From assembly GCA_964427405.1 (NCBI GenBank), contig CAYRUB010000001.1, positions 16,534 through 80,533 of the forward strand: a stretch of 64,000 nt of DNA. The letters are read 5' to 3'. The notes under the pieces were generated by a model, which searched no databases, was not told the DNA's origin, and saw only the letters and a program-made list of their open reading frames with translations. The DNA is from an uncultured Planctomycetales bacterium. GTDB lineage: Bacteria > Omnitrophota > Gorgyraeia > Gygaellales > Profunditerraquicolaceae. A program made the translations under genes and the position numbers. Shown in pieces: positions 1-64,000 of the stretch (positions within the stretch are counted from its first letter, which is position 1; the number at the start of each line of letters is the position of its first letter).

Positions 1-198
1 TACGCTAAGCATAGGGATAATCGCAATGGGGATAAAGTAGAAAGATAGCCCATGTTTAAGTAGTGCATGTCCGATGGAGAAAGAAACCAGGAAAAGGAAA
101 CTTAAATTGGCTAAATTAGCGTTTTTTATTTTGGTAAACTTATTGTAAAAACAAAGGTAAAGAACGATTAGAAACAACGGGATAGCCAGGTTCATATG
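1..198 (-). CDS. Partial CDS, N-terminal about 66 aa of a polytopic membrane protein (MNLAIPLFLIVLYLCFYNKF...); the gene runs off the window start
   Basis: Reverse-complement translation from an ATG at 196-198 gives an open hydrophobic reading frame to position 1. It lies directly downstream of phoH on the same strand; phoH is often followed by a 7TM-HD (PgpH/YqfF) membrane protein, but the identity is not established. Confidence 0.35.
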
Positions 199-256
199 TA
201 TGATATGTCCAAAGATGAAAATGAAAACGCATAGTCCGGCAAGGAGAAAATTGTTT

Positions 257-1207
257 TTAACGAACAGTTTTTTCATAAGCCTCAATTATTCTCTGGACCA
301 AGGCGTGCCTGACCACGTCAGAGCCGCTAAAATAAATAAATTTTATTCCATCAATTTCTTTAAGTATATCTTGCGCCTGAAGCAGGCCTATGGGTTTGGC
401 GTTTGGAAGGTCGCTTTGAGTCATGTCACCGGTGATTACTGCTTTGGAATCAAACCCCAGGCGGGTTAAAAACATTTTCATCTGTTCGGCAGTGCAATTC
501 TGCGCTTCATCAAGGATGATAAAGGCGTCGTTAAGGGTCCTGCCTCTCATATAAGCCAGCGGGGCGACTTCTATTATTCCGGTTTCTATGTATTTCTCAA
601 TACGCTCAGGCTCCATCATATCGTATAGGGCATCGTAAAGCGGCCTAAGGTAAGGAGAGATTTTCGCCTGCATATCTCCGGGTAGAAACCCCAGGGATTC
701 ACCTGCCTCGATAGCCGGGCGGGTCAAAATAATACGCCGGACTTCCTGTTTTTTTAGCGCCTCTACTGCGCAGGCCATAGCCAGGTAAGTTTTTCCTGTA
801 CCCGCAGGCCCGACCCCGAAAACGATATCGTGTTTCTTTATTGCTTCAACGTATTCATTCTGGCCGGCAGTTTTCGGCCCGATTTGTTTCCCCGCCGAGG
901 ATTGTGTAATTCCCGTATCTAATCCTGCCAGTTGTTGTTTTTTCCCGCCTTTTTTAAAATTAGATATTAAATAAGAAAGATCGTTTTTGCCTACCTCCTC
1001 GTTTCCCGAACGCAGGCCTTCCAGCAGGTATTCTACCAACTGGCTTGCCTTTTTGATATTGCTAGCTGTGCCGCTTATTTTTAAGTAATCGCCGCGCAAG
1101 GTAAGCTTAACCTTAAGCTCTTTCTCAATGTTTCTTGTATTGATATCATGCGCCCCAAAAAACCCCTGCGCTTCCTTTTGGGATTCAAACTTTATTATTT
1201 TATCCAC
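257..1207 (-). CDS. phoH: PhoH-like ATPase (PhoH/YbeZ family, N-terminal KH-like plus P-loop NTPase)
   Basis: 316 aa; Walker A GVGPAGTGKT; the conserved PhoH core is present (DEAQN..., ITGDMTQSDLP). Confidence 0.9.
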   Translation of the reverse strand: MDKIIKFESQKEAQGFFGAHDINTRNIEKELKVKLTLRGDYLKISGTASNIKKASQLVEYLLEGLRSGNEEVGKNDLSYLISNFKKGGKKQQLAGLDTGITQSSAGKQIGPKTAGQNEYVEAIKKHDIVFGVGPAGTGKTYLAMACAVEALKKQEVRRIILTRPAIEAGESLGFLPGDMQAKISPYLRPLYDALYDMMEPERIEKYIETGIIEVAPLAYMRGRTLNDAFIILDEAQNCTAEQMKMFLTRLGFDSKAVITGDMTQSDLPNAKPIGLLQAQDILKEIDGIKFIYFSGSDVVRHALVQRIIEAYEKTVR

Positions 1208-1752
1208 TATTTAAGGTTTTCTTTTGGTTCCGCCATCTCTGCGGGCTCAGTTTTTAATTCCGGGCTAGATGGTATTTTTAAAGTTTGGCCGGCATAAAGC
1301 TTATCCGGTGAACGTAAAACATCTTTGTTTGCTTCATAGATCTTCGGCCATTTTTTGGTGGTACCGTAAAATTTCTTGGAGATTTTTTGTAATGTGTCAT
1401 TTTTCCCTACGGTATAGCTTTCAAAGTTTTGATCCAGTGTATTTTCAGTTTGTGCCTCTTGAGTTATCACGGGTTCTTCCGCGCCGCTTGTCATCGGTAT
1501 AATAGTCGGGCATTTAGCTTGTGACGGTTTGGCAAGCCCCAGCTCTATCTCAAAAACTCTGGTGGTGCGGGTAGTTTTTCTTTCCGCTGGCTCAGCGGGA
1601 GCTGTCCCCATAATATAGCCGCGGTTACCTGATGTTGCGGAAATATCCTGATCGATCCTGTCGCGGGTTAAATTATATGTCCTGGCTACGCAACCTGATA
1701 AAGCCAGGGATGAGGTCAATACGCAAATTCCAGCTAACTTAACTTTGTTCAT
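1207..1752 (-). CDS. LysM-domain lipoprotein
   Basis: Signal peptide plus lipobox (LALSGC); C-terminal LysM (YTVGKNDTLQKISKKFYG...LYAGQTLKIP). Confidence 0.75.
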   Translation of the reverse strand: MNKVKLAGICVLTSSLALSGCVARTYNLTRDRIDQDISATSGNRGYIMGTAPAEPAERKTTRTTRVFEIELGLAKPSQAKCPTIIPMTSGAEEPVITQEAQTENTLDQNFESYTVGKNDTLQKISKKFYGTTKKWPKIYEANKDVLRSPDKLYAGQTLKIPSSPELKTEPAEMAEPKENLK

Positions 1753-3142
1753 TTTGCTTCCTCCTTTTAATAGTTATACCTAATTCTGTTAGTTGTTTAT
1801 CTTCAACATCTGAGGGTGCGCTGGTTAAGGGGCAGAAAGCAGCCGAAGTCTTTGGAAAAGTAATAACTTCGCGTATACTGTTTTCTCCGGAAAGAATAGT
1901 CAGCAACCTGTCTAATCCAAAAGCGACTCCTCCGTGCGGAGGCGCACCGAATTGAAAAGCTTCAAGAAGAAAGCCAAAACGCTTAGTGGCTTCTTCTTCA
2001 CCTATTCCGATAATATTAAAAATCTTCTGCTGGAGTTCCCTGCGATGGATCCTTACTGAACCGCTTCCCAGTTCCATGCCGTTTAAAACTAAGTCGTAAG
2101 AACGGGATTTAACTTTTCCCGGATCTTTTTCCAGGTTTTCCAGGTCAACTTCAGCCGGTGCGGTAAAGGGGTGGTGTTCACTGTCCCAGCGTTTTTCCTC
2201 ATCATTGTATTTAAAAAGAGGGAAATCTACCACCCAGCAAAAGGCAAAATCGTTTTTTAACTCAGGCCTCAAATCCGGTTTATCCGATTTATATTTTTCC
2301 ATCGCATCGGAATAGCTTATGCGCGGAAAAGGTATCTGGATATCGATATTTTTTAATTCTTTAAGTATTAATTTCATCAATCCTTCGGTTAAGCTGAAGA
2401 TGTCTTCTTCGTTAATAAAAGACATCTCAATATCCAGTTGGGTAAATTCCGGCTGGCGGTCAGCGCGCAGGTCTTCATCGCGGAAACATTTGGCGATCTG
2501 GTAATATCTCTCTATCCCGGCGACCATAAGGATTTGCTTGAATAATTGCGGAGATTGAGGTAAGGCAAAAAATTGGCCGATATTTACCCGCGAAGGAACA
2601 AGATAATCCCGGGCTCCCTCCGGGGTGGATTTTGTAAGTATGGGAGTTTCACATTCAATAAAGTTATTACTTCCTAAGTAATTACGGATAACCTTGTACA
2701 GGTTGCTTCTCAGGACAAGGTTGTTAAAAACTCTTTTGCGCCTTAAATCAAGATAGCGGTACTTAAGCCGCATCTCTTCGGTTATCTCTGTCTCTTCTTC
2801 AATTTCAAAAGGAGGATTTAAACTTGGGTTCAGGATCTCTAATTCTTTTGCTAAAATTTCTATTTCGCCGGTTGCTAACTTTTCGTTGATAGTGCCTTTT
2901 GGCCGTTTATTTACGTTGCCGCTTAATTTGATTACAAATTCATTTCTTAAATCTTGCGCTAGTTTGTAAGCTTCTCCGGATTCTTTAGGGATAAAAACTA
3001 TCTGCGTAAATCCGGTACGGTCACGGATATCAATAAAGATCAATTTACCGTGGTCTCTCCTGCGGGCGACCCAGCCGCAGAGCGTAACTTGTTTTGTCTC
3101 ATCCGATCCGCTAAGTTCTCCGCAAGTATGCGTTCTTAACAT
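1739..3142 (-). CDS. aspS: Aspartyl-tRNA synthetase, bacterial type but lacking the GAD insertion domain (467 aa)
   Basis: Class II motifs are present: QIAKCFRDEDLRADRQPEFTQLDIEMSF and GLDRL. The sequence between the KSDKPDLRP segment and WVVDFPLF skips the roughly 120-aa GAD insertion seen in E. coli AspRS. Overlaps hisS (aspS-hisS operon). Confidence 0.9.
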   Translation of the reverse strand: MLRTHTCGELSGSDETKQVTLCGWVARRRDHGKLIFIDIRDRTGFTQIVFIPKESGEAYKLAQDLRNEFVIKLSGNVNKRPKGTINEKLATGEIEILAKELEILNPSLNPPFEIEEETEITEEMRLKYRYLDLRRKRVFNNLVLRSNLYKVIRNYLGSNNFIECETPILTKSTPEGARDYLVPSRVNIGQFFALPQSPQLFKQILMVAGIERYYQIAKCFRDEDLRADRQPEFTQLDIEMSFINEEDIFSLTEGLMKLILKELKNIDIQIPFPRISYSDAMEKYKSDKPDLRPELKNDFAFCWVVDFPLFKYNDEEKRWDSEHHPFTAPAEVDLENLEKDPGKVKSRSYDLVLNGMELGSGSVRIHRRELQQKIFNIIGIGEEEATKRFGFLLEAFQFGAPPHGGVAFGLDRLLTILSGENSIREVITFPKTSAAFCPLTSAPSDVEDKQLTELGITIKRRKQNEQS

Positions 3143-4374
3143 TTTAATTCCTTGGTTAGGTCTGGTATATTAATTTCTCTTTGAGTACTATTTGACATGT
3201 CTTTGAGGGAAATCACATTCTTTTTTAATTCATCTTCACCTAAAATTAAAACATACCTTACGCCTGTGTCATTTGCAGCGCGCATCGCCGCTTTTAGCGA
3301 ACGGTTCAGATAGTCCATATCGCTAGGTATATCGGAGCAGCGCAGCTGGTTTAATATTTTTACGCCTTCGGCTTTAGCAGCTTCTCCAAGGGTAATTAGA
3401 TAAACCAACTTATTTAGCGGTTTTTCCACGGATATTCTTGATGCTAAAAGCAGCCTTTCAACACCGAAAGCAAACCCTATGCCTCCTATGTCCGGCCCGC
3501 CTAATTCTTTAATCAAATTATTGTAACGGCCCCCTGCCCCGATAGCATCCTGGCTGCCTAGGCTAGAATGCGTAAATTCAAATACCGTGCGGTTATAATA
3601 GTCCAACCCGCGCACAAGAAATGGATCTACCTCAAAAGGAATGCCAAGGTTGCTTAAGCCATTTTCCACTTCTTTAAAATGGTTCAGGCAATCCGGGCAA
3701 AGATGTGTATTTTTAAGAGCAAGCGCCCTGACTATTTTTTGACAGGCTTCGTTTTTGCAGTCCAATATCCTTAATATATTATTTTCCAGTCTTATCTGGC
3801 AGTCAGGGCAGAGTCTTTGTTTTTCTTTCTGCAGTCCCTGTTTTAAATTCAAGCTCAGTGTTTGTTTGTCTTTAGGGCATCCCAGGCTATTAATTTTAAT
3901 TTTATATTCTGTGATCGCAAAACTTTTAAGCAGTTGACCGGCCAGGCTGATCACTTCCACATCAAGTATTGCTTCCTGCGAGCCGATTACTTCGCAGCCA
4001 ATATGGTGAAATTGGCGCAGCCTGCCTTTTTGCGGACGCTCAAGGCGGAACATTGGGCCAATATAATATAATTTTGTGAATGGGCTGGTTTTATCCAGGT
4101 TATTTTCCAGGTAGCTGCGCGCAATTGAGGCAGTGCCTTCAGGACGTAAGACGTACACATCCTCCTGGTTGTGAATAAGGAACATCTGTTTTTGTACTAT
4201 TTCGGTGGTAATGCCAAGAGTACGGTTAAAGAGCGCTGCCTCTTCAATTATAGGGGTACGGATTTCACGGTAATTATAAAGAGAAAATATATTGCGCGCT
4301 GCCGCTTCAATTGTTTGCCAATGACCTGATTCATCAGGCAGGATATCTTTAGTGCCGGGGACCCTTTTGAACAT
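3136..4374 (-). CDS. hisS: Histidyl-tRNA synthetase
   Basis: 412 aa; class IIa motifs (FRYERPQKGRLRQFHHIG, GGRYNNL). Confidence 0.9.
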   Translation of the reverse strand: MFKRVPGTKDILPDESGHWQTIEAAARNIFSLYNYREIRTPIIEEAALFNRTLGITTEIVQKQMFLIHNQEDVYVLRPEGTASIARSYLENNLDKTSPFTKLYYIGPMFRLERPQKGRLRQFHHIGCEVIGSQEAILDVEVISLAGQLLKSFAITEYKIKINSLGCPKDKQTLSLNLKQGLQKEKQRLCPDCQIRLENNILRILDCKNEACQKIVRALALKNTHLCPDCLNHFKEVENGLSNLGIPFEVDPFLVRGLDYYNRTVFEFTHSSLGSQDAIGAGGRYNNLIKELGGPDIGGIGFAFGVERLLLASRISVEKPLNKLVYLITLGEAAKAEGVKILNQLRCSDIPSDMDYLNRSLKAAMRAANDTGVRYVLILGEDELKKNVISLKDMSNSTQREINIPDLTKELKC

Positions 4375-4413
4375 GAGTTATTTTCGGTTTTTTTAAAAAA
4401 GGTTTATACGGGA

Positions 4414-4686
4414 TTACCTAATTTTTTGTTTCATTTCCAAGCCAGCTTTAAAAACCACTACCTTTCTGGGCGGGACAGGGATAACCTGGTTGGTACGCGG
4501 GTTTCTGCCTGTGCGGCTTTTCCTTTGTTTTATCTTAAAAACGCCAAAGTTACGTAATTCAATCCTCTCTCCCCTAACCAAGGCATCAATAATACAATCA
4601 AACGTCCTTTGTACGACTTTTTTGACATCTATCTGTTTTAGGTTTGTTTCGTCAGATACTTTTAAGACAATATCCTTCTTGGTCAT
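4414..4686 (-). CDS. hup: HU/IHF family nucleoid DNA-binding protein
   Basis: 90 aa; HU signature RNPRTNQVIPVPPRKVVVFKAG. Confidence 0.9.
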   Translation of the reverse strand: MTKKDIVLKVSDETNLKQIDVKKVVQRTFDCIIDALVRGERIELRNFGVFKIKQRKSRTGRNPRTNQVIPVPPRKVVVFKAGLEMKQKIR

Positions 4687-4790
4687 CTTTCATCCTCCTA
4701 GTCCACAAGGACACACCGGCTAATCATTTAAAGCCGGGTGTTAACCCACAAGGCTACACCCACACAAGTCTAATAAGCGCGGGGTGTATT
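4687..4790 (-). promoter_or_regulatory. Conserved structured 5' leader upstream of hup (copy 1 of 3): ACACCC...GGGUGU hairpins, then a short hairpin abutting the SD
   Basis: mRNA sense reads ACACCCCGCGCUUAU...ACACACCGGC-uuuaaaugauua-GCCGGUGUGU (a perfect 10-bp stem), then CC-UUGU-GG, then AGGAGG and AUG. The same architecture recurs upstream of groES and lysC with compensatory stem changes. Confidence 0.45.
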
Positions 4791-4829
4791 GCTAAATATA
4801 ATAACAACAAAAAGTTACAGTGTCAAGTA

Positions 4830-7800
4830 TTATAGCACTAGAGAAAGCCGGTCTTCTCCTAGCAACTCGTCAAGGTCCTGGATCAACTTTTCTGAAGGTA
4901 AAACATAAAGGTTTTCGCCTACTACCATTTGTATCCGTGATTTTGCGGGAGTATCCAGGCGTAAATATATGGGCACATTGCCCTTATGTTCAGAAAGCAG
5001 GGTTTTTAGGGACTCAAATATGTTTTCCTTAATTCCTGAAAGATTTATGCTCATTGCTGTAATCAGCTTGTAAATTTCCTCAAAAGGAAAAAGGTCTTCC
5101 ACAATTATCTTCGGGGTATCTTCTGTTAAATTTAACGTGCCGCGGATATGGGCTATTGTGTTAGGCATAATGTAACGGCTTACCTTAGCAAAGGCACGGG
5201 GAAACACCAGTAATTCTACGGCGCCATCCAGGTCTTCTAGCTTTAATATTGCCATTTTCTCTTGCTTGGCGCGCGTAAGTGTTTGTTTAATTTTTGCGAT
5301 TAAGCCGACAATTTTTATAGTATCCTGGTCTTTATGTTCATGTAAGCTGGCAGTTGAGCAGGATACAAAACGTTTGAGTTGTTTGGCGTAACGCGCCAAA
5401 GGGTGGCCGCTGACGTAGAAACCGAGCATGTCTTTTTCAAATGAAAGCAGCTGTGGTTCCGGCCATTCCTTGCATTCGACTAAAACCTCGGTAGTTTTTC
5501 CAAAACCGTTACTAGTAATGGTTTGATCAAAAAAGGAAAGCTGACCGCTGGATTTTTCTTTTTGATTCTTTTGCGACCTTTCCAGTATTGTATCAAGGCT
5601 TGCGAACATTTTAGCCCTTGCAGCGCCAAAACAATCCAGGGCTCCGCATTTGATCAGACTTTCCAGGACCTTACGATTTGCCAGCCTTAAATCAATTTGG
5701 CCGCAGAGCTCTTCTAATGATTTAAACTTTGTTTTCTCCCTGGCGCTTACAATGGATTCAGATGCCCCCTTACCTACATTTTTTATCGCCAGCAGCCCAA
5801 AACGAATAGTAGATTCATCTTCAACCTTAAAAAGCACTTCGCTTTCATTTATATCCGGAGGTTGTACCTTTAAGCCCATTTGCTGGGCTTCGTTTACATA
5901 TGTTACGATTTTGTCGGTATTGTCGCGTTCTGAAGTAAGCAGCGCGGTCATGAATTCTACGGGATAATTTGCTTTTAAATAAGCAGTGCGGTAAGAAATT
6001 AACGCATAGGCAGTTGAATGTGATTTATTAAAGCCATATCCGGAGAAATATTCTATTAAATCAAAGATCTTTGTCGCGGTTAATTCTTTTATCCCGTTTT
6101 TAAGGCAGCCACGGACAAAGTTGCTCCTTTGTTTTTCCATGACTTCGGGTATTTTTTTGCCCATGGCCTTACGTAGAATATCTGCCTGGGCAAGCGAAAA
6201 TCCCGCCAAGGTTGAAGCGATCTGCATGATTTGTTCCTGATAAACCATGATCCCGTAAGTTTCTTTAAGCACGGGCTCTAATTTGGGATGTTCATATCTG
6301 ATGGGGATTAACCCATGTTTACGTTTCATAAAATCATCAAGCATGCCTGAACCAATCGGCCCCGGACGGTAAAGCGCCAGAAGAGCAATCAAGTCTTCAA
6401 AACGTTCGGGTACGAGCTTTTTAAGTAAATCCCGCATACCCGAACTTTCTACCTGGAAGACTCCGATCGTATGGCTTGAAGCTAATAGCTTATATGTGTT
6501 TGCATCATCTAACGGCAGATTATTAATATTAATTTCTATGCCGCGGGTTTTTTTGATAAGTTTTAGAGTTTCATCAATTACCGTAAGGGTTTTTAGGCCA
6601 AGGAAATCAACTTTAAGCAGCCCGATTTTTTCCAGTGTGCTCATACTGTATCCGGTAGTAACCTGATCATCGCTGGTTTTAAATATGGGCATATAATTAT
6701 TCAACGGTTTATCCGCGATGATTACGCCTGCGGCATGCACAGAGGCATGACGGTTTAGTCCTTCCAGAGATAAAGCCGTATTGATCAGTTTGGTTATTAC
6801 CGGATCATTCCGGTAAAGATTGCTCAACTCCGGTTCGCTTTCCATGGCTTTTTTAAGAGTCATATCAAGTTCAGCTGGAATCATTTTGGCAATACGGTCC
6901 ACATCCGCGTAGGGAATTGCCATAACCCGGCCGACATCCCTGATTACCGCGCGCGCCTGCATAGTTCCGAAAGTAATTATCTGTGCGACATTCTCTCTGC
7001 CGTATTTTTTAGTTACATAGTCAATGACTTCTTGCCTGCGTTCGTAGCAAAAGTCAATATCAATATCCGGCAGACCCATGCGTTCGGGGTTTAAGAACCG
7101 TTCGAATAGTAATCCGTATTTTAAAGGATTAAGATCGGTAATGCCTAAAAGAAAACTTACCAGGCTCCCTGCGGCTGAGCCTCTTCCCGGTCCGACCGGG
7201 ATACCCTGGGCCTTAGCATAGGAGATGAAATCCCAGACAATAAGGAAATAGCTGATAAAACCCATATGTTTAATGATCTTTAATTCATGTTCAAGGCGCG
7301 TCCGCACTTCGGGATTGTCTTTAAGGCCTTTATCTCGTTGTCCTTTTTCGCAAAGTTCAAGCAAAAATGCTTCTTTGTCTTTTCCTTCCGGAGGGGTATA
7401 TTTAGGCAAATGCATCTGGGTGAAGTCTAGCTCTAAATTGCAGCGCTGGGCAATCTCTATGGTATTTTTTATTGCCTCCGGGCAATGCCGGAATATCTCT
7501 TTCATCTCCTCGGGTGTACGGAAATAAAATTCATTAGTCTGAAAACGCATATGTTTGGGGTCATCAAGAGTGGCTTGCGTTTGGATGCACAATAAAGCTT
7601 CGTGCGCCTCGGCTTTATCTTTGGTAGGGTAATGTACATCATTGGTTGCCACTAATGGTATATTCAGTTCTTTGGAGATCTTGATCAGCGCGTCATTTAC
7701 AATTTTTTGTTCGGGGATAGAGTTGGCCTGTAACTCCAGGTAAAAATTTCCCTTACCGAATATATTCTGATAGGCTTCGGCGGCTTTTAAAGCGTCGTTA

Positions 7801-8264
7801 AAACGCTTCTGTTGGATAAGCCAGGCAACCTCTCCTTTTAAGCAGGCGGATAAACCGATTAAGCCTTGGGCATGTTGAGAAAGGACCTCCTTGTCAACAC
7901 GGGGCCGGTAATAAAAACCTTCCAAATAACCAATAGAGACCAGTTTGATTAAATTGTGGTATCCGGATTCATCACGCGCCAGCAGGATTAAGTGATTTGC
8001 CGCATCTTCAATACCGCTTCCGCCTTTATCCAACCTGCTTTTTGGGGCGACATAAACTTCGCAGCCGATAATAGGTTTTATTCCCGCTTTTTGCGCTTCC
8101 AGGTAGAAATCAATTGCTCCGAACATGTTGCCATGGTCGGTTATGGCGAGTGAATCCATCTTGTAACTTTTGGCGATGGCGAGAATTTCAGGAATACGGC
8201 AGGCTCCGTCAAGAAGGCTATACTGCGTGTGCAGGTGGAGATGAATAAAATCAGAGTGAGGCAT
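4830..8264 (-). CDS. dnaE: DNA polymerase III alpha subunit
   Basis: 1144 aa; N-terminal PHP domain (HLHLHTQYSLLDG), the polymerase core, and a C-terminal OB/tau-binding region. Confidence 0.95.
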   Translation of the reverse strand: MPHSDFIHLHLHTQYSLLDGACRIPEILAIAKSYKMDSLAITDHGNMFGAIDFYLEAQKAGIKPIIGCEVYVAPKSRLDKGGSGIEDAANHLILLARDESGYHNLIKLVSIGYLEGFYYRPRVDKEVLSQHAQGLIGLSACLKGEVAWLIQQKRFNDALKAAEAYQNIFGKGNFYLELQANSIPEQKIVNDALIKISKELNIPLVATNDVHYPTKDKAEAHEALLCIQTQATLDDPKHMRFQTNEFYFRTPEEMKEIFRHCPEAIKNTIEIAQRCNLELDFTQMHLPKYTPPEGKDKEAFLLELCEKGQRDKGLKDNPEVRTRLEHELKIIKHMGFISYFLIVWDFISYAKAQGIPVGPGRGSAAGSLVSFLLGITDLNPLKYGLLFERFLNPERMGLPDIDIDFCYERRQEVIDYVTKKYGRENVAQIITFGTMQARAVIRDVGRVMAIPYADVDRIAKMIPAELDMTLKKAMESEPELSNLYRNDPVITKLINTALSLEGLNRHASVHAAGVIIADKPLNNYMPIFKTSDDQVTTGYSMSTLEKIGLLKVDFLGLKTLTVIDETLKLIKKTRGIEININNLPLDDANTYKLLASSHTIGVFQVESSGMRDLLKKLVPERFEDLIALLALYRPGPIGSGMLDDFMKRKHGLIPIRYEHPKLEPVLKETYGIMVYQEQIMQIASTLAGFSLAQADILRKAMGKKIPEVMEKQRSNFVRGCLKNGIKELTATKIFDLIEYFSGYGFNKSHSTAYALISYRTAYLKANYPVEFMTALLTSERDNTDKIVTYVNEAQQMGLKVQPPDINESEVLFKVEDESTIRFGLLAIKNVGKGASESIVSAREKTKFKSLEELCGQIDLRLANRKVLESLIKCGALDCFGAARAKMFASLDTILERSQKNQKEKSSGQLSFFDQTITSNGFGKTTEVLVECKEWPEPQLLSFEKDMLGFYVSGHPLARYAKQLKRFVSCSTASLHEHKDQDTIKIVGLIAKIKQTLTRAKQEKMAILKLEDLDGAVELLVFPRAFAKVSRYIMPNTIAHIRGTLNLTEDTPKIIVEDLFPFEEIYKLITAMSINLSGIKENIFESLKTLLSEHKGNVPIYLRLDTPAKSRIQMVVGENLYVLPSEKLIQDLDELLGEDRLSLVL

Positions 8265-8298
8265 GTATTAGTTGTTCAGCAGCAGGTTTATCGGTAGC

Positions 8299-9840
8299 TT
8301 ATTCCCACTCAATGGTTGCTGGAGGCTTGGAGCTTATATCGTAAACCACCCGATTAATACCTCTAACTTCATTGATAATACGATTGGAGATTTTTTCCAT
8401 AACTTCATAAGGGAGTTTTACCCAGTCAGCTGTCATGCCATCAAAGCTGGACACGCAACGAAGGGCCACGACATTTTCATAGGTGCGTTCATCACCCATG
8501 ATCCCTACACTTTTTATGGGAAGTAAAATGGCAAATGACTGCCAGATTTGTTCGTATAGGCCTGCTTTTGAGATCTCTTCAATTACGCGCTTATCTGCTT
8601 CGCGCAAAAGTTCCAGGCGCTCCATGGTGATTTCTCCGATAATTCTAACTGCAAGGCCCGGACCCGGGAAAGGCTGGCGTTGTATGATATTATCCGGCAG
8701 ATTCAATTGCCTGCCGATCTCTCGCGCCTCATCCTTAAATAATTCTCTTAGCGGCTCAATAAGTTTTAGGTGCATCTGCGCAGGCAGTCCCCCGACATTA
8801 TGATGGCTTTTTATTTTCCTGCTTGGACCACCAGTGGGTGAAATTGATTCTATAACATCAGGGTAAAGTGTCCCCTGCCCCAGGAATTTTGCCCCTTTTG
8901 TTTTTTTTGCCTCTTCCTCAAATACCTTTACAAATTCACCCCCGATTATTTTCCGTTTTTCCTCAGGGTCAACTACTCCTTTTAAACGCTCAAGGAATCT
9001 TTTACTTCTGTCTACATAGCTTAAATTTAAATGGTACATATCCTTAAAAACGCTTTTTACCTGTTCCGCTTCGCCTTTTCTTAATAAACCGTTATCAATA
9101 AAAATACAGCGTAGATTTTTTCCAATTGATTTATGGATTAATAAGGCGGCTACGGAAGAATCCACTCCGCCGCTTAAGCCCAACACTACCTTATCTTTTC
9201 CAATAGTCTTCTTGATATTATCAATAGATTCTTTAATAAATGATTGCATGGTCCATCTGCTTAGAGATCCGCAGATTTTAAATAAGAAGTTGCTTAAAAT
9301 CTGGTTGCCTTTTTCGGTATGTGTTACTTCCGGGTGGAATTGCACGGCAAATATTTTTCTTTTTTGGTTGGATATGGCGGCAATCGGAGTGTTAGCGGTA
9401 TGCGCGCTGGTATGAAATCCCGCGGGTATCTTGGTTACATAATCTCCATGGCTGGCCCAGCAGGTAAAGTTACCCGGCATATGGCTAAAAAGGTCACGAT
9501 TATCGTCAATAAATAATTCGGTTTTTCCGAATTCCCGCTCGCGGGTGTGTTTTACTTTGCCCCCCAGCATCTCGCAGATAACCTGCATCCCGTAACAAAC
9601 GCCAAGTATGGGTATGCCTAATTTAAATATACCTTTATCGGGATAGGGTGATTTTTTATCAACTACCGAGGCAGGGCCGCCGGAAAGTATCAGGCCTTTG
9701 GGGTTTAGTACGGCAATCTCTTTAGCCGGGGTATTATAAGGGATGATCTTTGAGAAAACTTTGCTCTCTCGCACCCTGCGGGCGATTAATTGCGTATATT
9801 GCGAACCAAAGTCTAAAATAAGTATTGTTTGTCTATTCAT
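8299..9840 (-). CDS. guaA: GMP synthase (glutamine-hydrolysing)
   Basis: 513 aa; GATase1 (GVCYGMQ) plus PP-loop SGGVDSSV, and the C-terminal dimerisation domain ending in EWE. Confidence 0.95.
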
Positions 9841-9871
9841 GGTCCTCCCTTAAGTACTATCTATTTTAGGC

Positions 9872-11032
9872 CTATTTGCCCATACCTACTCTTTGGCCTA
9901 CCTGAAAGATTTTACCTTCAGTTTGAATTGAGGGGGCGATAATAATCTCCACATCATGCATCTGTTTTAAAGTAGATGCGCCTAGAGAACCCATGGAAGT
10001 TTTTAATGCCCCTAAAAGGTTTTGTGATCCGTCATCTACTTTTGCCGGGCCCAGTAAAATATCCTTTAACGTTCCGGTTGAGCCAACTTGAATGCGTGTG
10101 CCGCGAGGAAGGTTGACATGTGAAGTAGCCATGCCCCAATGGAATCCTCTTCCTGGTGCTTCTTTAGCTCTAGCAAAACTCGAGCCGATCATAACCGCAT
10201 CAGCCCCGCAGGCAAAAGCTTTACAGATATCTCCGCCGCGGTTCATTCCGCCGTCGGTAATAATGGAAACGTATTTTCCGGTGCGCTTAAAATAAAAATC
10301 TCGCGCTCCTGCGGCATCGACAGTCGCAGTAACCTGAGGTACCCCGATGCCTAAAACCCCGCGCGTGGTACATGCCGCTCCCGGTCCGACTCCAATAAGT
10401 AATCCGCTGGCTCCTGTATCCATGAGCTCCAGGGTTGTTTCATAGGTTACGCAATTACCCAGGATAACCGGAATTTTTAAGGATTTGCAGAATTTTATCA
10501 GATCAAGCGTCTTATATTGCGTAGAAAGGTGTCTAATGGTGGTAACTGTGGATTGAATAACGAAGATGTCGGCTCCTGCGGCAATAGCTAATTTTGAAAA
10601 TCTTTCTGCGTTAGCCGGGATACAGCTGACTACTGCCATGGCTTTTGCTTTTTTGATCTCGGCAATTCTTTTGGTAATCAGTTTTTCTTTAATCGGCGTG
10701 GTATAAACTGCCTGTATGAGCTCGGTAGCTTTTTGAGGAGTAGCTTTTGCTATATCCTCCAGTACTTCATCGGGATTCTCATAACGGGTTTGAATTCCAT
10801 CCAGGTTTAAAACCGCCAGGCCTCCCAAACGTGACATTTCTATGGCGAACTTGACATTAACAACACCGTCCATAGCCGCGGCAAGAATAGGTATTTTAAA
10901 TTTTTTACCCATAAATTCAAAGCTGGTATCAACTTCATTTGGGTTTACGGTCTGCGCCCCCGGAACTAAGGCAATCTCATCAAAACCATAACACCTTCTT
11001 GCGCGTCTTCCTATACCTATCCATTCCGCCAT
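9872..11032 (-). CDS. IMP dehydrogenase/GMP reductase family protein lacking the CBS subdomain (IMPDH-related)
   Basis: 386 aa TIM-barrel IMPDH-like sequence (GIGVPQVTA, catalytic-loop region) with no CBS pair. Confidence 0.75.
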   Translation of the reverse strand: MAEWIGIGRRARRCYGFDEIALVPGAQTVNPNEVDTSFEFMGKKFKIPILAAAMDGVVNVKFAIEMSRLGGLAVLNLDGIQTRYENPDEVLEDIAKATPQKATELIQAVYTTPIKEKLITKRIAEIKKAKAMAVVSCIPANAERFSKLAIAAGADIFVIQSTVTTIRHLSTQYKTLDLIKFCKSLKIPVILGNCVTYETTLELMDTGASGLLIGVGPGAACTTRGVLGIGVPQVTATVDAAGARDFYFKRTGKYVSIITDGGMNRGGDICKAFACGADAVMIGSSFARAKEAPGRGFHWGMATSHVNLPRGTRIQVGSTGTLKDILLGPAKVDDGSQNLLGALKTSMGSLGASTLKQMHDVEIIIAPSIQTEGKIFQVGQRVGMGK

Positions 11033-11178
11033 TTTAGAAATCTCCTTGAATTAACTTGTTGTTTTATAATAGGTTACGATAATTTGGCCTTATTAAGGGA
11101 AAAAATCTGAAAAGGATAGTAAATTCTATACCTGAATGACTAGTTTGTCAATATTTATTTTGGGGATAGTGTTTTAAT

Positions 11179-11218
11179 AAAAACGGCTGACCTTTTGCAA
11201 GATCAGCCGTTTTTATTT
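11179..11218 (-). terminator. Rho-independent (bidirectional) terminator downstream of groEL
   Basis: AAAAA-ACGGCTGA-(loop)-TCAGCCGT-TTTT, 24 nt past the groEL stop. Confidence 0.55.
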
Positions 11219-11241
11219 GCTGTTATAACCTATTTTAAGGT

Positions 11242-12966
<1,725 letters not shown>

Positions 12967-12970
12967 TTAA

Positions 12971-13261
12971 TTATTTAATAATAGCTAAAATATCCTCTTC
13001 GCGTAAGATGAGTAACTCTTCGCCTTCTTTGGTAGTAATTTCATTACCGGTATATTTTCCGTATAATACCTTATCCCCGACTTTTACTTCCGGAGCTTGC
13101 ACAGTCCCGTTCTCTAATACCTTGCCTTTTCCTACGGCAACGACTTTGGCCTCTTGCGGTTTTTCCTTAGCCGTATCCGGCAGGACAATTCCTCCCTTAG
13201 ACTTATTCTCTGCTTCTAAAGGTTTAACTACTATGCGATCTCCCAATGGTTTAATCTCCAT
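12971..13261 (-). CDS. groES: Co-chaperonin GroES
   Basis: A true start at [14 protein letters not shown] gives about 96 aa. The longer track ORF (to 13297) is an artefact of reading through the leader. Confidence 0.93.
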
Positions 13262-13322
13262 CTTGTCACCTCCTCGCCCAGATGGGCACACCCGCACAAT
13301 ACCTTATAAGCGCGGGGTGTTA
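13262..13322 (-). promoter_or_regulatory. Conserved structured 5' leader upstream of groES (copy 2 of 3)
   Basis: mRNA sense: ACACCCCGCGCUUAUAAGGUAUUGUGCGGGUGUG, then CCC-AUCU-GGG, then CGAGGAGG and AUG. Confidence 0.45.
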
Positions 13323-13338
13323 CTGTTATCAATAAAAC

Positions 13339-13365
13339 TTAGCACTCGTTTCTCTAGAGTGCTAA
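13339..13365 (-). promoter_or_regulatory. CIRCE operator (HrcA binding site)
   Basis: TTAGCACTC-N9-GAGTGCTAA, a perfect match to the CIRCE consensus between the promoter and the groES leader. Confidence 0.85.
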
Positions 13366-13392
13366 TTATAAGCAAAAAAAAATTCTTGTCAA
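13365..13392 (-). promoter_or_regulatory. Sigma-70-type promoter for groESL (-35 TTGACA, 16-nt spacer, -10 TATAAT)
   Basis: On the minus strand: TTGACA (top 13387-13392), spacer, TATAAT (top 13365-13370); CIRCE lies immediately downstream. Confidence 0.6.
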
Positions 13393-13403
13393 GAGTTTTT
13401 TAT

Positions 13404-14039
13404 CTATATTCTATTTAACAGCCAGTCTTTACGGGCTTTATTGGAAATTTCATTTACGATACCCTCCATTCTAGTATCGCTGCTTACCAGGATAAAATCC
13501 CCATCTTTATACGCAAAATCAAGTGTGTAGAAATTTGTAACCGTGTAGTAATATAATTTTGTGTCACTAATATTAGGATGGTGATATTTTTCAGCGTAAA
13601 GCATTTCTTTTATTACTACTACAGCCTTGTAGGGTGAAGTCATAGAATCGGTCTTAATTACGTCGCTATCAGTTACGTTATACTCATACCCTCTTAAATA
13701 ATAATCAAAACGAACAGGGGTGATCAGATAAGTCCGTGCTTGTTTATCCCAGTTTTGTTCAATGAATGTGCCTAGTTCACTATACCTGTTATTCTTAGCC
13801 GAGCTAATCCAGGCCTCTGTTGCCTGGCCTAAGCGGAAATTAAGCTGTGCCGTTAAATCATCTTGTTCGTTCTGTTTTTGCGTTTCATAATTCTTAAGTG
13901 CCTGCTCAATAACTGTTTTTGCGCCGTTATCATTCTTAGGAGTTTCCGATTTTTGTCCAAAAGAAACCTCCGACAAAGCAGACAAAAGACAGATAGTTGC
14001 TGTGATAATTATAAAATTAAATGCGTTTTTTGATTTCAT
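13404..14039 (-). CDS. Hypothetical secreted protein
   Basis: 211 aa; N-terminal signal peptide; no motif I recognise. Confidence 0.55.
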   Translation of the reverse strand: MKSKNAFNFIIITATICLLSALSEVSFGQKSETPKNDNGAKTVIEQALKNYETQKQNEQDDLTAQLNFRLGQATEAWISSAKNNRYSELGTFIEQNWDKQARTYLITPVRFDYYLRGYEYNVTDSDVIKTDSMTSPYKAVVVIKEMLYAEKYHHPNISDTKLYYYTVTNFYTLDFAYKDGDFILVSSDTRMEGIVNEISNKARKDWLLNRI

Positions 14040-14766
14040 GCCTATAAATAAGATTAATTCCTTTTAAGGTTAAATCCTTATCAACTTTCATATGAACCTT
14101 AGAGTATTTTTTAATCAGGCAGATACTTCCTCCTGTTCCGATAACCAAAACATCTTTGCCAAATCGCTGCCTGATTCTTTTAATTATCCCGTTAGATAAG
14201 TCTGCTACGCCGAAAACAATACCGCTTAAGATGCTGTTTTTAGTATCTTTGCCGATAAGCATTTTCGGCCTGGCTAACTTTACCTCCGGGAGCAAGGCAG
14301 TTTTTTCTTTTAACGCCTTAAGGCAAATATCCATACCCGGGACAATTAAGCCTCCTAAGTATTCCTTATTTTTAGAAATTACATCAAAGGTGATGGCAGT
14401 GCCTGAATCTATAACAATCAGTGGCGCCCAGTAAAATATGCTTGCTGCATAAGCATTCACCAGCCGGTCCTGGCCTACTTGTTTTGGTTTGTGGTAAAGG
14501 TTTTTTATGGGGACTGTTAAATCCTTACCTATTATATAGGGTAGTTTGCCGGTTAGGGATATTAGGTTATGTAAAATAACTTTTGTTTTTTCCGGTACAA
14601 CGCTGCAGATTATGCTGGCGGATATCTTAGGGGTATTTTTAAGCTTTTCAATAAATCTTGTTTTAAAACAGGCTTTTGTGGGGATATCAAACTGTTTAAT
14701 TAATCTTGGCCCTTTAAATATACCGCAGGATATATTTGTGTTGCCAATATCAATTGCCAGTAGCAT
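14017..14766 (-). CDS. coaX: Type III pantothenate kinase
   Basis: 249 aa; [22 protein letters not shown] fold. Confidence 0.85.
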
Positions 14767-16720
14767 GCTTTAGCTCCTTAACCTTGTCTCTTAAGCTGGC
14801 CGCCTTTTCAAATAACAGGTTGCGCGCCGCCAGCTCCATTTCATATTCTAACTCAGAAATATATTTATGCAACTGGTATTGCTCCTTGGGTTCTCCGGTC
14901 AGTTCACGTACAAATTCATCGGTCTGCTCAAGGACTTCAATCCCTTCTTTGATAGATTTCTGGATCGAACGCGGGGTAATCGCATTTTTCCGGTTGAATT
15001 CAAGCTGGAGTTTTCTTCTGCGCCTGCTTTCACCGATTGCCTTTTTCATGGAGCCGGTAATGGTATCGGCGTACATAATTACCGTCCCGTTGATATTGCG
15101 CGCGGCCCGGCCCCCTACCTGTATAAGGCTTGTGGCTGAACGCAAGAATCCCTCTTTATCCGCATCCAGGATTGCCACTAATGAAACTTCAGGCAAATCC
15201 AGGCCTTCGCGAAGCAGGTTAATTCCCACCAGGCAGTCAAATTTCCTCTCTCTTAATTCTTTCAGTATCCTGGAGCGCTCTATAGTTTTTATTTCGGAGT
15301 GCAGATATTTTACCTTTATTCCTTTTTCTGAAAGGTAATTAGCTAAATCCTCGGACATCCTTTTAGTAAGCGTCGTTACCAATACCCTTTCTTTGTTTTT
15401 GGCGCGTTGTCTAATTTGGCTGATTAAATCTTCAATTTGGCCGCTTGTCGGTTTAATTATAATTTCCGGATCCACTAGCCCGGTGGGCCGGATGACTTGC
15501 TCGATAATCTTATTGCCGCTTAATTTAAGTTCGTATTCATCAGGCGTAGCTGAGACAAAGATTGTTTGTTTTACGAGTTGGTTGAATTCGTTGAATCTTA
15601 AAGGACGATTATCCAGGCAGGACGGAAGCCGGAAACCGTATTCAACCAGTGTTTCTTTCCTGGCCCTGTCACCGGCGAACATTGCCCTTATCTGCGGCAG
15701 AGTTGCGTGTGATTCATCAATTATGGTTAGAAAGTTTCCTTTAAAATAATCAATCATTGAGTACGGCCGGCTGCCCGCCGGCCTTATGCTTAAGTGGCGG
15801 GAGTAGTTTTCTATCCCGTGGCAATATCCGATTTCTTTGAGCATCTCTAAATCATAATTTGTGCGCGTTTCTAAACGTTGAGCCTCAAGCAGTTTATTTC
15901 TTTCTCTTAAATTCTTAAGCTGAGCAGCCAACTCCTCCTTTATCGAAGCAATTGCGCCGTCAATTTTATCACCGGATACAATAAAGTGTTTTGCCGGATA
16001 AATGGCGATTTTTTCAATACTGCTCAATACTTTTGCGGATAGCGGGTCAATCACGGAGATTTTATTTATCCTGTCTCCGGTTAATTCTATGCGTACTGCT
16101 TTCTCGCTGTAAGAAGGAAATATTTCAATTACTTCTCCGCGCACCCTGATCCTGCCGCGTTTAAATTCATAATCGTTCCGTTCATACTGGACCTGGATTA
16201 GCCTGGCGATTAATTCTTCACGTAGGATTTGTTCTCCCTTGTTTAAAATCAGCAGATGCTCCTGGTAATCCTGGGGAGAGCCTAAATTGTAGATACAGGA
16301 AACTGAGGCGACAACAATTACATCTTGACGGCTGATCAACGAGGTGGTTGCGGAGAGCCTTAAACGGTCCAATCGTTCATTTATCGAGGAATCTTTTTCT
16401 ATATAAGTATCCGTGGATGGAATGTATGCTTCAGGCTGGTAATAATCGTAATAACTTACAAAATATTCAACCGCGTTACGCGGAAAGAATTCCTTGAATT
16501 CAGAATATAGCTGGGCTGCCAGTGTTTTGTTATGCGAGATTACCAGCGTCGGCAAATTTAGCTTTGCTATTACGTTAGCTAAAGTAAAGGTCTTGCCGCT
16601 TCCGGTAACCCCTAGGAGCGTAGTATAACGGTTCTTGGCAAGTATGGCCTTGCTAAGATTTTGTATTGCCCTGGGTTGGTCCCCGCATGGTTTAAAACCA
16701 GAAACAAGCTTAAATTTCAT
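14750..16720 (-). CDS. uvrB: Excinuclease ABC subunit B
   Basis: 656 aa; Walker A GVTGSGKT, helicase motifs, and the C-terminal UVR domain. Confidence 0.95.
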
Positions 16721-16723
16721 TTA

Positions 16724-17605
16724 TTAAACAACGTCTAAGCTGATATCCACTGATTTTATAGAATCAGTCAGCTCTCCCACTGAAATTATCTCTACGCCTG
16801 TTGCGGCGTATTCTTTTATGTTCTCAAGATATATGCCTCCGGATGCCTCAAGTTTGCTGGGTAGGTGATGGCTTTTAAATTCAGTGCTGTTCCTGATTCT
16901 TACTGCTTCTTTGATATCCTCAACCTTCATATTATCAAGCATGATGATATCAGGCTTAAAATACAAAGCGTGTTTAAATTCTTCCAGGTTTTGTGCTTCT
17001 ATCTCAATCTTATAACCCTTTGGCACACTGGGCAGTTTGGAATAACCATCAGTAGCTTTAATATGGTTATCTTTGATTAAGATCATTTCATCCAAACGGA
17101 TCCTGTGGTTATGCCCACCACCGATCCTTACGGCGTATTTCTGTAATTCTCTTAAACCGGGCATAGTCTTGCGCGTGTCGGTAATTTTGGTTTTATAGGG
17201 CTCAATCTCTTTAACAAATTCGTTTGTCTTTGTGGCGATTCCGGAAAGCAGGGATAATAAATTCAGGGCTACCCGCTCAGCAGTAAGTATGCTGCTGGCC
17301 TTTCCAGAAATAACAGCAATTGTCTTTTTGGCCTTAACCATCTTGCCTTCTTTGATCTTCTGGACAAATTCTACGGAGGGATCCACAGCTTTAAATACCC
17401 TTTCCGCGATAATTATACCGCAAAGCAGAAAATCCTCTTTAGCAATAATCTTTGCTTTGATTATTTTGTCTTTTGGAATAGTAAGTTGGGTGGTAATATC
17501 TCCGCGGCCGATATCTTCAATCAAGGCGTGCCTGACTATCGTTTCCATCCTCTCAGGGTTAATTTCAGGCTTGCTTTCCGATAAGAAGTATTTATCGTAA
17601 CCCAT
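16724..17605 (-). CDS. nadC: Nicotinate-nucleotide pyrophosphorylase (carboxylating)
   Basis: 293 aa QPRTase family. Confidence 0.85.
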   Translation of the reverse strand: MGYDKYFLSESKPEINPERMETIVRHALIEDIGRGDITTQLTIPKDKIIKAKIIAKEDFLLCGIIIAERVFKAVDPSVEFVQKIKEGKMVKAKKTIAVISGKASSILTAERVALNLLSLLSGIATKTNEFVKEIEPYKTKITDTRKTMPGLRELQKYAVRIGGGHNHRIRLDEMILIKDNHIKATDGYSKLPSVPKGYKIEIEAQNLEEFKHALYFKPDIIMLDNMKVEDIKEAVRIRNSTEFKSHHLPSKLEASGGIYLENIKEYAATGVEIISVGELTDSIKSVDISLDVV

Positions 17606-20246
17606 TTTTAATCACCTCCAGCTTAATCACCTGTTCATGCATATCTTTTAATTTAGTTTTTTCGGTATCTACGATTTCTTTCGGAGCGCGGCTAAGGAAA
17701 TTCGCATTAGCCAGCATGACCTCTTTATTTCTAATTTCAGATTTTATCTTATCAATTTTTGCTTGATTCTTTTTAATTTGCTCGGCCACGTCTACTATTC
17801 CGCTAAGCGGCATTACAACATGTATATCTTTAAGTATGCAGGCAAATTCGTTCTCCTGTGGCAGATATTCCTTAGCTATGATTAAAGAATCCACTTTAGC
17901 CAGATTTTTTATGTAATCTAATAACGGCGCCACGGTTTTTTCCAGAGCCCCATCGGAAAAGGTTAATCTAATCTGAATACGGCTGTTTAAAGCTACTTCC
18001 ATCTCCGCGCGCATGTTTCTTATGGTATTAATAATATCAAAAGCCAGCTGCATTTGTTTTTCATCGTTGATATTGATTAAATCGCCCTGCAGGTGCGGCC
18101 ACTTCTGTTGCATAATTGAATCTTTTGCTCCCGGAAGGCGCTGCCATATTTCTTCGGATATAAAAGGCATAAAAGGATGAATCAGCCTGAGATATTTTTC
18201 CAGGATTTTATACATAATCAGTTGAGTTTGTTTTTCGCCTATTTGCGGTTTGATTAATTCCAGGTACCAGTCGCAAAACTCATGCCAGAAAAATGAATAC
18301 AAACCGTTAGCCGCTTCATTGAACCTGTAAGCAGCCAGATCCTCATCTGTTTTTTTAAGGGTAGAATAAAAACGGCTGATTATCCAGCGGTTGGCAACAT
18401 CCAGTTTTTCATTTTTAAAGAAAACGCATAAATCTGCGTTTGCATTTTCTGATTTAAGGTTCATCAAAATAAACCTTGAGGCATTCCAGATTTTATTGGC
18501 AAAGTTCCGGCCTTGTTCAAATCTTTCTTTGGATAAATAAACATCCTGGCCCTGGGCAGTTATGGAGATCAGGCTGAAACGCAGGGCATCCGTGCCGTAT
18601 TCGGCAATAACCTCTAGAGGGTCAATAACATTGCCTAAGGATTTAGACATTTTCTTGCCTTCTATGTCGCGTACAGTACCGTGGATATAAACATCTTTAA
18701 AAGGAATATTTTTCCTGAATTCCAGGCCGGACATAATCATGCGCGCTACCCAGAAAAAAATAATTTCCGGAGCAGTGACCAAGGTTGCGGTAGGGTAAAA
18801 ATATTTCAGGTCGGCGTTTTCTTTTGGCCAGTAAAATGTGGCAAACGGCCACAGCCAGCTGGAAAACCAGGTATCCAAGACATCCTTCTCCTGGTATATA
18901 TCGGTTGAGGCGCACTTTGGGCATTTTTCCGGTTTTGTTTTGGATACAATAATGCCTTTGGCCGGATTTTTTGATTGGCAATTTTTACAGTAATAAACCG
19001 GTATGCGGTGGCCCCACCAGATCTGCCGGGATATGCACCAATCCTGGATATTTTCCATCCAGTTAAGATAAACCTTTGTCCAGCGTTGGGGGTAAAATTT
19101 AATTTTTCCTTTTTTTACTACTTTAATTGCCGGCCTGGCTAAGGGGCGCATCTTCACAAACCATTGCTTTGACAGGTATGGTTCGACAATTGTGTGGCAG
19201 CGGTAACAATGCCCGACAGAAAGTTTATGCTCCTGGATTTTCTCTAATAAGCCTATTGTTTTTAATTCTTCCAGTACCGCTTCTCTTGCTTTAAAACGGT
19301 CGAGCCCGGAGAACTTGCCGGCCAATGAATTCATTTTGCCGTCCGGGGTCATTACATTAATGAATTCCAGGTTGTGTTTTTTACCCATACGGTAATCATT
19401 AGGATCATGCGCAGGGGTGACTTTTACCGCGCCGGTTCCAAATTCCATATCTACCATGCTATCGGCGATAATTTTAATCTCGCGGTTTACCAGGGGAAGA
19501 ATTAAAGTTTTTCCTATATATTCTTTATAACGGGTATCTTTGGGGTTTACGGCTACCGCAGTATCTCCCAGCATGGTTTCCGGACGGGTGGTGGCAACGC
19601 TGATAAATTCATTCGGGTTATTTTTCAGAGGATATTTAAAATAGTAAAGGTTACCCTGTAATTCTACGTGGCTGGCCTCTTCGTCGCTTAACGCTGTTTG
19701 GCAGCGGGGGCACCAGTTAATAATGTAGTAACCCTGATAGATAAGTTTTTTCTTGTAAAGCCAGATAAAGGCCTCAGCTACGCTTTCTGAATAGGCCGCA
19801 TCCATTGTGAAGCGGGTGCGCGACCAGTCGCATGAAGCGCCTAATTTCTTCAGTTGGGTAATAATAGTTGAACCATTGCGTTCTTTCCATTCCCAGACTT
19901 TAGAAATAAATTTATCAACACCTAAGTCCTGGCGTTTTAATCCTTCTTTTGCCAGGGATCTCTCGACCACGTTTTGAGTGGCAATTCCGGCATGGTCGGT
20001 TCCCGGCATCCATAAACTGTTAAATCCTTTCATCCGGTGATAACGGATCAGGATATCCTGGATGGTATTGTTTAGGGCGTGCCCCATATGCAGTATTCCG
20101 GTAACATTAGGAGGGGGGATAACTATGCAATAGGGTTTCTTTTCAGAGGATATTTTGGCGCCAAAAAGATTGTTATCTTCCCAGGTTTTATACCACTTCT
20201 CTTCTGTTTCTTTGGGATTGTATTGTTTGGATAGTTCTTCAGCCAT
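17592..20246 (-). CDS. valS: Valyl-tRNA synthetase
   Basis: 884 aa; HMGH and KMSKS motifs; C-terminal coiled coil. Confidence 0.95.
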   Translation of the reverse strand: MAEELSKQYNPKETEEKWYKTWEDNNLFGAKISSEKKPYCIVIPPPNVTGILHMGHALNNTIQDILIRYHRMKGFNSLWMPGTDHAGIATQNVVERSLAKEGLKRQDLGVDKFISKVWEWKERNGSTIITQLKKLGASCDWSRTRFTMDAAYSESVAEAFIWLYKKKLIYQGYYIINWCPRCQTALSDEEASHVELQGNLYYFKYPLKNNPNEFISVATTRPETMLGDTAVAVNPKDTRYKEYIGKTLILPLVNREIKIIADSMVDMEFGTGAVKVTPAHDPNDYRMGKKHNLEFINVMTPDGKMNSLAGKFSGLDRFKAREAVLEELKTIGLLEKIQEHKLSVGHCYRCHTIVEPYLSKQWFVKMRPLARPAIKVVKKGKIKFYPQRWTKVYLNWMENIQDWCISRQIWWGHRIPVYYCKNCQSKNPAKGIIVSKTKPEKCPKCASTDIYQEKDVLDTWFSSWLWPFATFYWPKENADLKYFYPTATLVTAPEIIFFWVARMIMSGLEFRKNIPFKDVYIHGTVRDIEGKKMSKSLGNVIDPLEVIAEYGTDALRFSLISITAQGQDVYLSKERFEQGRNFANKIWNASRFILMNLKSENANADLCVFFKNEKLDVANRWIISRFYSTLKKTDEDLAAYRFNEAANGLYSFFWHEFCDWYLELIKPQIGEKQTQLIMYKILEKYLRLIHPFMPFISEEIWQRLPGAKDSIMQQKWPHLQGDLININDEKQMQLAFDIINTIRNMRAEMEVALNSRIQIRLTFSDGALEKTVAPLLDYIKNLAKVDSLIIAKEYLPQENEFACILKDIHVVMPLSGIVDVAEQIKKNQAKIDKIKSEIRNKEVMLANANFLSRAPKEIVDTEKTKLKDMHEQVIKLEVIKNGLR

Positions 20247-20252
20247 TACTGT

Positions 20253-21833
20253 TTACCCTTGCTGTTGATCCTTAAGGAGCTTATATTCTACGCTGTCAAC
20301 CAGGGCCTGCCAGCTAGCTTCAATTATATTTTCATGTACTCCGATGGTATCCCAAATATCTTTTTCATCCTGGGATTGGATTAACACGCGCACTTTTGCG
20401 GCAGTGCCTGCTTTTTCATCCAAGACGCGTACTTTAAAATCAGCTAGATGCATTTTAGCTAAAGTCGGATAAAAATCCTTTAAGGCCTTGCGCAGGGCAT
20501 TGTCTAATGCGTTAATTGGGCCATCTCCTTCAGCGGCAGTATGCTCTTTAACTCCTCTTACCTTTAGCTTAATCACTGCTTCAGAGGTGATCTTATTATT
20601 TGAATGCTTCTCGATAACTACCTTGAACCCCTCCAGTTCAAAAAACTTTTTATATTTCCTTAATGACCTTTTCATTAATATCTGAAAGGATGCCTCTGCA
20701 GCCTCAAACTGGAATCCCTTATGTTCTAGAGATTGCACTAATTTCAGGATCTTTTTAGTTTGAGGGTCTTCTTTACTTAGATCATAGCTTAAATCTTTAG
20801 CCCTCAAGAGAATTCCGGTCTTTCCTCCCAGCTCAGAAACTAAAATCCGGCGATGATTACCTATCAGTAAAGGATTAACATGTTCATAAGTTAGAGGGTT
20901 TTTCATTATAGCATTGATATGCATCCCTCCTTTATGCGCGAATGCCGAGTCTCCCACAAAAGGCTGTTCGCTCTTGACGCGCATATTGCTGATCTCGCTG
21001 ACAAAATGCGAAAGGTGCGAAAGCTGTTTTAAATTTTCATCCGAAATACAGTTAACCTTTAATTTAATTTTCAGGTTCGCGATAACCGGGATCAAGTCTG
21101 CGTTTCCGCAGCGCTCACCATAGCCGTTAATTGTCCCCTGGACAATATTTGCTCCTGCTTCTACGGCGGCCAGGGAATTGGCAATTGCAACGCCTGCGTC
21201 ATTATGGCAATGGATGCCCAGGTCTATCCCTGTGTCAGCGATTTTATTTTTTATCTCTGTTGTTATGCTGTATATCTGGCTGGTTAAAAACCCGCCGTTT
21301 GTATCACATAGGCAAATTGCTTTTGCCCCGCCGGAGCATGCGGCATCCAGGGTCTTTAAGGCATAGTCCTTATTTGCTTGATAGGCATCAAAAAAATGCT
21401 CGGCGTCGTAGAAAACAAGAAAACCCTTTTTCACCAGAAAGCTGATTGTATCTTCGATCATTGAAAGGTTTTCATCCAGCGATGATTTCAAAACCTCAGT
21501 TACATGAAAGTCCCAGGTTTTCCCCACGATAGTAATTACCTGGGCATTGGATTTTAAAAGCGCTTTTAAATTTGAATCTTCCGAGGCTGAAATATTCGGC
21601 CGGCGGGTCATGCTAAAGGCGGCAATCTGGGAATTTTTGAGCTTGCTGCGGCTGATTTTTAAGAAAAACTCCCGGTCTTTCGGGTTTGAACCCGGCCAGC
21701 CTCCTTCAATGAAATGAATACCAACTTTATCCAGCTCCTCCGCTATGCGGATTTTATCCATTACCGAATAAGAAACTCCTTCTGCCTGTGAGCCGTCGCG
21801 TAACGTGGTATCATATAATTTTACATTTTTCAT
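20253..21833 (-). CDS. cimA: Citramalate synthase / 2-isopropylmalate synthase family (CimA-like)
   Basis: 526 aa; N-terminal LYDTTLRDGSQ, a DRE-TIM barrel, and a LeuA-type C-terminal regulatory domain. Confidence 0.8.
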   Translation of the reverse strand: MKNVKLYDTTLRDGSQAEGVSYSVMDKIRIAEELDKVGIHFIEGGWPGSNPKDREFFLKISRSKLKNSQIAAFSMTRRPNISASEDSNLKALLKSNAQVITIVGKTWDFHVTEVLKSSLDENLSMIEDTISFLVKKGFLVFYDAEHFFDAYQANKDYALKTLDAACSGGAKAICLCDTNGGFLTSQIYSITTEIKNKIADTGIDLGIHCHNDAGVAIANSLAAVEAGANIVQGTINGYGERCGNADLIPVIANLKIKLKVNCISDENLKQLSHLSHFVSEISNMRVKSEQPFVGDSAFAHKGGMHINAIMKNPLTYEHVNPLLIGNHRRILVSELGGKTGILLRAKDLSYDLSKEDPQTKKILKLVQSLEHKGFQFEAAEASFQILMKRSLRKYKKFFELEGFKVVIEKHSNNKITSEAVIKLKVRGVKEHTAAEGDGPINALDNALRKALKDFYPTLAKMHLADFKVRVLDEKAGTAAKVRVLIQSQDEKDIWDTIGVHENIIEASWQALVDSVEYKLLKDQQQG

Positions 21834-21835
21834 GC

Positions 21836-23062
21836 TTAGCCTCGTTTATTTAACCCAAATTCTTCGTGTAATTTCTTAACCGCGGTTTCAGCGAATTTCT
21901 TCTTTATGATACAGGATATGCTGATATCAGAAGTCGAGATCATTTCAATATTAATATTATTGTCGGACATTATCCCGAACATCTTTGCCGCAACGCCATG
22001 ATGGGATTTCATCCCTACCCCTACGATAGAGACCCGGGCAATATCCTCATCAAGCAGGACATCGCTTGAGCCTATTTTTTTGGCTACTGCTTTGGTAATT
22101 TTACTGGCCTTGGCGCTATCGGCCTTAGCAATAGTAAAAGATATATCGGTTAAGCGGGTATGGCTTACATTCTGTACGATCATATCTACGCTTACCCCGG
22201 CAACAGCCAGATCCTGAAATAACCTGACTGCTACTCCTGGTTTATCGGAAACTCCGCAGAGGGTAATTTTAGCCTGGTTCTTATTTAAAGTTATGCCGCT
22301 TACGACCACTTCTTCCATCATCTTTACCTCCTTAATAATCATTGTTCCGGTCTTAGTTGAGAATGATGAACGCACATGTAAAGGTACATTAAATTTTTTG
22401 GCAACCTCAATTGAGCGGGCCTGCATCACCTGGGCGCCGAGGGAGGCCATTTCAAGCATCTCATCATAAGTAATCTCTTTAATTTTTCTGGCTTTTGGTT
22501 CAATGCGCGGATCAGTAGTATAAATACCTTCCACATCGGTGTAAATCTCGCAGGATCCGGCAGCAAGTTCTTTTGCCAGGGCAACTGCGGTTAAATCCGA
22601 ACCACCCCTGCCTAAAGTAGTAATATCCTGGTTCAAAGTTACGCCCTGGAAACCGGCGACTATAACTATTTTTCCTTTTTTTAACTCTTCTTTAATTTTA
22701 TCCGCGTTAATTTTAATAATCCTGGCCCGGGTATGGCTTGTATCGGTGATAATCCCGACCTGGGCGCCGGTAAATGAAATCGCCTGTGCCCCTAATTTAT
22801 GAATAGCCATTGCCAGGAGAGCTACGGAAATTTGCTCTCCGGTTGAAAGCAGCATGTCCATTTCTCTTTCTGAAGGATCGGAATTAATTTTATCCGCTAA
22901 CTCGACTAATTCATCAGTCGTGTCTCCTAATGCGGAAACCACAACTACCAGCTGATAACCTTTTTTCTGATAGCTGACTACTCTTTCTGCCACCTTTTGA
23001 ATACGTTCTACGTTGGCTACGGATGAACCTCCGTATTTTTGGACAACTAAACCTTTACTCAT
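21836..23062 (-). CDS. lysC: Aspartate kinase
   Basis: A true start at MSKGLVVQKYGGSSV gives about 408 aa. The upstream extension in the track ORF is the leader translated in frame. C-terminal ACT domains are present. Confidence 0.9.
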   Translation of the reverse strand: MSKGLVVQKYGGSSVANVERIQKVAERVVSYQKKGYQLVVVVSALGDTTDELVELADKINSDPSEREMDMLLSTGEQISVALLAMAIHKLGAQAISFTGAQVGIITDTSHTRARIIKINADKIKEELKKGKIVIVAGFQGVTLNQDITTLGRGGSDLTAVALAKELAAGSCEIYTDVEGIYTTDPRIEPKARKIKEITYDEMLEMASLGAQVMQARSIEVAKKFNVPLHVRSSFSTKTGTMIIKEVKMMEEVVVSGITLNKNQAKITLCGVSDKPGVAVRLFQDLAVAGVSVDMIVQNVSHTRLTDISFTIAKADSAKASKITKAVAKKIGSSDVLLDEDIARVSIVGVGMKSHHGVAAKMFGIMSDNNINIEMISTSDISISCIIKKKFAETAVKKLHEEFGLNKRG

Positions 23063-23168
23063 TACTTGTTCTCCTTGCCCAGAAGGGCACACCCGCGCAA
23101 TTGCGCTACATAGCGCACACCGACGCAATACCTATTAGCGTCGGGTGATTGTTAACGGCGGGGTGTTT
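23063..23168 (-). promoter_or_regulatory. Conserved structured 5' leader upstream of lysC (copy 3 of 3); overlaps the 3' end of apgM
   Basis: mRNA sense: ACACCCCGCCG...CACCCGACGC-uaauagguauu-GCGUCGGUGUG, GCGC-uaugua-GCGC, GCGGGUGUG, then CCC-UUCU-GGG, then CAAGGAG and AUG. Confidence 0.45.
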
Positions 23169-24361
23169 AGTATAAGATATTCCATAAGCTGGTATCCATT
23201 TTCGAAATATAAATCGGATTTCTGCGCTTCCTTCTCGTTATAAGCAAGAAAATCCTTTTTAGGTATATCTTTGCCGTAGATCGCAAATGGTATCGCATCG
23301 GAGATATGGGTTTTTAGAGAAATTGGAGTAGCGTGATCCGGCAATACCAAAATACGGAAATCTTCCCTATTTTCACAATATTTCAAGAAAGGGCCTACTA
23401 TTAATTGGTCAAAACGTTCAATCGCCGTAAGTTTTTCCCTCAAGTCTCCATTATGCCCGGCTTCATCAGGGGCCTCCACGTGTACAAAAACGAAATCATT
23501 CTTGTCTAAAGATTTAATTCCCGCTTTGGCTTTGCCTGCATAATTAGTATCATAATAACCTGTAGCTCCAGGTACATTGATGACATTTAAACCAAGGATG
23601 CGGCCTAATCCTTTAATCAGGTCAACCGCCGAGATCACGCTTCCCGTAAGGCCAAACTTATCTATAAATTTAGGTATATTTGGTTTCTTGCCTTGCCCCC
23701 AAAGCCAGATCATGTTTGCCGGGTTTTCTTTCAAATCCAGGCGCACGTGGTTAATTTCATGGCCGGAGAGAATTTCCCGTGAATCCCGCATAAGTTTTAT
23801 AATTATATCCGCATTTTCACCTTTAGGCAGATTTTTGTTTATGTTTTGCCCTGAAATATCATGCGGCGCACGGCATTTCAGATTTTCAAGTTTTAACTCT
23901 GACCCGCGCTTGACTAAAAGCAGGTGCCTGTAACTTACCCCGGAAAAAAAGCGCATTTTATTGGTACCCAGCTTTTGATCAAGGAATTTAATCAGCTTCT
24001 CGGCTTCCCTGGATTTAATGTGCCCGGCGCTGTAATCGAGCAAGGTATCGCTTCCTGCGGTGATTAAGTTGCAGCGGAAGGCAACATCATCTTCCTCTAA
24101 TTCAACGCCCAGATTCGCAGCCTCCAGGGGCCCCCTGCCCGAATAATATTTTTTTGGATCATATCCTAAAATAGAAAGATTGGCCACGTCGGATGCCGGG
24201 GTCATTTTTTCAGGTATGGTTTTGGCCTGGCCAAGTTGACCGTTTTTGGCAATAAAATCCATATTCGGTGTACGCGCCGCCTCCAAAGGCGTACGCATAC
24301 CCAGCTCCTCTATGGGGTAATCCGCCATGCCATCTCCCACCAAAACAATATATTTTGCCAT
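23135..24361 (-). CDS. apgM: 2,3-bisphosphoglycerate-independent phosphoglycerate mutase, archaeal type (ApgM)
   Basis: 408 aa of the archaeal-type iPGM family in the alkaline-phosphatase superfamily (metal-binding DHAT, HVEAPDEAGH). Confidence 0.8.
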   Translation of the reverse strand: MAKYIVLVGDGMADYPIEELGMRTPLEAARTPNMDFIAKNGQLGQAKTIPEKMTPASDVANLSILGYDPKKYYSGRGPLEAANLGVELEEDDVAFRCNLITAGSDTLLDYSAGHIKSREAEKLIKFLDQKLGTNKMRFFSGVSYRHLLLVKRGSELKLENLKCRAPHDISGQNINKNLPKGENADIIIKLMRDSREILSGHEINHVRLDLKENPANMIWLWGQGKKPNIPKFIDKFGLTGSVISAVDLIKGLGRILGLNVINVPGATGYYDTNYAGKAKAGIKSLDKNDFVFVHVEAPDEAGHNGDLREKLTAIERFDQLIVGPFLKYCENREDFRILVLPDHATPISLKTHISDAIPFAIYGKDIPKKDFLAYNEKEAQKSDLYFENGYQLMEYLILNTPPLTITRR

Positions 24362-24362
24362 A

Positions 24363-25007
24363 CTAGAACTCCATAACTATTTTTGATAAATAATCCGCCA
24401 TTGTTGATTTACTCAAAAAAGGCCCGTATTTATCCGTACCATCTGATATGTAAGCCTGATAAGCCTTATTCGTATTAGAATTGGCAACTACTAAATCCAG
24501 ATTTGCCTGTTTAAGCAGCCTATTGCCTTTTTCAATCAGCATCTTCTTTCCTGCTTCGGGCTCAAATTTGAAACCCACGGTAATTAATCCGGTATCGTAA
24601 TCCTTTAAGTTGTTTATCAATTTCTTCGCAGGAACCAAATTGATTTTCCAATTATCAAGCCGCGAACTAACTTTGTGATGCTTTGTTTTTTCGGGTAGAT
24701 AATCCGCAACTGCCGCGGCATGAATAACCGCTTTGTATTTTCTTTTTTTTAGCTCATCTTTCAAAAGTTGTTCGAGCTCTGAAAAATACTTAAAGTTGAT
24801 TATTCTTACGCCTGAAATCCTCGATGCGCAAAAATCACCCGGGCCAAGCAATAATGTAACCTTGGCGCCAATCCTTTTAAATTTATTCGCCAGTATAAAT
24901 CCGGTCTGGCCGCTTGCGATATTACTGATTACTCTGACCTTATCAATAGGCACCCAGGTAGAACCGGCAGTAATCAGGATATTATTTTTAGTAACCAATT
25001 TCTTCAA
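24363..25007 (-). CDS. coaB: Stand-alone phosphopantothenate-cysteine ligase (CoaB domain)
   Basis: 214 aa; matches the CoaB half of bacterial Dfp (ILITAGSTWVPIDKVRVISNIASGQTGF..VTLLLGP); no CoaC domain. Confidence 0.7.
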   Translation of the reverse strand: MKKLVTKNNILITAGSTWVPIDKVRVISNIASGQTGFILANKFKRIGAKVTLLLGPGDFCASRISGVRIINFKYFSELEQLLKDELKKRKYKAVIHAAAVADYLPEKTKHHKVSSRLDNWKINLVPAKKLINNLKDYDTGLITVGFKFEPEAGKKMLIEKGNRLLKQANLDLVVANSNTNKAYQAYISDGTDKYGPFLSKSTMADYLSKIVMEF

Positions 25008-26055
25008 TTATTGATTTTAAATTTGCGGCCATAACTTTAGGCGGCTTTACTGTTTTAATCGCCCTCTCCGGGTCTTTTAGCCCATGCCCGGTTAATATAC
25101 ACACAATCCTGCATTTTTTATTCTTGAAATAACCCTTTTTGATTAATTTCAACAGGCCGGCAATAGAAGCTGCTGAAGCCGGTTCCGCAAAAACACCTTC
25201 TTTAAGTGCTAGAATTTTATAAGCCTGTAAAATCTCTGTATCCGAAACCATATCAATTAAGCCTTTTGATTCATCGCGTGCTTCTACCGCTGTTTTCCAA
25301 CTTGCCGGGTTACCGATACGTATGGCAGTGGCGATAGTCTCAGGATTTTTAACCGGTTTATTCCTTACAATAGGGGCAGCTCCTTTTGCCTGGAAGCCTA
25401 ACATAACCGGAAGTTTCCCGCTTAACCCTAAAGCTTTATATTGTTTATACCCTTTCCAATAGGCGGTAATATTGCCCGCGTTTCCTACCGGCATGCACTG
25501 AAAATCCGGGGCATCCCCAAGATAGCCGCAGATTTCAAAGCTTGCTGTTTTCTGGCCTTCAATACGGTAAGGATTCAGCGAATTCACCAGTTTTACAGGA
25601 TAATGCTGAGCGATCTCTTTGACTAAATCCAGGGCATCGTCAAAGTTTCCTTTAATCGCCAATACTTTTGCGCCATGAATTAATGCCTGGCTGAGTTTTC
25701 CTAATGCAATTGCTCCACTGGGAATGAGCACAATGCATTTTATTCCGGCACGTGCCGCATAAGCAGCGGCAGAAGCCGAAGTATTCCCGGTAGAAGCGCA
25801 GATGACCGCGCTAGCTTTTTCTTCGCAGGCCTTGGATATTGCTAAAGTCATCCCCCTGTCTTTAAAAGAACCGGTAGGGTTAAGCCCTTCGTATTTTAAA
25901 TAAACTTCCGCTTTCCTGCCAACTAGTTTACTTAGGTAACCGGCATAAATTAATGGAGTATTGCCTTCATTTAAAGTTATCACCGGAGTTTTCTCGGTGA
26001 CAGGCAGTAGTTTTCTGTATCTTTGTATTATCCCTTTATATGCTTTTTCGCTCAC
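24988..26055 (-). CDS. thrC: Threonine synthase
   Basis: 355 aa; PLP lysine motif GSFKDRG. Confidence 0.9.
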   Translation of the reverse strand: MSEKAYKGIIQRYRKLLPVTEKTPVITLNEGNTPLIYAGYLSKLVGRKAEVYLKYEGLNPTGSFKDRGMTLAISKACEEKASAVICASTGNTSASAAAYAARAGIKCIVLIPSGAIALGKLSQALIHGAKVLAIKGNFDDALDLVKEIAQHYPVKLVNSLNPYRIEGQKTASFEICGYLGDAPDFQCMPVGNAGNITAYWKGYKQYKALGLSGKLPVMLGFQAKGAAPIVRNKPVKNPETIATAIRIGNPASWKTAVEARDESKGLIDMVSDTEILQAYKILALKEGVFAEPASAASIAGLLKLIKKGYFKNKKCRIVCILTGHGLKDPERAIKTVKPPKVMAANLKSIIEEIGY

Positions 26056-27350
26056 TAAACACCTTCTATTCTTATGGCTACGGATTTTTCTTTAATATCT
26101 TTTAATTTATCAATCATCTTTAAGGCACCGCGCAGATTTTTTTCTTTTACTTCATGCGTCACCATGACTACCGGGACAACCTGGGATTTTAATCTTTCCT
26201 TTTGGGTGACGGAAGCAATGCTGATACCAAACTTTGCCAGGATTCCGGCTATTTTAGCTAATACGCCGGGTTTATCAACCGCCATAATACGGATATAATA
26301 TTTATTTTCAAACTCGTTGATTTGGCGTAACCCTTTAATCGAACCATCTTCAATAGAGTTAAGGGTGGGCCGGAACAAGCCAGCCTTGATATCCTGGGTC
26401 AGGTCAACGATATCCGAGACAACTGCCGAGGCAGCGGATAACTGCCCTGCTCCCGGGCCGTAAAACATCAGGTCTCCAGCCAAGTCGCTTGAGACATAGA
26501 TAGCATTGAAAACTCCGTCGACTGAAGAAAGCAGGTGTTCAGAAGGCAAGAAAGTAGGATGCACGCGCACCTCTAATTCATCAGCCTCCTTTTTAACGAT
26601 AGCCAATAATTTTATTTTGTATCCTAAATCTTTGGCATAAGCAATATCGGAAGCGGATATTTGTGAAATGCCTTCAATAAAAATGTCCTTTAAGCTGACG
26701 ATCTTGCCGAATGCCAGATAAGTAAGTAATACCAGCTTGTGCGCGGAGTCAATGCCTTCAATATCAAAGGTGGGGTCTTTTTCGGCAAATCCCTTTTCTT
26801 TAGCTGCCTTGATTGCAGAAGCCAAAGAACAATTATCTTTAGACATCCGGGTAAGCACATAATTCGAGGTTCCGTTTACGATACCGAAAATAGAGGTGAA
26901 TTTGTTTGCGACTAAACCCTCTTTTATTGATTTTATAATAGGGATCCCCGCTCCCACAGAAGCCTCAAAATAAATATTTTTCCCCCGTTCATTGGCAACC
27001 GCGAATAGCTCGTTGCCATGCTCGGCAAGCAAGGCTTTATTGGCAGTAACCACATGTTTGCCTTTTTTTAAAGCAGCTAAAATAAATTCTTTAGCCGGGT
27101 TGATACCACCTATTAACTCTACGATGATGTCAATTTGAGGGTCATTGATAATTTCGTTGACATCGCGGCTAAGGCAGTTTTTATCTACGGAAACATCCCT
27201 CTTTAGTGTTAAATCCTTATCGCATATTCTTTTAATCACGATTTCAATACCAATCTTCTGAGCAAGTAAAGATCTCCTCTGCTGCAGGATTTTAACCACT
27301 CCGCAACCAATATTGCCAAAACCAATAAGCCCGACATTAATCTTTCTCAT
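26055..27350 (-). CDS. hom: Homoserine dehydrogenase
   Basis: 431 aa; NAD-binding GFGNIG, catalytic domain, and a C-terminal ACT domain. Confidence 0.9.
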   Translation of the reverse strand: MRKINVGLIGFGNIGCGVVKILQQRRSLLAQKIGIEIVIKRICDKDLTLKRDVSVDKNCLSRDVNEIINDPQIDIIVELIGGINPAKEFILAALKKGKHVVTANKALLAEHGNELFAVANERGKNIYFEASVGAGIPIIKSIKEGLVANKFTSIFGIVNGTSNYVLTRMSKDNCSLASAIKAAKEKGFAEKDPTFDIEGIDSAHKLVLLTYLAFGKIVSLKDIFIEGISQISASDIAYAKDLGYKIKLLAIVKKEADELEVRVHPTFLPSEHLLSSVDGVFNAIYVSSDLAGDLMFYGPGAGQLSAASAVVSDIVDLTQDIKAGLFRPTLNSIEDGSIKGLRQINEFENKYYIRIMAVDKPGVLAKIAGILAKFGISIASVTQKERLKSQVVPVVMVTHEVKEKNLRGALKMIDKLKDIKEKSVAIRIEGV

Positions 27351-27353
27351 AAA

Positions 27354-27713
27354 TTACCCTTTCTTGCTCTTTATGTAATAGCCTACCGTATCACCAATTA
27401 CCCTGCGATGCCTTTCGTCGATCGCCAAAAAAACCAGCCGCGTGTCATAAATTACATCTTTACTAATCTCTTTTGATTCCAGTACCTTGCCAATAAGCAT
27501 AATTGAATTAGGGTCAAAAGGCAGGCGGATCTCAAGAGCTAAATTAGTACCAGGCGTAAAAGGACAGTTAGTGGTAAGCAGCATTCCGCCTAAGCTTAAG
27601 TTTTTAGTTTGCGTTATATCATTATTGCCATTATTCTCCATGACTCTATAGGAAACAATAAAGCGACCATCCGCACGGGGATTTTTTCTTTTTTCCGGGC
27701 CTGAGTAGCTCAT
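27354..27713 (-). CDS. PilZ-domain protein (c-di-GMP binding)
   Basis: 119 aa; RKNPR ... NLSLGGML motifs. Confidence 0.6.
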   Translation of the reverse strand: MSYSGPEKRKNPRADGRFIVSYRVMENNGNNDITQTKNLSLGGMLLTTNCPFTPGTNLALEIRLPFDPNSIMLIGKVLESKEISKDVIYDTRLVFLAIDERHRRVIGDTVGYYIKSKKG

Positions 27714-28472
27714 TTACGCATCCTCCTTTTTAGGTCTATCTGGATCATTCTTAATAAGCCATTCAACGTAATCGCAAAGTAACTTGCTCTCTTCATCCTT
27801 TAGGTCAATAAATTCCACACGGGTAAGGAATGTTCCGGTTGCGGTTTCCAAGTTTGCCAATTTTAACGCGCTGGATTCTATAACCCTGCCGCGGATACGC
27901 AGAGGCTCATAAGGATGCGAAGGCAATTTTATCATAAAATCAATTTTATCCGCGCAGGCATAGCTGGAAGTAAAAACCATTCCCGTTTTACTAAGATTTC
28001 TGACCGTAGTAATATCCCATTTTTCTACTACGCCGAGATAGTTTTGTATGCCATAACTGACTATTAGACTTTTATATATACGTTCTGCTTTTCTCTTATC
28101 ATTATTCGAAGATACCGGGTTCCCGGAAGATTTTTGGCTTAAGAACCAGGTAACATAATCTCTTATGAGATTTATCTGCGCATCGCTAATAGAAGTAAAC
28201 TTTAAGCGTGTTAAAAAAGTTTTGCCTATATAGGGGCGCGAATCAACCACGCTGCCCTTGGTTTCCATCCAATTGTACGGATCAAGAGGAATTTTAAACA
28301 TTAGCAGTATAATTTCACCTGTCTGGAATTGCTTATTTGTGTCAAACGATATCCCTGATTCGCTTACATCTTTAATAAAAGAAACATTCCAGTTATCTTT
28401 ACTGCCTATCTCCGGAGAATACCTGACCGTCAGGGGTTTTACTATGCGTACGGATTTTCTTTTCTCTTCCAT
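27714..28472 (-). CDS. Tandem PilZ-domain protein
   Basis: 252 aa; two RxxxR/DxSxxG pairs (KRKSVRI...DVSESGISF and KRKAERI...NLSKTGMVF). Confidence 0.7.
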   Translation of the reverse strand: MEEKRKSVRIVKPLTVRYSPEIGSKDNWNVSFIKDVSESGISFDTNKQFQTGEIILLMFKIPLDPYNWMETKGSVVDSRPYIGKTFLTRLKFTSISDAQINLIRDYVTWFLSQKSSGNPVSSNNDKRKAERIYKSLIVSYGIQNYLGVVEKWDITTVRNLSKTGMVFTSSYACADKIDFMIKLPSHPYEPLRIRGRVIESSALKLANLETATGTFLTRVEFIDLKDEESKLLCDYVEWLIKNDPDRPKKEDA

Positions 28473-28486
28473 AGCCTGCTCTCCAG

Positions 28487-28510
28487 TTTAATCCTTGCTC
28501 GCAAGGATTA
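28487..28510. repeat. Perfect palindrome TTAATCCTTGC-TC-GCAAGGATTAA
   Basis: Inverted repeat with 11-bp arms between the PilZ gene start and tRNA-Pro; either an operator or a tRNA 3' hairpin. Confidence 0.6.
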
Positions 28511-28565
28511 AATTCGACCAAAGACTTATGTCGCTGTCGTTCCGTAAGTCGTGGTCTCATTTAAG

Positions 28566-28639
28566 TCGGGGCGACAGGACTTGAACCTGTGACCTCAGCG
28601 TCCCGAACGCTGCGCTCTACCAAACTGAGCCACGCCCCG
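28566..28639 (-). tRNA. tRNA-Pro (anticodon CGG)
   Basis: Manual fold: 7-bp acceptor CGGGGCG/CGCCCCG, D-arm GCTCAGTTTGGTAGAGC, anticodon loop TTCGGGA, T-loop GGTTCAAGTCC. Confidence 0.85.
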
Positions 28640-28648
28640 TATTACCAA

Positions 28649-29668
28649 CTACTCTTCTTTACTTTTTCTCGTCATTAAATCTTTTACCACCTGACGAGGG
28701 GATTTATTTAAATAAATCAACCGATATACCTCTCTTGTTATTGGCATATCTACTTTATATTTCAAGCTTAAAGCATGAGCGGATTTTGCGGTAGAAACCC
28801 CTTCCGCAACCATCTGCATATTTCTGCAAATTTGTTTTAAGGTCTTACCTTTACCAATCTGTTCTCCCACGAATCGATTACGGCTTTGCCTGCTTATACA
28901 GGTTGTAACCAGGTCTCCTAATCCGCTGATTCCGCTAAAAGTTTCTAATTTCGCCCCCATAGCTTTTCCCAGCCTTGATATCTCTGCAAGCCCGCGGGAC
29001 AGGATAGCCGCTTTAGTATTGGTACCAAACCCTAACCCATCAGATACGCCACAGGCAATGGCAATTACGTTTTTTAGGCTGCCTCCCAATTCCACTCCTA
29101 TAACATCAGGATTAGTATACACCCTGAATCTTTCAGTACTAAATACTTCCTGTATGGTTTTACGTATCCTTATATCGTGTGATGCGGCCACTATAGTAGT
29201 AGGTATGCCTTTAGCTACCTCTTGAGCAATGGTCGGACCGGATAATACAGCAAATTTTACCGGACCAAGTGTTGCGTGAATAATTTCAGAGATCCTCTTG
29301 GAAGAGCCCATCTCTATTCCCTTGGTGACGCTTAGAAAGACAGTTTCTTTGGAGAAACTACCTTTAATTTTCTTTAATACTCCTCTTGTATATTGAGCAG
29401 GAATAGCTAAAACTACTATCTCTTTATCGGTAACCGCAGTTTTGATATTGCTGGTTATCTGAATATCTTTTGGAATCTTGATCCCCGGCAAGAATTTGGA
29501 ATTAAGCCGGGTTTTAACCATTAGTTTAGTATAATTTTCAAAAGCGCCCCAAAGCGTAACCGGATAACTTTTAGTAGAAAGCAGGACTGCCAGAGTTGTA
29601 CCCCAACCGCCATCGCCTAATACCGCTATACGCAATTTATTCATGATTAGCCTTAAAGTCCCTTTCAA
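28649..29668 (-). CDS. gpsA: NAD(P)H-dependent glycerol-3-phosphate dehydrogenase
   Basis: 339 aa; IAVLGDGGWGTTLA Rossmann motif; the likely true start is the internal MNKLRIAV. Confidence 0.9.
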   Translation of the reverse strand: MKGTLRLIMNKLRIAVLGDGGWGTTLAVLLSTKSYPVTLWGAFENYTKLMVKTRLNSKFLPGIKIPKDIQITSNIKTAVTDKEIVVLAIPAQYTRGVLKKIKGSFSKETVFLSVTKGIEMGSSKRISEIIHATLGPVKFAVLSGPTIAQEVAKGIPTTIVAASHDIRIRKTIQEVFSTERFRVYTNPDVIGVELGGSLKNVIAIACGVSDGLGFGTNTKAAILSRGLAEISRLGKAMGAKLETFSGISGLGDLVTTCISRQSRNRFVGEQIGKGKTLKQICRNMQMVAEGVSTAKSAHALSLKYKVDMPITREVYRLIYLNKSPRQVVKDLMTRKSKEE

Positions 29669-30047
29669 AGAAATAAGTCTGAGGATAAATGTTACCGAAA
29701 TTTTTTTCCTCTCTCGTTATAAACCTTACTCCAATGTTATAGGTTCCGACCTCCTCCGGCTCAACCCTGGTAACATTTCCGATTATCCCATTTTGATAAA
29801 TAAGCACTCGTTTCTCCAGCTCTCTGCAAAAATCCAATGTGGCGCGGTCGAAAGAAAGCCATAACACATCATCCGGGCTTACCTTTTCACGAATGCTGCA
29901 GGATATCCCGGACTGGCTGATATTTACGGAGTATCCGGCACAAAGCTTAGAAATAGTCTCTTTATTGCAAATCTTAAAACCCAAAGGCGCGGAATATTCT
30001 AATCGCGTAAATGAGCGCCGTTCATCTTGAGCGTAGTTATTATCCAT
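29637..30047 (-). CDS. PilZ-domain protein
   Basis: 136 aa; ERRSFTR ... NISQSGI motifs. Confidence 0.6.
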   Translation of the reverse strand: MDNNYAQDERRSFTRLEYSAPLGFKICNKETISKLCAGYSVNISQSGISCSIREKVSPDDVLWLSFDRATLDFCRELEKRVLIYQNGIIGNVTRVEPEEVGTYNIGVRFITREEKNFGNIYPQTYFFERDFKANHE

Positions 30048-30797
30048 TTATTTTATAACCAAATTATTTTTGTTTGTTCTTAACTTTGCCAGGTCCCAGG
30101 CGTAATCATAAAGATGCAGCCCCTTGCTTACCGCTATGATCTCTCCGTCTTCTACGCCAATCTCCTCCGCCATATACTGTTTTACCAACTGTAATCCTCC
30201 CAGGTTTGAGGGAAAACCTCCCCAAAGATCCCAGGATCGGAAATAAAGAATAAAATGTAATTTTCCATAACGCAGCCGCGTGTCAATCAACCTTAAGCAG
30301 GGTGGATCAACTAATTTTATATCGGAAGGCATACCGATTTCCATGACCGCCTGGTTAGTTCCCGGCCCCTTTTCCCTGTACATCTTAATTACTTCTTCTA
30401 TTTGATTAACGTTTAACGGCATTTCACAGGTTAAGTCTTTGCCATTTATGTTTTGCTTGATTCTAACCTTTGGATCAACCAACCTTTCTCCATAGGTGTA
30501 ATCTTCGGTTTCTGTCTTTGCCCCGGTAAGCAGGTAGCTTAAATAACCCTGTATATAATCCATATCCGTTGGAGCTGGTATACTCATTCCTTCCGGTATA
30601 ATCGGTATTATCTGATGGGCCGGCTTACGTACTCTTACTGTAACAAAATCAAACTCCAGGCGCTTCTGGCCTTCATAACTGCCGCGGGTAATTGTATACG
30701 CATGGCCTTTATCCAGTATTGCCGACAGACACTGGAACCAGGCATCGTCCAGGTCAAAGGCATCTATATGTACAGGTTTTAAGAATTCTTCGCTCAT
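30048..30797 (-). CDS. Thymidylate synthase-fold protein, short archaeal-like form (ThyA / dNMP hydroxymethylase family)
   Basis: 249 aa. PPCLRL is comparable to the PCH catalytic-Cys motif, YFRSWDLWGGFPSNLGGLQLV to [21 protein letters not shown], and GEIIAVSKGLHLYDY to GEFIH..GDAHIY. Confidence 0.6.
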   Translation of the reverse strand: MSEEFLKPVHIDAFDLDDAWFQCLSAILDKGHAYTITRGSYEGQKRLEFDFVTVRVRKPAHQIIPIIPEGMSIPAPTDMDYIQGYLSYLLTGAKTETEDYTYGERLVDPKVRIKQNINGKDLTCEMPLNVNQIEEVIKMYREKGPGTNQAVMEIGMPSDIKLVDPPCLRLIDTRLRYGKLHFILYFRSWDLWGGFPSNLGGLQLVKQYMAEEIGVEDGEIIAVSKGLHLYDYAWDLAKLRTNKNNLVIK

Positions 30798-31192
30798 TCT
30801 ACAGGTTCTTCCCCGTTTTTAGCATTTTTTGTGAATTGTTTAAAAGTGGTTATAATCTGTGCCACGGGCATATTCTTTCCAATATATCCGGAACATCCAA
30901 ATTCCTTTGACTTGCTTATCAGGTCTTCATTGTAACCAAAACCGGTAATCATAATTACCGGAAGGCTTTTATTGCTATCCCGGATATTTTTAAGCACCTC
31001 TAACCCGCTTATCCCGGGAAGTTTAATATCCAGAAGCACGACATCAAAGGTATCTTTTTTAAACTGCTCCAGAGCTTCTTCACCTGTGCTGCAAATAGAC
31101 ACCTTACAATCCTCTCTTTTTAGTAAATCATTTAAGAGGTCTCTTACCGGTGCTTCATCATCAACTACTAAGACTTTATAAAGCATATGCAC
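30794..31192 (-). CDS. Single-domain response regulator (CheY-like receiver)
   Basis: 132 aa; VLVVDDE ... LLDIKLPGISG ... the motif containing the phospho-acceptor Asp. Confidence 0.85.
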   Translation of the reverse strand: MHMLYKVLVVDDEAPVRDLLNDLLKREDCKVSICSTGEEALEQFKKDTFDVVLLDIKLPGISGLEVLKNIRDSNKSLPVIMITGFGYNEDLISKSKEFGCSGYIGKNMPVAQIITTFKQFTKNAKNGEEPVE

Positions 31193-31201
31193 TCCTCTTT
31201 T

Positions 31202-32659
31202 TTAAATAAAAGGTAGCTTAATAGTAAACGTCGAACCCTTGCCAACCTGGCTTTCTAATTCTATTGAGCCGTTATGGTTTTTAATAATATTATGGCAAAT
31301 TGATAATCCCAGCCCCTTGCCGTCATTTTTAGTCGAGAAAAATGGCATAAAAACATCTTTTAGGCAATCTGCAGGTATGCCCATTCCGGTATCTTTAATC
31401 TGGATAAGCGCAAAAAGATTCCCAAAGCTGCTTGTGGTAATTTTAATTACTCCGCCTTCAGGCATGGATTGATAAGCATTTATTATCAGGTTCAAGAATA
31501 CCTCCTGCAATTGATGCAGGTCTCCTTTTACCGGCCGCATATCCTTTTCAAAATTCTTTTTTATCTCTACTTTAACATCAGGCAAATTATTATATTGGGC
31601 AAACGGCAGAATAAATTCGATGGCTTCATTTACAACTACCGGACCAAAAGCAGGTTTTGTTTTTTGAGAAAATTTCAAGATCCTGTCTACCAATTTTTGA
31701 ATACGTTCAGCCTGGGAATTAATCAGATCGAGGTCATTTTTAACCTTCTGGCTGAGCCTTTCCTTTTTTAATAAAGCTGAGCGGCCGGAAATAACCAAAA
31801 GAGGATTATTAATCTCATGGGCCATACCCGCCGAGAGAAGGCCAAGGGCTGATAATTTCTCAGCCTGGAACGCCTGGTATTCAAGTTTTTTTCTTTCCGT
31901 GATATCTTTTGCGATAAAAATATAGCCTGAATGTTTGCCTTCTGAATCTAAAAACTTATTCGCAGTTAAAATAACCGGGATAGCCTCGCCGGTTTTGGTA
32001 ATTAATGTTGTCTCTTTCTCGTATTTTCCAAATAAGCGCACTTGTTCTAAAACAAAATTCAAATTATTGCCGGTATCTCCGGCATTATGCAGAATATTGA
32101 CGTGCTTAAAGATAATATCCTTTTTATTCCAGCCGAGCATAATTTCTGAACCCATGCCAAAATAAGTTATGTTGCCCTCTAGATTAATTACGTATAGGGC
32201 ATATTCTTTAAGGCTAGAGAGGATATTTTTAAGTGTTTGATCAATGCTTTTCGCAGAATTACCCGCTTCTCTGATTTTTGTAATATCATGCCCGATTAAT
32301 ATGCTGCCCCCGGTTTGATTACCTTCAATCATTATAGGAGTAAGGTTCCAGGAAATAAGCCGTTCACTCTTTTCGCTATCTAAAACCACTCCTTCAAAAT
32401 CCTTTTCTCTCTTATGCCTCGTGCATTCATCTAAGACTGCTTTAAACATATCCTGCTTAATAATATTATTATTACCGTGGAATAAAACTTTTAGCCAATT
32501 AGCGCCAATAATATCTCCATGCTTAAGGCCAGTGATTTTCTCGGTTTTCTTATTGCAAAAAACAATATTTTCGTTAACGTCCAAATAAATTATTATTACC
32601 CCGGCATTATCCAGGAGGTCATGTAATATCTCTTTGGTTTCTTTAATAGCCAAGACCAT
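31202..32659 (-). CDS. Cytoplasmic PAS-PAS sensor histidine kinase
   Basis: 485 aa; two PAS-like regions, then HisKA (AGMAHEINNPL) and HATPase (GTGMGI...GKGLGLSI); no TM segments. Confidence 0.85.
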   Translation of the reverse strand: MVLAIKETKEILHDLLDNAGVIIIYLDVNENIVFCNKKTEKITGLKHGDIIGANWLKVLFHGNNNIIKQDMFKAVLDECTRHKREKDFEGVVLDSEKSERLISWNLTPIMIEGNQTGGSILIGHDITKIREAGNSAKSIDQTLKNILSSLKEYALYVINLEGNITYFGMGSEIMLGWNKKDIIFKHVNILHNAGDTGNNLNFVLEQVRLFGKYEKETTLITKTGEAIPVILTANKFLDSEGKHSGYIFIAKDITERKKLEYQAFQAEKLSALGLLSAGMAHEINNPLLVISGRSALLKKERLSQKVKNDLDLINSQAERIQKLVDRILKFSQKTKPAFGPVVVNEAIEFILPFAQYNNLPDVKVEIKKNFEKDMRPVKGDLHQLQEVFLNLIINAYQSMPEGGVIKITTSSFGNLFALIQIKDTGMGIPADCLKDVFMPFFSTKNDGKGLGLSICHNIIKNHNGSIELESQVGKGSTFTIKLPFI

Positions 32660-32682
32660 AAATTAAGATTATGCTTAATTTT

Positions 32683-32753
32683 AGCGGGAGAGGGGAATCG
32701 AACCCCCATATATAGCTTGGAAGGCTATTGTTCTACCACTGAACTACTCCCGC
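32683..32753 (-). tRNA. tRNA-Gly (anticodon TCC)
   Basis: Manual fold: GCGGGAG acceptor, anticodon loop CTTCCAA, T-loop GGTTCGATTCC. Confidence 0.85.
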
Positions 32754-32769
32754 AAATTATTTTATTTCA

Positions 32770-32832
32770 TTCTGCGGGAGTATCCCGCGCATAGCCTTTT
32801 TCCTTAATATTTCCGCGGGAGTATCCCGCGTA
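32770..32832. repeat. Two copies of the palindromic hairpin GCGGGAGTATCCCGCG in the tRNA-Gly/tRNA-Tyr spacer
   Basis: Direct repeat of a 16-nt self-complementary unit (GCGGGA-GTA-TCCCGC). The first copy is followed by CCTTTTTCC on the top strand. The stem sequence is the same as the tRNA-Gly 5' end. Confidence 0.6.
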
Positions 32833-32848
32833 GAAGTTGTTATTAAAA

Positions 32849-32934
32849 TGGTGGGCAGGAAAGGATTCGAACCTTTGAAGCACAGGTGCAACAGATTTAC
32901 AGTCTGTCCCCTTTGGCCACTTGGGTACCTGCCC
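32849..32934 (-). tRNA. tRNA-Tyr (anticodon GTA), long variable arm, CCA encoded
   Basis: Manual fold: GGGCAGG acceptor, anticodon loop TGTAAAT, long variable arm, T-loop GGTTCGAATCC, 3' ACCA. Confidence 0.85.
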
Positions 32935-32947
32935 ATCACAAAATAAA

Positions 32948-33020
32948 AGCCGGCGAGAGGAATTGAACCCCCGACCCATTGTTTACAAAACAATTGCTCT
33001 ACCAACTGAGCTACGCCGGC
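32948..33020 (-). tRNA. tRNA-Thr (anticodon TGT)
   Basis: Manual fold: GCCGGCG acceptor, D-arm AGCTCAGTTGGTAGAGC, anticodon loop TTTGTAA, T-loop GGTTCAATTCC. Confidence 0.85.
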
Positions 33021-33021
33021 A

Positions 33022-33876
33022 TCAGCTACTTATTTTTAACGCATTAGGGATCTGATCAATAATATCGGATGCGATTAGCCCCATTTGTGTTTTTTCTTTT
33101 GCTGCTAAATCTCCGGCTAAGCCGTGAATATATGTTGCGTATTTGGCAGCCTTAAAACCATCTAACCCCTGAGCCAGAAATGCCCCTACAATTCCGCTTA
33201 GCACATCTCCGCTACCGGCAGTTGCCATTCCGGGGTTTCCCGAACGGTTAGTATAAAATCCTTTTAACCCATCGGTTACAATACTATTGTGCCCTTTAAG
33301 GATAATTATACTATTATAATGTTTTGCGTACTTTTTCGCAATCAATTTCCTATTATTCTTTACAACATCAATACTTATATCAAAGAGCCTGGAGATCTCT
33401 TTTTGGTGCGGTGTCAGGATAAGTTTCCCCTTATGCGCTTTAAGTATTTCCAAACAATTATTAAGAGCATTAAGCGCATCGGCGTCTACAACCTTTGGCT
33501 GATTTGTTTTACGCATAATCTTTTTCACTAACGCGTAAGTTGATTTATTCCTACCAAGTCCTGGGCCGATAATTAAAACATCAATATTTTTAAGTAAAAC
33601 AGATATTTTAGCAAACGCCGCTAAACTCAAAGTCCCTTCTTTAGTTTCCGGCAAAGGAAAGGTAATCAACTCTTTTGGTTTGACTCTAATTAACGCCAAA
33701 TTAATACTTTTGGGTATACCCAGTGTTACTAATCCGGCTCCCGAACGTAAAGCTGCCTCAGCGCAAAGCAAGGCTGCTCCAGAAAACCTGCTTGAGCCGG
33801 CTAAAATCAGTATCTGCCCGTAATCTCCCTTATGAGAATCAGCTTTTCTGTGTAATAACTGCGCTGGCAACCGCAT
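33022..33876 (-). CDS. nnrD: ADP-dependent NAD(P)H-hydrate dehydratase (Nnr C-terminal/YjeF_C domain only)
   Basis: 284 aa carbohydrate-kinase-fold protein (GPGLG, GSGDVLSG). Confidence 0.8.
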   Translation of the reverse strand: MRLPAQLLHRKADSHKGDYGQILILAGSSRFSGAALLCAEAALRSGAGLVTLGIPKSINLALIRVKPKELITFPLPETKEGTLSLAAFAKISVLLKNIDVLIIGPGLGRNKSTYALVKKIMRKTNQPKVVDADALNALNNCLEILKAHKGKLILTPHQKEISRLFDISIDVVKNNRKLIAKKYAKHYNSIIILKGHNSIVTDGLKGFYTNRSGNPGMATAGSGDVLSGIVGAFLAQGLDGFKAAKYATYIHGLAGDLAAKEKTQMGLIASDIIDQIPNALKISS

Positions 33877-34198
33877 AGGTTTTTACATGCGAGATTGAAA
33901 TAAATACGTTAATATGTTTGCCCTTACCGTTTAGAAACGAACATACAGGTTTACCTGCAGAATCATTATTTATCTGAATATCCTGCCAGGAAAGAGAACT
34001 ATCCCCTGCCGCTTTAAAAACCGCTTCTTTAGCGGCAAACCTGCCGGCTAAATGCTGATAAAAAGAATTCCTGGTCTTGGCGTTTTTAAGTTCGGAATCA
34101 GTAAAAACACGACGTAAAAAATCATCTCCCCACTTTTCTATCGCCGCGCGGATACGCCGTACCTCAGTTATATCTACTCCAGTTCCTATAAACATCAT
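33839..34198 (-). CDS. acpS: Holo-[acyl-carrier-protein] synthase
   Basis: 119 aa; GVDITEV ... AGRFAAKEA. Confidence 0.85.
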   Translation of the reverse strand: MMFIGTGVDITEVRRIRAAIEKWGDDFLRRVFTDSELKNAKTRNSFYQHLAGRFAAKEAVFKAAGDSSLSWQDIQINNDSAGKPVCSFLNGKGKHINVFISISHVKTYAVASAVITQKS

Positions 34199-34908
34199 TT
34201 GATTAACTGGTACATTTCCCTAACCGCCTTATATAAGCCTACGTATAGCGCCTTACAAATAATGGAATAACCAATATTAAGTTCTTCTATGCCGTCAAGC
34301 GTAGCAATGGGCTTGACATTAGCATAATCAAGCCCATGTCCGGCATTGACGGCTAACCCTTGAAGCCTTGCGTAATTTACAGCACGCTGCAGTTCATTAA
34401 ATGATTCCTTTTTTTGCTTAATGCTTTTAGCGTCAGCGTAACGGCCGGTATGCAGTTCAATGATCCCTGCGCCAATTTTACCGGCAGAATCAATTTGTTT
34501 TTTATCCGGATCAATAAACAAGCTTACCTTGATCCCTGATTTTTTTAACTTAAGCAGGCTTGCGGAAATTCTCTTTAAATTATCCGCAACGTTTAATCCT
34601 CCTTCAGTAGTCAACTCTTTCCTGCGTTCGGGTACCAATGTGGCCTGATAAGGTTTTATTTTACAGGCAATATTTACGATCTCTGGCGCGATCGACATTT
34701 CAAGATTAAGTTTGGTTTTGATATTCTCGCGCAGGCGTTTAATATCACCATCCTGAATATGCCTGCGGTCTTCTCTTAAATGCGCCACTATACTATCGGC
34801 ACCCGCCTCTTCGCACAAGAATGCAGCATAAACAGGATCAGGCAGATTTCCCCGGCGTGCCTGTCGCAATGTCGCTACGTGGTCAATATTTACACCTAGT
34901 TTAGGCAT
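34195..34908 (-). CDS. pdxJ: Pyridoxine 5'-phosphate synthase
   Basis: 237 aa; LGVNIDHVATLRQAR N-terminus. Confidence 0.9.
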   Translation of the reverse strand: MPKLGVNIDHVATLRQARRGNLPDPVYAAFLCEEAGADSIVAHLREDRRHIQDGDIKRLRENIKTKLNLEMSIAPEIVNIACKIKPYQATLVPERRKELTTEGGLNVADNLKRISASLLKLKKSGIKVSLFIDPDKKQIDSAGKIGAGIIELHTGRYADAKSIKQKKESFNELQRAVNYARLQGLAVNAGHGLDYANVKPIATLDGIEELNIGYSIICKALYVGLYKAVREMYQLIK

Positions 34909-35038
34909 ATTTATATTTTAAACCTTTTCCCCTTTTACGTAAAACCAAAGCGCAATCGCCAAGACTAATGCAATAAGTTTTAGCCAAGGGTGAATGGTAA
35001 TTAAACGCACCAGGCGTAAAAAAATATTTATTTTCTTC

Positions 35039-35800
35039 TTATTCATCTTTTTTTGTCTTAATTAACTCTTCTATTCTTGATTCTAACTCTGCCCCGCCTA
35101 AATCTTTATAAAATTTCTTGCGGTAGATAATGGATATATCACGCCTTTCCTCGGAAACTACAATTAGGATAGCGTCGGTTTCTTCACTCAAACTTAAAGC
35201 CGCGCGATGACGGGTTCCGAAAACCCGGTTTAGTTCCTGGTTTATGGCAAGCGGAAAAATACATCCTGCCGCAACGATCCTGCCATGATGAATAATCAAG
35301 CCGCCGTCATGAAGGGGATTATTAGGGGTAAAAATCGCTTGAATTAAATCCGCCGAAACACGTGAATCTATAGTCTCTCCGCTTTGGATATACGCTGCTA
35401 AAGAATCATTTTTTTCGATGGCAATTAATCCGCCAAGTTTGTTCGCCGCCAAGTTTTCACAACCCTCTACAATTTGTTTAACAAATGCATAGGGCTCTTC
35501 ATCTTTCAGCATATTTCTAAAGATATTGCGTTTGCCTAACTGAGCCAATCCCTGCCTGATCTCCGGATGGAAAATAATCAATATTGCGATAACCGATATC
35601 CCGAAAAGCTTTTTAAGCAACCAATCCAAAACGATAAAATCAAATTTCTGGGAAATAAAAAAAACAAACAGGAGCATAATTATCCCGCGTAAAACCTGCA
35701 GGCTACGGGTGCCTTCAAAGAAAAGTATGATATGGTAGATAAAAAACCATAAGATAATGACTTCAGTTACGGGTTTCCAGTATAAAAATAGATTATGCAT
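35039..35800 (-). CDS. cdaA: Diadenylate cyclase CdaA (membrane-anchored DAC domain)
   Basis: 253 aa; N-terminal TM helices; DAC motifs (DGA...HDGGLIIHHGRIVAAG, GTRHRAA). Confidence 0.85.
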   Translation of the reverse strand: MHNLFLYWKPVTEVIILWFFIYHIILFFEGTRSLQVLRGIIMLLFVFFISQKFDFIVLDWLLKKLFGISVIAILIIFHPEIRQGLAQLGKRNIFRNMLKDEEPYAFVKQIVEGCENLAANKLGGLIAIEKNDSLAAYIQSGETIDSRVSADLIQAIFTPNNPLHDGGLIIHHGRIVAAGCIFPLAINQELNRVFGTRHRAALSLSEETDAILIVVSEERRDISIIYRKKFYKDLGGAELESRIEELIKTKKDE

Positions 35801-37004
35801 TAGTATTGTTCCTTATGGCAGCCGCCATTTTAAGGGCCTGGCTTACTTCCTTTACATCATGCACACGCACTATATTTGCCCCGCGTTCAACAGCCATTAC
35901 ACAGGTCGCCAGCGTGCCGATAGACCTTTCCTGGAGCCCTGTTTTTAAAACTTTGCCAATAAATGATTTCCGGCAAGGGCCTATAAGTATAGGTTTTCCT
36001 AAGATTTTAAAATCAGCCAGCCTTTTTATAATTTCAAGATTTTGTTCAGGTTTCTTGCCAAATCCAATTCCAGGATCCACAATTATTTTATCAGGGCTTA
36101 TGCCGGAGAATTCAGCGGACTCAATAGCATTCTTTAACCAAGAAGATATATCGCCTATCAAAGATTTATAGGCTATCCTTTTCTGCATATTCACCGGCCT
36201 GCCGAGCATATGCATAATAACCACTACGGCCTTATGCTTAGCAACTACCTTAGCCATGCGTTTATCCCCTAAGCCGGAAATATCATTAACGATTTGCGCG
36301 CCGGATTCAAGGCAAACCTGGGCTACCTCTGCTTTAGTAGTATCAATAGAAATAGGCGCGGGTATATTCTTTGCCAGCTTTTTTAGTATCGGCAAGACAC
36401 GCCGCAGCTCTTCCCTAATGCTGATATTTCTGGCGCCAGGCCGGCTGGATTCTCCTCCTAAATCAATTATATCTGCGCCGTCCTTTAGCATTTCTTCTGC
36501 CCTGTTTAAAGCCAAGCCGGGATAATCGTTGCTTTTAATGCTATACAGACCATCTCCACTGAATGAATCCGGGGTTAAATTCATAGCACCCATAATATAA
36601 GTTTTAGCGTTGAAATTTAAGAAACCTCTTCTCAGGGGCATAGTAAAATTACCTCTGGTGTATTTCTTGATATTTTTATCCAGTTCATCTGCCAGTTTTT
36701 GCAGGCCAAATGGCTGAAGTTTTAATTTATTAATAAGAGAAAAAAGTTGATTAGATTGGCCGATAATGAGGCAGTCGGTTTTCCTGGTTTTACCGGTAAG
36801 CGCCCCCCGGGCTACCGCAACATCACCGCCTAAAGAAAGCATTTCTTGCTTTAAGATATTGGCGGCGATATTAGATATTGCGCTTAAGTGGATTAAGAAA
36901 GTAGTGGTCTTAGGCAGCATAATTTTGATCCCGCAGGGATCAACGCCAATATCACGCATAATCTTTTCTACTTCATTCTTACCGCTAAAACTAAAAATAC
37001 GCAT
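35793..37004 (-). CDS. folP: Dihydropteroate synthase with an unusual N-terminal extension of about 120 aa
   Basis: 403 aa. The pterin-binding DHPS barrel starts near residue 128 (IMGAMNLTPDSFSGDG) and the N-terminal 120 aa are extra. Conserved ftsH-folP-cdaA order. Confidence 0.85.
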   Translation of the reverse strand: MRIFSFSGKNEVEKIMRDIGVDPCGIKIMLPKTTTFLIHLSAISNIAANILKQEMLSLGGDVAVARGALTGKTRKTDCLIIGQSNQLFSLINKLKLQPFGLQKLADELDKNIKKYTRGNFTMPLRRGFLNFNAKTYIMGAMNLTPDSFSGDGLYSIKSNDYPGLALNRAEEMLKDGADIIDLGGESSRPGARNISIREELRRVLPILKKLAKNIPAPISIDTTKAEVAQVCLESGAQIVNDISGLGDKRMAKVVAKHKAVVVIMHMLGRPVNMQKRIAYKSLIGDISSWLKNAIESAEFSGISPDKIIVDPGIGFGKKPEQNLEIIKRLADFKILGKPILIGPCRKSFIGKVLKTGLQERSIGTLATCVMAVERGANIVRVHDVKEVSQALKMAAAIRNNTNA

Positions 37005-37008
37005 TTTT

Positions 37009-38865
37009 TTAGGCCAGATCGCTTTTCTGTATTCCTAATATCCGTTTTACATCTTCTCCGCTTAAAACCTCTTTTTCCAAGAGGGCATCAGAAAGAAGCT
37101 TGAGTTTATCCTGGCTGTTTCTTAACAGATTCAGCGCTTTATCATAAGCATCATCGGTAATTTTTTTTACCTCTTCATCAATAATCCTGGCAGTTTGTTC
37201 ACTGTAGTTTCTCTCTTCCATAATATCACGGCCCAAGAATACGAGCCCTTCTCTTTTACCTAAAGTCATGTTACCCAACTTTTCGGACATGCCGAACTGA
37301 GTAACCATGCGCCTGGCCATGGACGTAGCTACCTCTAAATCGTTTTGCGCCCCGGTAGTTACTTCATTCAAGTTTATATCCTCCGAAGCCCTTCCTCCAA
37401 GCATCATGGTAATTTCCGCCAGCAGTTCTTTTTTGGTCCAATAATGCCGATCTTCTAAGGGCGGAGTAAAAGTATAGCCTCCAGCTAGGCCGCGCGGAAT
37501 AATGGAAACTTTCTTTAAAGGATTAACTTCAGGTAGAAGTAAAGAAAGCAGGGCGTGCCCTGATTCATGTAAAGCAGTGATCTCCTTTTCTTTTTTTGAC
37601 ATAATATGGCTTTTCTTTTCCGGACCCATAAGTACCCTCTCTACCGATTTATCCAAGTCAATCTCTTCCACTGCCTCTTTATTATTACGCGCCGCCATAA
37701 GCGCCGCCTCATTGCAAAGATTAGCCAGGTCAGCTCCGGAAAATCCGGGAGTTTGGCTGGCCACGGATTTTAAATCTACCGTTGCGGCAAGTTTAATTTT
37801 ACGAGTATGCACTTTAAGTATTTCTTCGCGCCCCTTGATATCCGGAAGATTCACAATAATGGTGCGGTCAAATCTTCCCGGGCGCATAAGCGCAGGATCC
37901 AAGGTATCCGGACGATTGGTAGCGGCAATAAGTATTAAACCTTGTTGGGCATCAAAACCATCCATTTCAACCAATAACTGGTTAAGGGTTTGTTCGCGTT
38001 CATCATTGCCTCCGCCGATACCGGAAAAACGCAGGCGTCCCACGGCATCAATTTCATCAATGAAGATTATCGCTCCCTTACCTTCGATTTTTCCGGCTTT
38101 ACGGCCCTGCTCAAATAAATCCCTTACCCTGCTGGCCCCGACACCCACAAACATTTCTACAAAATTAGAGCCTGAAATACTAAAAAAAGGTACTCCTGCT
38201 TCTCCTGCTACTGCCCGGGCAATCAGTGTTTTACCGCATCCTGGTGGGCCGATTAAAAGCACCCCTTTGGGAATTTTTCCACCCAGTCTCTGAAATTTCT
38301 TAGGATCTTTGAGGAATTCAATTACTTCTTTTAATTCTTCTTTTGCTTCATCAACTCCGGCAACATCATTAAAGGTAGCTTTTTCATTTTCGCTTTGAAT
38401 TTTAGATTTAACCTTCCCAAAACTCATAATCCTGCTGCCTAATTGCTCTCCCCGGGCCGCCATCATCCACCAGAAAAAAATCAACAGCAGTATCGGTCCT
38501 AAATTAAAAAGCAGTGAAACCCAGAATGTGCGCGCCGGCTTAACCTCAAAATTCTTAAGGTTTTGGCGCATAAGGGTAAGCATCTCCGGGTCATTTTCCG
38601 GAAGGTTAACGAAAAATTTTGAATTATCCGAAAATTCCCCCTGCAAAATAGTTTCAGTTTTAGTGGCCTGTTTTATGCTTTCGGGATTATCTCTTATGGT
38701 TCGGAAAAACTGGCTATACGTAATCTCTTTAGGAATCCCGGTTATAGGGATATTATTAATAGTATTGACCAGCATAATGAATAAAAAAATTAGGAGCAGC
38801 CAGCCAAAAGGTGAACGTTTGAATAGATTAATTTTGTTTGATTTAGGTTTATCTTGCATGGGCAT
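37009..38865 (-). CDS. ftsH: ATP-dependent zinc metalloprotease FtsH
   Basis: 618 aa; AAA Walker A GPPGCGKT; SRH; HEXXH (HESGHAL). Confidence 0.95.
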
Positions 38866-38976
38866 TTAGTTCTCCAGTTTTGAATACAATCACCAGGGCG
38901 ATTGACATACTTTCAGTATAATTACAGATTTTTTATTATATATTTAAAAAGGTGTAAAATCAAGTATTTTATGGAT

Positions 38977-39936
38977 TTAGCGCCTGTAAAATCGCAGCGT
39001 ATTGCGGGTTTTTTCTACCGAGATTCCTTTAGGCAAGTCAACAATTGAGCCGATTGGACGATTATTCAGTAAATCTTCCAATTCCTTAATGTGCTGGAAA
39101 CCTATCCTACGCGTATCTCCCTGAATACAGGCTATGCTTTGCCTGATTTTAAGCCGTAAAATAGCCGGATGCAAACTCTTAATCTTCTTTAGATTAAGCC
39201 GCAGGTTGTTCCCCTTTGCCATTTTCCTGGCAACCTGATCCAGGTATTCATAATCATAGGAAATACTTTCCGCCAGATTAACCAAAACCTCTACGATATT
39301 TTGATTATATTTATTCCTAAGCAAAGGAATGAGATCATGGCGAATTTTATTCCTGAAGAATACTTCTTCTTTGTTGGTAGAATCAATACGCGGTTTTACA
39401 TTTTTACGTTTTAAGAAACATTCTATCTCCTTACGGCTGGTTTCTAAAAGCGGCCGGATAAAAATCATATCCTTGATCTTACGTTTTGCGGATATTCCGG
39501 ATAATCCGGATAATCCGGTTCCCCGTAAGATGCGCATTAATATAGTCTCTGCCTGATCATCAAGGTTGTGCCCTAATGCAATCTTATCTGCTTTGATTTT
39601 TTTGGCAATCCGGATAAAAAAATCCATTCTTGCCTGCCGGCATATCTCCTCCAAAGAACCCCTTTTTTCCTTAAGCTCAGGATCTAATCTTGCGACAGTT
39701 ACGGGTATACCAAGTTTTTCTCCCCATCTTTCTACAAAAAGCGCATCTGCATGAGAATCCTTACGCAAACCATGATCCATATGCGCAACATGTAAAGTTA
39801 ATCCCAATTTATTTTTCAGGCTAAAAAGCAGTAAAAGCAAAGTCAGCGAATCCGGACCCCCGGAAACTCCCACCAGGATTTTATCTCCTTTTTTGATTAG
39901 CCTGTATTTTTTAATCGTCTCATCGATTTCTTTCAT
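38977..39936 (-). CDS. tilS: tRNA(Ile)-lysidine synthetase
   Basis: 319 aa; PP-loop SGGPDS. Conserved tilS-ftsH neighbourhood. Confidence 0.85.
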   Translation of the reverse strand: MKEIDETIKKYRLIKKGDKILVGVSGGPDSLTLLLLLFSLKNKLGLTLHVAHMDHGLRKDSHADALFVERWGEKLGIPVTVARLDPELKEKRGSLEEICRQARMDFFIRIAKKIKADKIALGHNLDDQAETILMRILRGTGLSGLSGISAKRKIKDMIFIRPLLETSRKEIECFLKRKNVKPRIDSTNKEEVFFRNKIRHDLIPLLRNKYNQNIVEVLVNLAESISYDYEYLDQVARKMAKGNNLRLNLKKIKSLHPAILRLKIRQSIACIQGDTRRIGFQHIKELEDLLNNRPIGSIVDLPKGISVEKTRNTLRFYRR

Positions 39937-40030
39937 TGTAGATATATTTTATCATAATAATTGCGGAATTTATAGCCTGATTTTAAGGATTTGAATTGAC
40001 TTTATACCGACAAAAGTGTAAATTAATAAA

Positions 40031-41305
40031 ATGAGCTCAAGGCGGATCGTAACCCATAAAGAAAAAAGAATTGTGCTTGGTAATTTTATTTCTCTTACAA
40101 CCCTCCAAACTATCAGTTATATCCTGCCTTTAGTTGTGCTTCCATACCTTGTCAGGGCAATCGGAATGGAGAAATTCGGCCTGATTGCGTTTGCTTCAAG
40201 CCTTGTGCAGTATTTCATGATTATAACTGATTACGGATTCAGCATTTCAGCAACGAAAACAATTTCGCTTATCGGCGAACATAAACAAAAGATCAGCGAG
40301 GTATTCTCTTCGGTAATGACGGTAAAGCTTATGTTTGCGGCGATAAGCTTTCTTATGCTTAGCGTTATTATATATATCGTCCCGAAATTTAAGGCGGATT
40401 GGCTGGTTTATATTTTAAGTTTCGGATCAGTAATCGGTAACACGCTGTTTCCTGTCTGGTTTTTCCAGGGAAAAGAAAAAATGAGTTATATTTCGGTAGT
40501 TAATGTAGCCGGAGGCTTAATTTATACTGTCTGCATTTTTGTTTTTATAAAAGGCCCTCAAGACTTTCTGCTAGTACCTATTTTAAATTCGCTCCTGTCG
40601 ATAATCAGCGGGGTACTCGGACTTTATATTGCCTTTAAAAAATTTCGCATTAAATTTATTATACAAAAATATGCGACTATAAAGCAGGAAATTAGGACAG
40701 GATGGGATATTTTTATTTCTATACTCTCTATCAATGCCTATACTACCAGCAGGATTTTTGCTATAGGACTCTTGACCAATAACGTGATTACGGGATATTA
40801 TTCATTGGCTGAGAAAATCGCTAACTATATCCAGACATTTCCCATGGATTCATTCACTAGAGCGGTATTTCCCCGGATCAGCAATGTTTTTGCAAAGAAC
40901 AAACAACGGGCAATAGCTATAATGTATAGGATCCAGGATGGCATTACTCTGGGTTTCGTAGTCAGCCTGCCGATTGCCTTTTTTTTAGCCCCCTGGATTA
41001 TCCAGCTGACATGCGGAGTTGCTTATAAAGAAGTAGTTATTACCTTGAGGCTTTTGCTTGCTGCAGTATTCTTTGTGGGAGCCAATAATTTCAAGGTCCA
41101 ATTTTTGCTTGTTTGCGGGAAGCAGGATCTATATGCAAAAATTCATATTAGCGCCGCGCTTATCGGTTTACCGCTTATATTTATATTAATCTATCGGTTT
41201 TCCTACATAGGAGCGGCATTTGCTACGGTGTTGATTGAGGCAGGAGTATTCGTGGTTACCTCGCTGATTGTCGAAAAACTAGCCAAGAAATTTTCAGAAA
41301 AATAA
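40031..41305 (+). CDS. Polysaccharide/oligosaccharide flippase of the MOP superfamily (Wzx-like)
   Basis: 424 aa, about 12 TM helices, with Wzx/PST-family topology. It is the only plus-strand gene in this part of the window. Confidence 0.65.
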   Translation: MSSRRIVTHKEKRIVLGNFISLTTLQTISYILPLVVLPYLVRAIGMEKFGLIAFASSLVQYFMIITDYGFSISATKTISLIGEHKQKISEVFSSVMTVKLMFAAISFLMLSVIIYIVPKFKADWLVYILSFGSVIGNTLFPVWFFQGKEKMSYISVVNVAGGLIYTVCIFVFIKGPQDFLLVPILNSLLSIISGVLGLYIAFKKFRIKFIIQKYATIKQEIRTGWDIFISILSINAYTTSRIFAIGLLTNNVITGYYSLAEKIANYIQTFPMDSFTRAVFPRISNVFAKNKQRAIAIMYRIQDGITLGFVVSLPIAFFLAPWIIQLTCGVAYKEVVITLRLLLAAVFFVGANNFKVQFLLVCGKQDLYAKIHISAALIGLPLIFILIYRFSYIGAAFATVLIEAGVFVVTSLIVEKLAKKFSEK

Positions 41306-41394
41306 CCAAATTTAAAACTTCTTCGTGGATAGATGGTGGCGGAGAGTGGCCCTGCTCCGCTATCGCTTCGCAGGACTGCCTCTCTTGACATTAG

Positions 41395-41469
41395 TGGCGG
41401 AGAGTGGATTTAAACCACCGACCAAGCGGGTATGAGCCGCGTGCTCTATCAGGCTGAGCTACTCCGCCA
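41395..41469 (-). tRNA. tRNA with anticodon CAT, most likely tRNA-Ile2 (lysidine) rather than elongator Met
   Basis: Manual fold: GGCGGAG acceptor, anticodon loop CTCATAC. The CTTGGTCGGTGG...CCAC variable/T region resembles bacterial tRNA-Ile(LAU). It lies 1.5 kb from tilS. Confidence 0.7.
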
Positions 41470-41495
41470 AAATCAATTCAAATTATCAATTTAAA

Positions 41496-42284
41496 CTACT
41501 TTTTCCTGTAAGCTTCTAAATACGAGTCGCAGTAAATATTCTTGTTTAAAATAAGCTCTGCGGTAATTAATGTATCAATGAGCTCCTTATCTTTAGGGTC
41601 AAGTATAGCAGAATCCAGCCCATATGCAACTGCCATAGTTAAAAAGGTGCGATTAATCAGGCTGCGCAGATGAGACCCCTGAGAAACATTACTTAATCCC
41701 AGGATAGTTTTAGGTTCAGGTTCAGAAATAATTTTAAATTCAGCAATAGACTCTAAAATATCCTTCATCTGCGCCTGAGCAACATTAACCGGCAAAACTA
41801 TTGGGTCTAAGTATAGATCTTCGATAGAAAAACCTTTTTCCTGGCAATTTGCCACAATAGTTGCCGCTAGCTCCAGGCGCTGATCTTTATTTTGCGGGAT
41901 TCCTTTTACGCTGATAGTAATCCCGATCAATTTAGATTTATACTGCTTAGCTAAAGGAATAAGCGCATCCAGTTTTTCTTCATCGGCAGTAGTAGAATTA
42001 ATAATTGTTTTGCTCCTGGCAACCTTTAATCCCTCTTCAATTACCGCGGGCTTACTTGAATCCAAGCAAAGAGGTTTGTCGGTAACCTCCTGGATTGTTT
42101 CAACCAGCCATGGCATATCAACTAACGGTTGTCTGGAAGCCGGCCCGCAATTAACATCTAAAGCATCCGCCCCGCAGGCGAGCTGATCCAAAGCGCTTTT
42201 CTGTATCTCCTTCTTATTGCGTTCCTTAATTGCCGCGCCTATATTAGCGTACATGCCGTTAATCAACTCACCGATAATAAACAT
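41496..42284 (-). CDS. acsE: Methyltetrahydrofolate:corrinoid/iron-sulfur protein methyltransferase (AcsE-like pterin-binding TIM barrel)
   Basis: 262 aa pterin-binding domain (LDVNCGPAS...). Confidence 0.75.
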   Translation of the reverse strand: MFIIGELINGMYANIGAAIKERNKKEIQKSALDQLACGADALDVNCGPASRQPLVDMPWLVETIQEVTDKPLCLDSSKPAVIEEGLKVARSKTIINSTTADEEKLDALIPLAKQYKSKLIGITISVKGIPQNKDQRLELAATIVANCQEKGFSIEDLYLDPIVLPVNVAQAQMKDILESIAEFKIISEPEPKTILGLSNVSQGSHLRSLINRTFLTMAVAYGLDSAILDPKDKELIDTLITAELILNKNIYCDSYLEAYRKK

Positions 42285-42309
42285 AATATATTCCTTTTTA
42301 ACCTTTATA

Positions 42310-43245
42310 CTATTTCTTAAAAAGAGTATCTATATACTTAGTAACTTTTTCAGCTGCAGCAGGATGACGCATAACTAAAAGGTCAGTCCCTGATTGTATA
42401 AGGCTGGTAGCTGTAATTATCTCCCAGGTAACACCTTGTTCGAGACTGGTTTTAGCCTCTTTTGTCCTCCAGGTCTCCTGGCCTACGAAACAAATAAACG
42501 GGGAAGCTAATGTTTTATCCCCCGATAAAGCGGCAAGCCTGGCTCTTTCCATAATGGAATAAGCATATTCAAGCCCATAACCTAAAGCCCCGATGGTTGG
42601 ATTGATTACAATCCGCTCAAGGCTTAAACCCATATCCGAGATTAGTATGTTTAATTGTTTTGCGATATTGATATCTATAGGGCTTTCGGCGATAATATTG
42701 TGGCCATCCGCCAATACGCTGGCAACCAAAGTTTTATAATTATCCTGGACCGCGCAGCCAATCAGGCAACGTTCTCCCTTAGCCGCCTCAGAGCAAGCAG
42801 GTAAAATCAGGTTATCTTTGGCATCATCGCCGCTTCCTATAATTATTAAAGGTACTTTTATCCTGGTTAAAAGCGTTGAAATAAATTTTGCTGCCTCCTT
42901 AGGACCATTATTGCCAAAATCCGGGTGTGTCCCCTGCATTCTTACGCAAAGTAATTGCGCCTTAAATTCATTTACACATTTATCGGCCCAGGCAAATGGG
43001 TCATTTAAAACTTTACCGTAAGGCAAAACCAGTTCTTCAGGCCAATCAAGCGGCGGGGTATCCCATATCTCAAAGGCAATGGCAGGCCGATTAGGGATAC
43101 TTCCTTCTTTAAATAACAATGGCAGGCTGCTCTGGCCTCCGATTCTTACCGTATTAATACGAGAACCGCCATCTTCTTTAGTTGCTCCGATAGTTAGGGC
43201 AGAAATTACACCTGCCCATTTTTCAAGCACTAATTGTGTTTCCAT
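42310..43245 (-). CDS. acsD: Corrinoid iron-sulfur protein small (delta) subunit, CdhD/AcsD
   Basis: 311 aa TIM-barrel CFeSP small-subunit family. Confidence 0.75.
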   Translation of the reverse strand: METQLVLEKWAGVISALTIGATKEDGGSRINTVRIGGQSSLPLLFKEGSIPNRPAIAFEIWDTPPLDWPEELVLPYGKVLNDPFAWADKCVNEFKAQLLCVRMQGTHPDFGNNGPKEAAKFISTLLTRIKVPLIIIGSGDDAKDNLILPACSEAAKGERCLIGCAVQDNYKTLVASVLADGHNIIAESPIDINIAKQLNILISDMGLSLERIVINPTIGALGYGLEYAYSIMERARLAALSGDKTLASPFICFVGQETWRTKEAKTSLEQGVTWEIITATSLIQSGTDLLVMRHPAAAEKVTKYIDTLFKK

Positions 43246-43982
43246 ATTTTATCTCCCAGGCAATTAAGCGCCGTCAATATCGGCGCATCTTTATTTAAAC
43301 TAAAAACTGAACCTCCGTTTAAACTTAACTCTTCAATTAACGCATCTTGCGGCAGGCTGCCAAGATACTCAAGGCCAGTTTCTTTAATTGTTTCAATTTT
43401 CACTTGCTGGCTAAAACGATTTATTAAAATGTACCTTTTTTTTACTTCAAATTTTAGCTGTAATGCCAGATCATTGATTCTTTGGGCTGATTTCAATCCC
43501 ACCCTGGTAGCATCTGAAACAACGATAAGTATATCAGCAAGACGGCTAGTGCGCCGGGATAAATGTTCCAATCCCGCTTCATTATCAATAACTATATAAT
43601 CATAATCTTTGATTAATTTGGCCATAACCGCTCTCAAAACGTTATTTACATAACAATAGCAACCCGGACCTTCGGGTTTACCCATACTCAAAATATCAAA
43701 TCCATCCTCTTCCTGGATAGCTGACTGCACCTGGTATCCTATAAAACGCTCTTTCGTCATCCCGGCAGGAACCATATCCGGATTTGCAGATATGTCATCT
43801 AAAATTTCCCCTATATTACGTCCAGGCTTCAAACCCAAAACCTCACCCAGGTTACTATTAGGATCAGCGTCTATGGCTAAAAGCGAACCGATTTTCTTTT
43901 CTTTGATATTGCGGATAATTAAAGATGCGATTGTAGTCTTGCCGGTACCCCCTTTTCCAGCCATTGCGATAATATAGCCCAT
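43230..43982 (-). CDS. cooC: CooC/AcsF-type Ni-insertion ATPase (MinD/ParA family)
   Basis: 250 aa; deviant Walker A AGKGGTGKTT. Confidence 0.85.
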   Translation of the reverse strand: MGYIIAMAGKGGTGKTTIASLIIRNIKEKKIGSLLAIDADPNSNLGEVLGLKPGRNIGEILDDISANPDMVPAGMTKERFIGYQVQSAIQEEDGFDILSMGKPEGPGCYCYVNNVLRAVMAKLIKDYDYIVIDNEAGLEHLSRRTSRLADILIVVSDATRVGLKSAQRINDLALQLKFEVKKRYILINRFSQQVKIETIKETGLEYLGSLPQDALIEELSLNGGSVFSLNKDAPILTALNCLGDKIWKHN

Positions 43983-45908
43983 TTAAAATCTCACCGTAGG
44001 AAACTTTGTCAAATCCGTATGCGGGAAAAATAGCGCCTGGCTGTATTCATCCATATAACCCGGGTCAACAGATAATTCAAAATAGGTAATTTTAGAAGCA
44101 AGGGTATTTGCCATAACCATGGCCTGGTTTGATAAAAGAATCTGGCTGGCACCTGCTAAGGCGCTGTTCCCGATAAAGACAAATTTAGAACGCGCGAGAT
44201 CCGGCAATAACCCGATTTTTATCGCCTTCTCTATATCCAGATAAGTTCCGAAACCCCCGGCGATAAATATTTTAGAGATTTCGGAAAATTGCAAACCTAA
44301 ATGTTTAACCAGGATAGCGGTAGCGGAATATATCGCAGCTTTTGAACGTTTAAGATTTTCAATATCCGCCTCATTAATCACGATATCCGATAAGCTATCG
44401 GTCTCTTCTTTGAAACAAACCACAAACTCTTTGCCGGTATCTGTTTGGCGAATACGCCTTCCTTCAGTTTTTATTTTACCGCCCTTATCAATTATTCCGG
44501 TTTCTAACATTGCGCTGAGTAAATCAATATAGCCCGAACCGCAGATCCCCCGCGGCTTTTTATCGCCAATAGTGGAGTATTTAACGTTAAAATCAGTTTT
44601 ATTCATACTTATCTTTTGAATTGCCCCGTTGCTTGCGCGCATACCGCTGGTTACTCCGCTGCCTTCAAAAGCCGGACCGGCAGAAGCAGCACAAGCAACC
44701 AGAAAATCTTTATTGCCTAAAACAATCTCTCCATTAGTACCGATATCAATCAGTATGCAAAGCTCGTCCTTTAGATATATGCCGCTAGAGAGAACTCCGG
44801 CAGTAGTATCCCCGCCAACGTAGCTGGAAACTCCCGGCACGCATGAAAGCAGCCCTCTAGGATTAATATTTATTCCCGCTTCTGCCGCGCGCAAAACGGG
44901 CAGGAAATTTGCCGTAGGCACATAAGGTTCTTTACGGATATGCGCCGGATCAACGCTTAGAAGCAAATGGATCATTGTAGTGTTCCCTGAACAGACAATG
45001 CAATTAACATCATTTAAATCAACATTGTTTTCCAGGATTAGCTCGCGGATTATCTGGTTCATCGTATTACAAACAGCCTCATGCAATTTCTCTAATCCGT
45101 CACTCTGTCCGGCATAAACTATGCGCGTAATTACATCATTACCAAAAGTAGCCTGTTGATTATAAGTTGCCTTTGTCCCCATAACCTTTTTTGAATTTAA
45201 ATCTAACAGTTGACCGGAAATTGTAGTTGTACCAATGTCAAAACTAAGCCCAAAATTCCTATCCGTCGTATCTCCTGACTCAACCAGGACAATTTCTACT
45301 GTATCATTGCGCTTGCCTAATGTAACAGTAACCTTCCATTCAGAATCACGCAATAGTTCACCCAACTGGCGAATATTAAATAATCCAGTTTGTATCACAG
45401 GAAATTCCTCAAAACCGCGTAAAGCACGATATAGCCTCTCCAAATCACTTACGCTGTCATTAAGTGTCGGAGCAGGTAATTCCAGATATAATTTTGTGGC
45501 AAAAGGTGAATGCTTAAAAAAACCTTCTTTAAATTTTGTTTTTACCGGCTGGATATCCTCCGCTTTTGAATAAAGGCTGCCTAAACGTTCCCCTAATTCC
45601 AGGGGAGTAAGATTATCAAAATTAAGCCGTGAACTCTCGGGAATCTCAACCTCTAAATCACTATGAATATTTGTAAGACAGCCAAGATATATATTATTTT
45701 TCCTTTCTTCCGCCGTAATTATTCCATTAGGCTGGGTACTAACCTGGCCCTTCCTAAGGACAACCTTGCATCTTCCGCAAACTCCATCTCCGCCACAAAC
45801 AGAATTAACATACACTCCGGCAGAGATGGCAGCAGAAAGGATCGTCTTATCCTTCTCGACAAGTATTGACTTATTATCCGGCAGAAATGTGACTTTGAAT
45901 TTTTGCAT
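43983..45908 (-). CDS. Reductive activator of corrinoid Fe-S protein (RACo; 2Fe-2S ferredoxin plus ASKHA ATPase)
   Basis: 641 aa; N-terminal plant-type ferredoxin Cys cluster (CGGDGVCGRCKV) followed by an ASKHA-fold domain. Confidence 0.8.
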   Translation of the reverse strand: MQKFKVTFLPDNKSILVEKDKTILSAAISAGVYVNSVCGGDGVCGRCKVVLRKGQVSTQPNGIITAEERKNNIYLGCLTNIHSDLEVEIPESSRLNFDNLTPLELGERLGSLYSKAEDIQPVKTKFKEGFFKHSPFATKLYLELPAPTLNDSVSDLERLYRALRGFEEFPVIQTGLFNIRQLGELLRDSEWKVTVTLGKRNDTVEIVLVESGDTTDRNFGLSFDIGTTTISGQLLDLNSKKVMGTKATYNQQATFGNDVITRIVYAGQSDGLEKLHEAVCNTMNQIIRELILENNVDLNDVNCIVCSGNTTMIHLLLSVDPAHIRKEPYVPTANFLPVLRAAEAGININPRGLLSCVPGVSSYVGGDTTAGVLSSGIYLKDELCILIDIGTNGEIVLGNKDFLVACAASAGPAFEGSGVTSGMRASNGAIQKISMNKTDFNVKYSTIGDKKPRGICGSGYIDLLSAMLETGIIDKGGKIKTEGRRIRQTDTGKEFVVCFKEETDSLSDIVINEADIENLKRSKAAIYSATAILVKHLGLQFSEISKIFIAGGFGTYLDIEKAIKIGLLPDLARSKFVFIGNSALAGASQILLSNQAMVMANTLASKITYFELSVDPGYMDEYSQALFFPHTDLTKFPTVRF

Positions 45909-45925
45909 AGATTAGAGAACCATGA

Positions 45926-47257
45926 TTAGTTTAGGTTTTTTAAAAACGCGGGGATCCCTGCTGCTTCCTTGGGACCTACGATCACCTTAAATCCAGATTG
46001 TTCTTCGAGATCACCGCTTAATACCGCTACATAACCCGGAATAATTAAATTCTTATGACTTACCGCATCCTTAACCCCAAACTTATCTAATGATTTAGTA
46101 ATGGATTCGGCGTTAAATTTTTCCGCAGCCCAGGCAGTAAGCACAGACATGCCCTCAGTATCCACGCTTAAAATATAAGAAGGTATTTTACTGGCTTCCA
46201 CTTCGCCTAAGACAGTATAATAACTCAAAGAAAAGTTAGTGGTTATCAAGACCGGTGATTTTTCAGTAGCCCCACCCACAGGATAAAGCTTGGGTTCAAT
46301 TTGCAAAGGTTTTTGCGGGTCAGTATAAATATTTTGTCTGAAGGTTAAAATCGCCAGTACCTCCCAAGAATCAACCCCCTTGATCAGGACAATCCCCGCA
46401 TATTTAGCGATGTAGGCAGTTGCCTCCATCGCCTCCTCATAGGAATCATTTTTATCTACAATGGCCAGACTGGGATAACCCAGCGGCCGGTTTGATTTCT
46501 TAAGCGCTTGCCGGCGGAGTTGAGTTAAATCCCATATTTTATCGGTAACAGATTTTGTGCCGGTATCTAAAATCAGGTCGTGTACCCCCAACGAGTTAAG
46601 CTCTTTGGACAGCTGCGCAAGGGTATCAATATCCTGCGCAACTACCACTAAAGGAAGTTGGAATTCTTTGGCAATAGGCGCGATTTGGCTGAAATTATCT
46701 TTTGTCGCGCAGTAAAGCAAAGGTCTACGCGATTTGGCGATAGCTGCCGCCTGTCTTAAAGCAATCAGATCATTGCTCATTAGCATAACCGGCAGGACAG
46801 TATTACTTAAAACTAACCTGGTCGTTTCCATGAATCTTTTTGCGTCCGTATTTTGTTTTATGGCAACAAGATTCACTTCCAACAACTGGCCTACGCGTTC
46901 AAACTTCAACTGATTAATCTTTTCAATCCGCTTCCTTATATCAATGTCAGACAGATTATCCTCAATAATAAAACCTAAGCCTGCCGGATTACGGAATTTC
47001 TCTTCGTGCCTGAACATTACCGTTTCATTGCCAAGTTCAAGTTTTGAATCATCGCTGCCTAAAGTTACAAGCTTAATCGGAGGCAATGCTTGTTCCTCCA
47101 GGATAGCCTTTGACTCAGCCGAAATATAAGGACATTTTTCGATTGGCAGTGTTTTTTTAGCTAACTGCATCGCAAAGGCAAGGCAGGTAGCCAGGCCGCA
47201 CTTGCGGCAATTTGTCTTAGGCAGCAACTTATAAATATCTAAACCAGAAAATGCCAT
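45926..47257 (-). CDS. acsC: Corrinoid iron-sulfur protein large (gamma) subunit, CdhE/AcsC
   Basis: 443 aa; N-terminal 4Fe-4S Cys motif (CRKCGLATCLAFAMQLA), TIM barrel, and a C-terminal B12-binding domain. Confidence 0.85.
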   Translation of the reverse strand: MAFSGLDIYKLLPKTNCRKCGLATCLAFAMQLAKKTLPIEKCPYISAESKAILEEQALPPIKLVTLGSDDSKLELGNETVMFRHEEKFRNPAGLGFIIEDNLSDIDIRKRIEKINQLKFERVGQLLEVNLVAIKQNTDAKRFMETTRLVLSNTVLPVMLMSNDLIALRQAAAIAKSRRPLLYCATKDNFSQIAPIAKEFQLPLVVVAQDIDTLAQLSKELNSLGVHDLILDTGTKSVTDKIWDLTQLRRQALKKSNRPLGYPSLAIVDKNDSYEEAMEATAYIAKYAGIVLIKGVDSWEVLAILTFRQNIYTDPQKPLQIEPKLYPVGGATEKSPVLITTNFSLSYYTVLGEVEASKIPSYILSVDTEGMSVLTAWAAEKFNAESITKSLDKFGVKDAVSHKNLIIPGYVAVLSGDLEEQSGFKVIVGPKEAAGIPAFLKNLN

Positions 47258-47260
47258 AAA

Positions 47261-47932
47261 CTATCTCCCATTAATTAAACTGGCGAAATAACCAGCGCCA
47301 AATCCATTGTCAATATTGACTACTGTAACACCCGGAGAGCATCCGTTTAACATAGACAAGAGCGCAGCTAATCCGGAGAAACTGGAACCATACCCACAGC
47401 TAGTAGGTACGGCAATAACCGGCGACTTGGCCAGGCCGCTGACTAAACTGGCCAGCGCCCCTTCCATACCCGCTACAACTATTATTACCTTGGCTTTTTT
47501 TAACTTATTAACATTGCTCATCAGGCGGTGAACGCCTGCAACACCAACATCATACAATTTATCGACACGGTTCCCCATTACTTGCAGGGTTTGCGCTGCT
47601 TCTTCAGCTATTGGAATATCGCTGGTACCGGCGGAAATCACTAAAACCCGGCCTTTGCAATGCTTCTTAGGCTTAGCTAAAAAATACCCGATTTTCGCCA
47701 GGGGGTTGTATTTTAAAACCGGAATTGACTTCTTTAAAAAAGAAAATGTAACCTGATCTAGTTTAGTTAAAAGCAGGTCTTCTTTTAGCTTAATTATCTT
47801 TTTAGCTATTTTCTCTAAGTGTTCCTTATTTTTTCCCGGACAATAGACTACTTCCGCAAACCCCTTACGCTTCTTCCTGTCTGTATCAAGCTTAGCAAAT
47901 CCCAGGTCGCAGAACCCTTTTTTTACTGGCAT
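47261..47932 (-). CDS. larB: LarB-like PurE-family protein (nickel-pincer nucleotide cofactor biosynthesis carboxylase/hydrolase)
   Basis: 223 aa; [14 protein letters not shown]...[12 protein letters not shown]...[29 protein letters not shown] matches the LarB signature rather than PurE. Confidence 0.65.
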
Positions 47933-47936
47933 TTAT

Positions 47937-48248
47937 CTATAAACCCCGGTAAACAAAAAAACCAAGAAGGATTATTAAAAACGTGGCAAGAATATAAAAA
48001 TCATTAAAATAAAAAAAATCATATATCCTATTCTGCAACGCCTTTTCTTCTTTTACCTGGTTTTCTGGATGCGCATGATGATGGGCCTTTTTATACTGCT
48101 CTACCTGATCTTTTTTAAATCTTAGATATAGGCCCCCTATTTTATAAGCGGGTATTATCCCTTTCTCCGCCAGGTCCAAAACATCTTTTTCGAATACGCC
48201 CAGGATAACCGATACATCCCTCACGGTAAGCAATTTTTCTTCAGTCAT
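47937..48248 (-). CDS. Excisionase-family HTH (HTH_17-like) protein with a C-terminal transmembrane anchor
   Basis: 103 aa; LLTVRDVSVILGV...IIPAYKIGGLYLRFKKDQVEQY HTH, then the hydrophobic helix FYILATFLIILLGFFVY at the C-terminus. Confidence 0.55.
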   Translation of the reverse strand: MTEEKLLTVRDVSVILGVFEKDVLDLAEKGIIPAYKIGGLYLRFKKDQVEQYKKAHHHAHPENQVKEEKALQNRIYDFFYFNDFYILATFLIILLGFFVYRGL

Positions 48249-48252
48249 TAGT

Positions 48253-48756
48253 CTATTTTCCTATTTTACCCGCGGCAACCCAGCTATCAATCGCCTTGCG
48301 CTCAAATTTCCAGTCGTTTCCCTCTTTATTTCCCGGTACCTTGCCTGAATTAGCCCATTCCATTATCGAATTTAATTCTACTTCTAAATATTTCGCCAGC
48401 TGCTCAGGGTTAAGGAAATCATGCAGCATTGAGCACTGCCCCTCCAGAATCGCTCCTTCGGCAACATTAAGCTTGGCAGGATAAATATGCCCCTCCACGA
48501 TAGCTTGCGGCAGGAGGGTAAGCCTTTCTTTAGCGGTAATCTTTCCTTTAACCCGACCCCCGATAATTATATTATCCCCGATAATATCCGCATTGATTAC
48601 CGCTGTAGATCCTATAGTAAGATTGCCGCGAGTATCAAGGTTGCCTTCAAATTTTCCGTTAATACGCAGATTAACCGGATCCTTAAAACTTAAACTACCC
48701 TGCATTGCGGCATCAACATCTAAAGTCTTTTCTTCCAATTTCTTTTTAAATGCCAT
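48253..48756 (-). CDS. Bactofilin fused to a C-terminal excisionase-family HTH domain
   Basis: 167 aa; bactofilin beta-helical repeats (GNLTIGSTAVINADIIGDNIIIGGRVKGKITAKERLTLLPQAIVEGHIYPAKLNVAEGAILEGQ), then LNPEQLAKYLEVELNSIMEWANSGKVPGNKEGNDWKFERKAIDSWV (HTH_17-like). Confidence 0.65.
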   Translation of the reverse strand: MAFKKKLEEKTLDVDAAMQGSLSFKDPVNLRINGKFEGNLDTRGNLTIGSTAVINADIIGDNIIIGGRVKGKITAKERLTLLPQAIVEGHIYPAKLNVAEGAILEGQCSMLHDFLNPEQLAKYLEVELNSIMEWANSGKVPGNKEGNDWKFERKAIDSWVAAGKIGK

Positions 48757-49213
48757 GCGTGCCCTCCTTGTTTTTAAGCTTAAGGTTATTGATAAGGCGA
48801 TTCTCTATGTAGCGCAATAAATACAATACGATCAAAACTAACGCCGTGGTATAAACTGCCATCTTGTTAAATCCACAGCCTACTGCCAGGCCGATCCCTG
48901 CAACTACCCACAAGCTGGCGGCGGTAGTCAGCCCTCTTACCCCCTCAGGTTCGCGGATAATTGTGCCCGCTCCCAAAAATCCAATTCCCGTAATTACGCC
49001 GGCGGCAATACGCGCAGGATCTAATGCAACCCTGTCTTTATATATATCAAAAACATATAAAGATGTCAACATGATAAGGCAGGAACCTAATGCTACTAAG
49101 ATATGCGTGCGCAGCCCTGCGTCTCTGCGATGAACCTGACGCTCCAGCCCGATTAAGCCGCTTAAAAATAAAGTCAATAATAAGCGCGTAATCATCTGAA
49201 AATCAGTAGGCAT
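48746..49213 (-). CDS. mgtC: MgtC/SapB family membrane protein
   Basis: 155 aa; LLLTLFLSGLIGLERQ N-terminal signature. Confidence 0.8.
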   Translation of the reverse strand: MPTDFQMITRLLLTLFLSGLIGLERQVHRRDAGLRTHILVALGSCLIMLTSLYVFDIYKDRVALDPARIAAGVITGIGFLGAGTIIREPEGVRGLTTAASLWVVAGIGLAVGCGFNKMAVYTTALVLIVLYLLRYIENRLINNLKLKNKEGTHGI

Positions 49214-49223
49214 AAAACCTCCT

Positions 49224-50210
49224 TTAGTTATTAAGCTGTGTATTTAAATAAAGGTTATCCCTTGCTCCTTGTTTATAAAGAAAATAAGCAAGGCCGCTAA
49301 CCATAGCAGCATTGTCCATACACAAGTCAATCTCGGGGAAAAAACAATCAATCCCTGCATCCCCAGCAGCCGAGATAAGCTTTTGGCGCAAACAGATGTT
49401 TGCAGCTACCCCGCCTCCGATTAAAAGCTGCTTAGCTTTTTTACGCTTACAAGCCAGTAAAGATTTCCTTACCAGGACATTTACTGCACTCTCCTGAAAA
49501 GAAGCGGCGAGATCTTTTTTTGATTTGATTTTTGCCTGGGCATCTTTTAAATAATACAAAACAGCAGTTTTTATCCCGCTAAAACTAAAATCCAACTCAT
49601 TTTTCGTACCTGAACAGGCGAATTTAATTTTATCCTTATTGCCGTCTCTGGCTAACTTTTCAATTAACGGCCCCCCGGGATAACCCAAACCCATAATTTT
49701 AGCCACTTTATCAAAAGCCTCTCCGCAGGCATCATCTTGAGTCTGCCCCAAAACTTGGATTTTAGAGAAATCCTTGACATAGAAAAGGCTTGTGTGCCCT
49801 CCGGAAACTACTAAAGCTACGCAGGGAAGTTTTACATCCCGGTGGCAAAGAATATTTGCATAAATATGACTATAGACATGATTGACACCCAGTATTGGTT
49901 TACCCAGGCTTAATGACAATGCCTTGGCGAAAGATACCCCGACCAAAAGAGAACCCGGCAACCCGGGACCGGTAGTAACCGCAATTAAGCCAATTTCCTC
50001 CGCCTTAATCTTTGCCGCTTTAATTGCCGCGCAATATACTCCGGTTATACTTTCCAGTTGCATGCGCGAAGCAATCTCCGGAATTACTCCGCCGTATTTA
50101 CTATGTATCTTCAAACTTGATACAACTGTATTAGCCAAAACTTTCCTGCCATCTTTAACTATTGCCACGCCGGTTTCATCGCAAGATGTCTCTATTCCGA
50201 GTACAATCAT
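49224..50210 (-). CDS. tsaD: tRNA N6-adenosine threonylcarbamoyltransferase
   Basis: 328 aa; Kae1/TsaD ASKHA motifs (MIVLGIETSCDETGVAIV, GGVAAN). Confidence 0.9.
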   Translation of the reverse strand: MIVLGIETSCDETGVAIVKDGRKVLANTVVSSLKIHSKYGGVIPEIASRMQLESITGVYCAAIKAAKIKAEEIGLIAVTTGPGLPGSLLVGVSFAKALSLSLGKPILGVNHVYSHIYANILCHRDVKLPCVALVVSGGHTSLFYVKDFSKIQVLGQTQDDACGEAFDKVAKIMGLGYPGGPLIEKLARDGNKDKIKFACSGTKNELDFSFSGIKTAVLYYLKDAQAKIKSKKDLAASFQESAVNVLVRKSLLACKRKKAKQLLIGGGVAANICLRQKLISAAGDAGIDCFFPEIDLCMDNAAMVSGLAYFLYKQGARDNLYLNTQLNN

Positions 50211-50980
50211 TTGGCTATCTCCGAAACAAAAACAAGTTTATATCCTGCCTTTACTAATTGCGGGATAGCCTCCTTTAACGCTACCAACGTATTCCTACGG
50301 TCATGCCCTATACCGATAGCCTGGCCATTTTTTTTAGCCAAATCTCTTAATTTAATTATCTGGCCTTTTATATAAACCGGGTCATCCAGATTGTCTAAAA
50401 ATATGTCTCTTTTGGCAAAGCGTACCTGGATTTTCTTTGCCAATAAAGGACAAACGGATTTAGGCGTTACAAAACTATCTAAAAAATATAATTTGCGTTT
50501 TTTCGCTTCGGACATAATTAATGCACTAACCCTGCTATCTTCAGTAATACGCGACCCCATATGATTGGATATGCCTTTTGCAAATAAAATTGAGGCTAAA
50601 TCCTGATCAAGAATACTGCGGATCTGGCCGGCGCTCATAGATGTACTAACAGTATTTCTTTCCAGCCGGGATTTTTCTTTAGGCTCCATAGGCAAATGTA
50701 GTATTATTTCAAATCCGAAATTATGCAATTTCTGCGCAAGCAGCCCGGAATTATTCAGATTCGGTAAAATCGCACAAGTTAAAGGCTGCTTTATTTCCTC
50801 AACAATCTCAAGATTATTTAAATTATACCCCCAATCATCTATCACAATAGCGATCCTGCCTTTTATAAAAGCGGTCTTAGCCTTACGCGTTACTTTTCTA
50901 TCGACTGAAGTCAAAATAACGGCAATAAATACAAATAGCGACAAAACCAGCGCAATGGTAATTATTAGCTTTTTTTTCAT
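50207..50980 (-). CDS. Divergent polysaccharide deacetylase (YibQ family), membrane-anchored
   Basis: 257 aa; N-terminal TM; YibQ-like core. Confidence 0.65.
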   Translation of the reverse strand: MKKKLIITIALVLSLFVFIAVILTSVDRKVTRKAKTAFIKGRIAIVIDDWGYNLNNLEIVEEIKQPLTCAILPNLNNSGLLAQKLHNFGFEIILHLPMEPKEKSRLERNTVSTSMSAGQIRSILDQDLASILFAKGISNHMGSRITEDSRVSALIMSEAKKRKLYFLDSFVTPKSVCPLLAKKIQVRFAKRDIFLDNLDDPVYIKGQIIKLRDLAKKNGQAIGIGHDRRNTLVALKEAIPQLVKAGYKLVFVSEIAK

Positions 50981-52254
50981 TTCTTGGCTTGTTTGTAAAG
51001 TTCTATGGCTCTTAAGGTATCTACAGCACGCATTATCTGTGGGTCACTTTTATAGTCAAAGGTATCTTGCGAAGATTTATTTTTTTTGTCTCCGGACTCA
51101 ATTATTTTGAATATTTCATCGGGTTTAATGGTTTTTGCCTGTTCTACCTTAGTATCACTGTCTACTTTCGCCTCTACCAGAATATCCGGAGTAACCCCCT
51201 TACCGTGGATTATTTTTCCGGAAGGAGTAAAATAATGGCTGGTAGTCAACCGTAATGCCGAGCCATCCCCCAAGGGAATAACCGTTTGTACTGAACCCTT
51301 GCCAAAAGATTTATTACCAATCAGTATGGCGCGTTTATAATCCTGTAAAACACCGGCTACGATTTCACTTCCCGAAGCTGAACCCTCGTTAATCAAGACT
51401 ACCAGTGGTAAATCCAAAATTACATTCTTACTGTCAGAGAAAAATTCAAAATTCTGCTCCTGTTTCCTGCCTTTAGTATACGCGATCATTTTGTTGGATG
51501 GAATAAACCTGCCGGCTATCTTTACGGCAACATCCAACAAGCCCCCCGGGTTATTGCGCAAGTCCAGGATCAGCGCGTTCATCTTTTGCTTGGACAAAAT
51601 ACTCAAGGCATTATTAAATTCCTTCAAGGTATTCTCGCGAAATTCAGCTAAACGTATATAACCAATACCATCCTCCAGCATACGCGCCTGCTTGATATCT
51701 TTGATTTTTATAATATCTCTGACGATTTTAAAATCCAGAAGCTTTTTTTCGGAATCCCTTAATATGGTTAGATTAACCGCCTCACCAGATTTCCCACGCA
51801 TCTTCTTAACGGCATCGGTAAGGGCCATTTCGCGCGTCAATTCATCATTAATTTTTACGATATGGTCATTTGCTTTTATGCCCGCCTTCCATGCCGGGGT
51901 ATCTTCAATGGGCGTAATTACCGTCAACAACCCGTCTTTAATGGTAATCTCTATACCCAGGCCGCCGAATTTGCCTTCCGTATCTACCTTTAACTCATTA
52001 TATGTTTCCGGATCCATGAATTGGCTATGCGGATCAAGAGAAGCAAGCATGCCTTTCAATGCTCCATAGATTAAATCTTTGGGCTTTGTATCTTCAACAT
52101 ATTCATTATGAATAATCGCCAGGGTATCGGAAAATAACTCAACCTGCCGGTACAAATCGTCATGATTTTTCTTTTTATTAGCAGAAAAGGCCCCACTAAC
52201 TACGGCAAATAAAAGTACGCATAATAAAAGGCCAATCAATATATTCTTACGCAT
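50977..52254 (-). CDS. ctpA: Carboxy-terminal processing protease (S41)
   Basis: 425 aa; PDZ domain; S41 catalytic region (GSASGSEI, ...KGSVQT). Confidence 0.85.
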   Translation of the reverse strand: MRKNILIGLLLCVLLFAVVSGAFSANKKKNHDDLYRQVELFSDTLAIIHNEYVEDTKPKDLIYGALKGMLASLDPHSQFMDPETYNELKVDTEGKFGGLGIEITIKDGLLTVITPIEDTPAWKAGIKANDHIVKINDELTREMALTDAVKKMRGKSGEAVNLTILRDSEKKLLDFKIVRDIIKIKDIKQARMLEDGIGYIRLAEFRENTLKEFNNALSILSKQKMNALILDLRNNPGGLLDVAVKIAGRFIPSNKMIAYTKGRKQEQNFEFFSDSKNVILDLPLVVLINEGSASGSEIVAGVLQDYKRAILIGNKSFGKGSVQTVIPLGDGSALRLTTSHYFTPSGKIIHGKGVTPDILVEAKVDSDTKVEQAKTIKPDEIFKIIESGDKKNKSSQDTFDYKSDPQIMRAVDTLRAIELYKQAKK

Positions 52255-53680
52255 CAGTTAACCTCCGCTTAATTAATTCTCCAACCACTTTAGGGTTAGC
52301 CTTACCGGCGCTCTTCTTCATAACCTGCCCCACTAAAAACATAAGCGCGTTTGTTTTTCCTGCCTTAAAGCTGCTTACGGATTTTTCATTCTCCTGGATG
52401 ACCCCGGAAATAATCTGCTCAAGTTCAGCGGTGTCGGATATCTGCAACATATTATTTTCCTTAATTATCAGAGCTGCCGGTTTTTGAGAATCAATCATCT
52501 GGGGTAAAACAAGTTTAGCAGAAAGATGTGAAATTGACTGATTTTCCACAAAACCAATCAAGTTGATCAATTCGTCTTTATTAATATTTAACTCGTGTAA
52601 ATTCAATTTCCGGCTGTTGGCTTCCGATAACAAAGGGCCAATTAACCAGTTAACCATAATTTTCTTATCCTTTTCAGGATACTTCTGAATACAATCTTCG
52701 GCAAATTGCGCATCTTTTTTAGAACTGACTAAAATTTTAGCGTCATATTCAGATAACCCATAATCCCGCATAAAGCGCTGCATTTTTTCCTGAGGCAACT
52801 CCGGCAATTGAGTCTTTATCCTGGAAACCATCTCCTGATCAATTATAAAGACTGTCAGGTCTGGATCGGGAAAATACCTGTAATCTTTAGCCCCTTCCTT
52901 ACTGCGCATAGAAACAGTTTCACCTTTTTCCGCATCCCAAAGCCGCGTTTCCTGTAACATCGCCTGACCAGCTTCAAGTAATTCAGTCTGGCGGCCCACC
53001 TCAAAAGTTAAAGCATCTTTCACTCCTTTAAAGGAGTTCATATTTTTTAACTCTGTCTTAACCCCTAACTCTTTAACGCCTTCGAGGCGCAAAGAAATAT
53101 TAGCGTCACAACGCAAAGAACCCTTTTCCATATCACAATCAGAGACATCCAGGTAGCCAATAATATTTTTTAAACTGGTCAAATAATCAAAAGCTTCTTG
53201 CGGGCTGAATAAATCCGGCTCACTGACAATTTCAAGCAAAGGAACCCCTGTGCGGTTAAAATCCACCAGGCTTGAGCTGGCCTCATGGATGAGTTTACCT
53301 GCATCTTCCTCTAAATGTACCCGGGTAATCCCAATACGTTTTGTCTTACCTTCACTGACTATATCCAGATAACCATTGCGGGATAATGGCAGATCGAATT
53401 GAGAAATCTGATAATTTTTTGGTAAATCCGGATAAAAATAATTTTTACGGTCGAATTTAGTATGCTCCTGGATCTGGCAGGAAAAAGCCAAGGCCAGCTT
53501 AATTGCGGAATTCAACGCCTCTTTATTGTAAACCGGAAGCGTACCGGGAAAACCCAGGCAAACCGGACAAACACCGGAATTAGGTGTTTTACCAAAATCA
53601 ATAGCGCAACCGCAAAATGCCTTGGTTTTAGTATTTAACTGTAGATGTACCTCTAATCCAATAACTGTCTGATATTTCAT
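52247..53680 (-). CDS. gatB: Asp/Glu-tRNA(Asn/Gln) amidotransferase subunit B
   Basis: 477 aa canonical GatB. Confidence 0.95.
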
Positions 53681-55110
53681 AGCCGTGGTTTAATTTTATG
53701 CCAATCTGTATTCTGTTCAAAAGCATGGGCAACCTTAAAAAGCATCTCTTCATTAAATGGTTTAGCCATAATTTGTAATCCTATCGGAAGTCCATTTTTG
53801 GTAAACCCGCAGGGAATAGATATCGCCGGAATTCCCGCTAAATTCACCGATATAGTATATATATCTGAAAGATACATTTTCAAGGGATCGGCCGCCTTCT
53901 CGCCTATTTTAAAGGCAGGAGTAGGTGAAGTAGGCGCAACGATACAATCAAAATCTTTAAACACCGCGTCAAAATCATTTTTTATCAGAGTGCGCACCTT
54001 TAAAGCGCGTAAATAATAAGCATCATAGTAACCATGCGACAAAGCAAAAGTTCCTAAAATTATTCTGCGTTTAGCTTCCTCCCCGAATCCTTCCGCACGG
54101 GTCTTCTTATACATATCAATAAGACTGTCTGATTTAGCGCGGTAACCGTATTGCACCCCGTCAAACCTGGCTAAATTCGAGCTGGCTTCGGCAGTAGCAA
54201 TAATGTAGTAAACCGGAACAGCATATTGCGTATGCGGTAAGGTTACCTGATGTGAAATAGCCCCTAGAGATTTGAGTTTATTTATGGCTTCTTCAATAAC
54301 AGATTTGACCTCTGTATCCATACCATCAATAAAGTACTCTTTAGGTATGCCGATTTTTAAACCTTTAATCTCCTTGCCCAAACTGTCAGTATAATCCGGC
54401 ACATCCTGGTTTACTGAAGTTGAATCATTGGGGTCATAACCCGAGATGATCCGGGTTAATATTGCCGCATCTTCTACGTCCTTGGTTATCGGGCCAATCT
54501 GATCAAGGCTGGAAGCAAAAGCAATTAATCCAAAACGCGAAACACGTCCATAAGTAGGCTTTAACCCTACTACGCCGCAAAAAGACGCGGGCTGGCGTAT
54601 TGAGCCTCCCGTATCCGAACCTAGTGCCCAAATCGCTTCATCACTGGTCACAGCAGCAGCCGAGCCTCCCGAAGAACCACCGGGAACATATTCTAAATTC
54701 CAGGGGTTATGCGTTGCGCCAAAATATGAGTTTTCTGTAGATGAACCAAAGGCAAATTCATCCATATTTGCTTTTAATGGAAAAATACTGCTGCCGGCTG
54801 TTTTTAATTTATTAATAACCGTTGCATCATATGGCGGGCGAAAATTATTAAGAATTTTTGAACAGCATTCCGTATTTAATCCTTCGGTACAAATATTATC
54901 TTTAATGGTTATAGGTAATCCAGCCAGCAGACCATCGGCCTGCGGGTTTAAACTGAGTTTATTGCCGGATTTAAACCTGGCATAAGCCTTAACCTTAGGT
55001 TCAACTGCCTGTATGCGCGCATAAAGCGAATCCAGGATAACCTTAGAGGTAACTTGATGATTCTTAAGCTTATCTAGTAATTCGTGGGCAGTGAGTTGAT
55101 TTAAATCCAT
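53677..55110 (-). CDS. gatA: Glutamyl-tRNA(Gln)/Asp-tRNA(Asn) amidotransferase subunit A
   Basis: 477 aa; amidase signature [11 protein letters not shown]. Confidence 0.95.
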
Positions 55111-55112
55111 AG

Positions 55113-55400
55113 TTATTCTATTATTTTTGGGACACTGAAGAAATTCCCATTTCTGCTTGGGGCATTTTCAAGAGCCTTATCCGGGGTTAAACAAACACGC
55201 GGCTCATCCTCCCGCAAAACATTACTTACAGGTAAGATATGGCTAGTAGGTTTAACAAGCCCTACATCCAGAACACTTAGCTTATCGATAAAACCCATTA
55301 TATCATGCAATTGCTGGGATAGTTTCTCTAACTCTTCAGGTTGTAGTTCGATACGCGCTAAATGCGCAACATATTTAACTGTTTCTTTATCTATTGCCAT
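55113..55400 (-). CDS. gatC: Amidotransferase subunit C
   Basis: About 95 aa from [19 protein letters not shown]; the track ORF extends 11 codons upstream. Confidence 0.85.
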
Positions 55401-55472
55401 ATTCCTCCTCGTATTAAGGAAATATATTAACATCCTTTATCTCAAAAGTCAATGAGCACTTGCCCTTTTAAG

Positions 55473-55500
55473 TTGACAAAGCAAATAAAACCTGTAAAAT
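55473..55500 (+). promoter_or_regulatory. Sigma-70-type promoter for the 1066-aa gene (-35 TTGACA, 16-nt spacer, -10 TAAAAT with upstream TG)
   Basis: TTGACA at 55473-55478 and TAAAAT at 55495-55500, 25 nt upstream of the ATG at 55525. Confidence 0.5.
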
Positions 55501-55524
55501 ATTACTAATTAACTTTTACTCTAA

Positions 55525-58500
55525 ATGAATAAAAATACCTCTAAATTAAAATCAAAATATTATTTAAACAAACAAGGCCAGTTCGTTATTGAAAACTATA
55601 ACTACTCCAAGCCTTTTGCCAATTTCTTCCCGGGGATTGCCGGAAAATACGGTATTCCTATGTGGGTTTTCTACGTTAACCGCGGACAATGCATTTCCAG
55701 TTTTGGAATTAAAGATAAGGACCAGGCTATCCTGGAGTTCTTCCCGGCAAATAAATCCTGGCAGTTCGTTTCTTCCCAGGGGTTCCGCACCTTTATTAAA
55801 ATCAAAACCGCAAAGGGGCCGCTTTACTATGAGCCTTTCCATAATGGTTATGTGAACCTGAAATACCAAATAACCAATTCTATGCGCATAGGCTCAAGCC
55901 AGCTTATCATAGAGGAAGAGAATCGCAGTTTGGGGATCAGGACCCGCGTAGAGTATTTTAACATACCTAATGACGCTTATGCAGGCTTAAGCCGTATAGT
56001 AAGCGTTGAGAATACCGGAAACAAACATAAATCCATACAGCTTATTGATGGATTACCACAAGTCGTCCCTTTCGGCACACATAATTTCTTTTTAAAAAAA
56101 CTCGGCCGGACTATTGAAGCCTGGATGAATATTGATAACTTAGAGAATGATATCCCCTTTTATAAACTTGAGGTTGACCCTGCTGATCGTCCCGAAGTGG
56201 TACACATTGATGGAGGGAATTTTTACCTGGGGTTTCATTTCAAGGGCAGCAAAGCAGAACTCATCCGGCCCATTGTTGACCCCGAAGCTGTTTTTGGCGC
56301 AGTAACTGATTTCTCTTACCCCGCACAATTCCTGGCTAACTCCAAATTTTTATATCCCGTAAAACAAATGACTAAAAGCAAGACTCCCAGCGCACTGCTT
56401 TTAATGGACCTGGAATTAAAACCAAGGGAACAAAAAACATTTTATTCAGTAATCGGCCAGGCGCGCAATGTTAAAACCTTAAATACTTCAGTGCCTAAAA
56501 TTACCAGGTATGGCTACATAGAGAAAAAACTGGATGAAAATCTTGAGCTTATCCGCAGGCTAAAAGACGGCATTTTAACTAACAGCAGTTCCAACGAATT
56601 CAATTTATACGCCGGACAAACTTATTTGGATAATATTATGCGGGGAGGATATCCTGAGATTTTTAAATCCGGGTTGGTATTTTATCTTTATTCGCGCAAA
56701 CATGGTGATTTGGAAAGAGATTACAATAAGTTTCAGTTACAGCCGACCTATCTTTCCCAGGGTAACGGCAACTACAGGGATATAAATCAGAACCGGCGTA
56801 ATGATTGCTGGTTTAATCCTGAGGTAAAAGATGAAAATGTAATCTTTTTTATGAACTTGCTTCAGGTTGACGGCTTTAACCCTCTGGTAGTAAAACCTGA
56901 TAGTTTCCTGCTTAAAGAAAACCTTGATTTATATAAACTGCTTGAGGCAATAACCGATAAAAACGATATTAATAAGCTCGACCTTTACTTAAAAAAACCA
57001 TTTACCCCGGGAGAGTTAATCTTCTTCATTGAGGAAAACAAGATAAAGCTCAATATTTCCTATGATAATTTTCTGGATATGATCCTCTCCTCTGCCTTAA
57101 AAACACAAGAAGCAGAGCACGGAGAGGGATTCTGGACTGACCACTGGACTTATAATTTAGACTTGATTGATAGCTACCTGGGAATTTACCCGGAGAAGTT
57201 TAACGAATTATTTTTTGAGAAAAAAGTTTTCTCTTTTTACGATAACGCTGAGTTAGTCAGGCCGCGCAGTGAAAGATACATGCTCTATAACGGCAAGCCC
57301 CGGCAATTGCACTGCCTTATGCTTGATAGCGCAAAGAAAGAAATGTTGCGTAAACGCACAAATAACCCGCACACCTTAAGAACACAGCACGGCATCGGAG
57401 AAATTTACTATACTACGCTTATTGCCAAGCTTTTATGTCTTGCGGCTAATAAACTGGCTTCCCTGGATCCTTTTGGCATTGGGATTGAAATGGAAGCCGG
57501 TAAACCGAATTGGTTTGATTCTCTCAACGGCCTACCTGCGCTCTTTGGTTCATCGACCTGCGAAACCTTTGAGCTTAAACGCCTGCTCGGAATGATAAAA
57601 CTGGCTTTAGAGAAATCACAAGCTAATGAGATTGAACTTGCTGAAGAAATCGCTAAATTTATTCAACAACTCTCTATTATCTTTCCTGAAGAAAGCTTTT
57701 CCTACTGGGACAAAAGCAATACATTAAAAGAAGATTACCGCATGAATAGCCGCTTTGGTTTCTCCGGTATTTCAGTATATATGCAAACCAAAGAATTAAT
57801 CTCTTTCATAAATACTGCCTTAGGAAAGGTTGAAGCTGGTATAGGCAAAGCCTTTAATAAAACACAAGGCACTTACAATTCATATTTTATTAACGAAGTC
57901 GTTGAATTTGATCTGATTAAAGATCACTACATAAAACCTAAGAAATTTGCGCAAAAGCCTGCCCCATTATTCCTGGAGGGACAAATGCATGCGCTGAGAT
58001 TATCCCAAGATACTAAGCAAGCTTTTGATATTTATAAAGCAACCAGGAAAAGCGCGCTTTTTGATAAGAAATTACGCATGTATAAGGTAACTGCCCCGCT
58101 TGATAGTATGCCGGAAGAAATCGGCAGGTGCCGGATATTTACCCCTGGGTGGCTGGAAAATGAATCCATCTGGCTACATATGGAATATAAATACATGCTG
58201 GAGCTGCTTAAAACCGGCCTGATTAAAGAATTTTATTCGGAATTTAAAAACGTGCTTATTCCTTTCCAGGATCCTCAAAAATATGGCCGCAGTATTTTAG
58301 AAAACTCATCTTTTCTGGTAAGCAGCGCTTTCCCGGATAAGAACTTGCACGGCAATGGCTTTGTGGCCAGGCTTTCAGGCTCAACCGCAGAATTCCTGCA
58401 AATCTGGTTGATTATGAATGCCGGCACCAACCCATTTTATTTGGATAACAACAGGCAGCTTAATTTAACCTTTAAACCATATTTGCCGGGTTGGTTATTT

Positions 58501-58725
58501 AACCGAAAAGGAGAATATTCCTTTAATTTCTTAAGCTCAATCCAGATAACTTACCATAACCCCAAAAGAAAAGATACCTTTGGGAAAAACAACGCAAAGG
58601 TATCTAAAATAACTCTTTTTGAAAACGGTAACCCCATAGAGTTTAATTCCGCAACTATCCCTTCAGTCTTCGCTCAGAAAATAAGGTCTCGTCAGATTAA
58701 TAAAATCGATATTTATCTAGAATAA
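55525..58725 (+). CDS. Large uncharacterised protein (1066 aa), possibly a glycoside hydrolase/phosphorylase-like (alpha/alpha)6-barrel enzyme (GH94/GH65-like) - a weak call
   Basis: Long intact ORF with no signal peptide. The N-terminal region resembles the beta-sandwich start of GH94-type phosphorylases. A GNGNYRDINQN segment is reminiscent of the GDWND catalytic region. No confident family assignment was possible by eye. Confidence 0.45.
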   Translation: MNKNTSKLKSKYYLNKQGQFVIENYNYSKPFANFFPGIAGKYGIPMWVFYVNRGQCISSFGIKDKDQAILEFFPANKSWQFVSSQGFRTFIKIKTAKGPLYYEPFHNGYVNLKYQITNSMRIGSSQLIIEEENRSLGIRTRVEYFNIPNDAYAGLSRIVSVENTGNKHKSIQLIDGLPQVVPFGTHNFFLKKLGRTIEAWMNIDNLENDIPFYKLEVDPADRPEVVHIDGGNFYLGFHFKGSKAELIRPIVDPEAVFGAVTDFSYPAQFLANSKFLYPVKQMTKSKTPSALLLMDLELKPREQKTFYSVIGQARNVKTLNTSVPKITRYGYIEKKLDENLELIRRLKDGILTNSSSNEFNLYAGQTYLDNIMRGGYPEIFKSGLVFYLYSRKHGDLERDYNKFQLQPTYLSQGNGNYRDINQNRRNDCWFNPEVKDENVIFFMNLLQVDGFNPLVVKPDSFLLKENLDLYKLLEAITDKNDINKLDLYLKKPFTPGELIFFIEENKIKLNISYDNFLDMILSSALKTQEAEHGEGFWTDHWTYNLDLIDSYLGIYPEKFNELFFEKKVFSFYDNAELVRPRSERYMLYNGKPRQLHCLMLDSAKKEMLRKRTNNPHTLRTQHGIGEIYYTTLIAKLLCLAANKLASLDPFGIGIEMEAGKPNWFDSLNGLPALFGSSTCETFELKRLLGMIKLALEKSQANEIELAEEIAKFIQQLSIIFPEESFSYWDKSNTLKEDYRMNSRFGFSGISVYMQTKELISFINTALGKVEAGIGKAFNKTQGTYNSYFINEVVEFDLIKDHYIKPKKFAQKPAPLFLEGQMHALRLSQDTKQAFDIYKATRKSALFDKKLRMYKVTAPLDSMPEEIGRCRIFTPGWLENESIWLHMEYKYMLELLKTGLIKEFYSEFKNVLIPFQDPQKYGRSILENSSFLVSSAFPDKNLHGNGFVARLSGSTAEFLQIWLIMNAGTNPFYLDNNRQLNLTFKPYLPGWLFNRKGEYSFNFLSSIQITYHNPKRKDTFGKNNAKVSKITLFENGNPIEFNSATIPSVFAQKIRSRQINKIDIYLE

Positions 58726-58726
58726 G

Positions 58727-61597
58727 TTAAAATTTGCGGCGGTAATAAGCGCGGATAATATGCTGAGTATCCAAGGTGAGCATGCTGCCACCATACGGAT
58801 CCAGAGAAGACATGTTACCAAGAGAACTGGTATCTCCTACCCCATACTGCAGACTAAATTCATCGTCTTTTGATGGCATATACCTAAACTCACTGAAAAA
58901 ATTATGATGCCCTACAACACCATCCGTAAGAACGTAATCCGTACCATTATAAACAATATCTTTACACCGGGAGTAAATATATTTAAATGACATGCCAATT
59001 TTTTCAGTAGGCATATAGGTAACTTCCATCCCCATATGGTTCATATTGTCGTTAATTAAGGAAGCGGTTTCATATTCATTACGCGTATAATCAAGATAAA
59101 TTTCCATATTTTTCATCGGGGTAATCCGCAAACCCGTCTTAAAAACATTGTAAAAATCATAGGGAGCCTGAGGAAAGATCCCTTGCCCATAAAGAAACGG
59201 CGCAACACTGCTATAATAATTACCATTCTGATAATAACGCCCGTATAAAGATGTATCATCCCTTAAGATATTCTGGGGGAAATTACCATAAGCTAATGTA
59301 TAATCATTTGTGCGTTCATATACGCCGTTTAAACTTAACCAATCAAAGAAATCATAATTTAAACCTAATGAACCGGTTTTAATCGAAGGATCTTCCCCGT
59401 CAGGAACAGCGGCATTTGCAAGAAATTCCCCTGTTGAGCCGTCATAGATATACGGGTCAATCCCGCCTACGGTTTTAGGCATCTTCTGATAAATACCAAG
59501 AACCTTAGCGGTTAATTTATCCGTTACCTTTACCGTCGCCTCATCGCGCACCACATTCTCGGTGAATTTACCGTTAACATTATGCACATTACGCATGTCA
59601 AAAAGGTTGTAGAATCTGTCTTCCAGGAAAGTTTCAATGCGAAAACCTAAAGTATTCCTGCCCACATCAATACCATCGCCGATACGCGTGGAATTAAGCT
59701 CATCCCAATTGGTATTAGATCCTTTTAAACCTTGAGAGTAATAATCCATGGGCTTACGGAAATGTATATGCCTTGACCAAAAAACATCCTGGCGGCTGTT
59801 ATGAAAATCAGAAAGAGCTGAATCAAAACCCTTATCCATACGGCTGGCATAAAACTTACTCTTAACCAGGAATGTTTCATCTTTAGCCAGCGCTATTTCA
59901 TCATAACCATACTTTAAATCCATAATGCTTTGCTGCGGATAACGCGTAATAAAAGAAAAATAATACGCATTCCCGCGGGATTCGGTCTCGTAAGTCGAAT
60001 TAGTCATATCGTAATTAGACTTAGAGGTAAGGATCTCTGCCTGGGCCTTTAAGCCATCCGCGATTTCATAGCCTAAATCAATGCCTCCTACAAAATTCTG
60101 ACTATCCAGTTTTTGCGGATCGGTTTTATACCCTAAACGGGAGGTAAAGGTACCTCCAAGCATAAAATTATCCGCAAATTTATGTTTTAGGCGACTGGCA
60201 GTAATTAAATTATCTGCTACATCGTAATCCTGCCAAAGAGTCTTAGGCGTAGCTACGGTAGTATCGAAGGTTGTAGATTCCTGCGGCTGTAAACTGAAGG
60301 AAAAACCGCGCAAAGCGGTAAGGTATCTTCCAGTGCTGTCCTTCGAAATAAATGAAAGCGAATCATCCCAATAGCCCTTCGTAAAGGTAGCCGGATTTGA
60401 AAAATCTCCGGCATGATATACTCCCGAAGTATAGGAACGCAACCACTTACTATCCTTCCACCATATTCCGTGGTTACTTATATTTAGCGGATCATCAGAA
60501 GTATAAGCCTGGTCCTGATAAGCCATTGGGAAGGCGCGAAACTTAACCGTATCATTAGTATAATCCAGCCATAACTCGCGGATCGGCTGGAACTGCATAT
60601 CAATATCGGATTCCGGAATACTGTATCCTGAAACGGTAGTGGCAGCCACCTTACCTTTTACAACTTTTAACTCCGGGAGGTTCAGCGCAGCGCCATAAAT
60701 ACCGCTGTAATAAGTATGGTTTAAAGTATAGCCTGTATTTGACCAATACAATAACTGGATATCCGCAGTATCCGCACCATCGCCTACAGTCATCTTGCTA
60801 CTTTTACCAGTAAAGCTCCAGGGATCTACGGTAATATTCGCATGGAAGTTAAATCCTTTTTCATTTTCAGTATCTAAATTAATGCTCAGTGAATCATATA
60901 TAGCGGGATCGTAAGTATTAAAGCCTCGATTATAGGCGGAGGTCGACAACATACGCCAGCTAAAGAATTTTTCATTTAAATCAAAGTTAGCCCGCTTCCA
61001 AATAAAATCATTAGAAGTAACTCCGAAGCTAACCTGCATTTCCCCGCTTATTCTTAATGGCCCAGCCTTTATGCCTTTTTTCTCATCTTTTTTCTTTACG
61101 CTTTTATCCGAAGAATCTTTAGCAGTGTAAGCAGGAATCCAGGTTGCCTCCTCCGCGCTCTTTGAATTATTGAGCGCCTGTTCCATAGCCTCTTCTTTTG
61201 ATAATACAGGTTTCTCGGCTTTTGATAATACAGGTTTCTCTACTTGTGCAACCAATGGTGCTTCTTGCGCTTTCTGCGCTATGTGCTCCTGCGCCAATAT
61301 CACGGGTTTCAGGGGAGGCAAAGATTTAGCTATTACAGGATCATCTTTATAGCCCAAATCCCCGTTAAATATTTTATTGATATAATCTTTGGCTTGCTGA
61401 TTATTGGGATCAATTAAGAGAACCTTAGTAAATTCCGAAAGGGCATCGTCAAGCTTACCTTGGATATAAAAAGTCTTTCCCAGCTCGCAAAGATAATCTA
61501 CTTCCAGATTTTGGCTAAAGGCAGGAGTGGCGCTTAAAAAAATAAGCGCTAAAAAAACTAGCGCCATAGTTTTATATATATAAGTTTGCTTACTCAT
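58727..61597 (-). CDS. Large outer-membrane protein: signal peptide, N-terminal TPR, Pro/Lys-rich repeat linker, and a big beta-rich (putative beta-barrel) domain ending in a C-terminal Phe
   Basis: 956 aa; signal peptide ...ATPAFSQ; TPR-like N-terminus; Tyr/Gly/Asp/Asn-rich alternating segments; C-terminus ...YYRRKF, consistent with the beta-barrel assembly signal. Confidence 0.55.
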   Translation of the reverse strand: MSKQTYIYKTMALVFLALIFLSATPAFSQNLEVDYLCELGKTFYIQGKLDDALSEFTKVLLIDPNNQQAKDYINKIFNGDLGYKDDPVIAKSLPPLKPVILAQEHIAQKAQEAPLVAQVEKPVLSKAEKPVLSKEEAMEQALNNSKSAEEATWIPAYTAKDSSDKSVKKKDEKKGIKAGPLRISGEMQVSFGVTSNDFIWKRANFDLNEKFFSWRMLSTSAYNRGFNTYDPAIYDSLSINLDTENEKGFNFHANITVDPWSFTGKSSKMTVGDGADTADIQLLYWSNTGYTLNHTYYSGIYGAALNLPELKVVKGKVAATTVSGYSIPESDIDMQFQPIRELWLDYTNDTVKFRAFPMAYQDQAYTSDDPLNISNHGIWWKDSKWLRSYTSGVYHAGDFSNPATFTKGYWDDSLSFISKDSTGRYLTALRGFSFSLQPQESTTFDTTVATPKTLWQDYDVADNLITASRLKHKFADNFMLGGTFTSRLGYKTDPQKLDSQNFVGGIDLGYEIADGLKAQAEILTSKSNYDMTNSTYETESRGNAYYFSFITRYPQQSIMDLKYGYDEIALAKDETFLVKSKFYASRMDKGFDSALSDFHNSRQDVFWSRHIHFRKPMDYYSQGLKGSNTNWDELNSTRIGDGIDVGRNTLGFRIETFLEDRFYNLFDMRNVHNVNGKFTENVVRDEATVKVTDKLTAKVLGIYQKMPKTVGGIDPYIYDGSTGEFLANAAVPDGEDPSIKTGSLGLNYDFFDWLSLNGVYERTNDYTLAYGNFPQNILRDDTSLYGRYYQNGNYYSSVAPFLYGQGIFPQAPYDFYNVFKTGLRITPMKNMEIYLDYTRNEYETASLINDNMNHMGMEVTYMPTEKIGMSFKYIYSRCKDIVYNGTDYVLTDGVVGHHNFFSEFRYMPSKDDEFSLQYGVGDTSSLGNMSSLDPYGGSMLTLDTQHIIRAYYRRKF
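61189..61236. repeat. Perfect 24-bp tandem duplication inside the OMP gene (encodes EKPVLSKA/EKPVLSKE)
   Basis: CTTTTGATAATACAGGTTTCTC(G/T)G appears twice in tandem. Confidence 0.8.
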
Positions 61598-61689
61598 AGT
61601 TGTTAATATTATATATAAAACTATAATTATGTCAATAAAAAAACCAGGCGATATAGCTACCTGGCTAGAAATTGAATACTAGGTATAAA

Positions 61690-62028
61690 TTAACCGACCT
61701 GTTCGCTTAATTTCTCATTAGCGGTAAGCTGGATACTTAGGGTATGCACAAAGACAACAAGAAAAAATTTGCCTTTATTTACCGCCAGTAAACTGCCCTT
61801 GATCTTACAGAAGAAATGTTCCCGTTTTTGCCTGGTATTTCTTTCTTTTAAAACATATAAATACGGGGTCGGTTTTACGACGTCGGCTTTTTCAACCTGC
61901 TTTATCATGCAGGCAAAATGCCGGCGAACCACACTGTGCACGCCCTCCTTATCCGTTATCTCGGAGCTGGCGATTACCCTGCGGCTTCTATCGGCGGATG
62001 TCAAATTCTTATACAGTAGATCACGCAT
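61690..62028 (-). CDS. Hypothetical small basic protein (112 aa); weak coding call
   Basis: It is the only ORF of 100 aa or more in a 600-bp gap between the OMP gene and plsY. It has no motif I recognise, and the SD context is unclear. Confidence 0.3.
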   Translation of the reverse strand: MRDLLYKNLTSADRSRRVIASSEITDKEGVHSVVRRHFACMIKQVEKADVVKPTPYLYVLKERNTRQKREHFFCKIKGSLLAVNKGKFFLVVFVHTLSIQLTANEKLSEQVG

Positions 62029-62192
62029 ATTTACCTTAAACTAGCTGGATTGCCAATCGGCAACCCAGCTCTCCTCCTTTAGCTAGTGGGGATGATAGTT
62101 TTATTCACTATAATTATGCAATCAAAAAAAGGCCATTTCAATAGGAAAAGGCCTTAAAAAGAAAGCGCTTACTTTAATTGTCGACGGAAAAA

Positions 62193-62834
62193 TTAATTCT
62201 TGGGTTTTTTAAAATACAGGCGGGGTTCCTTGCCTTGCGCTAGTCTCAAAAGGTTAGCCTTGTGCCGGATAATCACAAAAAAGCATAATATTAAACTAAC
62301 AATCAATAAAATACCGGATTGCTTAAAGAAGAAAACGGAAACTGGCAGGGCTATTGCAGCAACAATTGAGGCCAAGGAAACTATCCGCCAGATCATGAAA
62401 ATTGTTAACCAGGTTAAGACCAAAATACCAATTACCACGCCTAATCCGGGTAATTTTAACGCCAGACCAAGTAATACGCCAAAACTAGTTGCTATACCTT
62501 TACCACCTTTAAACCTAAGGAAAATAGTCCAATTATGCCCACAGATGGAACATAAACCCATGATAATACGTAAGTTATGCTCCTGCCATAAAATAGGTTT
62601 ACCGCTAAAATAGTCTCCTAAGAAAACAACCACTACGAAACCTTTAAGAATATCTAACAATAAAACCGTAATTCCCGCCCCTTTCCCCAAGACACGCATG
62701 GCATTAGTAGCGCCAATGTTGCCTGAGCCGGCCTTACGTATATCAACACCCTTGAGTATCTTACCAAAAAGATAAGCTGTGGGTATTGATCCTATTAAAT
62801 AACTAGCTGCTAATGCGACGGTTATCCAGAGCAT
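62193..62834 (-). CDS. plsY: Glycerol-3-phosphate acyltransferase PlsY
   Basis: 213 aa; GSGNIGATN motif; polytopic. Confidence 0.9.
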   Translation of the reverse strand: MLWITVALAASYLIGSIPTAYLFGKILKGVDIRKAGSGNIGATNAMRVLGKGAGITVLLLDILKGFVVVVFLGDYFSGKPILWQEHNLRIIMGLCSICGHNWTIFLRFKGGKGIATSFGVLLGLALKLPGLGVVIGILVLTWLTIFMIWRIVSLASIVAAIALPVSVFFFKQSGILLIVSLILCFFVIIRHKANLLRLAQGKEPRLYFKKPKN

Positions 62835-63396
62835 ATAATATTTTAAACCCTCTCTTTACGTAATCTACCCCTGAAACAACGGTAAAGATTACCGCAATCC
62901 ACCAGACAAAAGCGGCCATTTTATATTGCAACAAGACAAAGACCACTGAAAGCATTTGAAATATAGTAGTAAGCTTACCCCATTTAGTTGGATGCACATC
63001 CAGGGACTGCTTGACCATATATATAACCACTGCCCCTATAATAATAATTACATCCCGCGATATTACAATAAAGCTGACCCAAAGCGGGAATTTTAATATC
63101 ATTCTGCTCATGGGTGATAAAAATATAAAAGCGCTCATTAGTAAAAGCTTATCTCCCAGAGGATCCAAAATTAATCCCGCCTTTGACTGTAGCTTGGCTT
63201 TTCTGGCAATAAAACCATCCAGGCCATCGGAAATTACACCTAGAATAAATATAACTAAAGCCAGGTTTCTTAAGAATTGCCTTTCAGGAGTATAGTATAC
63301 GAGACAAGCAATGAAAAATGGGACGCTTAAAATACGGAATGTTGAAATTTTATTAGCTATATTCATTTGATTACCCTTATGCGATGTATTGGCCAA
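62803..63396 (-). CDS. pgsA: CDP-alcohol phosphatidyltransferase (PgsA-like)
   Basis: 197 aa; DGxxAR...G...D...D motif (DGLDGFIARKAKLQSKAGLILDPLGDKLL). Confidence 0.8.
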   Translation of the reverse strand: MANTSHKGNQMNIANKISTFRILSVPFFIACLVYYTPERQFLRNLALVIFILGVISDGLDGFIARKAKLQSKAGLILDPLGDKLLLMSAFIFLSPMSRMILKFPLWVSFIVISRDVIIIIGAVVIYMVKQSLDVHPTKWGKLTTIFQMLSVVFVLLQYKMAAFVWWIAVIFTVVSGVDYVKRGFKILYALDNRRISS

Positions 63397-63938
63397 TAAA
63401 TAACCAGGGCTTGTCCAAGTAAATTTTCTTTAGGCACAAACCCCCAGTAACGGCTATCCTTGGAAGAGACAGAGTTGTCTCCTAAAACAAAATAACTGTC
63501 TTTTGGCACCACGATCTTCTGCCCTTCAGCAGCAAAGTCACCCCGGTTATAATAATAAATCTGCTTAAAAATCGAATCATCTGCCGGTTTATCATCAATA
63601 TATATTGAGCCACCTTTAATCTCTACGGTTTCCCCAGGCAGGCCGACTAGCCTTTTAATAAAATCCTTCTTCTTATCCTCAGGGTAAACAAAAACCATCA
63701 CATCCCCTCTTTTTGGCTCTCTTACGGCAGGCAGGTAAAAATTAAAGAACGGAACCTTAACTCCATAAATAAACTTATTTACCAATATCAGATCCCCCTC
63801 CTGCAAAGTCATACGCATTGACCCTGTGGGGATCTTAAAGGCCTGGACCACAAATGTACGGATAACCATAGCCAAGAGAAAAGCAATAATGATAGACTCA
63901 ACCCAATCACGTAATACAGATTTCTTTTTTAAACTCAT
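63363..63938 (-). CDS. lepB: Signal peptidase I
   Basis: 191 aa; catalytic Ser in the SM box (IPTGSMRMTL), Lys in the box RGDVMVF, and GDNSVSSKDSRYWGFV. Confidence 0.9.
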   Translation of the reverse strand: MSLKKKSVLRDWVESIIIAFLLAMVIRTFVVQAFKIPTGSMRMTLQEGDLILVNKFIYGVKVPFFNFYLPAVREPKRGDVMVFVYPEDKKKDFIKRLVGLPGETVEIKGGSIYIDDKPADDSIFKQIYYYNRGDFAAEGQKIVVPKDSYFVLGDNSVSSKDSRYWGFVPKENLLGQALVIYWPIHRIRVIK

Positions 63939-64000
63939 ATTTTTAATACCTCCAGAAATGCCTCTTGCGGAATCTCTACCTTACCAAACTGCTTTAACCG
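63935..64000 (-). CDS. Partial CDS, C-terminal 21 aa (...RLKQFGKVEIPQEAFLEVLKI*) of an upstream gene; its stop overlaps the lepB start (ATGA)
   Basis: Open frame from the window end to TGA at 63935-63937. Confidence 0.3.
   Translation of the reverse strand, partial: RLKQFGKVEIPQEAFLEVLKI

Follow-up and report, generated by a model that had tools for sequence, protein, structure and literature searches.

Short thymidylate synthases (TS) of the methanogen type (TIGR03283, Methanobacterium virus PhiF1 ORF59) are ~200-250 aa in length and have no C-terminal ThyA tail, and in both respects they resemble a 249-aa TS-fold protein encoded in the 64-kb stretch of DNA from an uncultured Omnitrophota bacterium analysed here (the window; all coordinates are positions of this whole stretch). 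Common to both are N-terminal DAW and YTYG[DE]R motifs, the equivalents of E. coli ThyA Cys146, Arg166, Ser167, Asp169, Asn177, His207 and Tyr209, a Leu at 147 and an acidic residue at 143. Unlike the methanogen-type enzyme, which keeps Arg126-Arg127 and has a His at position 168, the protein described here has Asn-Gln and Trp at these positions. The Omnitrophota form also has an extra 22-residue hairpin insert, and its clade is bacterial and phage-borne, from organisms using folate rather than methanopterin. Canonical ThyA (E. coli, Lactobacillus casei, human) has a similar TS fold (TM ~0.65-0.70) and shares the catalytic Cys as well as the RSxD...N...H.Y motifs, but only the C-terminal half can be aligned by sequence (~17-20% identity), ~45 C-terminal residues are missing here, and active-site residues differ (Trp80 to Tyr, Leu143 to Asp, His147 to Leu, Gln165 to Phe, Cys168 to Trp and Arg126-Arg127 to Asn-Gln).

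A third point of comparison is provided by phage pyrimidine C5-modifying TS homologues, for which our set comprised T4 dCMP hydroxymethylase, the CMP hydroxymethylase MilA, 5-hydroxy-dCMP synthase (9iqc; RB69 gp48 type) and CP-51 gp100. These share with our protein an acidic residue at 143 and Gln at 127. In contrast to them, it has Asn177 rather than Asp, which predicts that the substrate base is uracil rather than cytosine, and Asp169 rather than Asn, which is not the signature of flavin-dependent hydroxylases (PMC13326640); sequence similarity is confined to the C-terminal half, and the context is one of cellular housekeeping without modification genes.

The neighbouring signalling genes also have described counterparts. 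ThkA/TrrA of Thermotoga maritima and Spo0F-type relays likewise place a soluble PAS histidine kinase beside a stand-alone receiver, although the kinase here differs from ThkA in having two PAS domains, and neither a phosphotransferase nor an output regulator is encoded nearby. Like known single-domain PilZ receptors, all four PilZ domains match PF07238 and carry both binding motifs ~30 residues apart; unlike these receptors, they are neither fused to nor beside a motility, secretion or polysaccharide gene, being interleaved instead with thyA, gpsA and hom.

Organization of the locus

The gene content and tight packing described in an earlier note on this DNA were confirmed, with all ORFs on the minus strand in the order kinase, receiver, TS, PilZ, gpsA, tRNA-Pro, tandem PilZ and PilZ. 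The features, from upstream to downstream, are as follows.

33022..34908, minus strand: nnrD-like carbohydrate kinase, acpS and pdxJ (annotation; synteny)
32683..33020, minus strand: tRNA-Thr(UGU), tRNA-Tyr(GUA) and tRNA-Gly(UCC) cluster (ARAGORN, Rfam, sequence)
31202..32659, minus strand: sensor histidine kinase, PAS-PAS-HisKA-HATPase_c, cytoplasmic, 485 aa (Pfam, H-box, hydropathy)
30794..31186, minus strand: single-domain response regulator, REC only, 130 aa from ATG (Pfam, sequence)
30048..30797, minus strand: short TS-fold protein (249 aa) from an uncurated clade, probable thymidylate synthase
29637..30047, minus strand: predicted PilZ c-di-GMP receptor, 136 aa (Pfam)
28649..29644, minus strand: gpsA, NAD(P)H-dependent glycerol-3-phosphate dehydrogenase (NCBIfam NF000942, 424 bits; Pfam)
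28565..28639, minus strand: tRNA-Pro(CGG)
27714..28472, minus strand: tandem PilZ protein, 252 aa (Pfam, motifs)
27354..27713, minus strand: PilZ protein, 119 aa, immediately upstream of hom (Pfam, motifs)
26055-27350, minus strand: hom (Pfam annotation of identical contig; synteny)
24988-26055, minus strand: thrC (Pfam annotation of identical contig; synteny)

The 4-bp overlaps that the note described throughout hold for one junction in the sequence, that of the receiver stop and the TS start (ATGA). The kinase, which starts 23 nt from tRNA-Gly, is separated from the receiver by a spacer of ~15 nt containing the AGGAG that precedes the receiver ATG; the TS TAA directly abuts the PilZ ATG with no overlap, and the PilZ stop and gpsA overlap by 8 bp. 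The further PilZ genes, placed 1.5 kb away in the note, in fact start 1.16 kb from the first PilZ, past gpsA and tRNA-Pro.

With gaps of at most 15 nt, one shared transcript is probable. Co-orientation and tight spacing are nothing special here, since the minus strand carries approximately 50 of the window's 54 large ORFs and overlaps are frequent. The local concentration of signalling genes, however, is real: when the window's own proteins were used as queries, these five genes gave the only kinase, receiver or PilZ matches in the 64 kb. No riboswitch was found (Rfam), and counts of promoters and terminators were at chance level. The window also contains folP and Wood-Ljungdahl genes.

The TS-fold enzyme and its clade

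By sequence, the TS-fold protein is a member of a large short-TS clade that lies outside every curated TS family. It scores 42 bits against PF00303 and 98.7 bits against TIGR03283 (cutoff 174.55) and reaches the cutoff of none of the curated TS models, and neither does any of 72 diverse clade members; its earlier description as short and divergent is supported. The AlphaFold model has a TS fold (pLDDT 93.4). In hhalign comparisons the methanogen-type ThyA gave the best full-length match (score 138 over 185 columns, probability 99.4), whereas phage hydroxymethylase-like proteins (106) and E. coli ThyA (81) matched in the C-terminal half only.

Cys167 corresponds to the catalytic Cys146 of E. 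coli ThyA, Arg187-Ser188 to Arg166-Ser167, Asp190 to Asp169, Asn198 to Asn177, and His228/Tyr230 to His207/Tyr209. Asn148-Gln149 replace Arg126-Arg127, Asp164 aligns with Leu143, and residues 107-128 form the beta-hairpin insert, which is specific to Omnitrophota. The equivalents of Cys146, Arg166, Ser167, Asp169, Asn177, His207 and Tyr209 are invariant or nearly so in the 72 diverse members. Of 351 clade sequences examined, 305 carry the core signature, with no variation at positions 169 and 177. Proteins longer than 400 aa occur in 23/150 representative clusters of the clade. Among four such members that were read, three contain inteins and one is a tandem TS-like duplication; the intein sites are at the catalytic Cys, RSWD and YTYGER. 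The catalytic chemistry assigned to this large clade is a prediction. At least two genomes of Omnitrophota encode ThyX (PMC10066038 supplement), which weighs against reading the short enzyme as the cell's thymidylate synthase.

Hydroxymethylation is reported to go together with an acidic residue at position 143 (PMC13326640), and Asp164 thus agrees with one feature of the hydroxymethylase suggested earlier; dCMP as its substrate is ruled out by Asn198. A flavin-dependent hydroxylase is ruled out by Asp190 under the rule in the same paper.

Signalling genes and gene neighbourhood across relatives

The kinase contains two PAS stretches, HisKA and HATPase_c (Pfam), with the H-box HEINNP at residue 281 and no hydrophobic segment (maximum KD19 1.24). 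The nearest solved relatives of the receiver are TrrA (3a0u/3a0r, 1e-18) and Spo0F. Both RxxxR and [D/N]xSxxG are found in all four PilZ domains of the locus, including both of the tandem protein; in the 136-aa PilZ they are RSFTR at 11 and NISQSG at 42. No sequence match to solved PilZ structures was obtained at E up to 1.

Across 80 species-level loci of relatives, TS-gpsA is kept in 45, within the order pdxJ-acpS-nnrD-tRNAs-TS-gpsA-hom-thrC, so that the conserved neighbour downstream of TS in this group is gpsA. The earlier note regarded the enzyme as embedded in a two-component and c-di-GMP gene cluster, but relatives carry TS with neither the kinase nor PilZ beside it. Of ~36 assessable syntenic loci, 13 have the kinase-receiver pair (absent in ~23), PilZ lies between TS and gpsA in 35/45 syntenic species (absent in 10), and all four combinations of presence and absence occur. 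The kinase is a lineage-variable accessory gene. Where the pair is present, its gaps to TS are 20 nt or less in 13/13 species, often with overlap; given these gaps and the ATGA overlap, co-expression of the pair with TS appears to be conserved wherever the pair occurs.

The slot between the tRNA-Thr/Tyr/Gly cluster, which forms its upstream edge, and TS is hypervariable. Among species, the distance from nnrD/tRNA to TS varies between 253 and 7189 bp, and the slot may be empty or may contain this kinase-receiver pair, a different, giant kinase accompanied by three receivers, or a LAGLIDADG-like ORF. Judged by eye from the translations, other cargo resembles an OLD-type ATPase, a zeta toxin, a GIY-YIG nuclease and a membrane protein. 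Downstream, the tandem PilZ is found only in the closest relatives and is replaced in others by a single-domain PilZ, while the 119-aa PilZ upstream of hom is conserved in most syntenic loci.

TS is located elsewhere in the 35 more distant species, in unrelated housekeeping contexts without these neighbours; an Endomicrobia example is tmk-holB-x-TS, and another Omnitrophota has TS-guaA-purL. The order dnaN-gyrB-TS is seen on two Desulfobacterota contigs that were looked up separately. In these settings the clade is thus next to genes for DNA and nucleotide metabolism.

Function of the enzyme and its neighbours

The TS is most likely a housekeeping thymidylate synthase, judging from its conserved residues, full-length profile match and slow evolution, the DNA and nucleotide genes beside clade members elsewhere, the long clade members with inteins or a duplication, and the folP and Wood-Ljungdahl genes of the window. 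The TS, gpsA, PilZ and kinase genes probably do not form a dedicated system. The joint reading, which we consider probable, is that the short ThyA is the cell's thymidylate synthase, situated in a housekeeping string, and that the signalling genes are independent of it. The protein would belong to a clade of short ThyA proteins that is the sister group of the methanogen type, with dUMP attacked by Cys167, uracil selected by Asn198 and a pterin/folate one-carbon donor bound by Asp190; the organism is predicted to make folate and to run a folate-dependent Wood-Ljungdahl pathway. The string from pdxJ to thrC would be vertically inherited, with the PAS kinase and its REC-only partner occupying the hypervariable slot, small PilZ receptors inserted between housekeeping genes in this Omnitrophota family (Velamenicoccia, Gygaellales), and the signalling genes gained and lost independently of thyA. 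We infer that a cytoplasmic cue sensed by PAS would lead to autophosphorylation of the kinase and phosphotransfer to the Spo0F/TrrA-like receiver, whose output would be via protein contacts; c-di-GMP would be bound by the PilZ proteins. The module and thyA would share an expression context, without the module being a dedicated regulator of thyA.

The earlier note, which on the whole is partly supported, proposed a dUMP/dCMP hydroxymethylase or other pyrimidine-modifying enzyme. We regard as unlikely the corresponding alternative of a dUMP C5-hydroxymethylase or related C5-modifying enzyme, in which water rather than folate hydride would resolve the exocyclic methylene intermediate. Under this alternative, cells and phages would obtain a modified pyrimidine nucleotide from the clade's activity. 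Asp is found at position 143 in 305/351 clade sequences, and the four diagnostic positions (143, 146, 169, 177) match CP-51 gp100, a probable phage dUMP hydroxymethylase that scores nearly the same against TIGR03283 (84.7 bits); CP-51 DNA contains hydroxymethyluracil. The TNQAV motif is closer to TRQAV of phage hydroxymethylase-like proteins than to SRRIIV of ThyA, and the Arg126-Arg127 pair that holds the phosphate of dUMP in ThyA is Asn-Gln in the clade, which argues against a ThyA. The tail missing from the enzyme closes the active site in ThyA, and a FolA-like DHFR was found within 6-10 kb at none of 168 loci. In eight related phage contigs, a TS homologue identical to the clade at all sixteen reliably aligned active-site positions lies between GT4 'conflict-system' glycosyltransferases (PF20706 GT4-conflict), a layout typical of DNA hypermodification clusters; as a single related lineage, these contigs count as one observation. 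However, PhiF1 ORF59, a true methanogen-type ThyA (187 bits), has an acidic Glu at position 143, and the Leu143 rule therefore fails to separate short TS families. The full-length alignment to methanogen-type ThyA also argues against modification, as do vertical inheritance, extreme conservation and housekeeping or replication contexts in several phyla. At cellular loci the enzyme is not accompanied by genes for a dNMP kinase, a glycosyltransferase or other modification functions, and we know of no bacterium with genome-wide 5-hydroxymethyluracil.

We similarly doubt that the cluster is a genuine signalling-metabolism module, in which the kinase and receiver together with c-di-GMP-loaded PilZ would tune ThyA, GpsA and possibly Hom, making growth or the cell cycle responsive to a signal. 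Such a module would control the activity or amount of enzymes for a DNA precursor (ThyA) and a membrane lipid precursor (GpsA). Retention of the TS-gpsA PilZ, with [D/N]xSxxG in 37/37 and RxxxR in 36/37 orthologues, favours it, as do the further PilZ genes between gpsA and hom in most syntenic species, the close spacing of the kinase-receiver pair and the confinement of such genes to this part of the window. Two species have a different kinase with two or three receivers in the same place, and the Desulfobacterota TS homologue is also near genes for a HATPase_c protein and a REC-STAS protein. Against it, many close relatives do without the pair and many without the PilZ, the slot accepts unrelated cargo as well, the 35 distant species have none of these neighbours, and the entire window is co-oriented and densely packed. 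The receiver has no output domain and the cluster encodes no DNA-binding protein; small PilZ genes are reported scattered beside other Omnitrophota loci (bioRxiv 10.1101/2023.11.21.568195). Within the block, TS evolves most slowly (median score ratio 0.84), followed by thrC (0.75) and gpsA (0.65), whereas the kinase, receiver and PilZ (~0.5) evolve about as fast as accessory genes.

Gene content of the locus

The 249-aa thymidylate-synthase-fold (TS-fold) protein belongs to a short clade outside the curated families and is probably a housekeeping thymidylate synthase. Its gene lies in a conserved string with repeated gain and loss of signalling genes. The genes of this part of the window are arranged as follows.

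Genes of the TS locus (window coordinates)
33022-33876, minus strand: nnrD-like kinase
32683-33020, minus strand: tRNA-Thr, tRNA-Tyr and tRNA-Gly
31202-32659, minus strand: histidine kinase, 485 aa, with two PAS stretches, HisKA and HATPase_c
30794-31186, minus strand: REC-only receiver, 130 aa
30048-30797, minus strand: TS-fold protein, 249 aa
29637-30047, minus strand: PilZ protein, 136 aa
28649-29644, minus strand: gpsA
28565-28639, minus strand: tRNA-Pro
27714-28472, minus strand: tandem PilZ protein
27354-27713, minus strand: PilZ protein, 119 aa
24988-27350, minus strand: hom and thrC

All genes of the cluster described in the earlier note were found on the minus strand, with only small corrections. 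The 4-bp coupling proposed for the cluster is seen at the receiver/TS junction (ATGA) but not at the others: the kinase and receiver are separated by a gap of approximately 15 nt containing AGGAG, TS and PilZ abut (TAA then ATG), and PilZ and gpsA overlap by 8 bp. Because nearly all large ORFs of the 64-kb window lie on the same strand and overlaps are common, co-orientation and tight spacing say little in favour of a dedicated operon. Between 26.5 and 34.5 kb, Rfam detected only tRNAs, with neither a c-di-GMP nor a THF riboswitch found, and promoter and terminator counts were at chance level.

The tRNA-Tyr(GUA) gene between tRNA-Thr and tRNA-Gly is intact in the window (32849-32934) and is missed by ARAGORN in several relatives (loci L019, L020, L023 and L053). 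In L023 (8547-9825), the tRNA-Tyr anticodon loop is split by a group I intron (RF00028, 93.6 bits, cutoff 50), and an ORF of approximately 230 aa (HTH and LAGLIDADG-type-like) located just 5' of the tRNA extends into its 5' half. The tRNA-Tyr/tRNA-Gly spacer of the window (approximately 32765-32835, minus strand) contains two copies of a palindrome-like element, CGCGGGATACTCCCGC(G/A), approximately 30 nt apart.

The five signalling genes are the only kinase, receiver and PilZ genes detected in the 64-kb window. The kinase has HisKA (53.8 bits) and HATPase_c (82.1 bits) domains in Pfam and an H-box (HEINNP) at residue 281, and lacks a hydrophobic segment. The receiver matches REC (96.8 bits, Pfam), and, for the acidic pocket and the phospho-acceptor Asp, has DD at 9-10 and LLD at 51-53. 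By sequence criteria, the two proteins qualify as a HisKA-type two-component system; they have no output domain and resemble the ThkA/TrrA and Spo0F-type systems. The motifs RxxxR and [D/N]xSxxG are present in all four PilZ domains at the locus (PF07238 matched) and, among orthologues of the TS-adjacent PilZ protein, in 36/37 and 37/37, respectively, so that these proteins are predicted to be canonical c-di-GMP binders. A sequence search for solved structures related to PilZ returned none.

Two other features of the window were recorded. At 35039-37004 (minus strand), the gene of a cdaA-like c-di-AMP synthase with a DAC domain overlaps the end of folP (403 aa, with an N-terminal extension), so that 8 kb of sequence encode two different cyclic-dinucleotide systems. 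At 48253-48756 (minus strand), a bactofilin domain is fused to a C-terminal HTH_17 domain (167 aa), and this gene adjoins one for an MgtC-family protein.

Gene order among relatives

Orthologues of all window genes were located in 80 species-level loci from GTDB genomes, and in metagenome contigs besides. Database proteins identical or nearly identical to those of the window carry the name Candidatus Omnitrophota. The nearest GTDB species is UBA6253 (GCA_002441245.1; 94% TS identity), which PMC10066038 places in Velamenicoccia, Gygaellales (GIF10), Profunditerraquicolaceae. TS is followed by gpsA in 45 of the 80 species, inside the string pdxJ-acpS-nnrD-tRNAs-TS-gpsA-(PilZ)-hom-thrC. A PilZ gene stands between TS and gpsA in 35 of these 45, and gpsA directly abuts TS in eight species. 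Median score ratios are highest in the block for TS (0.84), followed by thrC (0.75), hom (0.71) and gpsA (0.65), with the kinase, receiver and PilZ at approximately 0.5.

The signalling genes come and go within this string. Kinase-receiver orthologues are present at 13 loci and clearly absent from approximately 23, and all four combinations of presence and absence of the pair and PilZ occur: the pair without PilZ in L013, L014 and L016, for example, and PilZ without the pair in L006 and L020. The interval from nnrD and the tRNAs to TS measures 253-7189 bp depending on the species and contains tRNAs only, the kinase-receiver pair, a LAGLIDADG-like ORF or a membrane protein; in L049 it contains an unrelated 1499-aa kinase and three receivers, and L044 is similar. 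These variable contents indicate that the kinase-receiver pair occupies a variable tRNA-adjacent slot. In translations read by eye, proteins in the slot of L031 (5567-9515) resemble a pair of AAA/OLD-type ATPases and a zeta-toxin-like kinase, and one in that of L041 (9548-9823) resembles a GIY-YIG protein, which suggests a hot spot at which defence or mobile cargo integrates.

In the remaining 35 species (more distant Omnitrophota, Planctomycetota/Brocadiia and Endomicrobia), TS has unrelated housekeeping surroundings, such as tmk-holB-x-TS-aspS in L088 (tmk confirmed by phmmer) and TS-guaA-purL in L072, both from translations read by eye. In two Desulfobacterota contigs the TS homologue follows dnaN-gyrB. 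Downstream of these genes are a 430-aa HATPase_c-only protein in one contig and a REC-STAS protein in another (L089:6677-7969; P0322 contig); signalling genes beside the TS clade recur in another phylum, possibly by chance.

The link proposed earlier between TS and its kinase and PilZ neighbours is not supported, as relatives carry TS elsewhere without them, and the cluster, first framed as unusual, is mostly ordinary. The signalling neighbourhood looks like lineage-specific shuffling at a tRNA-adjacent hot spot, of local interest only.

A short TS clade and its active site

The TS-fold protein matches PF00303 over its C-terminal half (42.2 bits, cutoff 24.3). Its AlphaFold model (pLDDT 93.4) matched ThyA, MilA and dCH structures; a run from 14 close homologues (pLDDT 41.6) was set aside. 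Foldseek searches of PDB and BFVD gave generic TS matches only, with no discrimination among TS types. The values recorded, in a column without a heading, are 23.7 for 9iqc (flavin-dependent dCMP hydroxylase), 22.1 for MilA (CMP hydroxymethylase), 19.6 for ThyA and 17.8 for T4 dCMP hydroxymethylase.

The best NCBIfam match is TIGR03283, the methanogen-type ThyA model (98.7 bits, E 3.1e-28), below its curated equivalog cutoff of 174.55. None of 72 diverse clade members reaches this cutoff (best E-value 1.2e-31). Of two controls, one (Methanobacterium virus PhiF1 ORF59) exceeds the cutoff at 187.1 bits and the other (CP-51 gp100, a probable dUMP hydroxymethylase) obtains 84.7 bits; a sub-threshold match is therefore not decisive for chemistry, and orthology to archaeal ThyA on this basis was withdrawn. 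In profile comparison by hhalign, the clade lies nearest to the methanogen type across its full length (PhiF1 ORF59: score 138, 185 columns), with lower similarity to phage proteins including the probable dUMP hydroxymethylase CP-51 gp100 and an Agathobaculum phage protein (score 106, 102-109 columns) and to E. coli ThyA (score 81, 106 columns).

The clade is large. An exhaustive representative search returned 1523 clusters (50% identity) at E <1e-3 and 173 at E <1e-30, and clustering at 90% leaves over 7,000 database proteins in the clade. The FRSWD motif occurs in at least 598 GTDB species. The clade is found in Omnitrophota, Desulfobacterota, anammox Planctomycetota and Endomicrobia, and in hundreds of uncultured phages; named members, from Poribacteria, Desulfobacterales, Firestonebacteria and other bacteria, are all labelled 'thymidylate synthase'. 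Among the best 150 representatives, 23 exceed 400 aa. Three of the four long proteins that were read contain inteins (P0124, P0130 and P0133), inserted ahead of the catalytic Cys (DPP|C), within FR|SWD and within EDY|TYGER; in the fourth, P0131, the TS-like domain is duplicated in tandem. A literature search found nothing specific on MJ0757, Omnitrophota thymidylate synthase, Velamenicoccus or archaeal-type TS in bacteria.

In E. coli ThyA numbering, Cys146 is the catalytic residue; position 177 is Asn for dUMP and Asp for dCMP; position 169 is Asp in folate enzymes and Asn in 5-hydroxy-dCMP synthases; and position 143 is Leu in methylases and Asp or Glu in hydroxymethylases (PMC13326640). Alignments by phmmer, hhalign and MAFFT equate Cys167, Arg187, Ser188, Asp190, Asn198, His228 and Tyr230 of the TS-fold protein with Cys146, Arg166, Ser167, Asp169, Asn177, His207 and Tyr209, and each is invariant among 72 clade members or conserved in at least 90% of them. 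Position 177 is Asn in all 351 clade sequences with a readable motif, and positions 143/147/165/168/169/177 are D/L/F/W/D/N in 305 of these 351. Two sets of residues are altered. The phosphate clamp contributed by the partner subunit, Arg126'/Arg127', is replaced by Asn148-Gln149, and NQ occupies these positions in 316 of 328 clade sequences in which the motif was found. Position 143 is Asp164, so the bulky hydrophobic residue proposed to exclude water is absent.

With these active-site residues, cytosine as substrate is excluded and the hydroxylase signature is absent. A dCMP or CMP hydroxymethylase (T4 gp42, MilA), the former suggested in the earlier note, requires Asp at 177 and is excluded by Asn198; a 5-hydroxy-dCMP synthase (RB69 gp48, 9iqc) needs Asn169 and Asp177 (PMC13326640), where the TS-fold protein has Asp190 and Asn198. 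Asn177 with an acidic residue at 143 is formally the dUMP hydroxymethylase pattern (SPO1 gp29/CP-51 gp100 type), which is also found in one methanogen-type ThyA: PhiF1 ORF59 has Glu at 143, like the acidic residue of the clade, but unlike the clade it keeps Arg126-Arg127. The Leu143 rule is therefore not decisive for the chemistry of short TS enzymes, for which the hydrophobic feature at 143 may not be defining. Asp143, at first regarded as strong evidence for a hydroxymethylase, was downgraded because a true methanogen-type member has Glu there.

Phage relatives and the reaction catalysed

A clade member is encoded on 205 IMG/VR contigs (43-63% identity), usually within replication modules; the neighbours, in translations read by eye, resemble DNA polymerase, RecA, sliding clamp, ribonucleotide reductase, QueE and a TGT-like protein. 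Eight related contigs (L098, L101, L105, L135, L137, L140, L168 and L169) have the TS-like gene at approximately 6000-6800, between two GT4 glycosyltransferases that are both PF00534 matches; one of the two also scores above the PF20706 'GT4-conflict' cutoff. Contigs of this phage lineage include UViG_3300027901_000907 and UViG_3300014913_000759. The cluster also contains GT9, GT2, a methyltransferase and a GFO/IDH/MocA oxidoreductase, and is preceded by primase-, SSB- and RuvC-like genes (by eye) and a PD-(D/E)XK nuclease (Pfam). At all sixteen reliably aligned active-site positions, the TS residues of these contigs are those of the window protein. The layout is similar to that of DNA hypermodification clusters, and this phage cluster may be one for DNA base hypermodification.

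Non-classical chemistry of the clade, such as dUMP hydroxymethylation, is nevertheless unlikely. In its favour are Asp143, Asn-Gln in place of Arg126-Arg127, a missing C-terminal lid and the lack of a nearby DHFR. No ThyX motif, canonical ThyA or FolA-like DHFR was found in the window or in 168 fetched loci (88 cellular). The dUMP hydroxymethylase reading is kept alive mainly by the glycosyltransferase-flanked phage layout, but this occurs in one lineage only and the transferases could act on another substrate. The window contains folP and, at 41496-47257 (minus strand), a Wood-Ljungdahl set (AcsE-like pterin-binding methyltransferase, CdhD/AcsD, CooC-type ATPase, RACo corrinoid activator and AcsC-like CdhD with an Fe-S domain), and the cell therefore uses folates. 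The KO tables of PMC10066038, as far as they list two genomes in full and a third in part, record K03465 (thyX) as present and K00560 as absent in the two fully listed Omnitrophota genomes, one of them GCA_023819605.1 of order B26-G9; ThyX therefore exists in the phylum.

We give similarly little weight to a genuine module in which c-di-GMP and two-component signalling control growth through ThyA and GpsA: the PilZ genes are probably co-transcribed with thyA and gpsA, but no comparative evidence for specific regulation of either gene by the signalling genes was seen. Slightly less probable again is a clade that lacks the classical ThyA reaction altogether, carrying out dUMP hydroxymethylation or making dTMP without folate oxidation, and that in this Omnitrophota family is co-expressed with a PAS kinase/receiver and c-di-GMP receptors. 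A housekeeping thymidylate synthase is the reading we favour.

Thymidylate synthesis, an essential process, is targeted by drugs and, to our knowledge, ThyA and ThyX are the only well-characterised types of thymidylate synthase. The window exposes a distinct and very large clade of short TS-fold enzymes from bacteria and phages; these are named 'thymidylate synthase' by homology only, fail all curated models and have two residue sets altered that are regarded as mechanistically important. If these are ordinary ThyA enzymes, the Arg126-Arg127 clamp and Leu143 are dispensable and the Leu143 rule for predicting phage DNA hypermodification requires refinement; if they are not, a different product is made in many anaerobes and their phages. 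According to a review, archaeal-type ThyA enzymes are without biochemical follow-up (PMC9931769). The clade merits a biochemical test.

A different arrangement is found in approximately 20 IMG/VR loci (such as L133:790-9500). Judged by motifs read by eye, the TS-clade gene there adjoins genes for a QueE-like radical-SAM protein, a TGT/DpdA-like protein and a DNA polymerase that carries a fused family-4 UDG-like domain, suggesting that these loci hold 7-deazaguanine DNA modification modules.
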